Source of the DNA: an uncultured Anaerolineaceae bacterium
GTDB lineage: Bacteria > Chloroflexota > Anaerolineae > Anaerolineales > E44-bin32
Direction: 5' to 3'
Assembly (NCBI GenBank): GCA_964591485.1
Contig: CAZQDE010000005.1
Location: 6,625-70,624 of the forward strand
Length of the DNA: 64,000 bases
Made by a program: the position numbers and the translations under genes. This document shows, piece after piece, positions 1 through 64,000 of this stretch. The first letter of the stretch is position 1. Each line of letters opens with the position of its first letter. The notes beneath the pieces are model-generated. The model was not told where the DNA came from. It did not search any database and worked only from the letters and a program-made list of their open reading frames with translations.

Positions 1-718
1 GAACTCGCCGCATCGGGCCGCCCCCTGGAGCCGCCCATTTCGAGAGCGCCTGGGTAACCACCTCCAGCGCCCTCTCCCGCTCCATGGCCCCCACGATGGC
101 AACGACCATTCCCTGGGGACCGTACTCCCTGCGGTGAAATCTGCGCAGGGCAGCCGGCGTGAGCCTTCCAACGCTTTCCACATAGCCGTCCACAGGGACG
201 CGGTAGGGATGATCGGGATAGACCAGCTCATCGAAGGCCATCTGCGCCTGAGCGCCGGTGTCTTGGGCCCGGATGGCCAGAGAGGTCAGATGCTGGGATT
301 TCAGGCGCTCAACCTCCCGGGACGGGAAGGTCGGGCTTGAGAGCACCTCCTCCAGGAGTTCAAGCAGCAAGGGAAGATCCTCGGCCAGCGACTTTCCCTG
401 GAAGGAGGTGGAGTGCGCATTCGCCTGGAACCCCAATCGCGCTCCAACAGATTCGAGCGCCTCGAAGATTTCCTGGAAGCTGCGGCCCTCTGTTCCCCGC
501 ATGAGCGCCAGGGCCGTCAGGTGGGCTTGCCCCCAGCGCTCGGGCTCATCGGCCAGCGCGCCCGCCGTCAGATAGCCCGCCACAACAACGGAAGGGCTGG
601 CGAAGTTCTCCCGGATCAAGACCGTCACACCATTGTCCAGTTCCTCGCGGAGGATCGTCTCGGGTCCTGGCAAAGCGGATAGATCGAGCGTCGGCAGCGA
701 GTGTGTCTTCTCAGCCAT
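1..718 (-). CDS. M16-family peptidase, non-catalytic-type partner subunit (partial; C-terminus lies beyond the window start)
   Basis: Absent from the ORF track because it runs off the window. My minus-strand translation from the ATG at 718 reads [39 protein letters not shown]...GQAHLTALALMRGTEGRS. This is an M16-like N-terminal pattern without HxxEH. Its ATG overlaps the upstream M16 stop by 8 nt (ATGGCTGA). Confidence 0.75.
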   Translation of the reverse strand, partial: MAEKTHSLPTLDLSALPGPETILREELDNGVTVLIRENFASPSVVVAGYLTAGALADEPERWGQAHLTALALMRGTEGRSFQEIFEALESVGARLGFQANAHSTSFQGKSLAEDLPLLLELLEEVLSSPTFPSREVERLKSQHLTSLAIRAQDTGAQAQMAFDELVYPDHPYRVPVDGYVESVGRLTPAALRRFHRREYGPQGMVVAIVGAMERERALEVVTQALSKWAAPGGGPMRRV

Positions 719-2039
719 GCGCGGCCCCGCCCTGAGGATGGTAGAAACCTACCGTTCGGTTTGAACGTCGGAGATACTTCCGGGCACATTCTAAGGTTTG
801 CTCCGCACTGATCTCCGAAAGGCGCCCGAGATAGCCCTCAAACCAGCCGTAATCCGCAAACATCTCGCTGAAGCCCAGCCAGAAGGCCTGCTGTGTGACG
901 CTTTCACTGCTATAGGCGAACAGGGCTCGCGCCTGTTTAATCGCCTTCTCGAGTTCGGCCTGCTCAATGGGGGCGTCCAATAAGCGCTCGACTTCGGCAT
1001 CCAGGACCTCCAGCGCCTTAGAAGCCGATCGATCCGGTCGGACGGTGACATGCAAGGTGTAAAGGTAGGGATCGATCGTGGCTGCAAGCCCACCCTGGAC
1101 CGCCGCCGCCAGTTCGCCTTCTACCAGCGCACGGTAGAGGCGCGAGGTCTTGTTGGAAATTCCACTCGAGAAGAAGTGCAGCCCCGATGCACCTGCCAGA
1201 ACGCTGCCGAGCACGACCATGGCGAGGAAATCCGGATCTCCGGCTGCGGGGGCATGGTAGGCGACCTTCAAATAGGGCGTCTCCCCCGGGCCCTCCACGT
1301 TCACGATACGTTCCCCGCTCTGCTCGGGCTCGGGACGCGGCTTGAATTCCGGTCGCGGAGCTGGCGGCAAGGACCCGAAGATAGCCCGTATCCGGTCCAG
1401 CATCTTGCGAGGGCTGAAATTTCCCGCCATGGAAAGCACGGCGTTCGAAGGCACGTAATACCTGCGATAGTGCTGGTATAGGTCGTCCCGCGTCATCGTC
1501 TGCAGATCGACCAGATCGCCGATCACCTCATGGTGATACCCATGCACCCGGAAGGCAGCGGCCTGCACCTCTTCTGCCAGGCGGAAGGTGGGCTCGTTCT
1601 CATGACCTTGCCGCTCGGCAATCACAACCGTCCGCTCCGCCTCCACCTCCCGCTTGTTAAAGAGGCTATGGACCATACGATCCGCCTCGAGCCGCAACGC
1701 CAGGTCGATGCGGTCAGCCGGCATGGTCTCAAAGTAGGCGGTCCAATCCAGCCAGGTGAAGGCGTTCCAGGTGCCGCCATCACGGGAAATGGTGCGGTCG
1801 AGCTCCCCCGCGGGAAAGGTGGGGGTCCCCTTGAATTGCATGTGCTCGACCCAATGGGAGGCACCGGTGATCCCGGGGACCTCGTTGCGGGAGCCGACGC
1901 GGTACCAGATCCAGCAACTAATCAGGGGCGCCGTGCGTACCGGCATAAGCCGGACTTCCAGGCCATTCCTCAGGCGAACCCGCGTGAGGCCATCCTGCGG
2001 TTTGCGCATGCGTCCGCTACTTGCTGTTTGGCTTGCCAT
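711..2039 (-). CDS. M16-family zinc peptidase (pitrilysin/insulinase-like), catalytic-type subunit
   Basis: ORF 711..2120. It carries the inverted zincin motif HWVEH (HxxEH) followed by MQFKGT. The track start at 2120 overlaps ugd by about 100 nt, so internal ATGs at 2039 (MASQ) or 2009 (MRKPQDG) are more likely. The exact start is uncertain. Confidence 0.85.
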
Positions 2040-3342
2040 CCGGGCCGTATCCACGGCCCACTGCCCGATAAGAGAACCCGAGGGCTGCCATCTGCTGAGG
2101 GTCGTAGATATTGCGCCCATCGATAACCACCGGATTCTGCATCAGGTCGCGGACGCGCTCCAAATCCAGATGCTTGAACTCGTTCCAGTCTGTGCAAACC
2201 ACCAGCGCTTCGCTGTTTTGCGCCAGGGCATAGGGATCCTCGGCCATCTCAATATCGGGGTTGAGCTTGGCGGCATGCGGCATGCCCACAGGATCGAAGG
2301 CCCTCACCACGGCCCCCTCCCGCTGCAGCCGCTTGGCCACTTCCAGCGCGGGTGCATCCCGCAGATCATCGGTATTGGGCTTGAAGGTCAATCCCAGCAG
2401 ACCGATCGTGCGCCCCTTGAGGTCGCCCAGGGCATCGCGCACCTTATCTACCAGCAATCGCCGGCGATCGGCGTTGATTTCCATCACGGCCTGCAACAGC
2501 TGGGGATTGCGCCCTTTCTCCTCGGCCATATGCGCCAGGGCTTTGACATCCTTGGGGAAGCATGAGCCACCATACCCCAGGCCGGCTTCGAGGAAGTGAG
2601 GACCGATACGAGGATCGTAGCCCATCCCAGTTCCGACTTCTTTAACATCCGCGCCCAGGGCCTCGCATATATTGGCGATCTCGTTGATGAATGAGATGCG
2701 CGTGGCAAGAAAGGCATTCGAGGCGTACTTGATCATTTCGGCTGTGCGGAGATCGGTGATCATAATCGGTGCCCGCAGTGGAAGATGAAGCTGGGCCACC
2801 TTCTCCGCTGCCTCTCGATCAAACGATCCCAAGATCGTTCGCGCCGGGTTCATGAAATCCAGGATCGCCGAGCCCTCCCGAAGGAATTCGGGACAGGAAA
2901 CGACCGCGAAGGGAATGGGGCTCTTCAGGTGTTCCCGGATGATGTCGGCCACCCAATCCCCCGTCCCCACTGGCACAGTGGATTTATTGACGATGATGGT
3001 TTCGGATTCCATGTATTCGGCGATGGAGATGGCGGCTGCACGCACATATTTGAGATCGGCCTCCCCATCGACGCCTTCGGGCGTGCCCACAGCGATGAAG
3101 ACAAACTCTGCCCCTTGGATGGCCTCTGGATAGGAGGTGGTAAAACTCAGCCTCTGGGCGGCGGCGTTGCGCGTGACCATCTCCTCTAACCCCGGCTCAT
3201 AAATAGGCAGCTTGCCTTGCTTGAGCCCCTCGATCTTCTCTTTGTCGATATCCAAGGCCACCACGCGGTTGCCCAGATCTGCAAATCCCGCCGCGGTGAC
3301 CAGCCCGACATACCCCACTCCGACGACTGCGATTCTCTTCAC
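2017..3342 (-). CDS. ugd: UDP-glucose 6-dehydrogenase
   Basis: N-terminal Rossmann motif [24 protein letters not shown]. It also has the catalytic-Cys context GGSCFPKDV, typical of the UDP-glucose/GDP-mannose dehydrogenase family. Length 441 aa. Confidence 0.9.
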
Positions 3343-3452
3343 AGGTCCTCCCTATGCCACGGTTCGTCCGGCGTTTAGGCGCAATCATACCATGCCACCA
3401 AGTGGAGGCAACCAGTCGTAAAAGGTCACTATCCTGCTGTGACACTTTTCAC

Positions 3453-3481
3453 TTGCTGCCCCTCTCCCCAGGACTTACACT
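3453..3481 (+). promoter_or_regulatory. Putative sigma-70-type promoter of the Rrf2 regulator gene (TTGCTG-N17-TACACT)
   Basis: Hexamers at 3453-3458 and 3476-3481 with a 17-nt spacer. The site lies in the divergent ugd/rrf2 intergenic region, about 60 nt upstream of the ATG at 3543. Confidence 0.35.
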
Positions 3482-3542
3482 GGGTCTGAAATAGACAACT
3501 CCTATCCTGAAGGGCAAAGAAAGCTGCCGATCGGAGGCCGGG

Positions 3543-3941
3543 ATGCAGATCACACGGCAAGCGGACTACGCGGTGCGCGCGGTCCTGTACTTGGCTGGGC
3601 TGAACAACGGGCAGCGGGCACCAACGAGCGAGATCGCCCGCGAACAGAGGATACCCCCCTCCTTCTTGGCGAAGATCATCTCCCAGCTCTCGGTCGCGGG
3701 CGTCGTTCAAACCTCGCGCGGCGCGCGGGGCGGCGTCTCACTCGCCCGGCCGTCGGAGGAGATCTCGCTGCTGGAGGTGATCGAGGCCATCGATGGGCCC
3801 ATCATGCTCAATGAATGTGTCCTCGACCCAAAGGCCTGCATATTTGGCGAGAAGTGCCCTGTGCAGCCGATCTGGTGCGATGCCCAGGCTCAGCTCGTGC
3901 GCCGTCTGGAAGGAACAAACTTCGCCTCTCTGGCCAGCTAG
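3543..3941 (+). CDS. Rrf2-family transcriptional regulator (IscR/NsrR-like, three-Cys cluster motif)
   Basis: MQITRQADYAVRAVLYLA...SEIAREQRIPPSFLAKIISQL is a winged-helix N-terminus. The C-terminal CVLDPKACIFGEKCPV provides three Cys spaced as in Fe-S binding Rrf2 proteins. Confidence 0.9.
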   Translation: MQITRQADYAVRAVLYLAGLNNGQRAPTSEIAREQRIPPSFLAKIISQLSVAGVVQTSRGARGGVSLARPSEEISLLEVIEAIDGPIMLNECVLDPKACIFGEKCPVQPIWCDAQAQLVRRLEGTNFASLAS

Positions 3942-4066
3942 CCGCCTCCAGCTATAGCCCTATCAGCAGCACTCTCAAGTACCCTCGGAGCAAGAAGGCC
4001 AGCACCCACCCCGGCGCGCTGGCCTTCGTTTCGCCCGATCATCTGTTTCCCGCGAGACCGTGATAG

Positions 4067-4095
4067 TTGGATGGGGTTCGCAGAGGTCCTATAAT
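4067..4095 (+). promoter_or_regulatory. Putative sigma-70-type promoter of the nitroreductase gene (TTGGAT-N17-TATAAT)
   Basis: TTGGAT at 4067-4072, a 17-nt spacer, and a consensus TATAAT at 4090-4095. A GGAGA ribosome-binding site and the ATG at 4124 follow downstream. Confidence 0.45.
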
Positions 4096-4108
4096 GATCA
4101 TAGGACCT
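4084..4108. promoter_or_regulatory. Perfect 9-7-9 inverted repeat (AGGTCCTAT-aatgatc-ATAGGACCT) overlapping the -10 box; candidate operator
   Basis: The arms at 4084-4092 and 4100-4108 are exact reverse complements. The repeat covers TATAAT at 4090-4095 and the expected transcription start. It lies immediately downstream of the Rrf2 regulator gene. Confidence 0.5.
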
Positions 4109-4123
4109 GAACAGAGGAGACCC

Positions 4124-4636
4124 ATGGACGTTGCAGAGGCCATTCGGCTCAAGAGAGCCATCCGTGTGTTCAAGGATGAACCCCTGCCGGAAGAAGCTGT
4201 GCAGAAAATCCTTTGGGCTGGCCGTAGAGCCCAATCTTCTAAGAATACCCAGCCCTGGCAATTCATCGCCATCACGGATGGCGATCTGCTTCGCAGGCTA
4301 TCTGAACTCGGCACCTACGCAGGACACCTTGCCGGCGCGGCCCTCGGCGTGGCCATCCTCACGCCGGATCCGAGCCAGCGCTGGTCGATCATGTTTGACG
4401 CCGGCCAAGCAGCCGCCTACATGCAGCTCGCCGCGTGGGAAATGGGCATCGGATCATGCATAGCCACAATCTACCAACCTGAGCAGGCACGCGAGCTTCT
4501 GGACTTTCCGGAGGCCTTCCATCTCCATGTAGCACTCTCGTTCGGCTACCCTGCCGACCCATCAGCACTCATCGAGCCCCCGCAGGCGGGGGGGCGCAAA
4601 CCCATGGACGAAATCATCCATTGGAACGGCTGGTAG
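4124..4636 (+). CDS. Nitroreductase-family protein
   Basis: [42 protein letters not shown] is the typical nitroreductase N-terminal signature. I chose the ATG at 4124 (RBS AGGAGA) because the track start at 4067 (TTG) sits on the predicted promoter. Confidence 0.85.
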
Positions 4637-4809
4637 ACGCAGAAGCCCTGTATGAGGTGGAGAGTCGAAGCCCAGGTGCAGCGAGACCGACGGAGACGAA
4701 AGGAGACGAGCGAACGCACCTCACCTCGGAAGCTGTTCCCCGAGGCGCAGATCAAGGACACAAGCGCATCGAGATTTCTTTGCAAATCCGGGCTGGATGG
4801 AGGAAAGCC

Positions 4810-6465
4810 ATGACGAAACCACGCCAAGTGCGTGCACCCCGCGGCACTCAGCTTACCTGCAAGAACTGGCAGATCGAGGCTGCCTATCGCATGATTCAAA
4901 ACAACCTCGACCCCGAGGTGGCCGAGAAGCCCGAAGAACTCATCGTCTATGGCGGACGCGGCCAGGCGGCGCGGGATTGGGATTCCTTCGAGGCCATTCT
5001 GGAGTCACTTCGCAAGCTGGAGCCAGATGAGACCTTGCTCGTGCAATCAGGAAAGCCAGTGGCGATCTTCCGCACTCATGAGGATGCCCCACGCGTGCTG
5101 ATCGCCAACTCCAACCTTGTTCCTGCCTGGGCCACCCAGGAGCATTTCGACGAACTGGCAGCTAAAGGCTTGATCATGTATGGCCAGATGACTGCCGGTT
5201 CCTGGATCTATATCGGCACCCAGGGGATCCTTCAGGGGACCTATGAGACCCTGGGGTCCTTGGCGCGGCAATGCGGGTGGGCATCCTTGAAGGGCAAATT
5301 CGTCCTCACCGCCGGCCTGGGGGGCATGGGGGGAGCGCAGCCGCTGGCCATTACCATGAATGAAGGCGTGGGTCTGATCGTGGAAGTCGACCCCGCCCGG
5401 GCCATGCGGCGACTTGAGCAGGGCTATGTCCAGCACGTCGTCGACGAACTCGAAGAGGCCATGACCCTGGTTGAGGAAGCCCTTGATCAGGAACGGCCCC
5501 ATTCGGTGGGGCTGATCGGCAACGCCGCCGACGTTTACCCGGAATTGGCCCTACGTGGCGTGATCCCTGATGTGGTCACCGACCAGACCCCGGCCCATGA
5601 CGTCCACTCCTATATCCCCCACGGTCTCACGCTCGAGGAAGCCAGCGCCCTGCGGCAATCCGACCACGAGGCGTATGCCCGCAAGGCCATGGCCTCCATG
5701 GCGCGCCACGTAGAAGCCATGCTGGCCTTCCAACGCTCGGGCGCCGTGGTCTTCGACTATGGCAATAACATCCGCCAGCGCGCGTATGACCAGGGTGTGA
5801 GGGACGCATTCGCATTCCCGGGTTTCGTGCCGGCCTACATCCGTCCCCTCTTCTGCCTTGGCAAGGGGCCTTTCCGATGGGTAGCACTGTCTGGTGATCC
5901 GGAGGATATCTACCGCACCGACGCGGCCGTGATGGAGCTCTTCCCGGAGGATGAGCACCTGCATCGCTGGCTAAGGGTGGCGCGCGAGAAAGTGCCCTTC
6001 CAGGGACTTCCCGCCCGCATCTGCTGGCTGGGTTACGGCGAGCGAGCCAAAGCCGGACTGCGCTTTAACGAGATGGTGGCCAAAGGGGAGCTGAAGGCCC
6101 CGATTGTGATCGGCCGCGACCACCTCGACGCCGGGTCCGTGGCCTCGCCCAATCGCGAGACCGAGGGCATGCTGGATGGCTCGGATGCCATCAGCGACTG
6201 GCCATTGCTGAACGCCATGATCAATGCGGTGGGCGGCGCCACCTGGGTTTCCTTCCATCACGGGGGCGGAGTGGGCATCGGCTACAGCCAGCATGCCGGG
6301 CAGGTCATCGTGGCTGATGGCTCGCCGCAGGCAGCAGCCCGGCTGGAGCGCGTGCTCACCACCGACCCTGGCCTGGGGATCGTGCGACATGCGGATGCCG
6401 GCTACCCTGAAGCCATCGAGGCTGCCCGCAGGCATGGCCTGAAAATGCCCATGCCGCCCTCCTGA
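4810..6465 (+). CDS. hutU: Urocanate hydratase
   Basis: [57 protein letters not shown] is the canonical urocanase N-terminus. The ATG at 4810 follows GGAGGAAAGCC. The track ORF (4621) carries a non-homologous N-terminal extension. Confidence 0.95.
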
Positions 6466-6513
6466 ACGCCACGGCCGTCTGAGTGGGCAGGGTTTCGAGG
6501 TACAATCAAACCC

Positions 6514-7110
6514 ATGTCGCGCCCCTTCTGGATGGCGGTTGCCTTGGTTGGGCTGGCATCCATCGCTGCAAGCTTTGGCCCCGCCGAACAGGCACTGGGC
6601 ATCCACGTGCGTTGGGTCTACCTGCATGGCGCCTGGGTGTGGACAGCATTGGTGGCCTTTGGCGCCGCCGGCCTGCTGGGCCTGGCAGGGTTGCTCCCAC
6701 GAAATCGGAGATTCTCCGCATGGTCCGTGGCCTTCGGCCAGACGGGGCTGCTGTTCTGGCTCAGCTATCTTCCCATCAGCCTCTGGACCATGCAGGCCAA
6801 TTGGAATGGGCTCTATCTGGCGGAACCGCGCTTCCGCATCGGCGTGGATTTTGCCATCTCTGGCTTGCTCTTGCAGATAGCTATCTTGCTGCTGAAGCGT
6901 CCCCGCCTATCTGGAGGGCTGAATTCGGCCTTCGCAGCCTCGCTGTTCTATGTGCTGCTGAGAGCCGACCAGGTGATGCATCCACCCTCTCCGATCCTGA
7001 CCTCCAACTCGTCCGCCATCCGTGTCTTCTTCCTGGGGATGGTGGTGATCTTGGTAATGGCTGGCCTCGCCTTGGGAGTCGGCCTTCACCGGCGGCAACA
7101 AGAGGCCTGA
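6514..7110 (+). CDS. Hypothetical polytopic membrane protein (about 6 hydrophobic segments)
   Basis: 198-aa ORF with repeated hydrophobic stretches (AVALVGLASIAASF, WVWTALVAFGAAGLLGLAGLL, GLLFWLSYLPISLW, ISGLLLQIAILLL, VFFLGMVVILVMAGLALGV). I recognise no family. It is wedged between hutU and hutI. Confidence 0.6.
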   Translation: MSRPFWMAVALVGLASIAASFGPAEQALGIHVRWVYLHGAWVWTALVAFGAAGLLGLAGLLPRNRRFSAWSVAFGQTGLLFWLSYLPISLWTMQANWNGLYLAEPRFRIGVDFAISGLLLQIAILLLKRPRLSGGLNSAFAASLFYVLLRADQVMHPPSPILTSNSSAIRVFFLGMVVILVMAGLALGVGLHRRQQEA

Positions 7111-7185
7111 CCTGAAGAGAGCGATAGGCGATAGAACCTCCACGTCCAGCGCGCCCGTTGCCTGGCCAAGCGTAGGATAGACATC

Positions 7186-8505
7186 ATGTCTCCCGAATCA
7201 GCTCCTCAGCATGATCCCGAAGCCATCGACTTGCTCGTACATTCCGCCGGGCAGCTTGCCACGCCCATCGGCGGGCCTCAACGCGGTAGCCAGCTTGGGG
7301 AACTGCGACTTCTCGTCGACGGCGCGGTGGCCATCCGCGATGGGCAGATTGTGGATCTCGGCTCCACAGCGGATCTGCGCTCGCGCTACGAAGCCGATCG
7401 CCTCCTGGACGCGAACGGCGGCGTGATTGTGCCTGGATTCATCGACCCCCATACACACCTGGTGTGGGCCGGTGACCGCGCCGCCGAGTTCGAAATGCGA
7501 ATCGCCGGCGCCAGCTATATGGAGATCATGGCCGCGGGCGGCGGGATCGCCCGTACCGTCCGGGACAGCCGCGCCGCAAGCCTCGATAGCCTGGTCGTGC
7601 AATCCCATGCGAGAGCTCAGCGCATGCTGGCCTACGGCACCACGACGGCCGAGGCCAAGACGGGCTACGGCCTGGCCACCGAGAGCGAACTCAAGCTCCT
7701 GGAAGCCACTCTGCGCCTGGATGCGCTTGAGCCTCTGGAGATTATGCCGACATTTCTCGGGGCCCACGCCTTGCCACCCGAGTTGGCGCCGCTGGGCGCC
7801 GAGGGATACGTTCGCTATACCGATCTAATCGTAGAGGAAATGCTGCCCGCCGTGCTCAAGTGGTGGCAGGAGCACGCGCCCGATCGACCACTCCCATTTG
7901 TGGATGTCTTCTGCGAGCAGGGCGCATTCAGTTTGGCGCAAGCGCGTCAGATCCTGGAGCGGGCGAAAGCGCTCGGATTCCCATTGAAAATCCACGCGGA
8001 TGAGTTCGCAGGTCTGGGCGGGACAGCCCTGGCAGTCGAGCTGGGCGCCACCTCGGCCGATCATCTTGTGCATCCGCGCGAGGGGGACATCTCGGCGCTG
8101 GGCGCCTCCGACACAGTCGCCGTCGCCCTTCCATGCACGCCTTTCGGCTTGGCTGAGACAGACTACACCCCCGCTCAGGCCATTCTGGAAGCGGACGGAT
8201 TGCTGGCGCTGGCCACCGATCTCAACCCAGGAACGGCCTGGTGCGAGAGCATGCAGATGGTCATCGCACTGGCCTGCCGCTACATGCGCCTCACCCCTGC
8301 GCAGGCCTTATGCGCGGCAACCATTAACGCTGCCGCCGCGCTTGGCCGCCAGGAAGATCTGGGAAGCCTGGAAGTGGGTAAGCAGGCGGACCTGCTCATT
8401 CTTGCGGCGCCGGACTATCGCCATCTGGGCTATCGGTTTGGCACGAATCTGGTATCCCTTGTTATCAAGAGAGGTGTGCCCGTATACCAAGGCGACGAGG
8501 TGTAA
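7186..8505 (+). CDS. hutI: Imidazolonepropionase
   Basis: VPGFIDPHTHLVWAGDRAAEFEMRIAGASYMEIMAAGGGI is an amidohydrolase HxH motif in a HutI-specific context. It sits next to hutU. Confidence 0.95.
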   Translation: MSPESAPQHDPEAIDLLVHSAGQLATPIGGPQRGSQLGELRLLVDGAVAIRDGQIVDLGSTADLRSRYEADRLLDANGGVIVPGFIDPHTHLVWAGDRAAEFEMRIAGASYMEIMAAGGGIARTVRDSRAASLDSLVVQSHARAQRMLAYGTTTAEAKTGYGLATESELKLLEATLRLDALEPLEIMPTFLGAHALPPELAPLGAEGYVRYTDLIVEEMLPAVLKWWQEHAPDRPLPFVDVFCEQGAFSLAQARQILERAKALGFPLKIHADEFAGLGGTALAVELGATSADHLVHPREGDISALGASDTVAVALPCTPFGLAETDYTPAQAILEADGLLALATDLNPGTAWCESMQMVIALACRYMRLTPAQALCAATINAAAALGRQEDLGSLEVGKQADLLILAAPDYRHLGYRFGTNLVSLVIKRGVPVYQGDEV

Positions 8506-8511
8506 CCCGAT

Positions 8512-8688
8512 ATGCCCATCCTGGAGAACTTCCGCCCCGAATACATCATCCTGGGCCTGGCCGCGCTCGTGGTGGCCTGGTTCCTGCTGCGATTCCTGCT
8601 GCGGCTGACCGCCAGGGTGTTCACATGCGGCTGCCTGCTGATCGCGCTGGCAAGTGTCGGCCTGCTTCTTTTCCGATTTGTGTTCTAG
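8512..8688 (+). CDS. Possible small hydrophobic protein (58 aa), not in the ORF track
   Basis: ATG lies 7 nt after the hutI stop. My translation is MPILENFRPEYIILGLAALVVAWFLLRFLLRLTARVFTCGCLLIALASVGLLLFRFVF, giving two hydrophobic helices. A hairpin terminator follows. There is no homology evidence. Confidence 0.3.
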   Translation: MPILENFRPEYIILGLAALVVAWFLLRFLLRLTARVFTCGCLLIALASVGLLLFRFVF

Positions 8689-8767
8689 CTATGAACGCGC
8701 CATCGGATGACCGAGGGCGCGATAGAGACACTCGTGCTCGACGCTCCCAGGCTTGAAAAAGAGCTGT

Positions 8768-8807
8768 GATCCCCCGCATCCCTCTCAATCCGGGGGATCT
8801 TTGATTG
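8768..8807. terminator. Hairpin between convergent genes (GATCCCCCG...CGGGGGATC followed by TTTGATTG); possible bidirectional terminator
   Basis: 9-bp perfect arms at 8768-8776 and 8791-8799. A T-run follows on the plus strand, and a CTCTTTTT run lies a few nt downstream on the minus strand. The hairpin sits between the hutI/small ORF (+) and the pspC-domain gene (-). Confidence 0.4.
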
Positions 8808-8814
8808 CAGATCT

Positions 8815-9015
8815 TCACGCTTCCTTGGGAATCACGATCCAGCAGATCAGGTAGGGGATAAGTCCTGGGATGCCGCCTGGCAGGGCTGCCAGCAGGAACC
8901 CAAGCCTAAACCAGAAGGGGGAAATCCCGAAGAACTCCCCAAGCCCACCGCAAACTCCCGCCAACACCCGGTCTCGCCGCGACCGGCGCAGCACTTTCCC
9001 ATCCATGCCTGCCAT
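8815..9015 (-). CDS. PspC-domain-containing small membrane protein
   Basis: RDRVLAGVCGGLGEFFGISPFWFRLGFLLAAL...LICWIVIP matches the PspC-domain pattern. Length 66 aa. Confidence 0.8.
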   Translation of the reverse strand: MAGMDGKVLRRSRRDRVLAGVCGGLGEFFGISPFWFRLGFLLAALPGGIPGLIPYLICWIVIPKEA

Positions 9016-9123
9016 TCCGTCCCTCCTGACTGCTCATCGCATGGACCGAAACCTTCACTCGCATTCATTCCCTATACGCATTCCGCGAACATGGGTCGCG
9101 GGAGCTGCAAGGTGGCTTTCCCA

Positions 9124-9159
9124 GGAAACAGAATGGGGCCGTCCTGTGCGGACGGCCCC
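9124..9159 (-). terminator. Rho-independent terminator of groESL
   Basis: Minus strand reads GGGGCCGTCC-gcaca-GGACGGCCCC followed by ATTCTGTTTCC. The 10-bp perfect stem occupies 9135-9159. It lies 26 nt downstream of the groEL stop. Confidence 0.6.
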
Positions 9160-9184
9160 ATCGAGGATGCTTGCGTTCGCCGGC

Positions 9185-10816
<1,632 letters not shown>

Positions 10817-10873
10817 AGCTCCATCGCTCCTATCGTACGGTATCGTTGAGATGCGAATGACCCTATCGGACGC

Positions 10874-11170
10874 CTAGGACTCAAGCACCGCCAGGATGTC
10901 GCTCTCACGCAGAATGAGCAGTTTCTCGTCATCCATCTTGATCTCCGTGCCAGCGTACTTGGCAAAAAGGACCTTGTCCTTAACGGAGACCTCCATGGGG
11001 ATGCGATTGCCCTTGTCGTCGCGGGCACCCGGACCTACGGCGAGCACCTCGCCCCGTTGGGGCTTCTCCTTCGCCGTTTCGGGGAGCACGATGCCGCTCG
11101 GGGTGACCTCTTCCTCTTCCAGGGGCTTGACCACCAAGCGATCGGCTAGAGGTTTAATCTTGAGTGCCAT
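10874..11170 (-). CDS. groES: Co-chaperonin GroES
   Basis: [49 protein letters not shown] chose the ATG at 11170 because it is preceded by GAGGAGGG. The track start at 11215 adds a non-homologous extension. Confidence 0.95.
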
Positions 11171-11219
11171 GCCGACCCTCCTCAATTGAATGTTGTTATG
11201 TGATGGCTTCTGCACGACG

Positions 11220-11246
11220 TTAGCACTCTAGGCCCTAGAGTGCTAA
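11220..11246 (-). promoter_or_regulatory. CIRCE operator (HrcA-binding inverted repeat), perfect consensus
   Basis: TTAGCACTC-taggcccta-GAGTGCTAA exactly matches TTAGCACTC-N9-GAGTGCTAA. It lies between the predicted -10 box and the groES start. Confidence 0.9.
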
Positions 11247-11256
11247 TTCAGACGCA

Positions 11257-11285
11257 AGTGTACCCAAAGTGAGGGAGGCTGTCAA
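11257..11285 (-). promoter_or_regulatory. Putative groESL promoter (TTGACA-N17-TACACT)
   Basis: On the minus strand a consensus -35 TTGACA (11285-11280) has a 17-nt spacer to TACACT (11262-11257). CIRCE begins about 10 nt downstream. Confidence 0.55.
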
Positions 11286-11300
11286 GGGCCGCGCGCGGGT

Positions 11301-12968
11301 TTACTCCCCCGGGAAGGGGGTCAGCGTCGGCGTGGGTTCGGCCGCAGGCTCGGGCGTCCGGTCACCGGTGCAGATGGCTCGGCCCTCGGCCACGATGGCG
11401 CTCACCAGCGGATCGCTGCCGTACTTGGACATCAGCGCCGTGAAGATCCGCTCGGCATCGGCGCAGGCCTGCGGGTAATTCTCGGAACCGGCGTAGAAGG
11501 TCAGCGCAGAGCCATAGGTGTAGTAATACTCCACAGTCTCATTGACCAAGGGCAAGCCCCGGACCTCCTCGCCTCGCTCGCGGGCCTGTTCGGTGCCACG
11601 TTCGCATAGGAAGACGCCCAACTCGCAAAGCAGGTCGCCGCTCTCTTGCTCTCCGCAACCGTCGATGGCACAGCGGAAGACCGGGATGGCGCTCTCATAG
11701 TTGCGGGCCTGGAAATAGACGCTACCCAAGCGGGCGTAGATCTCGGGGTTGGATGGGTCGATCGAGAGAGCACGTTCCACATTCAGCGCCGCGGCGAAGA
11801 ACTCGCCCTGACGGGCGTAGGTGTTCCCGATAGCCAGATAGGGGTTGGGATCATTGATCCCGAGTTGCTCGTTAATCTTGGCCGCCCGGGCAAAGTATTC
11901 GATCGCGGTGTCGAAATCGCGCAAAGCCCGGTAATTAGCCCCGATGTTCAGGTAGAGAAAGGTCAAGTTTGGGCGCACCTTCGCCGCTTCCAGATATTCT
12001 TCGATGGCTCGCAGGTACCACCCCTGGCTCTCAAGGACGGTGGCGTAGACGCGATGGATGTCCATCAGATATTCCTGCGCCACACCGCCCTGGCCCGCCA
12101 GGGCGACGGCCCTCTCAGCCAGATCGTCGGCCTGAGCCACGTTGCCCTGATCGACATACACTTCCGCCAGGAAGGCCAACGCAAGCGCGTTTTCTGGGTC
12201 CAATTGTCCGGCGCGAATGGCGGCTTCCTGGGCTTCCGCCAGGAAAGCTTCTTTGCGATTCTTCTCGCGAATTACAGTCAAAGGCGAAAGGTTGACCGTT
12301 CGACCTCCGACCACCCAGGCGTCTTGGGTGATAGCTTCCACTTCTCCCGAGAACAGCAGCCCGGCTCCGCCACTCACCTCGGTTTCCGGCCTCGCTTCAG
12401 CCTCCCCCAGCCCCTCCAGTTCAATCACGTTAGCCGTGATGCGCCCGCCCTCGGAGATCACACCCACCACCCGCACCCGGTCTCCTACAGTGATCACATC
12501 CTTCACCTCCGCCGAAGCCGACCAGTCGTAGACCAGGGTGCGGATGGCGTGGGCGAAGGCACTGTCCGGGTTCAGCTCCACGGCTCGATCGATCGATTTC
12601 CGGGCCTCCGCCAGACGTTCCCGGCGGCTTTCGAGGGTGGTATGCAGGGCACTTGAGTACGTCTGCAGGCGCGCCAGGTTGGCCCAAAGAGCGGCATCGT
12701 TGGGAGCCTTGCTCACCGCCTCCCGGTAGGCCTGTATGGCGGCTTCAATATTGCCGGCGGCGAAGTGGGCTTCGGCCTCTTCGGCGTGTGAGAGGGCATT
12801 GCGTGTGGCTGTGGGGGTAGGCAAGAATAGGGGTTGCACTTCGCCCTGCTGTTCGGCGCGCAGGAGCAAGACGCCGCCCACAATCAGTGTCAGCAGCGCC
12901 AGCACCCGCCAGGGATTGGAGCGCCGCCGATCGCGACTCAGCTCCAGCCGTTCGCCCGTCAATCGCAT
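11301..12968 (-). CDS. Membrane-anchored TPR-repeat protein with an internal beta-rich insert (paralogue 1)
   Basis: Basic N-terminus and one TM (RDRRRSNPWRVLALLTLIVGGVLLL), then a PTPT linker. Multiple TPR-like repeats follow (AIQAYREAVSKAPNDAALWANLARL...). The end has a Cys-containing C-terminal module and a Pro/Thr tail. Confidence 0.8.
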   Translation of the reverse strand: MRLTGERLELSRDRRRSNPWRVLALLTLIVGGVLLLRAEQQGEVQPLFLPTPTATRNALSHAEEAEAHFAAGNIEAAIQAYREAVSKAPNDAALWANLARLQTYSSALHTTLESRRERLAEARKSIDRAVELNPDSAFAHAIRTLVYDWSASAEVKDVITVGDRVRVVGVISEGGRITANVIELEGLGEAEARPETEVSGGAGLLFSGEVEAITQDAWVVGGRTVNLSPLTVIREKNRKEAFLAEAQEAAIRAGQLDPENALALAFLAEVYVDQGNVAQADDLAERAVALAGQGGVAQEYLMDIHRVYATVLESQGWYLRAIEEYLEAAKVRPNLTFLYLNIGANYRALRDFDTAIEYFARAAKINEQLGINDPNPYLAIGNTYARQGEFFAAALNVERALSIDPSNPEIYARLGSVYFQARNYESAIPVFRCAIDGCGEQESGDLLCELGVFLCERGTEQARERGEEVRGLPLVNETVEYYYTYGSALTFYAGSENYPQACADAERIFTALMSKYGSDPLVSAIVAEGRAICTGDRTPEPAAEPTPTLTPFPGE

Positions 12969-12992
12969 AATGCCTTTATTCTATCCGCCAGT

Positions 12993-14270
12993 TCAGGAAG
13001 TGGGCGTGACCTCACCCTCGGGGGTCGGGGTGCGCTCGAGCTCCCCGCAGAGCACCAAGCCTTCCTCGGCGTTGAAGACCGCGATTTCATTGTCAGGGAC
13101 CGTCTGGAGAATGGCGCGAAAGATCTCCACCGCATCTTCGCAGACCCCCAGCTTGGCCAATGCCAGCCCATAAGTGTAGTAGAACTCTAGCACCCGGCCA
13201 TCTTGCTGAATGATTTCCAGAGGAAGGCCTTCGACGAAAGCGCCTTCAGGGGACATGCCACCGCGGATGGCGAGGTCGAATTGCGCCACAGCCTCCTCAA
13301 GCAGCCCGTTATGGTAATACATGCGGGCCAGGTTTCCCCGCAGGCGGGGGTTGGCGGGATCCAATTCGACCGCTTGCTGCGCGTACTGGCTGGCCACCCC
13401 ATAGTCACCGATCCCCGCGTAGAGCTGCACCAGCAACGATAGCGGTTCGGTGCTGGTGGGCGCCAGCGTGACCGCCCGCAGGTAACTCTCTCTTGCCCCT
13501 TCCACGTCTCCCAGCGCGCGCTGCATGTTGCCCACATCGATGTGCAGACTGGGAAGGTTGGGGTTCAGGTTGCGCGCCGTCAGATAGGATTCCAGCGCCA
13601 GTTCTCGGTTGCCCGTGAGTTCCCACACATAGCCCAAGGCCCGGTGGGCCTCGAGCGATTCCTTATCCAGGGAAACCGCCGCCCGCGCATGCTCGAGCGC
13701 CTGCTCGTAGGTGCTGATATTGGAATCGATCAAGACCTCCGCGTAGAAGGCGCGCACCTCAGGCGCATTGGGGTTCAAATCCAGAGCCCTTTCGGTTTCT
13801 TGCACCGCTTCTGCCATCAAGGCGGTTCGCTCAGCGGGATCACGCACCCGGCTGGCCTGAAAGTCGAGCGACCAACCCAAGAAGGCGTGCGCCAGGGCCG
13901 AATCCGGATTGATGACCATCGCATCGCGCGCCGCCTGTTCCGCCAATTCATACTTGCCGGCAAACATGCGCACCCGGGCCAGCTCGATATGGTAAGCAGG
14001 TTCACGCGGTGCGGCGGCGATGGCCTCCAAGTAGGCCTCTTCGGCCTGCTGGAGCTTGCCCGCTCGGAAGAGGTTTTCGGCTTCCAGGACATAGGATGCC
14101 GGACTGCGGGTCGGGGTCGGCGTAGGGATAAAGAGCGGCGGCGTTTCCGGAATGTAGGCCTGCCAGAAATAGACAGCCGCTGCCAGGAGGCACAAGAGTA
14201 AGATCACGCGCCAGGGATTGGAGCGGCGTCGCTTCTTGCGCAAATTCCATTTGCTTCCGCTTAGATACAT
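12993..14270 (-). CDS. Membrane-anchored TPR-repeat protein (paralogue 2)
   Basis: KKRRRSNPWRVILLLCLLAAAVYFW TM anchor, a PTPTPT linker and TPR repeats (AEEAYLEAIAAAPREPAYHIELARV...). The C-terminal EFYYTYGLALAKLGVCEDA module is shared with paralogue 1. Confidence 0.8.
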   Translation of the reverse strand: MYLSGSKWNLRKKRRRSNPWRVILLLCLLAAAVYFWQAYIPETPPLFIPTPTPTRSPASYVLEAENLFRAGKLQQAEEAYLEAIAAAPREPAYHIELARVRMFAGKYELAEQAARDAMVINPDSALAHAFLGWSLDFQASRVRDPAERTALMAEAVQETERALDLNPNAPEVRAFYAEVLIDSNISTYEQALEHARAAVSLDKESLEAHRALGYVWELTGNRELALESYLTARNLNPNLPSLHIDVGNMQRALGDVEGARESYLRAVTLAPTSTEPLSLLVQLYAGIGDYGVASQYAQQAVELDPANPRLRGNLARMYYHNGLLEEAVAQFDLAIRGGMSPEGAFVEGLPLEIIQQDGRVLEFYYTYGLALAKLGVCEDAVEIFRAILQTVPDNEIAVFNAEEGLVLCGELERTPTPEGEVTPTS

Positions 14271-14314
14271 GTGATCTTGTGACTCGCTTCACAGACCGTG
14301 ATGTGTGGGCAAGC

Positions 14315-14344
14315 ATCTTACCACCCGCAGGAAATGAGCGTCAA
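14315..14344 (-). promoter_or_regulatory. Putative promoter of the TPR gene pair (TTGACG-N18-TAAGAT)
   Basis: On the minus strand the hexamers lie at 14344-14339 and 14320-14315. The site is in the divergent intergenic region, about 45 nt upstream of the ATG at 14270. Confidence 0.4.
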
Positions 14345-14390
14345 GCATGCTTCCCCCGAGACTCGTGGCAAGTACGGTATAATCGCCCGC

Positions 14391-15416
14391 ATGTCGAGCC
14401 AAGCGCCCCCTGCACCCGAACCCGCCGAGACACAGGAAAACACCCCGGCGCGCGCCTCACAGCCTGCAGATGGCAAGTCCAGCCGCAGGCGCCGGATTCT
14501 CGTGGGCATGGCCATATATATCGCGCTGCTTCTCATCGCCGGTGGCGCCGCCTATTGGCAAGGCCAGGTGCTGGGAGAAAAGCAACGCCAAGGTGAACTC
14601 GAGCGTGCACTCCAGGAGCAGTACGAGCTGGGCATCGCCGACCTCGAGTCCGGGCGCTATGCACTCGCACGGCAGCGCTTCGAAGCCATCATCCACGAGG
14701 CGCCGGAATTCCCAGGAGCGGAGGATCGGCTGGTAGAGGCGCTCCTTCACCTGGACGTCCCGACGCTTACGCCCACACCACGCCCGACGGCCACGCCGGA
14801 CCCCTCGCCGCCTGAGAAGCTCTTCGAGGATGCCCAAACCGCCCTGGATGGCGGCGATTGGCACACCGTCATCGATAAATTGCTTTCTCTCAGGGCTAAG
14901 GACCCCACCTATCGCGCCGTGGAGGGGGACGGCATGATGTTCACCGCCTTGCGCAACCTGGGCATGAAACTCATCGCCCAAGGTGAGATGGAGGAGGGAC
15001 TCTATCAGCTCAGCCTGGCCGAGCAGTTCGGGCCGCTCGATCGCGACGCCATCTTCCGTCGCTCACTGGCACAGCAATATCTGCTCGCGAACAGCTACAT
15101 CGGCCTGAATTGGGCTCGCGCAGCAGAGCTCTTCGGACCGCTATGCCAGCAGGGCGCAACCAGCGACTCCTGCCCCAAATACGCCGAGGCCGCCTGGAAG
15201 TATGGCGACCTCTTATGGAACGCGGGCGAAGCCTGCAAGGCGGATCAACAATACCAAGCTTCACTCAGTGCCTTTACCTTCCCTGAGCTCGAACCCACCG
15301 CATCCAAGGCCAGGCGGGTTTGCGCCACGCAGTCTGCCCCACCCCCCCAACCCACCGCCACGCTTACGCCCACTCCCACGCAAGAGGGAGGCGGCGCAGG
15401 GAACGGCGGGGGCTGA
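14391..15416 (+). CDS. Membrane-anchored TPR-like protein with Pro/Thr-rich linkers (paralogue 3, divergently transcribed)
   Basis: SSRRRRILVGMAIYIALLLIAGGAAYW TM anchor, a helical repeat region (ADLESGRYALARQRFEAIIHEAPEFPGAEDRL) and a TLTPTPRPTATPDPSPP linker. The C-terminal region is Cys-containing and ends in a PQPTATLTPTPTQ tail. I chose the ATG at 14391; the track start at 14298 would overlap the divergent promoter. Confidence 0.7.
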   Translation: MSSQAPPAPEPAETQENTPARASQPADGKSSRRRRILVGMAIYIALLLIAGGAAYWQGQVLGEKQRQGELERALQEQYELGIADLESGRYALARQRFEAIIHEAPEFPGAEDRLVEALLHLDVPTLTPTPRPTATPDPSPPEKLFEDAQTALDGGDWHTVIDKLLSLRAKDPTYRAVEGDGMMFTALRNLGMKLIAQGEMEEGLYQLSLAEQFGPLDRDAIFRRSLAQQYLLANSYIGLNWARAAELFGPLCQQGATSDSCPKYAEAAWKYGDLLWNAGEACKADQQYQASLSAFTFPELEPTASKARRVCATQSAPPPQPTATLTPTPTQEGGGAGNGGG

Positions 15417-15573
15417 TGGTCTTGCGCTCACCGCGCTGGCCCGGATTTCCTGAACCCCGGTACACAACTTGCATCCCCTTATCTCGCAGGCACAAGCGGC
15501 CGTGAGGCCTAGCCTTGCACCAAGCATGTGATCGATCTGCCGGCAGGCCGGCAGCCGGCGAGGAAGGGGTCCT

Positions 15574-16035
15574 ATGAACTGCGCACTGATACTGTTATCG
15601 ATGGGCATGATCGGCCTCTATCTTGGATTCTCCAGCGCCCTGGGCCTATTCATCTGGTACGCCCGCAGGCGGAGCGCTGGCCGGATTTCATGGCTGGTGC
15701 CTGCCGTCTACGCCCTGCTCATCTACCTGCCCATATCGCTCTACCTGGCCCGCTTCTTCGCTTGGTCAATGCAGCTCCGGCTGGGAGTCCTGGCCGCTGG
15801 CGGGCTGCTCTGGGTCACCATCGCCTTGCTCTTCCCGCGCCTGCCGCCTCCACTTCGGTCGCCGCTCTTCGGCCGGCAATATCTCAGCCTCACGATGCTC
15901 ATCGTGGCATCCTGGTGCCTTACCTACTGGCTCCGTGATCAAGAACCCTCCCTGCTCGTCCTGGGCCTGGCAGCCTGCACAGCATCGCTTTCGGCCTTGC
16001 GCGACGCCCTCCCCAAGTATGAAATGCCCGCATAG
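15574..16035 (+). CDS. Hypothetical membrane protein (4-5 hydrophobic segments)
   Basis: 153-aa ORF, MNCALILLSMGMIGLYLGFSSALGLFIWY..., preceded by GAGGAAGGGG. I recognise no family. Confidence 0.55.
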   Translation: MNCALILLSMGMIGLYLGFSSALGLFIWYARRRSAGRISWLVPAVYALLIYLPISLYLARFFAWSMQLRLGVLAAGGLLWVTIALLFPRLPPPLRSPLFGRQYLSLTMLIVASWCLTYWLRDQEPSLLVLGLAACTASLSALRDALPKYEMPA

Positions 16036-16095
16036 TTGGGGTACAATGAACCGCCCGCCGACCGGGCCGGGTTTACAGCCGACCAGGAATCAGGC

Positions 16096-17022
16096 TTGTT
16101 CGAACTCACATTTCTCGGCACCTCCGCCTCCGCGCCTTCCATCCACCGAGGCCTCTCCGCGCAGGTCGTCAGTTACCGCGATCTGCGTTTCCTGATTGAC
16201 TGCGGCGAGGGAACCCAGCGCCAGATATTGCGCTCGGGATTAGGCTTCCGCCGTCTCCACCGGGTGCTGATCACGCATGGACATCTCGATCACATCTTGG
16301 GCCTGGCAGGCTTGCTTTCGACCTTCTCGCGCTGGGAGGCCATCGATTCGCTCGAGATTTGGGCCGGCGAGTGGGCCATGGAACGCATCCAGGATTTGCT
16401 CTTCGGTGTGGTGCTGCGCGGCGCTCGGGCACCCCTGGAGATCATCCTACGAGTCGTGAAACCCGGCGTCTTATTCGAGGAACAGGACCTCACCGTGCGG
16501 GCCTTCCCGGTGATCCATCGCGGGCCTGGCTGCTTCGGTTACGCCTTTGAGGAGGCCACCCGCCGCCCCTTCTTGCCCGAGAAGGCCGAAGCGCTTGGCA
16601 TCCCGTCGGGCCCGTTGTGGGGCAAGCTCGCGCGCGGCGAGGAAATCAACCTGCCAGACGGCCGCGCCATCCAGCCCGAGCAGGTTCTGGGGCCTCCCAG
16701 GCGGGGGGCCCGGCTCATTCACGTGGGCGATTGCGGAAGCACGGACAATCTAGTCGACATCTGCAAGGATGCCGATGCCCTGGTTATCGAGTCAACCTAC
16801 CTTTCGGTCGAAGAGGACCTGGCACTGAAGTTTGGACACCTCACTGCTGCGCAAGCGGCCGAGCTGGCGCGGGAAGCCGGAGTGCGCCAACTCATCCTGA
16901 CCCATATCTCGCGGCGCTATCGCGAGAAGGACGTCCTCGAAGAGGCGCAAGCCATCTTCCCCAATGCGACTGTTGCCCGGGATTTCGACCACTATGAGAT
17001 CAAGCGCCCCGACAGAACCTAG
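16096..17022 (+). CDS. rnz: Ribonuclease Z (MBL-fold tRNA 3' endonuclease)
   Basis: (L/M)FELTFLGTSASAPS...LIDCGEGTQRQILRS...VLITHGHLDHILGLAGLL carries the HxHxDH motif. A TTG at 16096 preceded by AGGAA gives a typical length of about 308 aa. The track start is the TTG at 16036, so the start is uncertain. Confidence 0.85.
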   Translation: MFELTFLGTSASAPSIHRGLSAQVVSYRDLRFLIDCGEGTQRQILRSGLGFRRLHRVLITHGHLDHILGLAGLLSTFSRWEAIDSLEIWAGEWAMERIQDLLFGVVLRGARAPLEIILRVVKPGVLFEEQDLTVRAFPVIHRGPGCFGYAFEEATRRPFLPEKAEALGIPSGPLWGKLARGEEINLPDGRAIQPEQVLGPPRRGARLIHVGDCGSTDNLVDICKDADALVIESTYLSVEEDLALKFGHLTAAQAAELAREAGVRQLILTHISRRYREKDVLEEAQAIFPNATVARDFDHYEIKRPDRT

Positions 17023-17078
17023 GCTCTCTCTGCCTGCCCGCCGAGGCTCCATAATGCCTGCCGGCCCGCGGCCCTATC

Positions 17079-17107
17079 TTGAATCCGAGTGCAGGAGGGG
17101 ATAGAAT
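17079..17107 (+). promoter_or_regulatory. Putative sigma-70-type promoter (TTGAAT-N17-TAGAAT)
   Basis: Hexamers at 17079-17084 and 17102-17107 with a 17-nt spacer, 34 nt upstream of the FmdB-family gene. Confidence 0.45.
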
Positions 17108-17140
17108 CACCCCGGCTAGACTTCTACACCGGGTGACGCC

Positions 17141-17365
17141 ATGCCAGTCTACGAATATCGATGCTGCGAATGTGAGAGCGTGTTTGACTCCCTGCGCCCT
17201 ATGAAGGACGCGGATGCCCCTATTGCTTGTCCCGCCTGCTCCAGCCAGCGCACCCTGCGCAAGATGTCGGTTTTCGCCGCCCACAGTGATGGGCGATCGG
17301 TCGCGGGAACTCAGTCCGCCTGTGCCTCCTGCAGCGGCGGTTCCTGTGCCACCTGCGGACACTGA
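17141..17365 (+). CDS. FmdB-family zinc-ribbon protein (putative regulatory)
   Basis: MPVYEYRCCECESVFDSL...IACPACSS is the CxxC...CxxC zinc-ribbon signature of the FmdB/CxxC_CxxC_SSSS family. The C-terminal tail is Cys/Ser/Gly-rich. Confidence 0.8.
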   Translation: MPVYEYRCCECESVFDSLRPMKDADAPIACPACSSQRTLRKMSVFAAHSDGRSVAGTQSACASCSGGSCATCGH

Positions 17366-17381
17366 ACCCGCCGCCAGGAGC

Positions 17382-18074
17382 TCACGAACCCTCTGAAGCC
17401 GGCAGCAATCCCAATAGCTTCCGCATCCTGTCTTCCGCGACGTCCTCCAGCGAACCTACGATAAGGTCCGCCCCAGACAGCGCTTTCGCATCATGCGTGG
17501 TCGTGACCGCCAGTGAACGCATTCCGGCGCGTCGGGCGCCCTCCACACCGACGATAGCATCCTCCACCACCAGGCAATGGCGTGGATCGATCCCCAGCCG
17601 CCTGGCCGCTTCAAGATAGATGGCTGGGTCCGGCTTGGCCGGCAGGCGCTCACCCGAGACCAAGGCATCCAGATAAGGGCGCATGCCTAACGCCTCCACA
17701 AGCGCATCCACGTTTTCGAGGGGTGCTGAGGATGCCACTGCCTGCCGGATCCCCCATGCCTGGAGCCGCTCGAGCCAGGCCTTCGCGCCCGGCAAAGCCT
17801 TGGCACGCTTACGCGCCAGCCGCCGGAAGGCTTTCTCCTTCGCCTGGCTCACCTCTTCCACCCAGGCGGGATCCCGGGCCTCGCGCGTCAGGTAAGCCAA
17901 GATGGACGCATTGTTCCGGCCGAACGTGGCCAGATGTTGCTCCCAGGTCATTTTCAACCCAAAATGCGGCAAGACCTCCCGCCAGCTCTCGTAGTGAAGC
18001 TCGCTCGTGTCCGCCAGAACGCCATCCAGGTCCCATAGAACCGCGCGCGACCCATCCAATAGAGATCTAACCAT
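17382..18074 (-). CDS. HAD-superfamily hydrolase (beta-phosphoglucomutase-like subfamily IA)
   Basis: The VLWDLDGVLADTSELH motif I (DxDGV) is present, together with downstream HAD motifs (ASSAP; VVEDAIVGVEGARRAGM). Confidence 0.85.
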   Translation of the reverse strand: MVRSLLDGSRAVLWDLDGVLADTSELHYESWREVLPHFGLKMTWEQHLATFGRNNASILAYLTREARDPAWVEEVSQAKEKAFRRLARKRAKALPGAKAWLERLQAWGIRQAVASSAPLENVDALVEALGMRPYLDALVSGERLPAKPDPAIYLEAARRLGIDPRHCLVVEDAIVGVEGARRAGMRSLAVTTTHDAKALSGADLIVGSLEDVAEDRMRKLLGLLPASEGS

Positions 18075-18109
18075 GGTAGAGAGCTCCTCTCGAGCCTGTT
18101 CCCCAGAGG

Positions 18110-18460
18110 TCAGCAGGTGAGGTGTAAGGCAGCTACCACCCGGCGTTGCTCCCGCAGGCGATTGTAGGCCTCGCAGGCTTCCTGGGTGGGCAATACAATC
18201 AATTCAATCCCCCGGCTCCTGATGCCGGCGCGCGTTTCCTGTGGCACCCGCATGCGGCCAAAGGCACCCTGTCCCACGATGAGCACCTCGGGGCCGATCT
18301 GCAAGACCTCGTCCAGATCTTGCAGATTGAGCACATGCCCCTGCTCTCGCCACCAGCTACCGCGCACCTGGTCTGGACAGATAATGACATCCCGCGTGTA
18401 GGGCTTGCCATCCACCTCCAGCCGACCAAAGCGATAGCCTGTGATCCTGGGAGGTTTCAT
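18110..18460 (-). CDS. Mth938/NDUFAF3-family (DUF498) protein
   Basis: The 116-aa ORF FGRLEVDGKPYTRDVII...EVLIVGQGAFGRMRV...VVAALHLTC has the length, beta/alpha pattern and C-terminal H-x-T-C ending that I recall for the Mth938 domain family. Confidence 0.8.
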   Translation of the reverse strand: MKPPRITGYRFGRLEVDGKPYTRDVIICPDQVRGSWWREQGHVLNLQDLDEVLQIGPEVLIVGQGAFGRMRVPQETRAGIRSRGIELIVLPTQEACEAYNRLREQRRVVAALHLTC

Positions 18461-18463
18461 CGT

Positions 18464-18760
18464 TCACGCCCGGCTGCTTGCAGTCATCCTAATGCCAAAA
18501 CGGTCGAACTCCCCAGTGGGATTCTCCCAGGAGACCTGGATATCTTCCACGCGGGCAGCGGGCGGGCCTTTCCGGCACCACTCAATCATGGAGTCCACCG
18601 CTTGTTCCTCCCCCTCGAAAACCGCCTCCACTCGACCATCCCAAAGATTGCGCACCCAGCCCTTCAGGCCGCGGGTCTGAGCCTCCTGGGAAGTGTAATA
18701 ACGGAAATTGACCCCCTGCACACGGCCAGAAATCCAGAGATGCGCTCGCTTTGCAGCCAT
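18464..18760 (-). CDS. acyP: Acylphosphatase
   Basis: HLWISGRVQGVNFRYYTSQEAQTRGLKGWVRNLWDGRVEAVFEG is the acylphosphatase signature. I chose the ATG at 18760, preceded by GGAGGAGGG. The track start at 18997 would overlap nuoN. Confidence 0.85.
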   Translation of the reverse strand: MAAKRAHLWISGRVQGVNFRYYTSQEAQTRGLKGWVRNLWDGRVEAVFEGEEQAVDSMIEWCRKGPPAARVEDIQVSWENPTGEFDRFGIRMTASSRA

Positions 18761-18844
18761 GATCTTGACCCTCCTCCAAATCCCCAGCATTAATCTTAGC
18801 CAAGCATGCCCGAGAAATCCACCCCTGGCTTCCACCGCGGCGGA

Positions 18845-18886
18845 ATCGAAAGAGAAACCGTCCTGTGAGCATCGCTTGCAGGACGG
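18845..18886 (-). terminator. Rho-independent terminator after nuoN
   Basis: Minus strand reads CCGTCCTG-caagcgatgctca-CAGGACGG followed by TTTCTCTTTCGATT. The stem arms lie at 18858-18865 and 18879-18886, about 30 nt downstream of the nuoN stop. Confidence 0.65.
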
Positions 18887-18914
18887 TCGGCGTCGAGATC
18901 GATCTCCAAATCGA

Positions 18915-20366
18915 CTAGGGCAAGATCCCCCATAGGGCCGTTTCCCCGACAAGCGCCAGCAGAGGGCCCGGCACGAGGCCAAAGATGAAGGTCGCAAGCG
19001 CGGCCACCCATACTGTGGCGTTCAACCAGATCTCCGATCGCGTCTCTGGCTCACCGGGCCGCATATACATCACCACCACAACGCGCAGATAGTAATAGGC
19101 CGAGATGAGCGAAGTGATCACGCCGACAAGTGCCAGCCAGATGAAGTCGGCCTCGATCACTGCGCGGAAGAGGTAGAACTTGCCCACAAAGCCAATGGTG
19201 GGCGGCACGCCGGTCAGGGAAAGCATGAAGAGGACCATGGCCAATGCCAGCCATGGCCGCCGGGCGCCCAGGCCGGCATAATCCTCGATCTCCAGCCCCT
19301 GCCCTTCGGCCTTCTCCATCGCCAACACCACACTCCAGGCGCCTAGATTGGTTGCGGCGTAGGCCAGCAGATAGAAGAGCGCCGCGCGAACCGCCTCCGG
19401 TGCGACAACCGGATTCGCCGCCGCGGGCAAGGCCATCAGGATATAGCCGGCATGAGCGATGCTGGAATAGGCCAGCATGCGTTTGATATTCGTCTGCGCG
19501 ATGGCGGCGATATTCCCCCAAGCCATAGTTAGCGCAGCCATCCACATAGTCAAGGGACCCCATGCAACCGCCGCAGCCGGAAAGGCTGCCAGGAAAACGC
19601 GCAGCAATGCCGCAAATCCGCCCGCTTTGGCCCCCACCGCCATGAACGAAGTCACTGAGGAAGGTGCCCCTTGATAGACATCCGGGGTCCACATATGAAA
19701 AGGCACCGCTGCGACCTTGAAGCCAAGACCCACCAGGATCATGGCTCCGCCCACGAGCAGAAGCATGGGCACAGCGGGCATTCCACCTACGCTCTCCATC
19801 ACGCCCTGGATTGAGGCCGTCCCTGTCGTGCCAAAGATGAGCGCGATCCCATAAACCATGAAGCCAGAGGCGAAGGCCCCCAGAAGGAAGTACTTGATGG
19901 CCGATTCTTCGGATTGTGGCTCGGGTCGGGCGAAGCCAGCCATCACATAGAGCGGAATGGACAGAAGCTCCAGCGCCGCGAAGACGACAATCAGGTCTCC
20001 GGCCATCGCCATCAGCATCATGCCGCAGATGCTGAACAGCATTAGCGTGTAATACTCGCCGCGCTCGATCCCCCTCCGGCGCAAGTAGTCGTAAGCCTGG
20101 CCGATCGCCATGATTCCCAACAGCAAGAAGAGCAGGCCCAGGAAATGGCTGAAGCCATCTACGACAATCGTGCCGCCCAGGAAAGTCCCGGTTGTGCCCC
20201 ACTTCCAAACCGTCGCAATCAGGCTCAGCAGCAGGCCACCGGCCGCCAGTGCCGCCGTGATGCCCTTCCGCCCTCTTGGGATGAAAAGGTCCACGATGAG
20301 CAACACGACCGCCCAGGAGGCGAGGATCAGCAATGGCAGGATGTTGAGGAGCTCTTCAGCACGCAT
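18915..20366 (-). CDS. nuoN: NADH-quinone oxidoreductase subunit N
   Basis: Polytopic antiporter-like subunit with WTPDVYQGAPSSVTSFMAVGAKAGG. It is the last gene of the nuo cluster. Confidence 0.93.
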   Translation of the reverse strand: MRAEELLNILPLLILASWAVVLLIVDLFIPRGRKGITAALAAGGLLLSLIATVWKWGTTGTFLGGTIVVDGFSHFLGLLFLLLGIMAIGQAYDYLRRRGIERGEYYTLMLFSICGMMLMAMAGDLIVVFAALELLSIPLYVMAGFARPEPQSEESAIKYFLLGAFASGFMVYGIALIFGTTGTASIQGVMESVGGMPAVPMLLLVGGAMILVGLGFKVAAVPFHMWTPDVYQGAPSSVTSFMAVGAKAGGFAALLRVFLAAFPAAAVAWGPLTMWMAALTMAWGNIAAIAQTNIKRMLAYSSIAHAGYILMALPAAANPVVAPEAVRAALFYLLAYAATNLGAWSVVLAMEKAEGQGLEIEDYAGLGARRPWLALAMVLFMLSLTGVPPTIGFVGKFYLFRAVIEADFIWLALVGVITSLISAYYYLRVVVVMYMRPGEPETRSEIWLNATVWVAALATFIFGLVPGPLLALVGETALWGILP

Positions 20367-20370
20367 GGCT

Positions 20371-21879
20371 CTACCGCATCACGATGGCCGACGACCCCAG
20401 CACCGAGAGCAGCTTATCCACCGACGGTGCCATCAGGCCGAAGAAGGGTTTCGGATATAAACCGATCCAGAAGATGAAGATTACCAGTGGAATGAGGGTG
20501 ATCACTTCTCGCCAATTGAGATCCTTCAAAGAGCGGTTCTCTTCCTTGTCGAGCGGGCCAAGGAAGAGCTTCTGGAACATGAAGAGCATGTAGATTGCGG
20601 CCAGGATCACGCCCGCAGCCGCGAAGCCGGCGTAGAGACGCGAGCCCAGCGCGCCAGAGCCGAAAGCCCCCAGCAGAATCGTGAACTCGCCGACAAATCC
20701 GTTCAGGCCGGGCAGACCCATGGAGGAGAGCGTCACGATGAGCGTCAGCGCACCGTAGATGGGCATGATCTTCCACAAGCCGCCGAAGGCATCCATCTCT
20801 CGGGTATGCCGGCGCTCATAGATCATGCCCACGATGATAAATAAGGCACCCGTGCTCAGGCCATGGTTGATCATTTGCAGCAACCCGCCCTGAATACCCT
20901 GGGGGTTGAGCGCAAAGAGGCCTAGCACCACGAATCCCAAGTGGCTCACCGAGGAATAGGCCACCAGCTTCTTCACATCTTTCTGGGCGTAGGAAACCGC
21001 CGCGCCGTACAGGATGCCAATGACCGCCAAGGTCGCCATGAAGGGAGCCATGCGGACCGCCGCATCCGGAAAGAGCGGGATGTTGAAGCGCATCAGGCCG
21101 TAGGTGCCCATCTTCAGCAGCACGCCCGCCAGGATGACCGAGCCGGCGGTAGGCGCCTCGACGTGTGCGTCCGGGAGCCAGGAATGCAGTGGCCACATCG
21201 GAACCTTGATGGCGAAGGCCGCCGCAAACGCCAGGAAGAGCCAGGTCTGGATATTGGGCGGGATCGAGGCCATGGCGATCAGATCGGGGACGGAAAACGA
21301 TTCGAACCGCAGGCCCAGCCAAAGGATCGCCAGCAACATGAGGATCGACCCGGCCATGGTGTATAGGAAGAACTTAATCGCGGCGTAAACCCGGCGGGGC
21401 CCACCCCATATGCCGATCAGGAAGTACATCGGCACAAGCGTGAACTCCCAGAAGATGTAGAACAGGAACAGGTCCAGCGCCAGGAAGACGCCCACCATAC
21501 CCACTTCCAGGAGCAGGAAGAAGATCATGAACTCCTTCACCCGCTCCTCGATCGCGGTCCAGGTTGAGAGGATGGAGATAGGCGTCAGGAAGGTTGTCAA
21601 GAGCACCAGTAGCACGCTGAGCCCATCGACGCCCAGGAAGTATTCGATCTCGACCCCGGCTAACTGGAACCAGGGACGCCGCTCGACCAACTGCATGGAA
21701 GCCTTGGCGCCCTCAAACTGCGCCAGCATCACCAAGGAGAGGGCGAAGGTGAGCGTCGAAGCCGCCAGCGCCGCCCAGCGGATGGCGTTGTGGCGGTCTT
21801 TGGGTATCAACAGGATCACCAAGACGCCCAGCAGCGGAGCGAAGGTCACCCAGGTGAGCAGCGTATTGGAAAAGTCCAT
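20371..21879 (-). CDS. nuoM: NADH-quinone oxidoreductase subunit M
   Basis: Antiporter-like subunit with WLPDAHVEAPTAGSVILAGVLLKMGTYG. Length 502 aa. Confidence 0.95.
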   Translation of the reverse strand: MDFSNTLLTWVTFAPLLGVLVILLIPKDRHNAIRWAALAASTLTFALSLVMLAQFEGAKASMQLVERRPWFQLAGVEIEYFLGVDGLSVLLVLLTTFLTPISILSTWTAIEERVKEFMIFFLLLEVGMVGVFLALDLFLFYIFWEFTLVPMYFLIGIWGGPRRVYAAIKFFLYTMAGSILMLLAILWLGLRFESFSVPDLIAMASIPPNIQTWLFLAFAAAFAIKVPMWPLHSWLPDAHVEAPTAGSVILAGVLLKMGTYGLMRFNIPLFPDAAVRMAPFMATLAVIGILYGAAVSYAQKDVKKLVAYSSVSHLGFVVLGLFALNPQGIQGGLLQMINHGLSTGALFIIVGMIYERRHTREMDAFGGLWKIMPIYGALTLIVTLSSMGLPGLNGFVGEFTILLGAFGSGALGSRLYAGFAAAGVILAAIYMLFMFQKLFLGPLDKEENRSLKDLNWREVITLIPLVIFIFWIGLYPKPFFGLMAPSVDKLLSVLGSSAIVMR

Positions 21880-21898
21880 GGATCTGTCCTCTGCCTAT

Positions 21899-23968
21899 CT
21901 ATCCGAAGATGAAGTAGCTCAGGGCCAGCAGCCCTCCAACGAGCACCGCCAGAGCATAGTTGCGCACATACCCGGTCTGCAAGACCCGCAAACGGGCGGA
22001 GGCTCCTTGCGTCAGTGTCCCCAAGCCATTAGCAATGGCATCGATGACTTGCAGATCGAAGGGACCCGCCAGCCAATGCGTGAATATCTTGAAAGCCCGG
22101 CCGAGAACGCTGTCGTGGAACCAGTCATGCCAGAAGCGCCAATCGATCACTTCCGCCAGGAAATGCGCCAGCCGGACGTAGGGCTGGATGAATAGAAAGC
22201 CGTAAAGCTCGTCCACCCACCACTTGTTCTCCATGCCCACGAAGATGGGGCCCAGAATGCGCCGCAAGGGGTCCGGCTGGCCCTTGGCAAGCGGCTTGCG
22301 TCCGTAGAGTTGCCAGGCAGCCAGGATCGCCAGTAGAGCGAAGATCACCGAGAGGAGAGCAACCTGGAGGTTGAACTCCGATGCGTGCACATGGATGGTG
22401 TGCTCAAGCCAATGCGTGAGGGTGTGGACCCCCGGCAGGTTGAGGGCACCACCCACGATAGAAAGCCCTGCAAGCACGATGAGGGGCACGGTCATCACCG
22501 GGGGGTTCTCACGGGCGTGCGCGGCGGCATCGCTGCGCGCCTTGCCGAAGAACACCATCAGGATCTGGCGGCCCATATAGAAAGCTGTGAACAGCGCCGC
22601 GACCGCCAGCAGGATGTATACCGCCGTGCTTTCTGCACTGGCATCCGCCAAGATCTCATCCTTCGAGAAAAACCCCGCCAAGGGCGGAATGCCCGCCAGC
22701 GCAAGCGCCCCGGTGAGATACACCCAAAAGGTGACTTTCATCCGCGTGCGCAGCCCACCCATATTGCGCATGTCATTGGGGTCGAAGTGCTCACCCTCCT
22801 CTTCGCCATGGGCGGCGTGATGATGGCCGTGCTCCACCCCCTGGATCACCGAGCCGGCCGAGAGGAACAGCAGCGCCTTGAAGAATGCATGCGTTACGAG
22901 GTGGAACATGCCCGCCACGTAAGCTCCAAGGCCCACCGCCGCCATCATGAAACCCAGCTGGCTGATCGTGGAATAGGCCAGCACGCGCTTGATGTCATAT
23001 TGCCCGACAGCGATGCTCGCCGCGAAGAGCGCCGTGGCAGCGCCGATAAGCGCCGCCAACTCGGATGAGAAGGCCGCCGCCTCGAAGAGCGGGCCACTGC
23101 GGGCGATCATGTAGATTCCAGCGGTCACCATCGTGGCGGCATGAATCAGCGCCGAGACCGGTGTCGGGCCGGCCATGGCATCCGGCAGCCATACATAGAG
23201 TGGCAATTGGGCGGACTTGCCGGTTGCGCCCAGCAGCAGGAAGAGCGTGATAGCCGTTACCACCCCGGCGCTCGCCAGCCCGTGTCCCTCCACCCAGTGG
23301 AAGACCTGGTCGAATTGCAGGCTCCCAGCCGTGCCGAAGATGAGGAACATGGCGATCAGGAAGCCGAAATCGCCGATCCGGTTGGTGATGAAGGCCTTCT
23401 TCCCCGCCAGGGCGTTGCCGATGCCGCCCTCGCCCTTCTCGTACCAGAAGCCAATCAGCAGGTAGGAGCAGAGCCCCACGCCCTCCCAGCCCACGAACAT
23501 CATCAGGTAATTGTCGGCCGTGACGAGGATCATCATCGCGGCCACAAACAGGTTGAAGAAGACGAAGAAGCGCGTATAGCGGCCGGGATCACCCTGGAAA
23601 CGCACGTCCTCATGCATATAGCCCACGGCGTATATGTGGATCAACGTGCTCACGCCGGTGACCATCAGCATCATCGTGGCAGAAAGCGTATCGATCTTCA
23701 GCGCCCAAGGTGCCGAGAGCGTGCCGATCGTGATCCAGTCTGCGACATGGACCGTGGCGCCTTCAGGATGCCCTTGCAGGGCCAGGAATTGGAGCACTGC
23801 AATGACGAAGGCCGATGCAACGGCGCTGCAAGCCACTATCGAGACGAATCGCTCCCCCATCCTGCGGCCGAAGAGCAGGTTCAGGATCAGGCCAATAACC
23901 GGCAGCACGACGATCCAGGGGGCGTACAGGAACAGGCCTTCCGCCTGCGCCGCTTCACTCCACAGCAT
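21899..23968 (-). CDS. nuoL: NADH-quinone oxidoreductase subunit L
   Basis: 689 aa with WLPDAMAGPTPVSALIHAATMVTAG and the long C-terminal extension typical of NuoL. Confidence 0.95.
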   Translation of the reverse strand: MLWSEAAQAEGLFLYAPWIVVLPVIGLILNLLFGRRMGERFVSIVACSAVASAFVIAVLQFLALQGHPEGATVHVADWITIGTLSAPWALKIDTLSATMMLMVTGVSTLIHIYAVGYMHEDVRFQGDPGRYTRFFVFFNLFVAAMMILVTADNYLMMFVGWEGVGLCSYLLIGFWYEKGEGGIGNALAGKKAFITNRIGDFGFLIAMFLIFGTAGSLQFDQVFHWVEGHGLASAGVVTAITLFLLLGATGKSAQLPLYVWLPDAMAGPTPVSALIHAATMVTAGIYMIARSGPLFEAAAFSSELAALIGAATALFAASIAVGQYDIKRVLAYSTISQLGFMMAAVGLGAYVAGMFHLVTHAFFKALLFLSAGSVIQGVEHGHHHAAHGEEEGEHFDPNDMRNMGGLRTRMKVTFWVYLTGALALAGIPPLAGFFSKDEILADASAESTAVYILLAVAALFTAFYMGRQILMVFFGKARSDAAAHARENPPVMTVPLIVLAGLSIVGGALNLPGVHTLTHWLEHTIHVHASEFNLQVALLSVIFALLAILAAWQLYGRKPLAKGQPDPLRRILGPIFVGMENKWWVDELYGFLFIQPYVRLAHFLAEVIDWRFWHDWFHDSVLGRAFKIFTHWLAGPFDLQVIDAIANGLGTLTQGASARLRVLQTGYVRNYALAVLVGGLLALSYFIFG

Positions 23969-23988
23969 CCCTTGCCTCCACAGCAGTC

Positions 23989-24306
23989 CTAACCACGCAG
24001 GCTGCTCACTTCATCCACATCGATGGTCCCCTTCGTGCGGAAGATGGCCACGATCAGGGCCAACCCCACGGCCACCTCCGCCGCTGCCACTGCAATCACG
24101 AAGAAGACGAAAACATGTCCACGCAGGGCTTCCACGGCCGGCGCCATCGCACGCGCCGCGCCGATGAGCGCCAAATTGGCCGAGTTGAGCATCAGCTCAA
24201 TCGACATGAAGATCACGATGGCGTTCCGCCGGATCATGACGCCCAGGACGCCCATGGCGAAGAGAATCCCTGAAAGCGCAAGAACATAGGCGGGCGGTAT
24301 GTTCAT
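23989..24306 (-). CDS. nuoK: NADH-quinone oxidoreductase subunit K
   Basis: 105-aa three-helix protein with [19 protein letters not shown]. It overlaps the nuoJ stop by 4 nt. Confidence 0.93.
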
Positions 24307-24821
24307 GATTGGCTCCTGCGCTGCACGCGTGTGATCACGATGGCCCCTACCATCGCCACTAGCAGCAAGATCGAAATCACTTCGAACGGCACGAGATATT
24401 CGCTGAAGAGCACCCGTCCTACGGAGGCCGGGCTCCCGAACTGAGGGCCTGCCGCCAGCATTTCAGTCCCCATCTGAGCCGCTGGACCCAGAAGGATGAA
24501 GAGAATCTCGCCCGCCAACGCCGCCACAAGCAGCACAGCCAGCGCCGGCTGCCAGCGTTGGGGGCCGCCGATCACCTCACGTCCAGTACCCAGGAGCATG
24601 ATGACGAACAGGAAGAGCACCATGATCGCCCCGGCGTACACGGTGACCTGCACCATGGCAATGAAGGCTGCATTGAGCAGCAGATAGAGCATCGCCACAG
24701 TGAGAAAGTTGAGCACAAGGAAAAGCGCCGAGTACACTGCATCGCGACTGGCAAGCATACCTGCCGCCGCGAGAACGGCGATCAAGGCCAGGCCCAGAAA
24801 CAGAAGCAAATCAAGCGTCAT
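24303..24821 (-). CDS. nuoJ: NADH-quinone oxidoreductase subunit J
   Basis: 172-aa hydrophobic protein lying between nuoI and nuoK, with [48 protein letters not shown]. Confidence 0.9.
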
Positions 24822-24838
24822 CCAGCAGTCCTCAACTC

Positions 24839-25342
24839 TTAGGCGGGATCCTTCATGTCCGGTATGGCGCGCTCATAGGATCCCGCGGGCACTTTCTGCG
24901 GCGTGGGTTTGCCCCCAGGGGGAACTGGCACCAAGAGCAAGTCCTTGGTGTAGATTGCCTCCCGGCGGCTTGTGAAGGAAAGCTCGTAATGATGCTCGAG
25001 CACGATGGCACCTGTCGGGCAGGCGTCCTGGCAATAACCGCAGAAGATGCAGCGGAGCATGTTGATCTCGTAGGTGCTGGCATAGCGCTCACCAGGCGAG
25101 TAGCGGGCCTCGTCCGTGTTTTCAGATGCCTCCACGAAGATGGCATCCGCCGGACATGCCGCCGCGCACAGCGCGCAGCCGATGCACTTTTCGAGGCCAT
25201 TTTCATAGCGCTTCAGCTCATGCCGGCCCTTGAAGCGCGGCCGCACCGGCCGTTTGACCTCCGGATACTGGTAGGTGACCGGAGGCTCGAACATGCTCTT
25301 GAAAGTCGTCCATAGACCTCGCAGCACTTCCAAAGGGTTCAT
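24839..25342 (-). CDS. nuoI: NADH-quinone oxidoreductase subunit I (2x[4Fe-4S] ferredoxin-type)
   Basis: CIGCALCAAACP and CIFCGYCQDACP cluster motifs. I chose the ATG at 25342 (MNPLEVLRGLW), which forms an ATGA overlap with the nuoH stop. The track start at 25534 would overlap nuoH extensively. Confidence 0.93.
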   Translation of the reverse strand: MNPLEVLRGLWTTFKSMFEPPVTYQYPEVKRPVRPRFKGRHELKRYENGLEKCIGCALCAAACPADAIFVEASENTDEARYSPGERYASTYEINMLRCIFCGYCQDACPTGAIVLEHHYELSFTSRREAIYTKDLLLVPVPPGGKPTPQKVPAGSYERAIPDMKDPA

Positions 25343-26352
25343 GCCCAACCTCCTACCAACACCATCGCAGCTCCCGTGACCATCACGTTCACCAATGCAA
25401 GAGGGAGCATGATTTTCCAGCCGAAGGCCATCAACCGGTCGTAGCGGAAACGCGGCAGCGTGGCCCTCAACCAGATCATGACGAAGAGCAGAACCACAAC
25501 CTTGATGAGAAGATAGATCGGGCCGAGCCACCATAAGCGGTCCACAAACGGGCCCAGATAACCTCCAAGGAAGAGGGTGGCGGCGACGAAGCTCACCGCA
25601 ATCATCTTGCCGTACTCAGCCATGAAGAAGAGGGCGAACTTCATGCCGGAATACTCCACATGGTAACCGGCTGTGAGCTCCTGCTCCGCCTCGGGCATGT
25701 CGAATGGGGCGCGATTCACCTCGGCGATCGAGGCCAGCAGGAACAGCAAGAAGCCAACGGGCTGAAGGACGATATACCAAAGGCTCCGCTGGCCCTCGAT
25801 GATGGCATCGATGCTCATCGATTGCGCCAGCAGGATGGGGCCGATGAAGGCCAGGCCCAGCGTTAGCTCGTAGCTGATCATCTGTGCGGTGGAGCGAATC
25901 CCACCCATGAGGGCGTACTTATTTCCGGAAGCCCAGCCGGCGATCACGATGCCATAGACCGCAATCGAGGCCACGGCCATGATATAGAGCACCCCGACGT
26001 TGACATTCGAGGCCAATCCCATGGTGATCTCGCGGCCAAACAGCGTCACCGTCGGACCCCAGGGGATCACCGCCAGCAGAATCAACGCCGGCACGACCGT
26101 GATCACAGGTGCCAGAATAAATAGCAGCCTATCCGCCCGCTCAGGGATGAGCTCCTCCTTGAAGATGAGCTTGATCCCATCCGCAACCGGCTGCAGCAAC
26201 CCCCAGGGGCCTGCCCGATTGGGACCGATGCGGACCTGGATGCGGGCGAGCGTCCTGCGTTCCAAGAGCGTCAGGTAGGCAAAGCCCCCCAGGATGATCA
26301 GGATGATGATGATGGACTCGATCGCCCACTCAAGCAGCAATGCTGGGGTCAT
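25339..26352 (-). CDS. nuoH: NADH-quinone oxidoreductase subunit H
   Basis: RRTLARIQVRIGPNRAGPWGLLQPVADGIKL and PFDMPEAEQELTAGYHVEYSG are NuoH/ND1 signatures. Confidence 0.95.
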   Translation of the reverse strand: MTPALLLEWAIESIIIILIILGGFAYLTLLERRTLARIQVRIGPNRAGPWGLLQPVADGIKLIFKEELIPERADRLLFILAPVITVVPALILLAVIPWGPTVTLFGREITMGLASNVNVGVLYIMAVASIAVYGIVIAGWASGNKYALMGGIRSTAQMISYELTLGLAFIGPILLAQSMSIDAIIEGQRSLWYIVLQPVGFLLFLLASIAEVNRAPFDMPEAEQELTAGYHVEYSGMKFALFFMAEYGKMIAVSFVAATLFLGGYLGPFVDRLWWLGPIYLLIKVVVLLFVMIWLRATLPRFRYDRLMAFGWKIMLPLALVNVMVTGAAMVLVGGWA

Positions 26353-26363
26353 TCCATCCCTCT

Positions 26364-28868
26364 TCAGCTAACCTTGCGCACATCCACCGCCGCGGGTGTG
26401 TGCGCCGGGAAACCCAGGCTTCGCGGCAGCAATACAGCCCCACGCGGCACTCCTTCCTCGGCCAGAGCCGGTAGCCGGTGCGTATGCCCATTCCACCGGA
26501 GTTCGACCTCTGAACCCGGATCCAGGCCCAGCTGGCCTAGGTCTTCAGGGTTCATCCGCACCGCCTTCGCAGCCAATCTCGGCCGTAAGACATCCGAAGC
26601 GCTGACTGTCCGGCCATGATCGTAGAGAACCGTGATAGGCACGAGCAGCCACTCGCCGCTGATTGGCGTCCCTGGCTCGAGCCACTCAATGGGCGTAAGC
26701 TGGCCAGCTTCCGCCGCGCAGCCTACCGATACTCCCAGGCCCTGACGGTTCTTGAAAGCGGTGCCGCCAAAATAGAGGTCCGCTCCCCCAACCGGCGGCC
26801 ATTGAGGTGCCGTTTGCGCCAGATCCTGATAGGTCAAGCCCTCATATCCCGGCGCCTGCCGGGCAAGGCTCATGAAGATTTCGGCGGCGTTCCTTGCTTC
26901 CATCGATACGCCAACTGCCGTCGCCAGGTCCGCGGTGATGGCCCAATCAGGCTTGGTTCTACCCATCGGAGAGATGGCAGGGAAGAAGCGCTGTACCCGC
27001 CTCTCGCCGGAGGTGAAGGTCCCATCTCTCTCCACGAAGGAGCTTGCCGGCAGAACCACATCCGCAAGTTCGGTGGTGGCGGTGTGGAATAGCTCCTGCA
27101 CAACGACGAAACCGGCCGATTCGATTGCCTTCACCAATTCGGGAGAATCGGCCGCAGGGTCAACGCCTGCCAGGTAGAGGGCCTTGGCCCCTTCCAGGGC
27201 CGACGGGAGCGAACCCTCTGCAGGGCGCAAGCCCATATCCCAGGCGCCCTGGGTGTTGGCCCGGGGCCAGACTGCGATCAGACCGCTATTGACCTTACCC
27301 GCATGCCCCGTCTCCTGCAAAATACGGGCGCAGGCGCGCGCCACGGCTGCGGAGGCCTCTCGGTCCAAGCCCTCGCCACCATAGAAGATGACCAGATGTT
27401 CGGCGTCTTTCAAAGCCTTGGCGGCGGGTTCGAACTCGGCCTTAGCGTAGGCCTGCAGTCCCTTTTCTCCGCTCACGCCCTGCAGCAAGCCCAACGCAGT
27501 TGCGGCGGCGCCGCCTATTTCATACTCAATGGTGTACTTGGCGTAGCTACTTAGCTGGGTGGAGCGAGCATTGAGCACCACTAGTGTGGCCCCTCGCTTG
27601 ATAGCCTGGATAACACGGAGCCACCATATCGGTGCCTCCTCGTATAATTCCGAGGCGATGACCACGATCATATCACCCTGCCCGAGCGAGCCCAGGTTTG
27701 AGCCTCTCGCCAAACCGACCTGCTGTACCAGGTCGCCACCGGCCATCTCCTCATAGAGATGGGCCTGCCCGCCCAGCTCCTCAACGAGGCGGCGGAAAGC
27801 TGCCAGGTCCTCATTCGAGAGCCTGCCACTGGCCACGCCGACCAGCCCTTCGGCGGCGCCCTTGAGCCCTTCGGCTGCCTTGGCTATGGCTTCCGGCCAA
27901 GTACTCTCGACCAGCGCACCGTCCCTGCGGACCAGCGGTGCCTGAAGCCGCTCCGGGCTGGTGGCGAAATGGTGCGCGAAGCGTCCCTTATCGCAAATCC
28001 AAATCTCATTCACCGCCTCGTTTTGGCGAGGCATCACCCGCTTGATGACCTCCCTGCCACCCGAGGCGGCCTCCCGGCGGGTGTTCAACATCAGATTGCA
28101 GCCCACCGGGCAGTGCGTGCATAAGGAGGCCGATGCGTTCAACTCCCAAGGCCGAGCCCCGAAGCGGAAATCGACGGTGGTTAAGGCCCCCACGGGGCAG
28201 ATGTCGGTGGTATTGCCGGAGAAGTAGGAATCGAAACCCGGGTCGGAATAGGTGACGACGTGCTGGTCGCGGCCGCGGGCTTCCATCCCAAGCACGGGCT
28301 GGTCCACCACTTTTTCCTGGAAGCGGACGCAGCGCCCGCAAAGGATGCAGCGTTCCTCGTCCAGGAAGATCAGATCGCCCAGCGGCACATGCTTCGGGAG
28401 GTGTTTCTTATCCTCATACTCGAAGCGACTCTTGCCGGGACCATGCTCCATGGCGAGATTCTGCAGCGAGCATTCGCCTCCCTTATCGCAGATGGGGCAA
28501 TCCAGCGGATGGGAGGTGAGCAGAAACTCGACGATCTCCCTCCGGGCTTCCACCGCCTTCTCACTCATCACGCGCACGACCATGCCCTCGCTCACAGGCA
28601 GGGTGCATGAGGTCTCGAGCTTGGGCCTGAACTCGATCACCGGTTCACCATTCTCGTCCCGCACGATCTCGCCTGTGGCACGGTCTCTCTTCGGCTCTCC
28701 CACCTCCACCAGGCACATACGGCACATCCCGGCCGGTTCGATCTTGGGGTGGTAGCAGAAAACTGGGATTTCGATCCCGACGTGCTTGGCGGCGTCTACC
28801 ACCAGTGTGCCCTCCGGCACGGTCACCTCTTTGCCATCTATGGTCAGCGTTACCAGCGCTTCGCTCAT
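26364..28868 (-). CDS. nuoG: NADH-quinone oxidoreductase subunit G (molybdopterin-fold, Fe-S)
   Basis: N-terminal 2Fe-2S and 4Fe-4S motifs: FCYHPKIEPAGMCRMCLVEV, HPLDCPICDKGGECSLQ and CILCGRCVRF. Length 834 aa. Confidence 0.95.
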   Translation of the reverse strand: MSEALVTLTIDGKEVTVPEGTLVVDAAKHVGIEIPVFCYHPKIEPAGMCRMCLVEVGEPKRDRATGEIVRDENGEPVIEFRPKLETSCTLPVSEGMVVRVMSEKAVEARREIVEFLLTSHPLDCPICDKGGECSLQNLAMEHGPGKSRFEYEDKKHLPKHVPLGDLIFLDEERCILCGRCVRFQEKVVDQPVLGMEARGRDQHVVTYSDPGFDSYFSGNTTDICPVGALTTVDFRFGARPWELNASASLCTHCPVGCNLMLNTRREAASGGREVIKRVMPRQNEAVNEIWICDKGRFAHHFATSPERLQAPLVRRDGALVESTWPEAIAKAAEGLKGAAEGLVGVASGRLSNEDLAAFRRLVEELGGQAHLYEEMAGGDLVQQVGLARGSNLGSLGQGDMIVVIASELYEEAPIWWLRVIQAIKRGATLVVLNARSTQLSSYAKYTIEYEIGGAAATALGLLQGVSGEKGLQAYAKAEFEPAAKALKDAEHLVIFYGGEGLDREASAAVARACARILQETGHAGKVNSGLIAVWPRANTQGAWDMGLRPAEGSLPSALEGAKALYLAGVDPAADSPELVKAIESAGFVVVQELFHTATTELADVVLPASSFVERDGTFTSGERRVQRFFPAISPMGRTKPDWAITADLATAVGVSMEARNAAEIFMSLARQAPGYEGLTYQDLAQTAPQWPPVGGADLYFGGTAFKNRQGLGVSVGCAAEAGQLTPIEWLEPGTPISGEWLLVPITVLYDHGRTVSASDVLRPRLAAKAVRMNPEDLGQLGLDPGSEVELRWNGHTHRLPALAEEGVPRGAVLLPRSLGFPAHTPAAVDVRKVS

Positions 28869-30121
28869 CGTTCATCCCCGGTGTGGGCTTCGAAGTCGGG
28901 CCGGAAATGCTCTATGGCTGAAATCACCGGCATGATCGAGAACTCGCCCAGCGCGCAAAGGCATTTGCCTTGCATCCCGTGTGCTACGCTATTTAGGAGA
29001 TCGATATCCGTATTCCGGAAACGGCCTTCCGGAATACGTTTCAAGATTTGATACATCCAATAAGTCCCCTCGCGGCATGGTGTGCACTTGCCACAGGATT
29101 CGTGCCTGAAGAAGCTGGCCGTCTTGTAGGCCATCCAAGCGATGTCCACGCTCTCATCTAGAACGATCACGGATGCCGAGCCGAGCTGCGAGCCCACTTT
29201 CGGCACCGATTCGTAGTCCATGGGCGTGTCCAGCACCTCATCCGTGGCGGGCAAAAGCGGCGCGGAGGCTCCGGCAGGCAAGATACCCTTGATCTTCTTG
29301 CCGCCCCGGATGCCACCGCCGTGCTCGAAAATCAATTCCCGGAAGGTCGTGCCCAGCGGAAGTTCGTAATTCCCAGGGCGCTCGACATGCCCCGAAAGGC
29401 AGAAGACCTTGGGCCCTGTGCTGCGCTCGGTGCCGATCGAACGGTACCATTCGGCGCCGCGGTTGATGATCGGCGGCAGGTTGGTGAGCGTCTCTACATT
29501 GTTCACCACGGTCGGCTTGCCGAAAAGGCCTTTGGCTGCCGGGAAAGGCGGGCGGAGCCGCGGTTGCCCCAATTTTCCCTCGAGCGACTCGAGCAGCGCC
29601 GTCTCCTCGCCGCAAATATAGGCCCCGGCACCGATATGAACATAGATGCGCAAATGATAATCACTGCCGAAGAGATCCTCTCCCAGCAAGCCACGATCGT
29701 AGAGCGCCTCGATCTTGCGCTCCAGCTCATGTGCCAGATCCCAGAATTCACCCCGGCAGTAGACATAGGCCACATTCGCCTGGGCGGCATAGGCGCAGAT
29801 CGCGACTCCCTCCAGGAATTGGTAAGGATTGCGCTCAAGGATCTCTCGGTCTTTGAAGGTGCCGGGCTCAGATTCGTCTGCGTTTGCGACTACATAGCGC
29901 GGGAAGACTCCGGGGGTGAGAAAGCCCCACTTCACACCCGTGGGGAAGCCCGCACCTCCACGCCCCCGCAATCCGGAGGCCTTGACCGTCTCGATGACCT
30001 CCTCGGGGTTGGTCTCGCGCACGACGGATTCAAAGGCTTTGAAGCCGTCATGCTCGAGATAGACATCCAATTGGTCGATGTCGGGAATATCGCGATGGCG
30101 CAGCAGGATGTGCTCAGGCAT
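28865..30121 (-). CDS. nuoF: NADH-quinone oxidoreductase subunit F (FMN/NADH-binding)
   Basis: GLRGRGGAGFPTGVKW and ESCGKCTPCREG motifs. I chose the ATG at 30121 (MPEHILL), which overlaps the nuoE stop by 8 nt. The track start at 30235 lies inside nuoE. Confidence 0.95.
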   Translation of the reverse strand: MPEHILLRHRDIPDIDQLDVYLEHDGFKAFESVVRETNPEEVIETVKASGLRGRGGAGFPTGVKWGFLTPGVFPRYVVANADESEPGTFKDREILERNPYQFLEGVAICAYAAQANVAYVYCRGEFWDLAHELERKIEALYDRGLLGEDLFGSDYHLRIYVHIGAGAYICGEETALLESLEGKLGQPRLRPPFPAAKGLFGKPTVVNNVETLTNLPPIINRGAEWYRSIGTERSTGPKVFCLSGHVERPGNYELPLGTTFRELIFEHGGGIRGGKKIKGILPAGASAPLLPATDEVLDTPMDYESVPKVGSQLGSASVIVLDESVDIAWMAYKTASFFRHESCGKCTPCREGTYWMYQILKRIPEGRFRNTDIDLLNSVAHGMQGKCLCALGEFSIMPVISAIEHFRPDFEAHTGDER

Positions 30122-30653
30122 TACGGTCTCCCTTGCGCAGCGCCTCGATGATCTCCATGGCCGATTCAACGGTCTGGTTCTCGTAGTAGTGGATGCCTTC
30201 CGCATCCTGCACCTGGAACATGGGCGCCTTGTCACAACACGCCAGGCACTTCACGCCCTCAACCGTGATCATGCCATCCTCGGTCGTCTCCCCCAGCTTG
30301 ATGCCCAGGTTCTCGCAGATTTTCTCCGCGAACTCTTCCGCGCCCCGCAGCGCGCAAGACAGGTCGGTGCAGATTTGTATGCGGATTTTGCCTTCGGGCT
30401 TGCCATGCAAGAGCGTGTAGAAGCCGATCAGACCACCCACCTGCGTCGGGTCCAGATCCAGCAGGTCGGCGACCTCCCGGACCGCGGCTTCCGTGACGCA
30501 GCCATATTCCTTTTGTGCCAAGTAGAGCAGCGGCAGCACGGCGGCGCGCTTCTCCTCAGGCGGGTATTTCTCCAGAATTCGGTCGATCTCTTTCTTGTAC
30601 TTGGTGGCGAGCAAGGCCTCGACTCCTGTCTTGTGATATCTCCGGCCTAGCAA
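30114..30653 (-). CDS. nuoE: NADH-quinone oxidoreductase subunit E (2Fe-2S)
   Basis: AAVLPLLYLAQKEYG..., ICTDLSCALRGA and GVKCLACCDKAPM form the thioredoxin-like 2Fe-2S pattern. Confidence 0.92.
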   Translation of the reverse strand: MLGRRYHKTGVEALLATKYKKEIDRILEKYPPEEKRAAVLPLLYLAQKEYGCVTEAAVREVADLLDLDPTQVGGLIGFYTLLHGKPEGKIRIQICTDLSCALRGAEEFAEKICENLGIKLGETTEDGMITVEGVKCLACCDKAPMFQVQDAEGIHYYENQTVESAMEIIEALRKGDRNA

Positions 30654-31886
30654 TCAGCGGTCGGAATCCCCCAGCACCGGGTCCATACTGCTGATGATGG
30701 CCACTAGGTCGGCCACCAGATGGCCCTTGGACAAAACCGGCAGTGTCTGCAGCGCAGCGAAACTCGGTGTGCGGAAGTGCACCCTGTAAGGTTTGGGGCC
30801 GCCGTCACCCTCCAGGTAGCAGCCCAACTCACCGCGGGGAGATTCCACCGCCACGTAGACAGCGCCCTTTGGGGCAGGGAAGCCTTCCGTCCAGAGCTTG
30901 AAATGATGGATGAGGGCTTCCATGCTGCGGCCCAACTCCGAACGCGGTGGGGGTACAAATTTGCGATTATCACTCCGCACCGGCCCGTCTGGCAGCCGGT
31001 TCAAAGCCTGTTCGATGATGCGCAGGGATTGACGCATCTCTTCTATGCGCACGATATAGCGGTCGTAGGTGTCTCCGTTCGAACCTACCGGCACATCAAA
31101 GTCATATTGTTCGTATCCGCTGTAGGGGTTGGATTTTCTCAAGTCCCAGGGGATCCCGGCGGCGCGCAGCGGCGGCCCGCTCAGGCCCCAGCGAAGCGCA
31201 TCCTCGCCCGTGATCGCCCCAATGCCCCGCGTGCGGTCAATGTAGAGGGGGTTGTTGGTCAGCAGATCCTCGTACTGCTTGATGCGGCGCGGGAATTCCT
31301 TGAGGAATTGCCGCACGGCCGGCTCGAACTCATCGGGCACGTCGCGCCATAAGCCCCCGGGGCGCATGAAAGAGGTCATCATGCGGGCACCGGAGCAGAG
31401 TTCGAAGATGTCCAGTATGTGTTCCCGCTCTCGGAAGCAATAGAGGAAGACGGACATCGCCGCCAGGTCAAGCGCATGCGTGGCCAGAAAAACCAAATGC
31501 GATGAGATGCGCTGCAGTTCGGCCAGGATGACCCGGATCGCCATGGCCCGCTCAGGCACGTCCAGGTCGACGAGTTTCTCAACCGCCAGGACATAGCATA
31601 GGTTATTGCCAAGGTTATTCAGATAGTCCATGCGGTCGGTCATCACCAAAGCCTTCTCATAAGGCTTGGATTCCATGTTCTTCTCGATCCCCGTGTGCAA
31701 GAAACCTATATCCGGGATGCAATTGATGATGCGCTCGCCATCCAGCTCCAGCAGTAAGCGGAGCACGCCGTGGGTGCTGGGATGCTGTGGGCCCATATTG
31801 AGCAGCATGGTCTCGCCTTCCAGCGCCCGGTCCGAGACCATGTGGCGGAGCTCATCGACCGTGATTTCCAGTTGCTCTTCCAGCAT
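30654..31886 (-). CDS. nuoD: NADH-quinone oxidoreductase subunit D
   Basis: MLLNMGPQHPSTHGVLRLLLELDGE is the canonical NuoD/49-kDa signature. Length 410 aa. Confidence 0.96.
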   Translation of the reverse strand: MLEEQLEITVDELRHMVSDRALEGETMLLNMGPQHPSTHGVLRLLLELDGERIINCIPDIGFLHTGIEKNMESKPYEKALVMTDRMDYLNNLGNNLCYVLAVEKLVDLDVPERAMAIRVILAELQRISSHLVFLATHALDLAAMSVFLYCFREREHILDIFELCSGARMMTSFMRPGGLWRDVPDEFEPAVRQFLKEFPRRIKQYEDLLTNNPLYIDRTRGIGAITGEDALRWGLSGPPLRAAGIPWDLRKSNPYSGYEQYDFDVPVGSNGDTYDRYIVRIEEMRQSLRIIEQALNRLPDGPVRSDNRKFVPPPRSELGRSMEALIHHFKLWTEGFPAPKGAVYVAVESPRGELGCYLEGDGGPKPYRVHFRTPSFAALQTLPVLSKGHLVADLVAIISSMDPVLGDSDR

Positions 31887-31921
31887 GCTTCTACCGCCTT
31901 ATCCCCAAGAGCTCTGGGGGC

Positions 31922-32443
31922 TCATTCCTTTGCGTAGGGCTTGCGTCTATCGATTTCATCGAAATTGAAGCTGAATTGGACTTCTTCATAACCCAAGGGA
32001 TAATCCTTCCGCAATGGATGTCCCTCCCAATCCTGAGGCATCAGAATCCGGCGTGGATCGGAGTGACCCAGGAAGCGCACGCCAAACATGTCAAACACCT
32101 CGCGCTCATGCCAGTTGGCGTTCGGGAAGACGCCTTCGATCGTCGCGACCTCGGCATGGTCGCTTGGCACGCGAGCTTTTAGCCGCAGGAACACCCGCTG
32201 GGGCAGGCTGTACAGTTGATAGACCACGGCAAAGCGAGGCTCCTCGGGGAAATAATCGACGGCCGTGAGGGCCGCCAGGAAATTGAACGGACAGGCTTCG
32301 AAATCGCGCAGAAGCGTGCAAGCCTCCACGATCGATTCCGGCCGGATCTTCACCGTGGTCTCCCCGCGGAAGCTCTCCACCGAGAGCACCGCCTCCCCCA
32401 GCTTCTCCTGCAGCATCGCGATGGCTAGATCCAGTTCGGACAT
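31922..32443 (-). CDS. nuoC: NADH-quinone oxidoreductase subunit C
   Basis: [29 protein letters not shown] is the NuoC/30-kDa signature. Confidence 0.93.
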
Positions 32444-32518
32444 ACTTCATCATCCCTGCGCGCAGGCCCAGCGTGTGGGGGCGCCGCAGCGCCCTCGATG
32501 CAACGGCCTTCGCCGCGT

Positions 32519-33001
32519 TTAGGCGTAGTCCTTGAGTTTTTCGCCCTTGACCTTCTCGTGGAGGGTGAGAATGCCGTGGATCAGCGCCTCCGGACGGGGC
32601 GGGCATCCGGCGACGTAGACGTCGACTGGGACGATCTCATCCACTCCCGGCACGACGGCGTAATTATTAAAGACGCCACCGCAGGAGCAGCAGTCCCCCA
32701 TGGCCACGACCCATTTCGGCTCTGGCATCTGGTCGTACAGGCGCCGCAACACGGGCGCCATCTTGCGCGTCACCCGGCCGGCGACGATCATCAAGTCGCT
32801 CTGCCTGGGACTGGCCCGCATGAGCTCCATTCCAAACCGGCTCATGTCGTAATCCGCCGATTGGGCCGCCATCATCTCGATGGCACAGCATGCCAGGCCA
32901 AACAGCATCGGCCACATGGCCCGCGTGCGGCTCCAATTCACCACCTTCTCCAGCGTGGTCGTCACCACGCCCATATTCCCCAGCTTCGTCTCTACTCCCA
33001 T
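32519..33001 (-). CDS. nuoB: NADH-quinone oxidoreductase subunit B
   Basis: [25 protein letters not shown] and [12 protein letters not shown] provide the N2-cluster Cys ligands. I chose the ATG at 33001, preceded by GTGGAG, which overlaps the nuoA end by 10 nt. The track start is 33022. Confidence 0.93.
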
Positions 33002-33348
33002 TCCAGGGCTCCACTCTTCCACGCATAGATCAGACCCACCAGCAGCACGAGGATGAAGATCCCCATCTCAATCAAGCCTAGGAGCTTGATCTCGCGCAGC
33101 ACCACCGCCCAAGGCAGCAGGAAGACGATTTCGATATCGAAGAGAATAAAAAGCACGGCGACCAGGTAGAAGTGCACCGGAACACGCCGGCGTCCTGGGC
33201 CGTAGGGCTTCATACCCGACTCGTAGGGGGAGCTCTTTCTCGGATTGGGTCGGCGTGGCCCAAAGAGATGTCCAAGGAGGACGACCAAAAAGGCCAGGCC
33301 GGTGGCCAGGATTATCAGTACGGCGATGGGTAGGAAGTCACCAGGCAT
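32992..33348 (-). CDS. nuoA: NADH-quinone oxidoreductase subunit A
   Basis: 118-aa three-helix protein with [10 protein letters not shown] and [22 protein letters not shown]. It is the first gene of the cluster. Confidence 0.92.
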
Positions 33349-33421
33349 CCGGCCCTCGTTGAGAGTGGTCTCTTTACCGTATGGAAAGGACTCAACTTAC
33401 ACGGTACCGGAAAACATGAAC

Positions 33422-33450
33422 ATTCTAACATAGTGTGAATTCTGGCACAA
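33422..33450 (-). promoter_or_regulatory. Putative nuo operon promoter (TTGTGC-N17-TAGAAT)
   Basis: On the minus strand the hexamers lie at 33450-33445 and 33427-33422. The site sits in a visibly AT-richer intergenic stretch about 75 nt upstream of the nuoA ATG. Confidence 0.4.
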
Positions 33451-33570
33451 TCTGACACTCATCGTCCCTATGCATGCCGATTTCCACTTCCTGCAGGCCG
33501 TGGGAGACGGCCGCGTATATCCTCTGCGAGGTTCCAGAGGCACCTTGGCTAATGAATGGTAGTGCAATCG

Positions 33571-35133
33571 TCACGAGAGGTAATCACGCAGATGACGGCT
33601 GCGGGTGGGGTGGCGTAGTTTGCGGAGTGCCTTGGCTTCAATTTGCCGAATGCGCTCGCGCGTGACCTTGAAGTGCCGGCCGACCTCCTCCAGCGTGTAA
33701 TCCTTACCATCTCGCAAACCGAAGCGCATCTCCAGCACCTGACGCTCGCGCTCGGTGAGCACCGAAAGGGCATTCTGAACCTGCTCTTTCAGAAGCTCGC
33801 GCGCCGCGGCGTCCACTGGCTCGGGCATGGTTTCATCCTCAATGAAATCGCCCAATTGGCTGGATTCCTCGGCTCCCACCGGAGTTTCCAATGACATCGG
33901 CTCTTGCGCGATGCGCAAGATGCGGCGCACCTTGGCCGCCGCCCGCTTCCACTTGCGCTCCAGCACCGGATCGAGCCGCTCATCCCTGGAGATTGCCTCA
34001 CGAATGGCGGCAACCTCCTCCGGCTCGAGCAAGTCCATCTCGAGCGCGATCTCCTCGGAGGTCGGCTCTCGGCCAAGATCCTGAACCAAGCTGCGCTGGA
34101 TGCGGATCAGGCGGTTGATGGTCTCGACCATATGCACTGGGATGCGGATCGTGCGGGCCTGGTCGGCGATGGCCCGACTGATTGCCTGGCGGATCCACCA
34201 GGTTGCGTAGGTGCTGAACTTGTAGCCCTTGGCGGCGTCGAATTTTTCCACCGCCCTGAGCAGGCCAATGTTCCCCTCCTGGATGAGGTCTAGGAAGGCA
34301 ATGCCGCGGCCCATATAGCGCTTGGCTACACTCACAACCAGCCGGAGGTTGGCGCGGATCAGCGCGGATTGTGCTTCCTCGGACAGGCTGGCGATTTCCT
34401 CGATCTCATCCCGCAGCGCCTCAGCCGGGGGCAGCCAGCGCCTGAAGGTGCGCTTAGTTGGCAAGCCCTTATCATTCTGGAATCGGACCGCCAGACGATC
34501 GGTGACCGCATGCGGGAATATGTAGAAAGCCATGAAGACGTCCAGCATGTTGCGGGCGACCTGCTCCCAGGCCGGATCATTTCCCCACATATCGTTGTCC
34601 AGCCAGGTGCGCACGTAGGATATCGAATCCAGTTGCCAGGTCTGTCGCAGCTGGCGGGCCTCCTCCAGGATGAGGTGCAGATCCGGCTGTGGCTGCCGCA
34701 GGCGTTTGGCATCCTCCCGCACTCTCCGCCAGGCGGTGCGCATATCATCGAACAGCGTGAGGTAGACGGCGATCAGTTCCTCTTGAGGCTCGCCCCGCGA
34801 GGCCCTGCCACCACGCAAGAGCTCGAGCCGGCGGAGCGCCTCCATCCGCACCGCGAGCCAGAGTTCTTGGTCGGTGCCAAGCAACTCGACCCGGCCGATT
34901 TCCTTCAGATAGAGCCGTACCGGGTCATCGCTGAGCTCCAGTGCCAGCGAAAGCCGGTCGAGGCCGCGATCATCCAGCTCGATTTCGGGCTCCTGATCCT
35001 CCTCCAGATCAGGCTCGACCTCGAGTGCCTTGCCTTTAACGACATCGACCGGGTCCTGCTCTTCGACGGCGAGACCCTCTTCGGTTCCGCCCTCCTTCGG
35101 CAGTTCCTCTTCGAGACGCTTCTTCTTGCTCAT
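33571..35133 (-). CDS. rpoD: RNA polymerase primary sigma factor (sigma-70 / SigA)
   Basis: [16 protein letters not shown] (region 1.2), [30 protein letters not shown] (region 2) and [30 protein letters not shown] (region 4.2). It lies downstream of dnaG. Confidence 0.96.
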
Positions 35134-35149
35134 CTATTGCAAACCATCC

Positions 35150-37081
35150 TCACAGGGGCATGGCCGCGGAATGAGCCCCCCGATGCGGGGAAAGTGCCCG
35201 GTCCAGACGGTCCTTCTCCAAGGCGATCTGCTGCACTTCTCGTGCCAGCTGCCAGATCGCCGCCTTTTCCTCGTCATCTTTTGCTGCCAACTCCTCCTGG
35301 AGCGCCTCCAAGTTATAACGCAAATGGTTCAATTTGGCCTGTAATTGACGTTGGCGCAGACGCAGGAAATTCGCCACCAACTCCTCCAGCACCCGCCCGG
35401 AATTGGGATCTACCCCCTCCATCTGGGCCATCAGGCCCTTGGCCATTTCCTGGAGGGGAACATCCAGCGAGTCCATGCAATAGGCGGCGGGTTCTTGCTC
35501 ATCCTGGGCCAGCGAATCCCGCAGGCAGCGAAAGAGAATCTGCCGCGGCGCGCCAGTAAAGTCCGCATCCGACGGCCTCTCTATCTCCATAGCTTGAAAG
35601 GCGCGGTCCACCCGGTAGAGCAACTCTGGCTTGGCGAGCAAGACTGCCAGGCAGAAGCCCTCCACGCCCGCCGTTGAGGAATCGCTCAAGGCCTCGATTT
35701 TCCCCTCCGTCGCCTCCGCCTGCGCCGCCCGCCGCTTTGGTCGGCGGCGGGGGTGCCATGCCAACAGCGCCCGCTCGTCCACCTTCAGCGCCCGTGCGAG
35801 CCGCTGACGGTAGGTCTCGCGCTCGACCGGATCGGCCACATCCTCGATCAGTGGAAGGATCGCGGCAGCAACCTCGGCTTTGGCCTTAGGATCCTCCAAA
35901 TCCCGCTCGGCCTTCATCACCTCCATCACGTAATCCACGATGGTCCGCGCCTGCCCAAGCAAATTCGGCCAGGCTTCTGGATCCCGGAGCACAAGCTCGT
36001 CCGGGTCCTGGCCTTCTGGGAGCGTCACGATGCGCAAGTCCGCATCCAACCGGCCCTCGTAGCGGATGAGGCCGCGGGCATCGAAGGTGGGCTCGGCCTC
36101 ACGATCGAGCGCCTGCCGGGCCACCTCCAGGCCGCGCAGAGTGGCCTGATTGCCCGCCGCATCGGCATCGAGGGCCAGGATGATCTTCCGGCTGTACCGC
36201 TTCAAGAGCCGCAGCTGGCTCTCGCTCAGCGCCGTTCCCATCGGAGAGACCGCATTGCGATGCCCCGCCTGGTGCAGGCCGATCACATCCATATAGCCTT
36301 CCACAATCACGGCCTGATCCTGCCGGCGTATTTCCCTGCGCGCCTTGTCCAATCCGTAGAGCGTACGCCCCTTATCAAAGAGGGGAGTCTGCGGGGAATT
36401 CAGGTATTTGGGCACCCCTTCCGGGTCCAGCGTGCGCGCCCCAAAACCGACCATGCGACCGCGTGCATCCCGGATGGGAAACATGATGCGATGGCGAAAA
36501 CGGTCGAAATAGCCCCCGGCCTCCCGGCTGGAGAGCAGGCCTGCCTCGACCAAATCCTCCTGCTTGAAGCCTCGCTCCGTCAAATGCCCATGGAGCGCAT
36601 CCCATGCATCCGGCGCATAACCCAGCTCGAAAGTCTCCAAGGTGGCATCCTGAAGCCCACGCTTGCGCAGATAGGCGAGCGCAGGCTTGCCGGCTGAGGT
36701 TTGAAAGAGCGCATGCCGGTAGAAGGTGACCGCCGCCTCCAGCACCTCGCGCAGGCGCTCAAGCGCCTCGGTCTCGGCAGCCTGAGCGGGATGCCTGGGC
36801 TCGAGTTCGACACCCGCCCGCTCGGCAAGATAAGCCAGGGCCTCAGGGAAATCCCAGCCTTCGCGCTTCATCACAAAATTGAAAATATCCCCGCCTTCGT
36901 TGCAGGCGCCAAAGCAGCGCCAGGTGCCCGAATCCGGAAACACCGCAAACGCCGGGGTGCGCTTGTTGGGATGGAAAGGGCAGAATCCGGTGTAATTCTT
37001 CCCCGATTTGCGCAGCTTTACCGTCTCGCCGACGAGCTCGACGATATCGATGCGATCCTTGATTTCGTCAACAACGCTCAT
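35150..37081 (-). CDS. dnaG: DNA primase
   Basis: The [31 protein letters not shown]-type CHC2 zinc finger appears here as [37 protein letters not shown]. A TOPRIM segment [16 protein letters not shown] is also present. Confidence 0.95.
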   Translation of the reverse strand: [643 protein letters not shown]

Positions 37082-37401
37082 ACCTGAGCCCTATGAAACC
37101 CCAACGGCCACTGCATCTTGCCGCTGGATGACTAGACATGCTCAATGGGTGCGCCGAACCACGCGCCTCCGGCATTCCTCGTCCGTTGCAAGAATTCGCA
37201 GCGTTTGGGATTGGAATGGTCCTTGCGATGGGCGGCCCACGCTAGCCCACCCTCCCGACAGCGATGGTATCGCAACCAGCCCCCGGATTATAGACATCCG
37301 CTCGAACCGCGCCACTTTTCAGACCGGCCTCTCTGCATGGCTATGCGCCGCCACCACCGATCTTCCGCACATGCCATCTAGGCCAGATCCCGCCCCAGAG
37401 G

Positions 37402-40395
37402 CTAGAAGCCTTCCACCTTGGAAAGATCCACCACACCCCGCGCTCGGGCCACAATACGCTGGACCAGCGCAAGGCGATTGGCCCGTAGGGCCTCATCTTC
37501 CGCCATGACCAGCACCTCGTCGAAGAAGCGCGTAATCGCGGGTTTCAAGGCCTCGATCTCGGCCAGGAAATCCCGCACAGAGCCGGCCCGACGTTCTCGC
37601 GCCTCGACATCCAGGATGGCCTGATAAAGCGCCTTTTCGGCCTCTTCCACCAGCCTCGCCGGATCCACCTGCACATCCTTGGCCTCACCGCGCGCAATCC
37701 GTGCACAACGGGCGTAGGCCTGTAGGATTTCCATCCAATCCGCGCGGCCTCGCCAGGTCTCGAACTCGGCGATGGCAGCTGCGGCGCGCGCCGGCCGGAC
37801 ACCTTGCTCAGCGAGAACCGCCGCCACCGCATCGTGCCGGTGACCCTGCTCACGAAAGGCGATTTCCTCCCGCGTGAGGATGAATTCGAGGCAAGCCTCA
37901 AGCACCTCATCCCCAACCTGAATGGGCTGCAGTTCCGCCGCCAGGCCCAGTGCCTCATCTAGATCAAGATCCCAGCCCGACACGACCAGAATTTGGATCA
38001 GGCCGATCGCCGTCCGGCGCAGCGCGAAAGGATCCTTCCCGCCCTTTGGTTGGTGGCCCGCGGCGAAGAGCCCAATCAGCGTATCCAGGCGGTCGGCCAC
38101 GCCAAGGACAATGCCCGGCGCTGAGGCGGGCAGCGCATCTCCAGCATAGCGAGGCAGGTAATGCTCATAGATCGCCTGCGCCACCCCCTCGGATTCGCCC
38201 GAGCGAAGCGCGTAGACGCGTCCCATTTCCCCTTGCAGGGAGGTCATCTCGATGACCATCTGAGTCGCCAAATCCGCCTTGCAGAGATGGGCGGCTCTCA
38301 GCGCCGTCTCCGCATCCTCGGCGTTCAGGCCATACCGTCCAGCCAACTGGCGAGTCAGCGCCTCCACACGGGCCGTCTTTTCGCGCATCGAGCCCAAGGC
38401 CGACTCGAAGGTCAGCGTCTCCAGCCGCGGCAGGTAGGCCTCCAGCGGTTTCTCGAGATCGCGACGGAAGAAGTAATCCGCATCGGCGAAGCGGGCCCGA
38501 AGGACATGCTCGTTGCCCCGGGCCACCGTATCCAGATGTTCGTCGCCCCCATTGCGAACGGTTATGAAGTACGGCAGGAGCTTGCCCTCACGCTCCACCG
38601 GGAAATAGCGTTGGTGCACCCGCATCGCCGTGACCAAGACCGCGCGCGGCAGTGAAAGGAAGCTTTCATCGAAGGAGCCTCGCAAGGCCGTTGGTCGCTC
38701 TACAAGCCCCGTGACTTCCTCCAGCAGCGCCGGGTCATCCGGGATCGAGCCGCCCACTTCCTCCGCCAGGCTCTGCGATCGCTCGCGGATCTTTGCCTTC
38801 CGCTCGGCAGGATCGAGCACGATGCCGCTAGCCTCCATCGCTTCCAGATAGCCTCGGGGACTATCCAGTTCGACCGTTTCCGGCTCGGAAAGACGCAGCA
38901 GGCGCGTGATACGTCCGGCCTGGAGACCGGCAAAACCCAGCGGTACCACGTGCTCGCCGTGCAATGCCACGATCCAGCGCACGGGCCGGGAGAAGGAGGT
39001 CTTGGTTGCATCCCAACGCATGGTCTTCTCGAAGCGCAACCCACCTAGAATCGCCGGAAGCTTTTCCGCAAGCACCTCATCCGCGCTGCGGCCAGGCTTG
39101 CAAACTTCCGCCACAATGTAGCGGCCGCCATCGATTTCCTGCACGCGAAGCGCATCCAGATCGACGCCCCGGCTTCGAGCGAAGCCCTCGGCAGCCTGGG
39201 TGGGCCGGCCCTCCGCGTCGAAGGCCTTATCCGCCGGGGGGCCCTTCTGCAGCGTGACCTGCTCTTCCTGTTGTGGAGCCAGATCCTTGACCATCACAAC
39301 CAGCCGGCGCGGCGTGCCCATCACCTGGACCCCGCCGTGGTGCAAGCACTCCGCATCCAGCATGGCGGCCACTTGCTCCTCGAGTTGTTCGAGGGCCATG
39401 GCCAGATCGGCAGCCGGGAGCTCCTCGCTGCCGAGTTCGAGCAAGAAGTCGGCCGCCGACTCCGGAGTCGGACCCGGATCGGGTGCCTCTTGAAGGGCCC
39501 TCTTGATCGCCCAGCGCCCGATCCAAGGGAAGCCCTCGCTCTCACGTTGTTCCAGGTACAGGTCCGTCACGCGGCGCGCCAGGTCCCGCATCCGCGCAAA
39601 CAGCGCGGCTCGCTCACTCACGCCCACCGCGCCGCGCCCATCCAGCAGATTGAAGACATGCGAGCATTTCAGCACATAATCATGCGCCGGGAAGACCAGC
39701 CCGGCATCCAGGCAGTTGTTCGCCTCGGCCTCGAATTCTGCGTACATCGTGCGCAGGCGCTCGACATCCGCAACTTCGAACGTGTAGCGGCTGTGCTCGC
39801 GCTCCGACTGCAGATTCACCTCGCCATACGTCACATAGGAATTCCAGGGTAACTCAACGAAGTTCTCGACGCCCAGCAAGGCCAGCAGGATGCGCTCCAG
39901 ACCGTAGGTGATCTCGACCGATACCGGGTCGAGAACCTTTCCGCCAGCCTGCTGGAAGTATGTGAATTGGGTGATCTCCTGGCCATCCAGCCATACTTCC
40001 CACCCAAGACCCCAAGCGCCCAAGGCAGGCTGCTCCCAGTTGTCCTCCACGAAACGGATGTCATGCGCCGCTGGATCGATCCCGAGTGCAAGCAGGGATT
40101 GCAGATAGCGTTCCTGCGGATCGCCAGGGTCGGGCTTTAGGATGACCTGGAATTGATAGTAGTGACCCCAGCGGTTGGGGTTCTCGCCATAGCGGCTATC
40201 AGTGGGGCGGATCGAAGGCTCCACGTACGCCACCCACCAATCCTCCGGTCCCAGGACGCGCAGGAAGGTAGCGGGGTTCATCGTGCCGGCACCCACCTCG
40301 GTGTGATAGGGCTGCCAGATCAGGCAGCCCTGGTCCGCCCAGAAGGCCTGCAGTTTCAGGATAATCGATTGAAGCGTGGCTTGCTTAGGGTCCAA
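37402..40395 (-). CDS. glyQS: Glycine--tRNA ligase, alpha and beta subunits fused in one 997-aa polypeptide
   Basis: The N-terminal ~290 aa are GlyQ-like ([44 protein letters not shown]...[10 protein letters not shown]). They continue without a stop into a GlyS-like region ([13 protein letters not shown]...LHGEHVVPL...) of about 700 aa. Confidence 0.92.
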
Positions 40396-40420
40396 GGTTT
40401 TCCTCTCGGCACGGATCCGG

Positions 40421-41206
40421 TCAGAACACCGGTGGGTGTTCGGTTCTCTTTTCGCTCACCTTCCGCAGGAACCCGGGCGATCGCAAGCCCCGCTCCAGAA
40501 GGTAGCTCATGAAGCCCTCCATGAGATGGTCCAGCTCGTCCTGCACCTGCAGGTGGATGTGGATGCCCTCGACGGCCTCAAAGCCGCTCCGCTGGAAATG
40601 GCGCAGGACCTTCAACGCGCTCAGGCTTATGGGCCGCGCCTCCTGGTCCCCGCGTCCACATTTCTGACAGAGAATTCCACCTTGGGAGAGTTTGAAGAAC
40701 TGCGCCTGCGGCCGGACGGCCTCACCGCAACCCACGCAGCGGAAGAGCTCCGGTCTGTATCCCATCAAGTCCAATAGGCGCAGCTCAAAGTGACGCACCA
40801 CGGCATGCGCATCCAAACCCTGATCCAGACGTCCAAGCGATCCGGCCAGCAAATCGTAGAGCCCAGGGTGGGCTTCGCCCTCGGGGGCAAATCCATCCAC
40901 CAGTTCCGCCAGGTAGGATCCTTTGGCGACCAGCACCAAGTCTTCGCGCAGACACGGGTACAACTGGATGGCCTCAGCCTGCGTGATGACATCCAGCTCC
41001 CGGCCCCGGGCGATCATCAGCCTAACCCGTGCGAGCAGCTCCAGGTGGCCGGACTTCCTCGAGCGGGGCCGCCGGACGCCCTTGGCAACTGCCCGCAGCC
41101 GGCCATGCTCCCTTGTGTACAGCGTGATCAGGCGGTCGGCCTCGCCCAATTCCCGGCGCCGCAGGACCACGCCCTCAGCCCGATAAAGGCGTTCTCGCTC
41201 CCGCAT
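40421..41206 (-). CDS. recO: DNA repair protein RecO
   Basis: [43 protein letters not shown] is the OB-fold N-terminus. CVGCG...CQKCG provides the zinc motif. I chose the ATG at 41206. Confidence 0.9.
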
Positions 41207-41336
41207 GGCGCGATTATACCAGCGCCTCTCAATTCTCCCGCATAGGGACGGCACCCGCCCAGCCAATTAAAGGCCAATGCGAGCGCCCATCCCGCGACGC
41301 TCGCATCCCTTTCGGCCGACTTGACTGGATCCACGA

Positions 41337-41750
41337 TCAGGCAGCGCCGTCCAGATCCTCCGGGCGGAATGCCTGTGGCAAGAGCCCGCCTACGGTGGTC
41401 TCAAGCACCACTTCGCCTTTCGCGTTGACCGCCAGCACCTCGGTCGCCAATCCGAACTCCGACAGAACCTGTCGGCAGGCACCGCAGGGAGAGCCACCGT
41501 TCTCTGTGGCAACCACGATGGCTTGGAAACCCTTCTCCCCCTCGGTGACAGCCCGGAAGACTGCATTTCTCTCAGCACACATGCTCAGGGGATAGGAAGC
41601 ATTTTCGACATTGACTCCCAGGTAAACCCCGCCCGATTCAGCAAGCAATGCGGCCCCCACGGCGTAGTGCGAATAAGGCACATAAGCTCGTTCCCGCACC
41701 TCCAGGGCGCGTTGGATGAGCTCACTCCTTTGCTGCGGTGTGATTGGCAT
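41337..41750 (-). CDS. cdd: Cytidine deaminase (small homotetrameric type)
   Basis: HYAVGAALL...CAERNAVF...SPCGACRQVLSEF are the zinc-ligand motifs. I chose the ATG at 41750 (MPITPQQ), which overlaps the upstream gene end by 29 nt. Confidence 0.9.
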   Translation of the reverse strand: MPITPQQRSELIQRALEVRERAYVPYSHYAVGAALLAESGGVYLGVNVENASYPLSMCAERNAVFRAVTEGEKGFQAIVVATENGGSPCGACRQVLSEFGLATEVLAVNAKGEVVLETTVGGLLPQAFRPEDLDGAA

Positions 41751-43014
41751 CGACCTCTTTCTCCATGTCCGTAGCTTCCATGCGCCGGGCGCGCACCTTG
41801 CGGATGCGGCGACCTGCCACTTGCTCGACGACCAACCGCAGCCCGCCGGACTCGACGGTCTCGCCCGGGACCGGCACTTTGCCCAGCTGGCTGTAGATGA
41901 AGCCCCCCAGCGTCTCACTGGTTTCCTTGGGCAGGTTTGCGCCCGTCATCTGATTCACATCATCCAAGTCGATCCCGCCGCTGAAGACAAATTCGCCCTC
42001 GCTCACTTCCTCATAGCGCATCTCTTCCGCGTAGTCGTATTCATCCAGAATCTCGCCGACGATTTCCTCGACGATATCCTCAATCGTGACCAATCCCGCC
42101 GTGCCCCCATACTCGTCCACAACAATGGCCATATGCACCCGGCGAGCCTGCATCTCCGCCAACAGGTCATCGAGCTTTTTCGCCTCGGGGACGAAGTATG
42201 CCTCGCGAAGCAGATCCGCCACGACTCGGTCCGTCTCACCTGCCCGCCAGGCAGCCAGCAGATCCTTGATATAGACCAACCCGATGACGTGGTCGATCGA
42301 TTCGACATAGACCGGGGCGCGCGAGTGGCCAGTGCGCAGAAGCTCATCCGTGGCTTGGGCCAGCGTCGTGCTGCGTTCGAAAGCCAGGATATCGATTCGT
42401 GGAACCATGACCTCGCGGGCGAGCGTGTTATCGAGCTGGAAGATGGAGTAGATCATGGCCTTCTCCTCTTCCTCGATGACACCTTCCTCCTCGCCTGCGT
42501 CGACGAGCGTCATGATCTCCTCTTCCGTCACCAGTGGATGGGCGCCCTCACCGCCAGGACTGGAGATACCTCTGGCCAGCGATAAGAGTGCCCCTCCGAG
42601 GGGTCCCAGGATGCGCACCAGGATTGCCACGACCGGCGCCAAACGCAGAGCCCAGCGTTCGGGCCCTCGAAGGACCAGATTCTCGATGAAGAACTCGATC
42701 AACCCAATTGCCAGCCCGACCCCCAGCAGCACCGCCGCCAGCACCCCGGCCGATTCGAGCGGCAGGAATAGCAGGATTCCGAGGCCGAGCAATGTCAGGC
42801 GGGTGATTGTTTGCCCGATCCGCAAGGAAAGGATCAGGCGCCGGGCTTCCGTGAGCACCGTCACCGCCAGCGCGCTGCGCCGCGGGGCGCTCTCCTCGAA
42901 CCCTTTCAGTTGGGAAAGCCGGCTGTTAACGAAGGCGCTGCGCGAGGCCGCGAGCAGGATATCCAGCAGCACAGCCGCCCCCAGACCCAGGCCGGCAAAG
43001 ATGGGATCGATCAC
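41722..43014 (-). CDS. CNNM/CorC/TlyC-family protein (DUF21 membrane domain + CBS pair + CorC_HlyC)
   Basis: N-terminal hydrophobic DUF21-like region, CBS-type segments (VMVPRIDILAF...; HMAIVVDEYGGTAGLVTIEDIVEEIVGEILDEYD) and a C-terminal transporter-associated domain. Confidence 0.88.
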   Translation of the reverse strand: MIDPIFAGLGLGAAVLLDILLAASRSAFVNSRLSQLKGFEESAPRRSALAVTVLTEARRLILSLRIGQTITRLTLLGLGILLFLPLESAGVLAAVLLGVGLAIGLIEFFIENLVLRGPERWALRLAPVVAILVRILGPLGGALLSLARGISSPGGEGAHPLVTEEEIMTLVDAGEEEGVIEEEEKAMIYSIFQLDNTLAREVMVPRIDILAFERSTTLAQATDELLRTGHSRAPVYVESIDHVIGLVYIKDLLAAWRAGETDRVVADLLREAYFVPEAKKLDDLLAEMQARRVHMAIVVDEYGGTAGLVTIEDIVEEIVGEILDEYDYAEEMRYEEVSEGEFVFSGGIDLDDVNQMTGANLPKETSETLGGFIYSQLGKVPVPGETVESGGLRLVVEQVAGRRIRKVRARRMEATDMEKEVDANHTAAKE

Positions 43015-43015
43015 G

Positions 43016-44359
43016 TTACCTCAACTTTCGGATGACCCTGGCCGGGACCCCGACCGCCAGGCTGTGATCAGGAACATCTTTGGTGACCACCGATCCAGCC
43101 CCCGTGCGCGCCCCGGCACCGATTCGTACTGGCGCCACCAGCATGGTATCGCTGCCGATGAAAGCGTCAACCCCGATCACCGTTCGGTGCTTTCGCTCGC
43201 CATCGTAATTGCAGGTGATAGTCCCGGCACCGATGTTGACGCCCTCGCCGATCTCGGCATCTCCGATGTAGGAAAAGTGACCCATTTTCACACCCGGGCC
43301 CAGCGTGCTGTTCTTCACCTCGCCGAAATTGCCCATATGGACGCCGCGCCCGAGATGCGCGCCCTGGCGCAGATGGGCAAAGGGGCCGACCTCGACCTCC
43401 TCCTCCAGCACCGCCCCCTCCACGACAGAGTGTTCCAGGTGGCAACGATCCCCGATCTGGGAATCATGCACGCTGGTGTTGGGGCCTACCCTGCAACCCC
43501 GTCCAATGACCGTGCGGCCCGTCAGATGGGTGTTGGGCAGAATAATCGTGTCCCTCGCGATCTCAACCTGCGGGCCGATATACGTATTCGCCGGGTCGAG
43601 AATCGTCACGCCCTCCAGCATCCACCGCTGGTTGATTCGCTGCCGCAATGCGGCTTCCGCCTGGGCCAAATGGACGCGGGTATTGATGCCAATGATTTCG
43701 TCTTCTGTTTTCACCGAGGCGGTCACGATCTCCAACCCCTGCTCAGCCGCCAGGCCCACAAGGTCGGTGAGGTAGTACTCACCCTTTGGCGATAGCGGCA
43801 GCTTGGACAGGTTCTCCCAAAGCCAATCGCATTGAATGCAATAGGCGCCAACATTGAGCTCGCGGATGCTCAGCTCCTCGGGCGTGGCATGAGCCTCTTC
43901 CACGATGCCAGTCACCCTTCCGCTGCGATCGCGTTTCACCCGCCCAAAGCCGCGCGAGGTTGGCGATTCGGCCACCAGCAGGGTCAGCTTCGAGCCAGAC
44001 TCCTCACGCGCAGCAACCAGGGCCTGCAGCGATTCCGGCCGGATCAGCGGCAGGTCCGCATGCGTGATCAGGAGGGCCTCGGTCTTCCCTTTCAGCGCGG
44101 CTTCGGCCTGCGCCACCGCATGCCCCGTTCCCAAACGCTCTTTCTGGATGATGACCTCGAAGGATTCCTCCAGGTCCCGCCAGCGATCTCTTGCTTCTGG
44201 CCCCAAGACCACATAGGGCCGCTTCCCCACCGCCTGGCGGCACGCCTCAATCGACCAGGAGAGCATCGGGCGGCCACCGAGAGCGTGAAAGACCTTGGGC
44301 AAATCCGATTTCATGCGTGTTCCCAGCCCTGCGGCCAGGATGAGCGCCTCAAGCGGCAT
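43016..44359 (-). CDS. glmU: Bifunctional UDP-N-acetylglucosamine pyrophosphorylase / glucosamine-1-phosphate N-acetyltransferase
   Basis: LILAAGLGTRMKSDLPKVFH is the nucleotidyltransferase motif. The C-terminal left-handed beta-helix hexapeptide repeats include GDRCHLEHSVVEGAVLEEEVEVGPFAHLRQGAHLGRGVHMGNFGEV. I chose the ATG at 44359 with TGGAG upstream. Confidence 0.93.
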   Translation of the reverse strand: MPLEALILAAGLGTRMKSDLPKVFHALGGRPMLSWSIEACRQAVGKRPYVVLGPEARDRWRDLEESFEVIIQKERLGTGHAVAQAEAALKGKTEALLITHADLPLIRPESLQALVAAREESGSKLTLLVAESPTSRGFGRVKRDRSGRVTGIVEEAHATPEELSIRELNVGAYCIQCDWLWENLSKLPLSPKGEYYLTDLVGLAAEQGLEIVTASVKTEDEIIGINTRVHLAQAEAALRQRINQRWMLEGVTILDPANTYIGPQVEIARDTIILPNTHLTGRTVIGRGCRVGPNTSVHDSQIGDRCHLEHSVVEGAVLEEEVEVGPFAHLRQGAHLGRGVHMGNFGEVKNSTLGPGVKMGHFSYIGDAEIGEGVNIGAGTITCNYDGERKHRTVIGVDAFIGSDTMLVAPVRIGAGARTGAGSVVTKDVPDHSLAVGVPARVIRKLR

Positions 44360-44498
44360 GGCATGCTCCAGAGAACGCAATGGTCCGCGCAATGCCCGCG
44401 CCAGGGGGCGCAGGCGATAGAACCGGCTGCAAATCGTCCGGGTTGACGAAGGGGGGATCGTCCTCAGATACGGGTTTCAAGGCCTTCTTCAAACGTCA

Positions 44499-44571
44499 GG
44501 CTGGGGCGCCAGGATTCGAACCTGGATCAACGGATCCAAAGTCCGGTGTGCTGCCTTTACACCACGCCCCA
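44499..44571 (-). tRNA. tRNA-Gln (anticodon UUG)
   Basis: My reverse complement reads TGGGGCGTGGTGTAAAGGCAGCACACCGGACTTTGGATCCGTTGATCCAGGTTCGAATCCTGGCGCCCCAG(CC). It has a 7-bp acceptor stem with U1:A72, a T-arm CCAGG-TTCGAAT-CCTGG and an anticodon loop CTTTGGA. The 3' CCA is only partly encoded (CC then T). Confidence 0.85.
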
Positions 44572-44649
44572 ATGGACCCGCCGCAACGCGGGCGACGAGA
44601 ATTGTAACATACGTGCTCCGGGACTCCGCCGCGGAGCCCACAGGGCCGC

Positions 44650-44841
44650 CTACCGAGCACCCTCCTCATCGAGGAGTCCCTCCTCCCGCGCCTGCTCATA
44701 AGTCAGGAAATCCTCGCCCAGGTCCTCCTCGAGTGATGTTCCGGAGGAAGCATTATCCCAGAACCGCTCGGCATCCTCGCGCTTGACTTGTCCGGCCTCC
44801 TGGAGCAAGTCCTCTCCGCCCTCGAATTCCTCTTCAGCCAT
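44650..44841 (-). CDS. Hypothetical small acidic protein (63 aa)
   Basis: MAEEEFEGGEDLLQEAGQVKREDAERFWDN...EEGLLDEEGAR. The ATG is preceded by GAGCGGAGA and third-position GC is high. I recognise no family. Confidence 0.45.
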   Translation of the reverse strand: MAEEEFEGGEDLLQEAGQVKREDAERFWDNASSGTSLEEDLGEDFLTYEQAREEGLLDEEGAR

Positions 44842-44940
44842 TCTCCGCTCACCATCTTGTCAACTGCCGCATGGAACCCGCAGACTCATCATACCCTCAA
44901 TCGCCACGGTCGCGCAAAGCCAGGGTCGGGCTGCATGGCT

Positions 44941-46032
44941 CTAAACCCCGAACTGCCTTGCCAGGGGAGGGACATGGCCCTCACGGCCTTGATAGAGCCA
45001 GCAACGTACTGCGCGGCCCGAAGGGGCGCGGATCCAATCCGGCATATAGTGCTCGCATACTTCCAGCGATAATTTCCTGCGCGCCTCACAGCGGGGGGCG
45101 AAGCGGCACCCTGGAGGAATATCCGCCGGATCGGGCACCGTGCCCGGAATGGCGCGCAATGGCCTGTGATCAGGCGGGGGAAGCGAGGCCAATAGTCCCT
45201 GCGTGTAGGGATGGAGCGGATTGCGAAAAATGTCCACCACCTCAGCTTCTTCCACCAGTTGACCCGCGTAGAGGACTCCAATCCGGTCGGCGTTGCCTGC
45301 CATCACGCCGAGATCATGCGTAATGAGGAGCATCGAGGTCGCCTGCGCCACGCGCAACCGCCGGAGGATCTCCAGGATCTGGGCCTGAATGGTGGGGTCG
45401 AGCGCGGTGGTGGGTTCGTCGGCGATGATCAGGTCCGGCTGCATTGCAAGCGCCATGGCGATCATCACGCGTTGTGACTGCCCCCCAGAGAGCTCATGTG
45501 GATAGCTGCGCATGCGCTGTTGGGCATCTGGAATTTCCATCTGGCTCAGGAGGTCTTTCGCTTGCGTCCATGCCTCCTGGCGGCCCAGGCCGCGGTGAAT
45601 CTGCAGCACCTCCGCCAGCTGGCTACCGATGCTGAAGACCGGATTCAATCGCACTTGGGGATCCTGAAAAATCAGGCAGATGCGGTCCCCGCGCAGCGAA
45701 GCCCAGCCGGCCTCATCCAGTTCGAGTAGCGCAAGCCCATCGAAGCGGATTTTTTCAGCCACCACCTCGCCCGGTGGCTCGATCAGGCCCATGATGGAGA
45801 GGGCAGTGACTGTCTTGCCGGAGCCAGATTCGCCCACAAGACCATAGGCCTCGCCCCGCCGGATGAAGAAGTCGACCCCATCGACTGCCCGCACAATCCC
45901 GCGCGGCAGGCGAAAATGGGTCCGCAGCCCTTCCACCTCAAGCAAGAGTGAACTGGCATCGGCCACGGAAAGGCTATCTCTTCCAGGATGAGATTGAAGA
46001 CCTTGCGGCGAGCAGTGTGAGTTGAGACGCAT
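44941..46032 (-). CDS. Opp/Dpp-type ABC transporter ATP-binding protein (third ATPase of the locus)
   Basis: Walker A GESGSGKT, signature LSGGQSQR and Walker [15 protein letters not shown]-terminal oligopeptide-ATPase extension carries CRFAPRC. I chose the ATG at 46032, which forms an ATGA overlap with the stop of the fused permease gene. Confidence 0.9.
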   Translation of the reverse strand: MRLNSHCSPQGLQSHPGRDSLSVADASSLLLEVEGLRTHFRLPRGIVRAVDGVDFFIRRGEAYGLVGESGSGKTVTALSIMGLIEPPGEVVAEKIRFDGLALLELDEAGWASLRGDRICLIFQDPQVRLNPVFSIGSQLAEVLQIHRGLGRQEAWTQAKDLLSQMEIPDAQQRMRSYPHELSGGQSQRVMIAMALAMQPDLIIADEPTTALDPTIQAQILEILRRLRVAQATSMLLITHDLGVMAGNADRIGVLYAGQLVEEAEVVDIFRNPLHPYTQGLLASLPPPDHRPLRAIPGTVPDPADIPPGCRFAPRCEARRKLSLEVCEHYMPDWIRAPSGRAVRCWLYQGREGHVPPLARQFGV

Positions 46033-49000
46033 CAGTAGTCGATTTCGCGGCCCATGATCATCAACGCTAGCGCAACCGCCTTTCCGGCGCGCTCCAATTT
46101 TTCTTCGCTGATCTTCTCGACCACATCCGCGTTCGTCAGGGAATCCTGCTCCCATCCTTCCCACGAAACGAGGATGCGCGGCGCTTCCTCTGCGCTCTCC
46201 CTGGAGCTTCCTTGGCGGTATACAGCGCTCAGATCGATGTCGTCGCTTCGCATACTGATCGGCAGGCCCAATCGCCGCGTGACATCCTCGAAGAGGTCTG
46301 CCAGGCGCAAGCTGCCGCCGCTGAGCAATTCTATGCCCGCGCCCTCGCCTGCCCCGAGCCCGCGTAGCTCAACCACCGCCTCCGGAACCAGATTCCTGGC
46401 AAAGCCCGCCTTGGCCTGCAACAGCCGCGAGACCTCAGGCCGCGGAACCGGGAGGCCGGACTCCATCCCCTCCCCGCTATAGGCCACAAAGAGAAAGGTC
46501 CGCTTGGGCTGGTAGCCGCTCTCTTGCATGACCCGGATGGCCTCCAACAGGACCGCCACGCCGCTGGCGTTATCGTTGGCCCCCTGCGGGACCTCGCCAT
46601 CCGGCGGCAAAGGTGGCGCATCATACTTCGCCATGACGACAATCAAGCGCTCATCCATCTTGGTCGCACCGGTGGCCGCTTCACCAGGCCAATGCCCGAT
46701 GACGTGTTGCATGGGTTCCTTCTCATAGATCGTGCCTTCCACCTGCATCCCCACATCGACACCGGTTTCGACCTGCATGATCTCGTCCTGGACCAGCCGG
46801 CTGGCCTGCGAGCGAAGGCTCTGTACGGTCTCACCGGTCCTCTCCAGGATACGGTTGGCGAGTCCCTCGCTGATCATGAGGACAGGTGTTTCGCGACCAA
46901 TCTCCCGGCCGGTACCATAGATCCGGGCTCTAGCGCTGCGCGGTGAGAGCGTGAAGTTCCGTTGAAGATCGCGCGGATCTTCGGCGACTACGAGCGCACC
47001 GGCATGAGGGATCTCATGGAGATAGACAATATCATCCGGCGAGAGCACCATGAGAATCTCATCCTCAAAGCTGAGATCTTGCATCGCAGGATAATAGCCG
47101 TAGAAGCGTGTCCGCGTGGGGTCGCCGAAGGCCATCACCCGCACCGGTCCCAGGACTGCGCCCAAGCTGCGGAAGGGTGCGGCAAAGGCGTTGTAGTCGC
47201 GCCCATACACAGGCGGGCCGCCGCCGTCATCCACGACCAGGCAGGGCACCGCATCCAGACTTTCGAACTCCCGCTGGCGTGTTAGGAAGTAGGTCCCGCG
47301 CTGCCCGGCAGGTTGCAGGCCCAGATTCTCAAACTGGTCGGCTATCCATTGAGCTGCCACCTGCGGACCAAGCGTGCCCAGGGCTCTGCCCTCCACCGCC
47401 GGGGTGGTGAGCGCTTCGACCGTTCGTAGCGCGTTGGCACCGCTGAAGGCCTCCGCTCGCTCGCGGTAGATCGAGATGCTTCCGGTGCTGCCACGCAGCC
47501 AGGTCGCCCCAGCGACAAAGACAACCACCGCTGCCAGGCTATAGCGGTTGAATACCCGATGGAGGCGGACGCCCTCCTCGGTGACGAGCCTGCGCATCCC
47601 TTCGCCGAACAGGTTGAAGGCCAGGATGGCCAGGAAAAACGCCGTCGCCGGGTAGAATGCCGTCCATGGATAGCTCTGAGCGTAGAGGCGCACATTGCTC
47701 AACAGTGCCGCCCACTCCGGCACGTCGGAATAGTGATATGGAGGAGCGTCGATGATCAATTCTGCGTACGCGCCACCGCCGATGAAGACACCCACGAACC
47801 CCAGCTCGCCAAGGATCATCAACACTGCCCCCATCTCGAGTGCCGCCAGAGATAGCAGAGTAGGGACTAGATTGGGGAGCACATGTTTGGTGATGATGCC
47901 GGAAGTGCCGCGCCCGATGGCGATGGCGCTCTCGATGAAAGTCTTGGGGCGCATGGCGAGCACCTCGCCCCGGACGTACTGCATGATCTCACCCCAGCCG
48001 ATCAGGCCCAGCGCCACCAAAAAGGGCATAAAGCCGCGCCGGATCCCCATCGCCAGGATGAGGACCATCGCCAACAGCAGCGGCGGGTAGGCGAAGAGCG
48101 TCTCAGCAAGCCCCATAATCGCCCGGTCGAGCCAGCTATCCCTGCGCCAGCCCGCCAGCGCTCCCAAAATGAAGCCCACCGTCAGGCGCACGGCGACCAC
48201 CGCCGCCGCCAAGCGCATGGTCTGCCAGGCGCCCGCCATGACGAGACTCTTCACATCCCGTCCAAGCAAATCCGTTCCCCAGACATACTCCTCCCCGGGC
48301 TCAAAGGGCGGAATCAGGAACTCCCCATCCACGATTTGCAGGCCGAGCGTGGTGTACGGGTTTCTGGGCGCGAGCTTATGCCCCCAGAGCGTGACCACGA
48401 GCAGGCCGGCCACCGTAAGCCCGCCAAGGATCAATGGAAGGTTCACGAGAATGCTGCGAAGCAAGGGCTTGGGACGCGGCTCCTGAAGATGCGTCTCCAG
48501 CCCCTGGGTCTCACGGCGGGCCAGGATGGCCTTGAACGGGCTCTCGGATCGAGGGGCATTGCGCCTTCGAAGCCAGCGTGTCAGGGGATTCTCGCGCAGC
48601 AGCCCCACCAAACCTGCGCCCAGCTCCCGCAGCCACTCGCGCAGCGCCATGCGCTCCTCAAGACCCACCCGGTCCACCGTGCCCCGCAGGCGGGGGTCCA
48701 GCAAACGATAAAGCACATCCAACATTAGATTGACGACGATGAAGAGCGCGCCCAGGCAAAGCACCAGAATGACCGTGAGGTTGTCGTCCTGCTGGGAAAT
48801 ACCCCGCAGCAAATAGAAGCCGAGACCTGACCATCCGAAAAAGGCTTCCACGACGGGCAGGCTGCTGAGCGAGAAGCGCAAGGACAGTCCCACCGTGGTT
48901 ACAATGGGAATGGCTGCATTGCGCATTACATGTTTCCACATCACCCAGCGCGGGCCCAGGCCCTTGCTCCATGCGGTGCGAACGTAGTCCTGCTCATAGA

Positions 49001-49661
49001 TCTCCCGCACGCTCATGAAGGTCACACGGGCAACTTGCGCAATGGGACGCGCCGCCAGCACCAACATGGGCAAGACCAGATGCTCATCCCAGCCGAATCC
49101 ACCCACTGGAAGGAGCCGGTACCCAAGCGTCTGGGTGGAGCGAATGACCAGGCGCTGCAGGATGAAAGCCGCGAAGAAGCTCGGGGTGGAAATGCCGGCG
49201 ATGGAGAGCAGCAATATGAGCAAGGACCAGCCGGCCCGGCGTGCCCTCCCCGCCGCGATTCCCAGCAGGCCACCGATAAGCGTCGCCGCCAGGAGCGAGA
49301 GGCCCAGCAGGCCGAAGCTCCGCGAGAGCATGGCCGGGAAGGCCTCGCGGACGGGGATGGGATTCAGCGTGCTGCTGGCCGCGGTCGAGAGGCCCAGTTC
49401 GCCCGTGAGGACATTTATGATGGATTCGAGCGTGCGGCTGGCTGCGAGCTCGAAGGCTGCTTGCGCGCCAAGGTCACGCGCCATCGCCAGGCCAAAATGG
49501 GTCAGGTAAACGATCGCGAGCAAGATGATGGCGCCCGAGATAAGCCGGCGGCCGAGGTAGCCAATCCAACCCGTGAGGGCGCGTAGCCGCTCCGCGTCCA
49601 CACCGGTCAACCGCAGGATTTGCTTGGATGTCTGAGGTGATTCCGGCTCTTTTGACACCAC
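46032..49661 (-). CDS. Fusion protein: OppB/DppB-like permease + OppC/DppC-like permease + extra TM helix + PA/M28-peptidase-like extracytoplasmic domain (1209 aa)
   Basis: Uninterrupted ORF with a GTG start preceded by GAGGAG. The B-like part (about aa 30-327, nt ~48681-49661) has EQDYVRTAWSKGL..RNAAIPIVT and DVLYRLLDPRLRG. The C-like part (about aa 400-693, nt ~47583-48464) has GTDLLGRDVKS, ITKHVLPNLVP and FNLFGEGMRRL. A further TM covers aa ~706-722. The ectodomain (aa ~735-1209, nt ~46035-47460) has GANDNASGVAVLLEAIR in an M28-like context. Confidence 0.8.
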   Translation of the reverse strand: MVSKEPESPQTSKQILRLTGVDAERLRALTGWIGYLGRRLISGAIILLAIVYLTHFGLAMARDLGAQAAFELAASRTLESIINVLTGELGLSTAASSTLNPIPVREAFPAMLSRSFGLLGLSLLAATLIGGLLGIAAGRARRAGWSLLILLLSIAGISTPSFFAAFILQRLVIRSTQTLGYRLLPVGGFGWDEHLVLPMLVLAARPIAQVARVTFMSVREIYEQDYVRTAWSKGLGPRWVMWKHVMRNAAIPIVTTVGLSLRFSLSSLPVVEAFFGWSGLGFYLLRGISQQDDNLTVILVLCLGALFIVVNLMLDVLYRLLDPRLRGTVDRVGLEERMALREWLRELGAGLVGLLRENPLTRWLRRRNAPRSESPFKAILARRETQGLETHLQEPRPKPLLRSILVNLPLILGGLTVAGLLVVTLWGHKLAPRNPYTTLGLQIVDGEFLIPPFEPGEEYVWGTDLLGRDVKSLVMAGAWQTMRLAAAVVAVRLTVGFILGALAGWRRDSWLDRAIMGLAETLFAYPPLLLAMVLILAMGIRRGFMPFLVALGLIGWGEIMQYVRGEVLAMRPKTFIESAIAIGRGTSGIITKHVLPNLVPTLLSLAALEMGAVLMILGELGFVGVFIGGGAYAELIIDAPPYHYSDVPEWAALLSNVRLYAQSYPWTAFYPATAFFLAILAFNLFGEGMRRLVTEEGVRLHRVFNRYSLAAVVVFVAGATWLRGSTGSISIYRERAEAFSGANALRTVEALTTPAVEGRALGTLGPQVAAQWIADQFENLGLQPAGQRGTYFLTRQREFESLDAVPCLVVDDGGGPPVYGRDYNAFAAPFRSLGAVLGPVRVMAFGDPTRTRFYGYYPAMQDLSFEDEILMVLSPDDIVYLHEIPHAGALVVAEDPRDLQRNFTLSPRSARARIYGTGREIGRETPVLMISEGLANRILERTGETVQSLRSQASRLVQDEIMQVETGVDVGMQVEGTIYEKEPMQHVIGHWPGEAATGATKMDERLIVVMAKYDAPPLPPDGEVPQGANDNASGVAVLLEAIRVMQESGYQPKRTFLFVAYSGEGMESGLPVPRPEVSRLLQAKAGFARNLVPEAVVELRGLGAGEGAGIELLSGGSLRLADLFEDVTRRLGLPISMRSDDIDLSAVYRQGSSRESAEEAPRILVSWEGWEQDSLTNADVVEKISEEKLERAGKAVALALMIMGREIDY

Positions 49662-49782
49662 GGTGATTCCAACTCCTCAGCGAACTTCAACACGGCTGCT
49701 TTGCAAGGCATGCCGCGCGCTCGACCGCGCAATGCGTTCTCATCCCAACGCAGCCACTGCCAGCCTCCGCTCTCTTAAAAGA

Positions 49783-50718
49783 TTATGGATGGGCAGGCTC
49801 CCAGCGCGGATGGAAATCGTCGCCCGGGTGATGGGTCAGGCGCTGCACATCGGACCCATCCGCGTTCATGACATAGATTTCGATGTTGCCATCCCGGTCG
49901 GAGGTGAAGGCTATCTTCGAGCCATCAGGCGACCAGTCCGGGTCGCCATCGTTAGCGGGGTGATGGGTGATGTTGATCGGTTCCCCATCGCTCTCGAGGT
50001 CGAAGATATAGATCTCCATATTCCCTTCGCGATCGCTCATAAAGGCGATCTTGCCGCCATCCGGCGACCAAGCCGGATTGAGATCGCGGGCCGGATTCTG
50101 CGTTAGGTTCTGCACCTGCTCCTCATCGAGCAGGAGATAGATCTCGGAATTGCCATCCCGGACGGTCATGAACACGATCTGCTTGCCATCCGGAGACCAG
50201 GAGCCATACATATCCAGCCCCAGTTGGCCGGTGATGCGTTCAACCTCCCCACTCCCGTAGTCGATGGCCCACAGTTTGGGATTGTCGGGAATACGCACTT
50301 CACCGCCTTCCATAGGTATGGAGTAGCTGCGATTCGAGGCGAAGAGGATCCGCTGCCCATCCGGAGACCATTCGGGGACGACGTTAAAGCCGCCGCCATC
50401 CGTCAGTTGCTCCACCTGGGAGCCATCGACGGACATGACGAATATCTCGGGGTTGCCGGTACGCTCGGAGGTGAAGGCGATGCGCTGGCCATCCGGCGAC
50501 CATGCCGGAGTGCCGTCATAACCCTCGTTTTGGGTCAGGTTGATCAGCTCGGACCCATCTTCGTTCATGAGATAGACTTCAGCGTTGCCATCCCGATACG
50601 TCTCGAAGGCGATGCGCCGATTCTCCGGTGCCGCCTGGTTCCGGGAACAGGCCGCGAGCATCAACGCCAGCCCCACGGCGACGGCCCCAGCCCCTCGGTG
50701 CGAACCCAAAAGCTTCAT
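49783..50718 (-). CDS. PD40/TolB-like beta-propeller lipoprotein
   Basis: Signal peptide with lipobox MKLLGSHRGAGAVAVGLALMLAAC. Five clear WSPDG(x)(K/R)I(A/L/V)F repeats are separated by DG(N/S)xE(I/V)(Y/F) motifs. I chose the ATG at 50718 with AGAGGGAAG upstream. Confidence 0.85.
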   Translation of the reverse strand: MKLLGSHRGAGAVAVGLALMLAACSRNQAAPENRRIAFETYRDGNAEVYLMNEDGSELINLTQNEGYDGTPAWSPDGQRIAFTSERTGNPEIFVMSVDGSQVEQLTDGGGFNVVPEWSPDGQRILFASNRSYSIPMEGGEVRIPDNPKLWAIDYGSGEVERITGQLGLDMYGSWSPDGKQIVFMTVRDGNSEIYLLLDEEQVQNLTQNPARDLNPAWSPDGGKIAFMSDREGNMEIYIFDLESDGEPINITHHPANDGDPDWSPDGSKIAFTSDRDGNIEIYVMNADGSDVQRLTHHPGDDFHPRWEPAHP

Positions 50719-50818
50719 GCGCTTCCCTCTTAGCAAAAGGCTCGGCGCAGCCGAAAGGCCCCCGAGCCTTGAGCATTCCTCGCGAACGTTCCGATGCTAT
50801 GCTGCCTTTATCCGCCCC

Positions 50819-51862
50819 TTAGACCTCTCCCCGAAGCCGAGGATCGAAGGCGTCCCGGAGGCCGTCGCCGAGGAAATTGAAGGCCAGCGTCGTGAGCGTC
50901 AGGGCAACGGCAGGCACGAAGACCTCGTGGGGATAGGTTCGCAGCGCCTGATAGGTCTCTGAGATCATGATGCCCCAGCTAGGCGTGGGCGGGTTTACGC
51001 CCAGGCCAATGAAGCTCAGGAAGGCCTCCAGGAAGATATAGCCGGGGATCTGAAGCGTCTCGTAGACCACGCACGGACCCAGGATATTGGGCAGCAAGTG
51101 GCGCCCGATGATGCGCCAGTTGGAGGCGCCAACCATCCGGGCGGCTTCCACAAACTCCATCTCCTTGTACTGCAACGTTTGGCCACGGGCGATGCGAGCC
51201 ATGCCCAGCCAGTTCAGCAGGCCGATGGCGATGAACAGGAAGAAAATCCCGCCCATGGCCCGGTCGATATTGATCAGAGTTCCAGCCAGACCCTCGCCAC
51301 CGCCATGGCGGGAGAGAGCCTTGAAGTAGACCTGCATCAAGATGATGAAGATGATGATCGGGAATCCATAAAGGAAGTCCACGAAACGCATCATCAGGTT
51401 GTCGGTCCGCGTGCTGGAGTAGCCTGAGATAAGCCCGTAGGTAATGCCGACGATCAGGCTCACCGTGGCGGCGACGATCGCCACGGCCAGGGAGACGCGC
51501 GCCGCATACAACGTGCGGCTCAGGATATCCCGGCCCAGATAATCCACGCCGAAGATGTAGAAATCCCCCTCCTCAGTCCGTGTGAACAGACCTTCATTGG
51601 GGTGGAGAAAATCCACTTCGGCGTAGTGGTAGGGCGCCAACAAAGGTTCAGGCTTCCCACCGGTGAAGATCGTGAAAATCGAGGTGTCCACGAAGATCGC
51701 CACCAGCGTGAGCAGGATGAGGAAGATGCCGCTGGCCACAGCCAGACGGTTGCGCAGAAGCTGGCGCCATGCATCCTTCAGCGGGCTGCGACCAGCCCGC
51801 AGTTCCTCCTCGGGCTTGAGCGCCTCGGGGCCTGAGCCCTGGGATGAGTTCTCAGCCGTCAT
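50819..51862 (-). CDS. Opp/Dpp-type ABC transporter permease (C-type)
   Basis: FGVDYLGRDILSRTLYAARVSL, ARMVGASNWRIIGRHLLPNILGP and FNFLGDGLRDAFDPRLRG. GGAGG lies upstream of the ATG. Confidence 0.9.
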   Translation of the reverse strand: MTAENSSQGSGPEALKPEEELRAGRSPLKDAWRQLLRNRLAVASGIFLILLTLVAIFVDTSIFTIFTGGKPEPLLAPYHYAEVDFLHPNEGLFTRTEEGDFYIFGVDYLGRDILSRTLYAARVSLAVAIVAATVSLIVGITYGLISGYSSTRTDNLMMRFVDFLYGFPIIIFIILMQVYFKALSRHGGGEGLAGTLINIDRAMGGIFFLFIAIGLLNWLGMARIARGQTLQYKEMEFVEAARMVGASNWRIIGRHLLPNILGPCVVYETLQIPGYIFLEAFLSFIGLGVNPPTPSWGIMISETYQALRTYPHEVFVPAVALTLTTLAFNFLGDGLRDAFDPRLRGEV

Positions 51863-51907
51863 TCAACCTCCAAGTCCATGGATTGGGTTTGGAGCCGGCC
51901 AACCGGC

Positions 51908-52882
51908 TCAGTCGTAGCGGATTCTCGGGTCCAGCCAGGCGTAGGTGACGTCCACCACAAGGTTGGCGATGACCAAGAGAACCGAGTAGAGCAGCGTGAC
52001 ACCCATGACGATGGGATAGTCGCGATTGTTAACACTATCGACGAAGTGCTGCCCCATGCCGCTGATCCCGAAAATCTGTTCGACCACAAAGGTGCCAGTT
52101 ACGATGGCGGCGAACAACGGGCCGATGATCGTCACAACCGGGATCAGCGCATTCTTCATGGCGTGCACCCAGATCACCACCCGTTCCTTGAGCCCCTTGG
52201 CGCGCGCCGTGCGGATGTAGTCCTCGCGGATGACTTGCAGCAAGCTGGCGCGCGTCAGCCGTGCGATCGACGCCGAGATGCCTGTGCCCAGTGCAACCGT
52301 CGGCATGGCCGCGTGGAGCCAGAAATCGGCCGTCAGGGGCGGCAAGATGCCGAAGATGAACTGGGTGTAATCGGCGCCCCAGCGCGCCACAGGAAACCAA
52401 CCCAATCTCAGGCCGAAGATCCATACCAAGAACGGCGCCAAGACGACATTCGGGATCGATACGCCCAGGATGGCCACAAAGGAGCTGACATAGTCCAGCG
52501 ACTTATTGTGGTTCAGGGCCGCGATCGTGCCCGCCGGGATCCCTATCGCCAGACCCAGCAGCATGGAGAGGATGCCAAGTTGGAAGGACACCGGGAAGGT
52601 CTGCCGCAGGATATCCTGCACCATCAGCGACCGATACCGGAAGGAGGGCCCCAGATCGCCACGCAGGAGATCCAGCACCCATTGGCCGTATTGGCGCCAG
52701 ACAGGCCAATCGAGGTGGTATTTCTTCTCGAGATTAGCGACTACGCTGGCCGGGATGGTGCGATCCCCAGCGAAGTCGAACGGGCCACCCGGCATCGCTC
52801 GCGCCAGGACAAAAGTTACCAGGGTGATGCCAATAAGAACGGGAATAAACCAAAGAATTCTGCGGATGATGTAACGGGTCAT
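51908..52882 (-). CDS. Opp/Dpp-type ABC transporter permease (B-type)
   Basis: MTRYIIRRILWFIPVLIGITLVTF, REDYIRTARAKGLKERVVIWVHAMKNALIPVVT and VDVTYAWLDPRIRY. I chose the ATG at 52882. Confidence 0.9.
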   Translation of the reverse strand: MTRYIIRRILWFIPVLIGITLVTFVLARAMPGGPFDFAGDRTIPASVVANLEKKYHLDWPVWRQYGQWVLDLLRGDLGPSFRYRSLMVQDILRQTFPVSFQLGILSMLLGLAIGIPAGTIAALNHNKSLDYVSSFVAILGVSIPNVVLAPFLVWIFGLRLGWFPVARWGADYTQFIFGILPPLTADFWLHAAMPTVALGTGISASIARLTRASLLQVIREDYIRTARAKGLKERVVIWVHAMKNALIPVVTIIGPLFAAIVTGTFVVEQIFGISGMGQHFVDSVNNRDYPIVMGVTLLYSVLLVIANLVVDVTYAWLDPRIRYD

Positions 52883-52982
52883 TTCACTCCCTGCGGCAAA
52901 GCGTTTGTCATGTGGAGCCCGGTGGGCGAAGGGCGGGCTGGTGGCCAGGGAGCCCCTAACCACCAGCCCTGCCGGTAGATCG

Positions 52983-54845
52983 CTACCTCATCGCCGCCGT
53001 CTTGGCGTCCATATCCAGAGTCCACTGGAAGAGCGACAACTGGATCGGATCATAGGACCGATGCAGCCACGGTTTGGTGACGTTCACGGTCGTGTAGAAG
53101 TACATGGGAGCGATGCCGACGATCTCATCGACGAGCAATTGCTCGGCTCGCTTGTAGAGCGCCTTGGCTTCCTCTTCGTCAGCGACCTGCGCGGCCTTAG
53201 TGGTCTCGTCGTATTCCTTGACCAGATCACCGACCTGCGGGTCGTCGTAGCTCAGGCGGATGCGGTTGGCGCCTTCTTCGGTGTTGAAGACCTCATGCAA
53301 CCAGTTGTTGGCGTGCGGGTAGTCTCCACACCAGCCGAGGCGGAACACGTGCGGCACGTCCTCGATCGCCGTGGTGGCACGGATCGTGTCGAGGTAGACG
53401 CGCCACTCCTGCGTCTCAATGCTGACCGTCATCCCGGGGAAGGCTTCCTGCCACATGGCCTGGACGGCCTGGGCGATGCGGGCGTGGCCCTCGCTGACAT
53501 TGTGCATCAACAGGATGTCCAGACCCTCGCCATCCGGGTAGCCAGCCTCGGCGAGCAACGCGCTGGCCTCTTCCTTCGCCTTGGCGTAGCCCCAGCCGCC
53601 CATGTCCTCAGGCAGCGCCCAGGGCGCGATCTCAGGATCGCCGCCCCAGGAGCCGAAGTTGAGCGGGTTGGTGAAGGCGTTGGCCGGAATCTGGCCGCCC
53701 TTCAGTACCGCATCGACCAGCGTCTTGCGGTCGATGCCCATGGAGAGCGCCTTGCGCACCTTGACATCGTTCACCGGAGCCTTCTCGGTGACAAAGCCGT
53801 AGTAGTAGGTGCAGTTGACCGGTGAGTTTACGAATTCCTTGCTCAGCACGGGATCGGCCTTCACGCGGTCGATCTGATCGGAGGGCACACCGGAGGTGTC
53901 GATCTCGTTGTTCTCATACATGGCGAAGGTGGTGGAGTCCTCCTCGATCATGTAGCCAACGAGCTGCTCGATGTTGCCCGAGCCGTAGTCGGTGCCCCAG
54001 TAGGGCCAGAAGGGGTTCTTGGCCAGGTTCATGTGATCGCCGTGAACCCACTCGGTCATCACGTAGGCTCCATTGGTCACGATGAAACCCGGCTCGATCC
54101 AGCGGTCACCCTTCTCTTCGATGATGGGCTGGTAGACCGGGAACAGGTTGGCCATCGTGGTGACCTGCGGGAAGTAGCCAGCGCCGTAGGCCAGGGTGAT
54201 CTTCACGGTGTAGTCGTCCAGGGCCTCCACGCCCATGGCATCATACACTTCCTGGAAGTTCTCGGCCTCGGGATCGGTCGTGTTTAGCTCCTCGCAGCCG
54301 GAGATGACGTAGAGCAGCCAGGCGTAGTCGGAGGCGGTGTTGGGATCGCAGACGCGCTTGATGCCATAGACCACATCGTGCGCATTCACCATCCGCGGGT
54401 TGCCCTCGTCATCCAGCACCTGCTCGACCTCGCCGGCGGTGGGGTTGTAGCGGACCCAGGGCACGTCATCGCGCAGATGGAACGTCCACTCGATCTTATC
54501 CTCGGTGGCCTCCCAGCTCTCAGCTAAGGCAGGGATAGCCTGCTTGGTCTCGAGATCGATGTCCGTCAGCCCCATGAAAATGGAGTCGATCACCGAGGAG
54601 GAGGTGGTGTCCGTCGTCAACGCCGGATCTGCGGTCGGCGGCTCGGTGCCCCAGTTGTAGTGAACGGTGACGGGCATCGGGCCAGCGGCCTCCGGCGTCG
54701 CGGTGACGACCCTCTCAACGACCTCACCCTCGACGACCTCTGTGACCACCACGGTCTTCACGACTTCCTGCGGCGCGCCGCAGGCAGCCAGAATCATGCT
54801 GGCAGCCACGCCGATGGCCATCAAAGTAAATAGCTTTCGCTTCAT
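52983..54845 (-). CDS. ABC transporter substrate-binding lipoprotein, family 5 (peptide/nickel type)
   Basis: Lipoprotein signal MKRKLFTLMAIGVAASMILAAC. The ~600-aa body shows family-5 features (GTEPPTADPAL...; ...NPFWPYWG...). I chose the ATG at 54845, preceded by GGAGAAGAGG. Confidence 0.88.
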   Translation of the reverse strand: MKRKLFTLMAIGVAASMILAACGAPQEVVKTVVVTEVVEGEVVERVVTATPEAAGPMPVTVHYNWGTEPPTADPALTTDTTSSSVIDSIFMGLTDIDLETKQAIPALAESWEATEDKIEWTFHLRDDVPWVRYNPTAGEVEQVLDDEGNPRMVNAHDVVYGIKRVCDPNTASDYAWLLYVISGCEELNTTDPEAENFQEVYDAMGVEALDDYTVKITLAYGAGYFPQVTTMANLFPVYQPIIEEKGDRWIEPGFIVTNGAYVMTEWVHGDHMNLAKNPFWPYWGTDYGSGNIEQLVGYMIEEDSTTFAMYENNEIDTSGVPSDQIDRVKADPVLSKEFVNSPVNCTYYYGFVTEKAPVNDVKVRKALSMGIDRKTLVDAVLKGGQIPANAFTNPLNFGSWGGDPEIAPWALPEDMGGWGYAKAKEEASALLAEAGYPDGEGLDILLMHNVSEGHARIAQAVQAMWQEAFPGMTVSIETQEWRVYLDTIRATTAIEDVPHVFRLGWCGDYPHANNWLHEVFNTEEGANRIRLSYDDPQVGDLVKEYDETTKAAQVADEEEAKALYKRAEQLLVDEIVGIAPMYFYTTVNVTKPWLHRSYDPIQLSLFQWTLDMDAKTAAMR

Positions 54846-54995
54846 GGCGTCCTCTTCTCCTTCCAAAGAGTTTCGCTTCGCAACGGCTTTTCTCGATGTT
54901 CGCTTTTCTTCTCCTTGCCTTCTGCGATGGCTTCACCTCCTTTCATCACATCATCTCCATCCTTGAATAGCTTCCCTGATCCCCCTCCGGAACCC

Positions 54996-55979
54996 TCAAA
55001 CCAAGTGGCAGGCCACCCAATGGTCCGGGGCGACCTCGCGCCACTCGGGCTCCACCTCTTTGCAGACATCGACCGCCAGCGGGCAGCGCGGATGGAACCG
55101 GCAGCCGCGCGGCGGGTTGGCGGGGCTGGGCACGTCACCCTCCAGGATGATCCGCTGGCGCTTGGCCTCCTTCAACGGATCCGGGATCGGAACCGCGCTC
55201 AGCAAGGCCTGCGTGTAAGGGTGCAACGGGTGGGAGTAGAGCTCATCTCGCGTGGCCAGCTCCACCACCTTGCCCAGATACATCACCGCCGTCCGGTCCG
55301 AGATATGGCGGACCATGCTCAGGTCGTGGGCGATGAACAGATACGTCAACCCGAAGGTCGCCTGCAATTCCTCGAGAAGATTCACGACTTGCGCCTGAAT
55401 AGAGACATCCAGGGCCGAGATCGGCTCGTCACAAACGATGAACTCGGGCTGCAGGGCCAATGCCCGGGCCACGCCGATGCGCTGGCGCTGTCCACCACTG
55501 AATTCATGCGGATAGCGATTCACAAAGTGGGGGCTCATACCGACGAGCTGCAGCAATTCCTGCACCCGTTCCCGCCGCTCTCGGGCGTTTCCGATTCCAT
55601 GCACTTCGAGCGGCTCGGCGATGATGGCACCGACAGTGAGGCGAGGATTCAAGGATGCATAGGGGTCTTGAAAGATCATCTGCATGTTGCGCCGCATGCG
55701 GCGCAGCGCCTCACCCTTCAGTGTAGTCAGGTCCATATCGCCATAGTAGACCTTGCCCGCCGTGGGCCGGTAGAGCTGGAGAATGGTGCGGCCAGTGGTC
55801 GACTTCCCACAACCGCTCTCGCCTACCAGGCCCAGCGTCTCGCCCTTGCGGATCTCGAAGGAAACGTTATCGACCGCCTGAACCGCTCCGACCTGGCGCT
55901 GGATCACGATGCCGCGCGTGATTGGAAAATGCTTGGTCAGGTGATCCACCCGAATGAGGGTTCCATTTGAACTGGTCAT
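54996..55979 (-). CDS. Opp/Dpp-type ABC transporter ATP-binding protein (F-type)
   Basis: Walker [10 protein letters not shown], signature FSGGQRQR and Walker [13 protein letters not shown], with a C-terminal CRFHPRC motif. It overlaps the upstream ATPase gene by 4 nt. Confidence 0.92.
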
Positions 55980-56965
55980 CGCAACTCCCCGGTCTCGATA
56001 TCAACCCAGCAGGCAATCCGGTGGTCAGAATTGATATCTACCAATTGGGGATTAGCCTGCCAGCATTTGTCTTTCACGAACATGCAGCGCGGCGCGAAGG
56101 GACAGCCGGTGGGGAATTCGTAGTTCTCGGGCGGAAGGCCCTCGATCGACATCAACTTCTCGCCCGGGCTTCCATCCATGCGGGGGAGGCTTTTTAGAAG
56201 CGCGAAGGTATAGGGATGGCGCGGGTTACCGTAGACCTCTGCGATCGGCGCCTCCTCCACGATGAAGCCTGCGTACATCACGATCACACGATCCGCTAGC
56301 CCTGCGACCACGCCCAGGTCGTGCGTGATCCAGATCAGCGACATGCCGAACTGGTCCCTGAGCCGCTTCACCAGATCGACGATCTGGGCCTGGATGGTCA
56401 CATCGAGCGCTGTGGTGGGTTCATCGGCGATCAGCAGGGCCGGATTGCACGCCAGGGACATGGCGATCATCGCACGCTGGCGCATCCCGCCACTGAATTG
56501 ATGCGGGTAATCGTCCAGCCGGGCGCGGGCTTCCGGGATGCCGACCAGATGAAGCAGCTCCGCGGCTCGCTCCCGGGCCTCATCCTCGCTCATGCCCAGG
56601 TGCACACGCAGCGGCTCCATGATCTGGAACCCGATGGTCAACACGGGGTTCAGGCTGGTCATGGGGTCCTGGAAGATCATGGCGATTTGAGAGCCGCGGA
56701 TATCGCGCATCTCGTCCTCGCTGACCTTGGTGATATCGCGATCCCCAAAATAGATGCTCTCGGCTTGAACCTCGCCCGGAGGCTGAGGGATCAAACGCAT
56801 CACCGATAAAACAGAGACGCTCTTGCCGCAGCCACTTTCGCCGACGATACCGAGCGTCTCCCCCTCCTCTACATGGAATGAAACCCCATTCACCGCGTAG
56901 ACTGTTCCGTCTTGGGTGTGAAAGCGGGTTTGCAGATCGTTGACATCTAGGACTTTCGGCGCCAA
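55976..56965 (-). CDS. Opp/Dpp-type ABC transporter ATP-binding protein (D-type)
   Basis: Walker A GESGCGKS, signature FSGGMRQR and Walker [13 protein letters not shown], with a C-terminal CPFAPRC motif. The TTG start at 56965 is preceded by GGAGAGGAG. Confidence 0.92.
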
Positions 56966-57342
56966 GTTGATGTACTCCTCTCCGATTGGAATCGTACTCT
57001 TCCCGAAGGCGGCTTCAAAGGGCCAGCTTCGGGGCCACCCCTTGGATTAACGAAGAATGCGGGCTAGCAAGGGTGCGGAAGGGCTCGATCCGTCTTCCCC
57101 TCCCTCCCTCCGGGCCGCGTCCGGCCGGGCCAAAGGCCCAGCCCAGACCGCAGCGAGCAGCAGGGGCCCTCCTCAAGGTTGCGAGCATCATTGTTGATCG
57201 TTCGCCAAACTCATCCGTCCCCGGATACGGGACCTGACCCATGCTGCTCAGATCAGATCCTCTTCAACCCTCAAAGATACCGGCCCTTGCCAGCGGCAGC
57301 GCCGCCGACTGCCGTCTCTCGCCCGGCCCAAGGGCCGGGACG

Positions 57343-57702
57343 CTAGAAGACAAAGCTGAAGAGTCCCACCCCTAGTGATACCGTGCCTTGCGTAAGGAAG
57401 CGCTCCGGCAGCGGAGCAGCTTGGGGGCGCCGGCTCGTGAGGCCTGCGTCGCCCGCCGGCAAGTATAGCACAGGCTGCATGGCCATATCAACCGGCATGA
57501 GAATGATTGTATAGAGCACCCACCGCAGCAACTCCTGCAGCCCGCGGGGCCTTCCCGGCGCGGCCAAGGAAATCGGCCCGGCTGCGCGCTGCAGCAAGCC
57601 CTCACGCCCATAGCGGGGCAGTGGGATCGATGAAACCCAGGCCTTCAGCAGGTGGCTCAAATGGCGGTCTATGGGATCGGATCCGGGATCAACCTGCTTC
57701 AT
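57343..57702 (-). CDS. Hypothetical membrane protein immediately downstream of an ECF sigma gene (possible anti-sigma factor)
   Basis: The ORF overlaps the sigma gene end by 14 nt if it starts at the ATG at 57702 (MKQVDPGSD...). Hydrophobic segments are LLRWVLYTIILMPVDMAMQPVLYL and VSLGVGLFSFVF. There is no recognisable anti-sigma motif, and the start is uncertain (the track gives 57738). Confidence 0.4.
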   Translation of the reverse strand: MKQVDPGSDPIDRHLSHLLKAWVSSIPLPRYGREGLLQRAAGPISLAAPGRPRGLQELLRWVLYTIILMPVDMAMQPVLYLPAGDAGLTSRRPQAAPLPERFLTQGTVSLGVGLFSFVF

Positions 57703-58270
57703 AGAGTACTCGGAGGATGGCTTCCTCATGGGCACCAAGCTGCTTTCTTAATACCTTCCGCGCATAGTGTAGTCGCGACTTGACCGTTCCAGATGGTATC
57801 TCCAGGATGTCCGCGATCTCCTGGATCGACAGATCATTGATGTAGTAGAGCACAACCACCAGCCGCTGCTGAAGCGGCAACCCCTGAATGGCCTGCCGCA
57901 CCCAGCGCCACGATTCATCCCACTCTGCGATGCGGTGCGGCGCAGTCCTCTGATTGCTCGTCCAGTGGTCCGCTAATTCCCGGAAAAGCTGCACCCAGCG
58001 GCTCTGCCGCTTGAGCCAGGTGTAGGACAAATTGGCAGTCATGCGATAGAGCCAGGGCTCGAGCGGCCGGTGTGGGTCAGCCCTGTGCGAGAAACGGTAG
58101 AGGCGCAGAAAGACCTCTTGCAGCAGGTCGGCCGCCATCTCTGGATCCCCCGTGATGGCAAGCGCCGTCCGGAAGACTAGGTGTCGATGTCGATCGTAGA
58201 GAACACCCAGTGCCTCCAGATCCCCCGCTTGGAGTTCCTTTACCAGCTCCCCGTCCAGAGCCTGTGTCAC
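57689..58270 (-). CDS. ECF-type RNA polymerase sigma factor (sigma-70 family group 4)
   Basis: LQAGDLEALGVLYDRHRHLVFRTALAITGDPEMAADLLQEVFLRLY is region 2. LSIQEIADILEIPSGTVKSRLHYARKVLR is the region 4 helix-turn-helix. Confidence 0.9.
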   Translation of the reverse strand: MTQALDGELVKELQAGDLEALGVLYDRHRHLVFRTALAITGDPEMAADLLQEVFLRLYRFSHRADPHRPLEPWLYRMTANLSYTWLKRQSRWVQLFRELADHWTSNQRTAPHRIAEWDESWRWVRQAIQGLPLQQRLVVVLYYINDLSIQEIADILEIPSGTVKSRLHYARKVLRKQLGAHEEAILRVLYEAG

Positions 58271-58372
58271 GACGTACCGCCTTCTGGTCTACGCGTCCCT
58301 TATCTATTACCCCAGAGGATTTCGCCCGGTTCAAACTGGTTCAGGCCGGTTCGAATGCGCACACCCACCATC

Positions 58373-60346
58373 TTAGGGGCAGGCTGGGGCCAAGTCAAGG
58401 CTCTCCAGATTCCACAAATCGCTGGCCCCCAAGGCCTCCATCTGCACCCCACAGAGATCAGACCGGTGCGCCACGCATCGGGGTGGCTGGAGCAGGGGAA
58501 CGGAGGGCAGATCCTCCGCGAGCGCATTCAGCAGCCTCTCGAGTGCATGGGCATAGCTGCTTTGGCCTGGGAGGCTCCACCGGAGCTCACGACAGGCTTC
58601 GTCATAGCCAGGATTCGCATATCCGCCGGCGTTGATTCCGAAGGGATTGCCGCTGGATGGAATCTCCCAGCCCGCGAAAGCCTCGCAAAGCGGCTGAGGG
58701 TAGGCCGGCCAGAGCCACAGGGCCAAATCGAAGCTGCGACCGAAGATCGCGCCCTCCGGCCATGGCGTCGTGAGGGAGGCACTGTCAGCATGGATCACCT
58801 GCACAGAGGCGCCGCATGCCTCCAGCCCCCTCTGGACCTCGGCCGCCAGGGTGACTTCCAAGGCGCTGGACCCTGTCACCAACCTCAGCGCCAACTCCGT
58901 ACCGCCGCGAACATCCGGAACGCCCAGTGCGGTGCGAGCGGTACTGGGATCACCATCCTGATCCAGCCAGCCCACCGCCTCCAATTGCTCGGCCCCGGCT
59001 TGGGGATCATAAGCCGGCAGCCCTGGCAAGCCGACAGCGCCCTTCAAGCCCAAAGCGTTCTCGGGGATGACTCCCAGGCTATAGGTGAGGCGGTCAGCCA
59101 GCCCTTGGCGGTCCAGGCAAAACGTCAGAGCGCGGCGAGTGCGGACATCGGAGAGCAGCCGCACACCGTCGATAGGATCCAGATTGAAATCGAGCCGCGC
59201 CAAGGCGACATCCGGTCCCCAGGTCACATGCAGGATTCCCTCGCTCTCGAGCTCAAGGGCATCCGCCAGCCATGCCAGCCCTTCCCCTTCAAAGAGGCTG
59301 CTGTCCACCAAATCGCATTCCTTTGTGAGGATCTGCTGCAACGCTGCCCGGCCATCTCCAGCCAGGAACCGGAAGAGCAGGCGGTCGAAAGCAGGCAAGC
59401 CCTCCTGCGACCGGAAGTAGCGCGGGTTCGGCGAGAGCAAGAGGCTCCCCTCACTCCAGGAATCAATCACGTAGGGACCCCAGCCCAAGGGCACGCGCGC
59501 GGCAGCCTCCACCTTCGGCAGCTCCCCAGGCTCGATATCCGCCAGCAGGTGTGCTGGGAGCGGGCTCCAGAAATTCGTCCCATACTCGGGGTCCATGAAC
59601 CCGGGGATCCCGATCCACCGAACGGTCCGCTCGTCGACCACGGTGTAGCTGGTCGTCCGATCGACAAGGTACTTCGTCGTGGGCGTTTCCGGGTGGGCAT
59701 CCAGTTGGAAGGAGAAGACCGAATCAGCCGCCGTGAGCGGTTCTCCATCCGACCACACCAGCCCCTCCCGAAGGCGGAAGTCGGCCACCAGGCGGTCCAT
59801 GAGCACCTCACCGCCTGGATAGGACTGGAGGCATCCCGTGTCCCTGCAGCCGGAGGGGAGGTACGGCGACCCAAGTTCCAGGTTGTCGGGCATGAATGTA
59901 AGGGGATTCAGGTAGACCTCAGAGGCGTTTACGGCCACAGCCTCCAGCCTGGCCCCGCCGTTGTCGATGGATGGGATGGACTGCAGGATCACCGCCCTCG
60001 GCGCCCCACCCACCAGGTCGATCGGTCCATCATAAATGGCCTGGAGCACCGCGTTGGCCTCGGCCCCAGTGGGGCCGTACAGAACCTCCTCACTATAGAG
60101 ATACAGTGACTCAGGTTCATCCCTCATGCAGATGACCAGCGTTTTGGGTGGTGGCGGCGGCTGCGTCGGCGCGACGGATGTCGCCGTCGGGAGCAGTGTG
60201 GCCTCCAACGTCAACGGGAGGTCGATCTCCGAGGGCGCCTGGCAGGAAGACAGGCCCAGCCCAGCTAACAATAGCAATCCTAGGAGCAAAGAAGCCCTAA
60301 GGGGCCGCGAGGCCCGGGCTGCGTGGATCTCCCCCTTGCTCATCAT
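58373..60346 (-). CDS. ABC transporter substrate-binding lipoprotein, family 5 (orphan, no adjacent permease)
   Basis: Signal/lipobox LLLGLLLLAGLGLSSC followed by a Pro-rich linker. The ~620-aa body resembles family-5 peptide-binding proteins. Its start overlaps the trmD stop by 4 nt (ATGA). Confidence 0.8.
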   Translation of the reverse strand: MMSKGEIHAARASRPLRASLLLGLLLLAGLGLSSCQAPSEIDLPLTLEATLLPTATSVAPTQPPPPPKTLVICMRDEPESLYLYSEEVLYGPTGAEANAVLQAIYDGPIDLVGGAPRAVILQSIPSIDNGGARLEAVAVNASEVYLNPLTFMPDNLELGSPYLPSGCRDTGCLQSYPGGEVLMDRLVADFRLREGLVWSDGEPLTAADSVFSFQLDAHPETPTTKYLVDRTTSYTVVDERTVRWIGIPGFMDPEYGTNFWSPLPAHLLADIEPGELPKVEAAARVPLGWGPYVIDSWSEGSLLLSPNPRYFRSQEGLPAFDRLLFRFLAGDGRAALQQILTKECDLVDSSLFEGEGLAWLADALELESEGILHVTWGPDVALARLDFNLDPIDGVRLLSDVRTRRALTFCLDRQGLADRLTYSLGVIPENALGLKGAVGLPGLPAYDPQAGAEQLEAVGWLDQDGDPSTARTALGVPDVRGGTELALRLVTGSSALEVTLAAEVQRGLEACGASVQVIHADSASLTTPWPEGAIFGRSFDLALWLWPAYPQPLCEAFAGWEIPSSGNPFGINAGGYANPGYDEACRELRWSLPGQSSYAHALERLLNALAEDLPSVPLLQPPRCVAHRSDLCGVQMEALGASDLWNLESLDLAPACP

Positions 60347-61080
60347 TTACCCCCTTCCTCTGGCTCTTCCAGGAGCTTGCGGTCGTTTGCATCCAACTCC
60401 AATCGGTTGAAAAGATCAGGACGCCGCTCACGAGTGCGGATCAGCGACATTTTCCGACGCCAGGCAGCGATGCGCGCATGATCGCCGGAGCGTAGAACCT
60501 CCGGGACCTCCCAGCCGCGGAAGACTGCCGGTCGGGTGTAGTGAGGATGCTCCAAAAGCCCTTCGGCGTGGGAGTCCTTGGCCGTCGCCTCCTCATCACC
60601 GAGCACGCCTGGCAAGTATCGGCTCACGGCGTCGATGATCACAAGCGCCGGCAGTTCTCCTCCCGTCAGCACAAAGTCCCCGATGGATATCTCATCCGTC
60701 GCCAGATGCTGGCGGATGCGTTCATCGACGCCCTCATAGCGTCCACAAATCAGCGCCAGCCGGTCACACCCGGCCAGCTCGCGGGCCACTGTCTGGTTAA
60801 ACATGCGGCCTTGGGGGGTCAGCAAGATGACGGGCGTTGTATTCAACCGCTCACCGAGCACGCTCTCGACCGCCGCGAACACCGGCTCAGGCTTCATCAC
60901 CATACCACCGCCCCCGCCGTAGGGCTCATCGTCCGTCGTGCGGTGGCGGTCGGTTGTGTAGTCGCGAATGTTGTGCAGGCAAACTTCGAGCCGCGAGGCC
61001 TCCTGCGCCTTGCCTAGCACGCTGGCGCGCAGGTAGACCTCCATGACCTCAGGCAAGAGAGTGAACACATCGAAACGCAT
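60343..61080 (-). CDS. trmD: tRNA (guanine37-N1)-methyltransferase
   Basis: MRFDVFTLLPEVMEVYL...DDEPYGGGGGMVMKPEPVF...LICGRYEGVDERI...ISIGDFVLTGGELPALVIIDAV are canonical TrmD motifs. I chose the ATG at 61080. Confidence 0.94.
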   Translation of the reverse strand: MRFDVFTLLPEVMEVYLRASVLGKAQEASRLEVCLHNIRDYTTDRHRTTDDEPYGGGGGMVMKPEPVFAAVESVLGERLNTTPVILLTPQGRMFNQTVARELAGCDRLALICGRYEGVDERIRQHLATDEISIGDFVLTGGELPALVIIDAVSRYLPGVLGDEEATAKDSHAEGLLEHPHYTRPAVFRGWEVPEVLRSGDHARIAAWRRKMSLIRTRERRPDLFNRLELDANDRKLLEEPEEGGK

Positions 61081-61242
61081 GCTCGGCGTCTCCAGGCCCG
61101 CATATGGCTGGTGGGGATGCTCTCGGCCGGCCAATGCGGGTGCTTGATTATAGCCGTCTTCTGACCTCTAAGGCAGCCAGCGATCGCCCGGCTCGCCTTG
61201 GTGCGGCTGCGATGCTGCCGCATTGAAAGGATTGGAGGGACT

Positions 61243-61776
61243 CTAGGGATTGCGATTCCAGACCGCGTTATCCAGGGACTGTTGCTCAAGCCAGGTCTGA
61301 ATGGCGCGCCGCGTGGCATCGAACGCCAAGGGCGGCAGGTTCTCAGGCGCATAGTAGCCCACTTCGCAGGCGTCGTCACCGGCCACGAGTTTCCCGGCCA
61401 GCACCTCCCCCTGGTAGACGATCACAATATCGGCCCCGTGTGGGTGCTCGCGGCCGGAGACCACATCAATGAGATCCGTGACTCTCACGGCCAGGCCGGT
61501 CTCCTCCAGGCATTCACGCGCCGCCGCCTCGCGAGGATCCTCTCCGGCATCCACGAAGCCTGCTGGCAGTGCCCATTCCCCTTGATGCGGAGGATTCACA
61601 CGCCGCACCAGCAACACTTTGCCCTCCTGGATGACAAGCACGCTCGCCGCCACCTTGGGATCTTGAAAATGGACCTGCCCGCAGGCGGGGCACACAGGCC
61701 GCAGGCGGCCGAAGACTTCCTGGGTAATTGCACGCGTACCGCAAGCAGAGCAATAGCGGACTTTCTGCGGCTCCAT
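61243..61776 (-). CDS. NUDIX hydrolase with N-terminal zinc ribbon
   Basis: YCSACG...VCPACG forms the zinc ribbon. The Nudix box GFVDAGEDPREAAARECLEETGL fits GX5EX7REUXEEXGU. Its start abuts the anti-sigma gene stop with no gap. Confidence 0.9.
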   Translation of the reverse strand: MEPQKVRYCSACGTRAITQEVFGRLRPVCPACGQVHFQDPKVAASVLVIQEGKVLLVRRVNPPHQGEWALPAGFVDAGEDPREAAARECLEETGLAVRVTDLIDVVSGREHPHGADIVIVYQGEVLAGKLVAGDDACEVGYYAPENLPPLAFDATRRAIQTWLEQQSLDNAVWNRNP

Positions 61777-62643
61777 TCAGCGCCGCCTTTGCACAAGGGT
61801 TAGCCCGCCAAGCAGAAGCGTCAAGCCAGCCAGGAAAAACTCTAGGACACGGAGCCAGGGGAACCGGGGGGCTTCGGTTGTGGCGGATCTCGCTGCCTCC
61901 GTGTTGAATTCGCCACCTGCCCCGAATCTTACCGTGGGTGAGGGCAGAGGGGCAGGTGATAGCTCGGTCTCCGCTTGTTCCTCATCAGACAGAGCTGCTA
62001 CGGGGGTCTCTTCCACCGGCGGCGCTGCGGCAAGCGCCTCCGGGGCGGCCACGGGCGTGCCGGCGACTTCTGTCCCGACCGCCTTCTCGGCTGCACCGAC
62101 ACTCATGGTGGGGGTTGCCAACGGGCCGCCAGCAAGACGCCCCTCCTCGACCACCTCTCCTTCAAGGCCCTCACCAGCCGAACCCGTTGCCGGCAAGGCA
62201 GGCACCTCGGCCTCCTCCGGAGGAACTTCAGTTGCTCCCCACAACTGGTCTTGCTCCATGAAGAGAGCCTCGGGGGGCGCGGCAAGCTGCGCCGGCCGCT
62301 CACTAGCCGCCCGAGGCCGGGCAACAAGCAACGCGTCCACGCCTACGGTCAGCAGGAAGGCCACCGCGGCCAGGGCTGTCGCCAGCTGCATGGTCGGATA
62401 GCGGCGTCGCCTCCTTGCCATCTCAGGTGTTAGTGTGAACCGCCGCCCAGGCGACGCCTGCGGGAGCTCCCGCAATGCGCCTGCCACCAGCCGCAACTCC
62501 TCCAAAGCCTGCCTCAGCTCCGGGTTGGCCTCCAGACGCGCCTCCAACTTCACCCGTTCACGCGGCGTGAGCTCGCCATCCAGATAGACCGAGAGGGCCT
62601 CAAGATCGCGTGGAGGGAGGCGCCCAACTTCTTTTTTCATCAT
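61777..62643 (-). CDS. Anti-sigma factor (membrane-spanning, non-zinc type)
   Basis: It overlaps the ECF sigma gene by 4 nt. LSVYLDGELTPRERVKLEARLEANPELRQALEELR is a typical anti-sigma N-terminal helix pattern. The TM segment is LATALAAVAFLLTVGVDALLV. An Ala/Pro/Glu-rich region follows, then a second hydrophobic segment at the C-terminus. Confidence 0.8.
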   Translation of the reverse strand: MMKKEVGRLPPRDLEALSVYLDGELTPRERVKLEARLEANPELRQALEELRLVAGALRELPQASPGRRFTLTPEMARRRRRYPTMQLATALAAVAFLLTVGVDALLVARPRAASERPAQLAAPPEALFMEQDQLWGATEVPPEEAEVPALPATGSAGEGLEGEVVEEGRLAGGPLATPTMSVGAAEKAVGTEVAGTPVAAPEALAAAPPVEETPVAALSDEEQAETELSPAPLPSPTVRFGAGGEFNTEAARSATTEAPRFPWLRVLEFFLAGLTLLLGGLTLVQRRR

Positions 62644-63251
62644 CCAGCCTCATCCTCCAGACGGAACTGACGCGGCAAAAGTTCCCCCTGCCTTTTAAGG
62701 CAATCGCGCAAGCGTCCCCGAGCCCGGGCCAGCCGGCTCTTGACCGTTCCCACCGGCCGGCCGATAGCCTGCGCCGCCTCCTGATAGTCAAGCCCCTGGA
62801 TGTCGATCAGGACCGCCAGCGTCTTGAAGTCCGCCGGGAGCTCGTTCAGGCAGCGTTCGATCGCTCGACGGAGTTCGCTGCGCTCAGCCTCCTCCTCTGG
62901 GTGTGACCCGGCTGTGGCCAGCGTCGCCTCGCCGCCTGGGTCCACGCCCTCCTCGGAAGCCGGGAGGTCTTCCAGCGAGCTTGCAGGCCGGCGCTTCTGT
63001 CGACGAAGCTCATCATAGCAGGCGTTGGTGACGATGCGAAGCAGCCAGGCCCTAAACGATCCGCCCCGGAAGGACCGCAGGGATCGAAAGGCCGAGATGA
63101 AGGCCTCCTGCGTGGCATCCTCCGCCGAGCGGGTCTCGCCTGTGATGCGGAGAGCAACGTTATAGGCCAGGCCTTGGTAGGCGAGCACCAGCCGGTTGAA
63201 AGCTTCCAGATCGCCCTTCCGGGCGGCGCGCAGCAATGCAGTCTCGTCCAT
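62640..63251 (-). CDS. ECF-type RNA polymerase sigma factor
   Basis: GDLEAFNRLVLAYQGLAYNVALRITGETRSAEDATQEAFISAFRSL is region 2. LDYQEAAQAIGRPVGTVKSRLARARGRLR is region 4. Confidence 0.92.
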   Translation of the reverse strand: MDETALLRAARKGDLEAFNRLVLAYQGLAYNVALRITGETRSAEDATQEAFISAFRSLRSFRGGSFRAWLLRIVTNACYDELRRQKRRPASSLEDLPASEEGVDPGGEATLATAGSHPEEEAERSELRRAIERCLNELPADFKTLAVLIDIQGLDYQEAAQAIGRPVGTVKSRLARARGRLRDCLKRQGELLPRQFRLEDEAG

Positions 63252-63260
63252 CGCGGGCTC

Positions 63261-63289
63261 ATCATATCCCGCCCGCCGAGCCCGAGCAA
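63261..63289 (-). promoter_or_regulatory. Putative promoter of the ECF sigma operon (TTGCTC-N17-TATGAT), only 9 nt upstream of the ATG
   Basis: On the minus strand the hexamers lie at 63289-63284 and 63266-63261, with the ATG at 63251. This geometry implies a leaderless or near-leaderless transcript. Confidence 0.4.
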
Positions 63290-63695
63290 GCTGCTAGGCT
63301 TCTGCTGGAGTCAGGATTGCTTCCGGGTGAGCAAGAGCCAGGCCAACCGCCAGCCAGTCAGCAACCACATCAGCAGGCTTCCCCGCTCAGGGCGGTCGGC
63401 CTCCCCGCGTGTCCTGAGTCGCAGGAAGGCCTCCTGGATGTCGGCGGCCATTTACGTCGCCAGACCGTGGAGGCGCGGCGTGTAGCGATCGCGGATCCTT
63501 ATTTACCTCTGGCGGTTTCCTTGTGCGATGCGCAGCGCGAGTTCAGGTTCATCCATCTTCCGGCCGCCGCCTGGATTATACTCACCATGCCGGAGAGCAC
63601 TTCGCAGCCTCGAGCTATCACTCTTGATAGCGACCTGCGATCATCGTTGGCAAGCCACCTCCATAGGCGCTATCCACCACGAGGAAATTGTAGCC

Positions 63696-64000
63696 ATGGC
63701 GGATCTCCCCAAAGAGCTCGTCGAAGAGGTTGAGGCGAGTTTGCGCGCCTACCGGGCGCACACCTATCGCACCTCGCCCAGTCTGCGCCTGCATAGCCTG
63801 GAGCAAGCGGTGGAATTTGTGCGCGAGCGCGGGTTCATTCTCTTCTGGCCCATCAAGAACCTCGATCTCCCCAGCCTGTGGGTGGCTGTCGCTGGGGATC
63901 GGCCGGTTGCTGCCGAGCATGATGACCCTGGCCATGTGACTTGGCGCTGGAAGGATGAGATGCTCTCCAAGCGGCGCTGGTATTACGGAAAGCTTCTGCG
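63696..64000 (+). CDS. Hypothetical protein (partial; continues beyond the window end)
   Basis: Absent from the ORF track because there is no stop within the window. The ATG at 63696 is preceded by GAGGA. My translation is MADLPKELVEEVEASLRAYRAHTYRTSPSLRLHSLEQAVEFVRERGFILFWPIKNLDLPSLWVAVAGDRPV...RWKDEMLSKRRWYYGKLL. Third-position GC is high. I prefer it over the antisense track ORF 63618..63935. Confidence 0.55.
   Translation, partial: MADLPKELVEEVEASLRAYRAHTYRTSPSLRLHSLEQAVEFVRERGFILFWPIKNLDLPSLWVAVAGDRPVAAEHDDPGHVTWRWKDEMLSKRRWYYGKLL

Follow-up and report, generated by a model that had tools for sequence, protein, structure and literature searches.

Opp/Dpp-type ABC permeases with a fused M28-fold ectodomain that has lost most of its zinc ligands and is probably a non-catalytic module for binding or docking

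The window analysed here, a stretch of 64,000 nucleotides from a contig of an uncultured Anaerolineaceae bacterium, contains one gene in which both transmembrane domains (TMDs) of an ABC permease are joined to an extra transmembrane helix and an M28-like ectodomain. An ABC ATPase gene adjoins it. The features of this locus are as follows.

46032..49661, minus strand: whole gene (open reading frame), 1209 aa, DppB-like plus DppC-like ABC permease, extra transmembrane helix and M28-like ectodomain
48684..49574, minus strand: DppB/OppB-like transmembrane domain, aa ~30-326, with EAA loop QDYVRTAWSKGLG; Pfam-matched stretch 130-326
48453..48683, minus strand: Arg/Lys-rich cytoplasmic linker joining the permease halves, aa 327-403
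47577..48452, minus strand: DppC/OppC-like transmembrane domain, aa 404-695, with the conserved EAA loop 'FIESAIAIGRG...HVLPN'
47496..47546, minus strand: extra (13th) transmembrane helix, aa 706-722, RYSLAAVVVFVAGATWL, translation checked
46035..47495, minus strand: M28-fold ectodomain, aa 723-1209, the C-terminal 487 aa
46782..47255, minus strand: inserted beta-rich sub-domain, aa 803-960, at the place where PaAP, 2EK8, BSAP, the transferrin receptor (TfR) and GCPII carry a PA/apical domain
44941..46032, minus strand: DppD/OppD-type ABC ATPase, 363 aa, with an ATG that overlaps the permease stop (TGATG)

Pfam detected BPD_transp_1 twice and Peptidase_M28 in the 1209-aa protein, and proteins of matching architecture, ~1160-1330 aa in length, include P0121, P0122, P0125 (1209 aa), L003, L004, L006 and others. 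An exact-sequence look-up in public assemblies returned no record of the protein itself; public records label such proteins 'M28 family peptidase'. The best NCBIfam matches were B-type (Opp2B/NikB/GsiC) over aa 81-326 and C-type (Opp2C/NikC) over aa 454-692, and the DppC half also gave profile matches to the DppC/OppC chains 8z1v_B and 8j5q_C. The protein thus has one B-type domain, one C-type domain and the EAA loops of a PepT-type (Opp/Dpp/Nik) type I importer. The EAA loop of the DppB half is conserved in ~45 full-length homologues, and the conservation of both loops indicates that the TMDs remain coupled to NBDs. No specific equivalog (nickel Opp2BC, GsiCD, DppBC or others) was matched; NCBIfam scores were at most 161 bits, far under the cutoffs of 300-590, and the substrate therefore cannot be named. 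A preliminary description of the locus had spoken of an 'SBP-less transporter half'. This wording did not hold, since both TMDs are present with intact EAA loops and two SBP_bac_5 genes lie in the window. As predicted from its sequence, the fused B+C gene encodes the complete membrane unit of an Opp/Dpp-type ABC transporter.

Between the hydrophobic segments of the two permease halves, a loop of 90 residues (314-403) contains 19 Lys and Arg residues. The hydrophobicity of the extra helix is kept in all full-length homologues, and a conserved R/K-rich '...RxxNRYT' stretch precedes it. DppC-type TMDs have an N-in/C-in topology. Given this topology and the positive-inside rule, we infer that the chain, whose DppC half ends in the cytoplasm, crosses to the outside through the extra helix. 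A cytoplasmic M28 domain was considered, as a hydropathy scan with a 19-residue window had missed the last helix; it was rejected in view of the hydrophobic segment of 16-20 residues that follows basic residues in all homologues.

The ectodomain is real coding sequence, and its homology to M28 is far beyond chance. It matched Pfam PF04389 with an E-value of 1.1e-11 (45.3 bits, cutoff 21.3), a match limited to profile positions 4-66 of 193, and it matched AAP/1AMP with E-values of 7e-8 as a single sequence and 8e-17 as a family profile. A profile comparison with canonical M28 by hhalign gave a probability of 99.9% (E 1.4e-34). The AF2 model of the ectodomain was confident (pLDDT 92.4, pTM 0.91), and its Foldseek matches were PaAP (8ac9/8acr), 2ek8, 6hc6 (BSAP), the transferrin receptor and GCPII, with E-values of 3e-22 to 1e-17. 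PF04389, hhalign and Foldseek thus agree on membership in the M28 family by homology and fold. When modelled alone, the inserted sub-domain was also well predicted (pLDDT 91.4). A Foldseek search with it alone returned nothing significant, the best match being 3iib (E 0.63) and the PA-containing structures 3i74, 4c86 and 4yn3 following at E 4-9, and Pfam gave no match to the PA domain PF02225 within aa 803-960.

We numbered the metal-ligand columns after AAP, with His97, Asp117, Glu152, Asp179 and His256 as ligands and Glu151 as general base, and checked the corresponding codons of the query in the DNA. In PaAP, the ligands at 296/308/341/369/467 are His, Asp, Glu, Asp and His (PMC11313473). 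The residues found in the query are listed below.

46626..46628, minus strand: Lys1012 in 'MAKYD', column of zinc ligand His97 (AAP) or His296 (PaAP)
46572..46574, minus strand: Asp1030 in 'GANDNASG', retained bridging Asp (AAP Asp117)
46467..46472, minus strand: Glu1064-Gly1065, general-base Glu151 (AAP) kept, ligand Glu152 changed to Gly by replacement or deletion
46362..46364, minus strand: Arg1100 in 'ELRGLG', column of zinc ligand Asp179 (AAP) or Asp369 (PaAP)
46194..46247, minus strand: loop SDDIDLSAVYRQGSSRES, aa 1139-1156, expected site of the SDH His (AAP His256), without His

Only one of the five ligands of active M28 enzymes is present, together with the general-base Glu (E1064; Glu340 in PaAP). 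The substitutions read by eye in the preliminary description, namely His to Lys, Glu-Glu to Glu-Gly and Asp to Arg around a retained bridging Asp, were all reproduced in the profile alignments. HMMER, MAFFT and hhalign agreed on Glu-Gly, and all three placed there a two-residue deletion that removes the ligand Glu. For the last ligand, the claimed loss of the His was borne out, but its assignment to Asp1141 was not: the candidate equivalents of His256 were D1141 (by eye), R1154 (MAFFT), L1144 (HMMER against 2EK8) and V1147 (hhalign), which are mutually incompatible. Residues 1142-1156, which overlap the loop, are also the only low-pLDDT stretch of the AF2 ectodomain model. The second His ligand is absent by every alignment used, and the matching residue is not assignable.

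The same loss was seen across the family. Among 115 close homologues, the His97 column contains Gln in 94, Lys in 15 and His in two (P0009 and P0054), the Asp117 column Asp in 109, the general-base column Glu in 114, the ligand-Glu column an invariant Gly (115 of 115), and the Asp179 column Arg in 103, His in four and Gln in four. No His occurs in columns 1142-1161 among 83-84 homologues. The resulting Q/K-D-E-G-R signature was found in 108 + 10 of 337 surveyed domains. The columns of YD, NDNASG and E-G around the former site belong to the small number with at least 90% invariance, and no other part of the ectodomain is as well conserved as the former active-site motifs. In all, ~490 residues are kept at 40-55% identity with the fixed new signature in more than 100 clusters. 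Profile alignments thus agree that four of the five zinc ligands are lost family-wide, with a new signature conserved in their place. With four ligands absent, Q/K-D-E-G-R present in more than 115 homologues and the Pfam match confined to the first third of the profile, the ectodomain is, as had been suspected, very probably a pseudo-peptidase.

Some more distant relatives retain canonical ligands. The permC-only fusions P0116, P0244 and P0263 (~820 aa) match Pfam M28 over positions 1-191 and keep H-D-E-E-D, and P0244 also keeps SDH. Such ligand-intact permease-M28 fusions, and giant DUF418-M28-M28 proteins of other Anaerolineae, are 26-30% identical to the query domain. That intact fusions exist argues for an origin from a tethered enzyme that was active. 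Across the wider superfamily, it is common for a dead domain tethered to a permease to adjoin a live M28 domain. P0142 (1679 aa) consists of a fused B+C permease, a dead M28 domain (Y-D-G-E-S) and, after it, a second M28 domain, which is canonical and covers the Pfam profile over its full length. The operon of L022, L026 and L029 encodes permB, permC-M28 with degenerate ligands and a protein of ~2000-2100 aa, which in L029 contains DUF418 and two M28 domains by Pfam; the first M28 domain of the L022 and L029 giants is canonical, with HDEE(D) and SDH. In L024, a fused permease-M28 is accompanied by a similar protein of 1725 aa. Another degenerate signature, Y-D-G/-,E/G-S, marks a second clade of fused proteins, L008-L017 (~30% identity).

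The neighbourhood of the gene was examined for transport partners. The adjacent ATPase, with ABC_tran and oligo_HPY in Pfam and DppD/OppD-like by NCBIfam, is probably translationally coupled to the fused permease, as judged by the overlap of start and stop codons. A longer ATPase open reading frame of 407 aa, whose 44 additional N-terminal residues overlap the permease, was set aside in favour of a start at 46030-46032, where the ATG and the stop codon overlap. The operon thus consists of TMD-M28 and a single ATPase, and an orthologous operon of the same composition, also free of an SBP gene, is present in L083. The operon was not found to encode a cognate SBP of cluster C (SBP_bac_5). Two SBP_bac_5 genes lie within 13 kb of the fused gene, in other transcription units.

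52983-54866: SBP_bac_5 gene in the adjacent opp operon (50819-56965), 3.3 kb upstream
58373-60346: orphan SBP_bac_5 gene, 8.7 kb upstream

In 20 of 23 related loci, no SBP gene was found within 10 kb; opp operons are close by in L008 and L084. The neighbouring ATPase is missing in 19 of the 23. Evidently, partners are in many cases encoded in trans, and the lack of a nearby SBP is a weaker argument for that reason. An all-versus-all comparison of neighbours across the 23 loci found no conserved partner gene, the fused gene being the only conserved unit. Genes that had appeared to be shared neighbours were Mfd, UvrB or proteins without any Pfam family, and a PD40 beta-propeller lipoprotein gene upstream (49783-50736), considered as a conserved partner, had no counterpart in any related locus. 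A second M28 gene was absent from the window.

The loss of the zinc-binding residues across the whole family indicates that the ectodomain probably does not catalyse and serves instead as a module for binding or docking. Whether it is also a receptor is a more tentative matter. To the joint claim that it is a pseudo-peptidase and a substrate receptor at the mouth of the transporter we assign a probability of roughly 0.45, the receptor role being plausible. Several observations favour this reading: the ectodomain would lie outside, following a conserved extra transmembrane helix; its operon lacks an SBP gene, as do the surroundings of the gene in most related loci; and the former active-site motifs are its best-conserved part. 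This support is circumstantial. NDNASG and E-G might be conserved for structural reasons alone, at strand ends and helix caps, and an SBP supplied in trans is possible, with two SBP_bac_5 genes near.

As a receptor, the domain might work as follows. The side chains of Lys or Gln and of Arg would occupy the place of the lost metals, paired with the Asp and Glu that are still present, turning the old substrate cleft into a metal-free pocket that would still recognise peptide or amino-acid termini. Held a few residues above the permease, the ectodomain would capture peptides at its mouth and hand them to the TMDs, which would be driven by the co-transcribed DppD-like ATPase or, in most relatives, by ATPases encoded elsewhere. 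Such a receptor may have arisen when an active aminopeptidase tethered to a peptide permease, comparable to P0116 and P0244, lost catalysis and kept binding. As far as we know, PepT-family type I importers depend on bilobed SBPs, and there is no precedent for an M28 fold substituting for one. It is an unlikely extension of the receptor reading that a metal-free aminopeptidase-derived domain has replaced the OppA-type SBP to give an SBP-independent PepT importer, with a hinge between the inserted domain and the core providing the open/closed signal.

Other explanations of the dead domain have to be weighed against a receptor. The presence of dead domains beside live M28 domains suggests a scaffold rather than a receptor, in which the dead domain would bind a protein partner instead of a substrate: an OppA-type SBP, or a live M28 aminopeptidase encoded elsewhere, in which case extracellular peptide trimming would be coupled to uptake through a dead/live pair. 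There is a parallel in the periplasmic P2 loop of MalF, which contacts maltose-binding protein. Such docking is favoured by P0142, where both kinds of domain share one chain, by the pairing of permease-M28 with giant proteins in L022, L026, L029 (DUF418 plus two M28) and L024, and by the SBP genes found close to the fused gene both in the window and in L008 and L084. It is harder to reconcile with the window, which has no second M28 gene, with the 23 loci, where no partner gene beside the query clade is conserved, and with the pattern of conservation, since the most conserved residues appear to lie in the former catalytic cleft and not on an obvious new surface. Overall, we regard docking, in either form, as somewhat unlikely. 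A structural or regulatory appendage without a specific ligand, acting as a steric gate or size filter, stabilising the TMD pair or persisting as a relic, appears improbable. Nicastrin has been argued to act as such a gate or filter in gamma-secretase, and the query profile matches nicalin (E 5e-8, ~260 columns), an M28 homologue, itself ligand-less, that belongs to a membrane complex as one of its subunits. The different degenerate signature of clade L008-L017 likewise implies that no single replacement chemistry is required. However, a relic would hardly be expected to keep ~490 residues at this level of identity with a fixed signature in so many clusters, and with Gly invariant and Arg at 90% where ligands once stood, the pocket itself seems to be under selection.

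Continued catalysis is the least probable of these explanations, and we consider it very unlikely. A single-metal or metal-free hydrolase could in principle trim peptides before import, using Asp1030, Glu1064 and Asp1014 with Lys1012 and Arg1100; the near-universal general-base Glu (114 of 115) and bridging Asp (109 of 115), the His97 column of P0009 and P0054 and the public peptidase label speak for an enzyme. The mononuclear glutaminyl-cyclase branch of the M28 fold keeps Asp, Glu and His, whereas in the query the ligand Glu and the His are both gone. Four of the five ligands are absent, the Pfam match is truncated, and PaAP Tyr466, which precedes the second His and completes the active site, has no counterpart. 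In PaAP, the single-ligand mutants D308A and D369A are already inactive (PMC11313473), which counts against activity of the query domain. For the query clade, the label 'M28 family peptidase' is probably wrong as to activity. Anaerolineae are abundant in sludge, sediments and digesters, and the label matters where their peptidase inventories in such habitats serve to infer protein degradation.

If the dead domain is a receptor, the rule that Opp/Dpp-type importers need a bilobed SBP would change, and a single lineage would show the evolution of an enzyme into a receptor in three clear stages, from a tethered peptidase that is still live, through the pairing of a dead with a live domain, to the dead domain by itself. 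An SBP-independent PepT importer, if real, would be a second, independent invention of a receptor for type I importers, made by disabling an enzyme.

The best matches by Foldseek and HMMER are the PA-containing M28 aminopeptidases PaAP (8AC9/8ACR), the Aneurinibacillus AM-1 aminopeptidase (2EK8) and B. subtilis BSAP/YwaD (6HC6). They have in common with the query the fold and the domain order, with N-terminal helices, an inserted domain and an alpha/beta peptidase core as in Vibrio AAP (1AMP), as well as NDNASG, the bridging Asp and the general-base Glu. In contrast to these secreted enzymes, the query domain forms the C-terminus of a 13-TM ABC permease, lacks the di-zinc His, ligand Glu, Asp and His, and has an inserted domain that alone gives no significant PA match. 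In PaAP, a cleft between the PA and peptidase domains opens through a rotation of ~40 degrees, and in other proteases substrate is recruited by the PA domain (PMC11313473). The fusions P0116, P0244 and P0263 resemble the query in joining an M28 module to a peptide permease and differ in their intact ligands.

Transferrin receptors are non-enzymatic relatives of M28B (PMC10794815). Like the query, the transferrin receptor, nicalin and nicastrin have a membrane-anchored, M28-derived ectodomain without metal ligands, which is used or proposed for binding or gating and not for catalysis. The query differs from all three in being bacterial, fused in cis to a transporter and provided with other replacement residues. 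TfR and nicalin were present among the sequence and fold matches; nicastrin was absent from the match lists. HMMER matches to TfR were limited to profile stretch 369-514, where no single stretch passed the threshold. The query also lacks the C-terminal helical dimerisation domain of the TfR/GCPII (M28B) architecture, since the peptidase core, with its final helix (H464-483 of 487 in the AF2 model), is also the end of the chain.

Compared with OppABCDF and DppABCDF (8J5Q, 8Z1V and the operon at 50819-56965 of the window), the query has homologous TMD halves and a DppD/OppD-like ATPase with oligo_HPY, but its B and C halves are fused, a 13th TM helix and a 487-aa ectodomain are added, and the operon has a single ATPase gene, where those systems have two, and lacks an SBP gene. 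Receptor domains covalently joined to the TMDs of ABC importers are known from GlnPQ (PMC8025302) and OpuA (PMC7673798), where tethering is a sensible solution for cells that lack an outer membrane and would not otherwise keep hold of a soluble SBP (PMC8025302, PMC7673798). As in the query, an extracytoplasmic domain is there covalently tethered to a type I importer TMD; in GlnPQ and OpuA this domain has the bilobed SBP fold and captures the ligand, whereas the query domain has the M28 fold, gave no SBP-family match in Pfam or Foldseek, and is only proposed to bind. Literature searches found no description of a dead M28 domain on an ABC permease. The two parts were known separately, M28 pseudo-enzymes in eukaryotes (transferrin receptor, nicalin, nicastrin) and fused receptors in bacteria (GlnPQ, OpuA), and the present family joins these two ideas in one protein.

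The M28-like region (46035-47495, minus strand) makes up the final 487 codons of an open reading frame of 1209 codons (46032-49661, minus strand). Pfam assigned this frame two BPD_transp_1 domains and, over residues 989-1064, a short match to Peptidase_M28 (positions 4-66 of the 193 in the profile; 45 bits versus a cutoff of 21), and NCBIfam comparisons showed that the first half of the protein resembles B-type permeases (OppB/NikB/GsiC) and the second half C-type permeases (OppC/NikC/GsiD). On this evidence, the sequence identifies the protein as a fused B+C membrane unit belonging to an ABC transporter of the Opp/Dpp/Nik type, with an additional C-terminal domain. Every NCBIfam permease score was far under its equivalog cutoff, which leaves no basis for naming a substrate. 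The whole fused-permease family keeps both EAA loops, so the transmembrane domains still couple to ATPases. A short hydrophobic segment, aa 706-722, connects the C-type half to the M28-like domain; its hydrophobicity is kept across ~45 full-length homologues, and a conserved basic motif ('...RxxNRYT') comes before it. The C-terminus of DppC-type permeases is cytoplasmic; this putative 13th helix would therefore place the M28-like domain outside the cell.

We modelled residues 723-1209 with AlphaFold2, using 91 aligned sequences (mean pLDDT 92.4, pTM 0.91). The top PDB matches found by Foldseek were M28 aminopeptidases with an inserted PA domain, namely Pseudomonas aeruginosa aminopeptidase (PaAP; 8AC9/8ACR), an Aneurinibacillus enzyme (2EK8) and B. 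subtilis BSAP (6HC6), and the transferrin receptor (TfR) and GCPII ranked next (E 3e-22 to 1e-17 and TM 0.45-0.61 for these matches). The family profile matched Vibrio aminopeptidase (AAP, 1AMP; E 8e-17) and nicalin (E 5e-8), and profile-profile comparison with a canonical M28 profile, made from 26 canonical M28 sequences plus 2EK8, gave a probability of 99.9%. Homology of the domain to M28 is not in doubt. An inserted sub-domain (aa 803-960) occupies the PA/apical-domain position of those M28 proteins; modelled by itself (pLDDT 91), it had no significant structural match and for that reason is not named a PA domain here.

The canonical M28 site consists of His, Asp, Glu, Asp and His ligands and a general-base Glu (AAP 97/117/152/179/256 and Glu151). 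The corresponding PaAP residues are His296, Asp308, Glu341, Asp369, His467 and Glu340 (PMC11313473). The preliminary description had proposed, from motifs aligned by eye, that four of the five ligands were lost while the bridging Asp was retained, and our alignments bore this out. MAFFT, HMMER and hhalign concurred in placing Lys1012 ('MAKYD') on His97 and Arg1100 ('ELRGLG') on Asp179; the codons of both residues were verified. By phmmer, the retained Asp1030 of GANDNASG aligned with Asp117, and Glu1064-Gly1065 with the Glu151-Glu152 pair; in the MAFFT, HMMER and hhalign alignments alike, the ligand Glu is lost to a two-residue deletion that follows Glu1064. The loss of the fifth ligand, the His of SDH, held, but its proposed replacement by D1141 cannot be proved, as that placement disagrees with those of MAFFT (R1154), HMMER (L1144) and hhalign (V1147). 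The stretch 1142-1156 was the sole low-confidence part of the AlphaFold2 model. No His occurs in residues 1131-1167 of the query or, in 83-84 homologues, in columns 1142-1161. Because the His, Glu and Asp columns are substituted and the last segment lacks His, the alignments indicate that four of the five metal ligands have been lost.

A word-indexed search returned 122 domain hits (identity <=55%), and nearly all of those labelled by organism came from Chloroflexota/Anaerolineae assemblies. Representatives of clusters at 50% identity, searched exhaustively, yielded 105 hits (E<=1e-30); in many of these the domain is the C-terminal part of a protein of 1160-1330 aa, and one representative, P0125, is exactly 1209 aa. 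Among 115 close homologues, the His97 column held Q in 94, K in 15 and H in 2, and the Asp179 column R in 103, H in 4 and Q in 4; Asp117 was D in 109, Glu151 was E in 114, and Glu152 was G in all. Few columns reach 90% conservation or more, and the flanking motifs Y-D, N-D-N-A-S-G and E-G belong to these. The former zinc site has been swapped for a new conserved signature rather than having simply decayed. A second clade of fused B+C-M28 proteins (loci L008-L017), ~30% identical, has likewise degenerated, but to another signature (Y-D-G/-,E/G-S). Two of its loci (L008, 3-6890; L011, 3985-11443), from two Anaerolineales/Chloroflexia MAGs, carry the fused gene in two tandem copies of the same orientation. 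In MAG or long-read assemblies (L002, L005, L016, L018, L019, L083, L084, L085), the fused gene is split into 2-4 overlapping frames, probably by assembly frameshifts rather than as pseudogenes; genes next to it in L084 show the same fragmentation. Public records name these proteins 'M28 family peptidase' or 'peptide/nickel transport system permease'.

Farther out, permC-M28 fusions of ~820 aa with intact ligands exist: the representatives P0116 and P0244 read H-D-E-E-D, and P0244 additionally retains SDH. A third such fusion, P0263, reads H-D-E-E-E, and all three cover the whole Pfam M28 profile (121-147 bits). The 1679-aa protein P0142 is a fused B+C permease with two M28 domains in series, the first degenerate (Y-D-G-E-S) and the second canonical and spanning the entire Pfam profile, a predicted dead-plus-live pair within one chain. 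In three loci (L022, L026, L029) the operon order is permB, dead permC-M28 and a protein of ~2000-2100 aa. Giant two-M28 proteins (~1700-2100 aa) were found in four loci:

L029, 6770-13102: N-terminal DUF418 membrane domain followed by two M28 domains (Pfam)
L022, 8492-14569: directly downstream of permB and degenerate permC-M28
L026, 6872-13219: directly downstream of permB and degenerate permC-M28
L024, 11131-16308: directly downstream of a fused permease-M28 gene

Their first M28 domain is canonical in L022, L024 and L029 (HDEE(D) plus SDH) and reads H-D-G-E-D without SDH in L026. In the second, the general-base Glu is replaced by Gln in L022, L026 and L029, and L024 reads H-Q-E-E-D. This pairing of a permease-M28 with a giant protein is an uncharacterised operon type in Anaerolineae. 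The simplest reading is that an active aminopeptidase was ancestrally tethered to a peptide permease and that catalysis was lost later, possibly more than once.

The fused gene ends in a stop codon that shares bases with the ATG of a gene encoding a 363-aa DppD/OppD-type ATPase (TGATG, 46030-46034); Walker A, signature and Walker B motifs can be seen in the ATPase translation. The longest frame for this ATPase (407 aa, from 46164) was rejected; because of the stop-start overlap, its 44 extra codons, which reach into the permease gene, are an over-extension. A complete canonical opp operon (50819-56965) sits just upstream of the fused gene and shares its strand; the operon is followed by a beta-propeller gene and lies near an orphan SBP gene:

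58373-60346, minus strand: orphan SBP_bac_5 protein of 657 aa, unaccompanied by its own permease
55976-56965, minus strand: opp ATPase
54996-55979, minus strand: opp ATPase
52983-54866, minus strand: SBP_bac_5 protein of the opp operon
51908-52963, minus strand: OppB
50819-51862, minus strand: OppC
49783-50736, minus strand: PD40/TolB-like beta-propeller protein with a lipobox-like N-terminus

The orphan SBP, flanked by genes for an ECF-type sigma factor (57689-58270) and TrmD (60343-61134), is a candidate for serving the fused permease in trans. Its gene was not found beside the fused gene in other loci, nor was a counterpart of the beta-propeller gene found in related loci. Across 23 related loci the fused gene itself is the sole conserved unit: within 10 kb, 4 loci have an ABC ATPase gene and 3 an SBP_bac_5 gene, and the other adjacent genes serve housekeeping functions (Mfd and UvrB, for example). 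Of two syntenic loci, L083 likewise pairs the fused gene with one ATPase gene, and L001 lacks the ATPase.

Other features of the window were also noted:

37402-40395, minus strand: glycyl-tRNA synthetase with fused alpha and beta subunits, 997 aa (tRNA-synt_2e, tRNA_synt_2f, DALR_1)
9185-10816, minus strand: GroEL, 543 aa (Cpn60_TCP1)

The synthetase fusion, a minority arrangement among bacteria, recurs in L001. Antisense to the GroEL gene, a 557-aa frame without a Pfam match (8870-10543, plus strand) almost certainly represents a shadow ORF, arising from the high GC content of the genome, and the six-frame list holds many of this type. Strong positive AT skew (0.16-0.25) across a run of minus-strand genes at 18000-26000, including a NuoL-type complex I subunit (21899-23968; Proton_antipo_M/N), probably reflects membrane-protein gene composition.

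Our results show an M28 homologue without a metal site, fixed to a complete, still NBD-coupled ABC permease on what is predicted to be its outer side. The explanation that we rank first (about 0.45) is that the ectodomain acts as a tethered receptor that captures peptides. Lys/Gln and Arg side chains at the old ligand positions would occupy the former metal site and offset the charges that the retained Asp and Glu carry, and the resulting metal-free pocket could hold peptides or amino acids by their charged termini. In PaAP, the cleft between insert and core opens and closes by a ~40 degree rotation (PMC11313473). The dead/live M28 pairings in relatives are the reason for placing next, as a more doubtful explanation, a scaffold on which an SBP or a live M28 enzyme would dock. 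That the domain is a gate, a stabiliser or a relic seems unlikely. Residual catalysis is the least probable of all, since PaAP mutants of single metal ligands are already inactive (PMC11313473).

A description of an M28 domain on an ABC permease was not found in the literature searched, and the arrangement would be of great interest only if the domain does act as a receptor independent of an SBP. By fold the query domain belongs to M28, and it lacks four of the five ligands that define an M28 enzyme. Nicalin and nicastrin are non-catalytic M28 relatives. So is the transferrin receptor (PMC10794815), and the query domain may work like these proteins. In principle, the fused protein also resembles GlnPQ and OpuA, which are ABC importers with fused receptors (PMC8025302, PMC7673798). 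However, it belongs to neither group, because it has neither the helical domain of TfR/GCPII nor the SBP fold of the GlnPQ/OpuA-type receptors.
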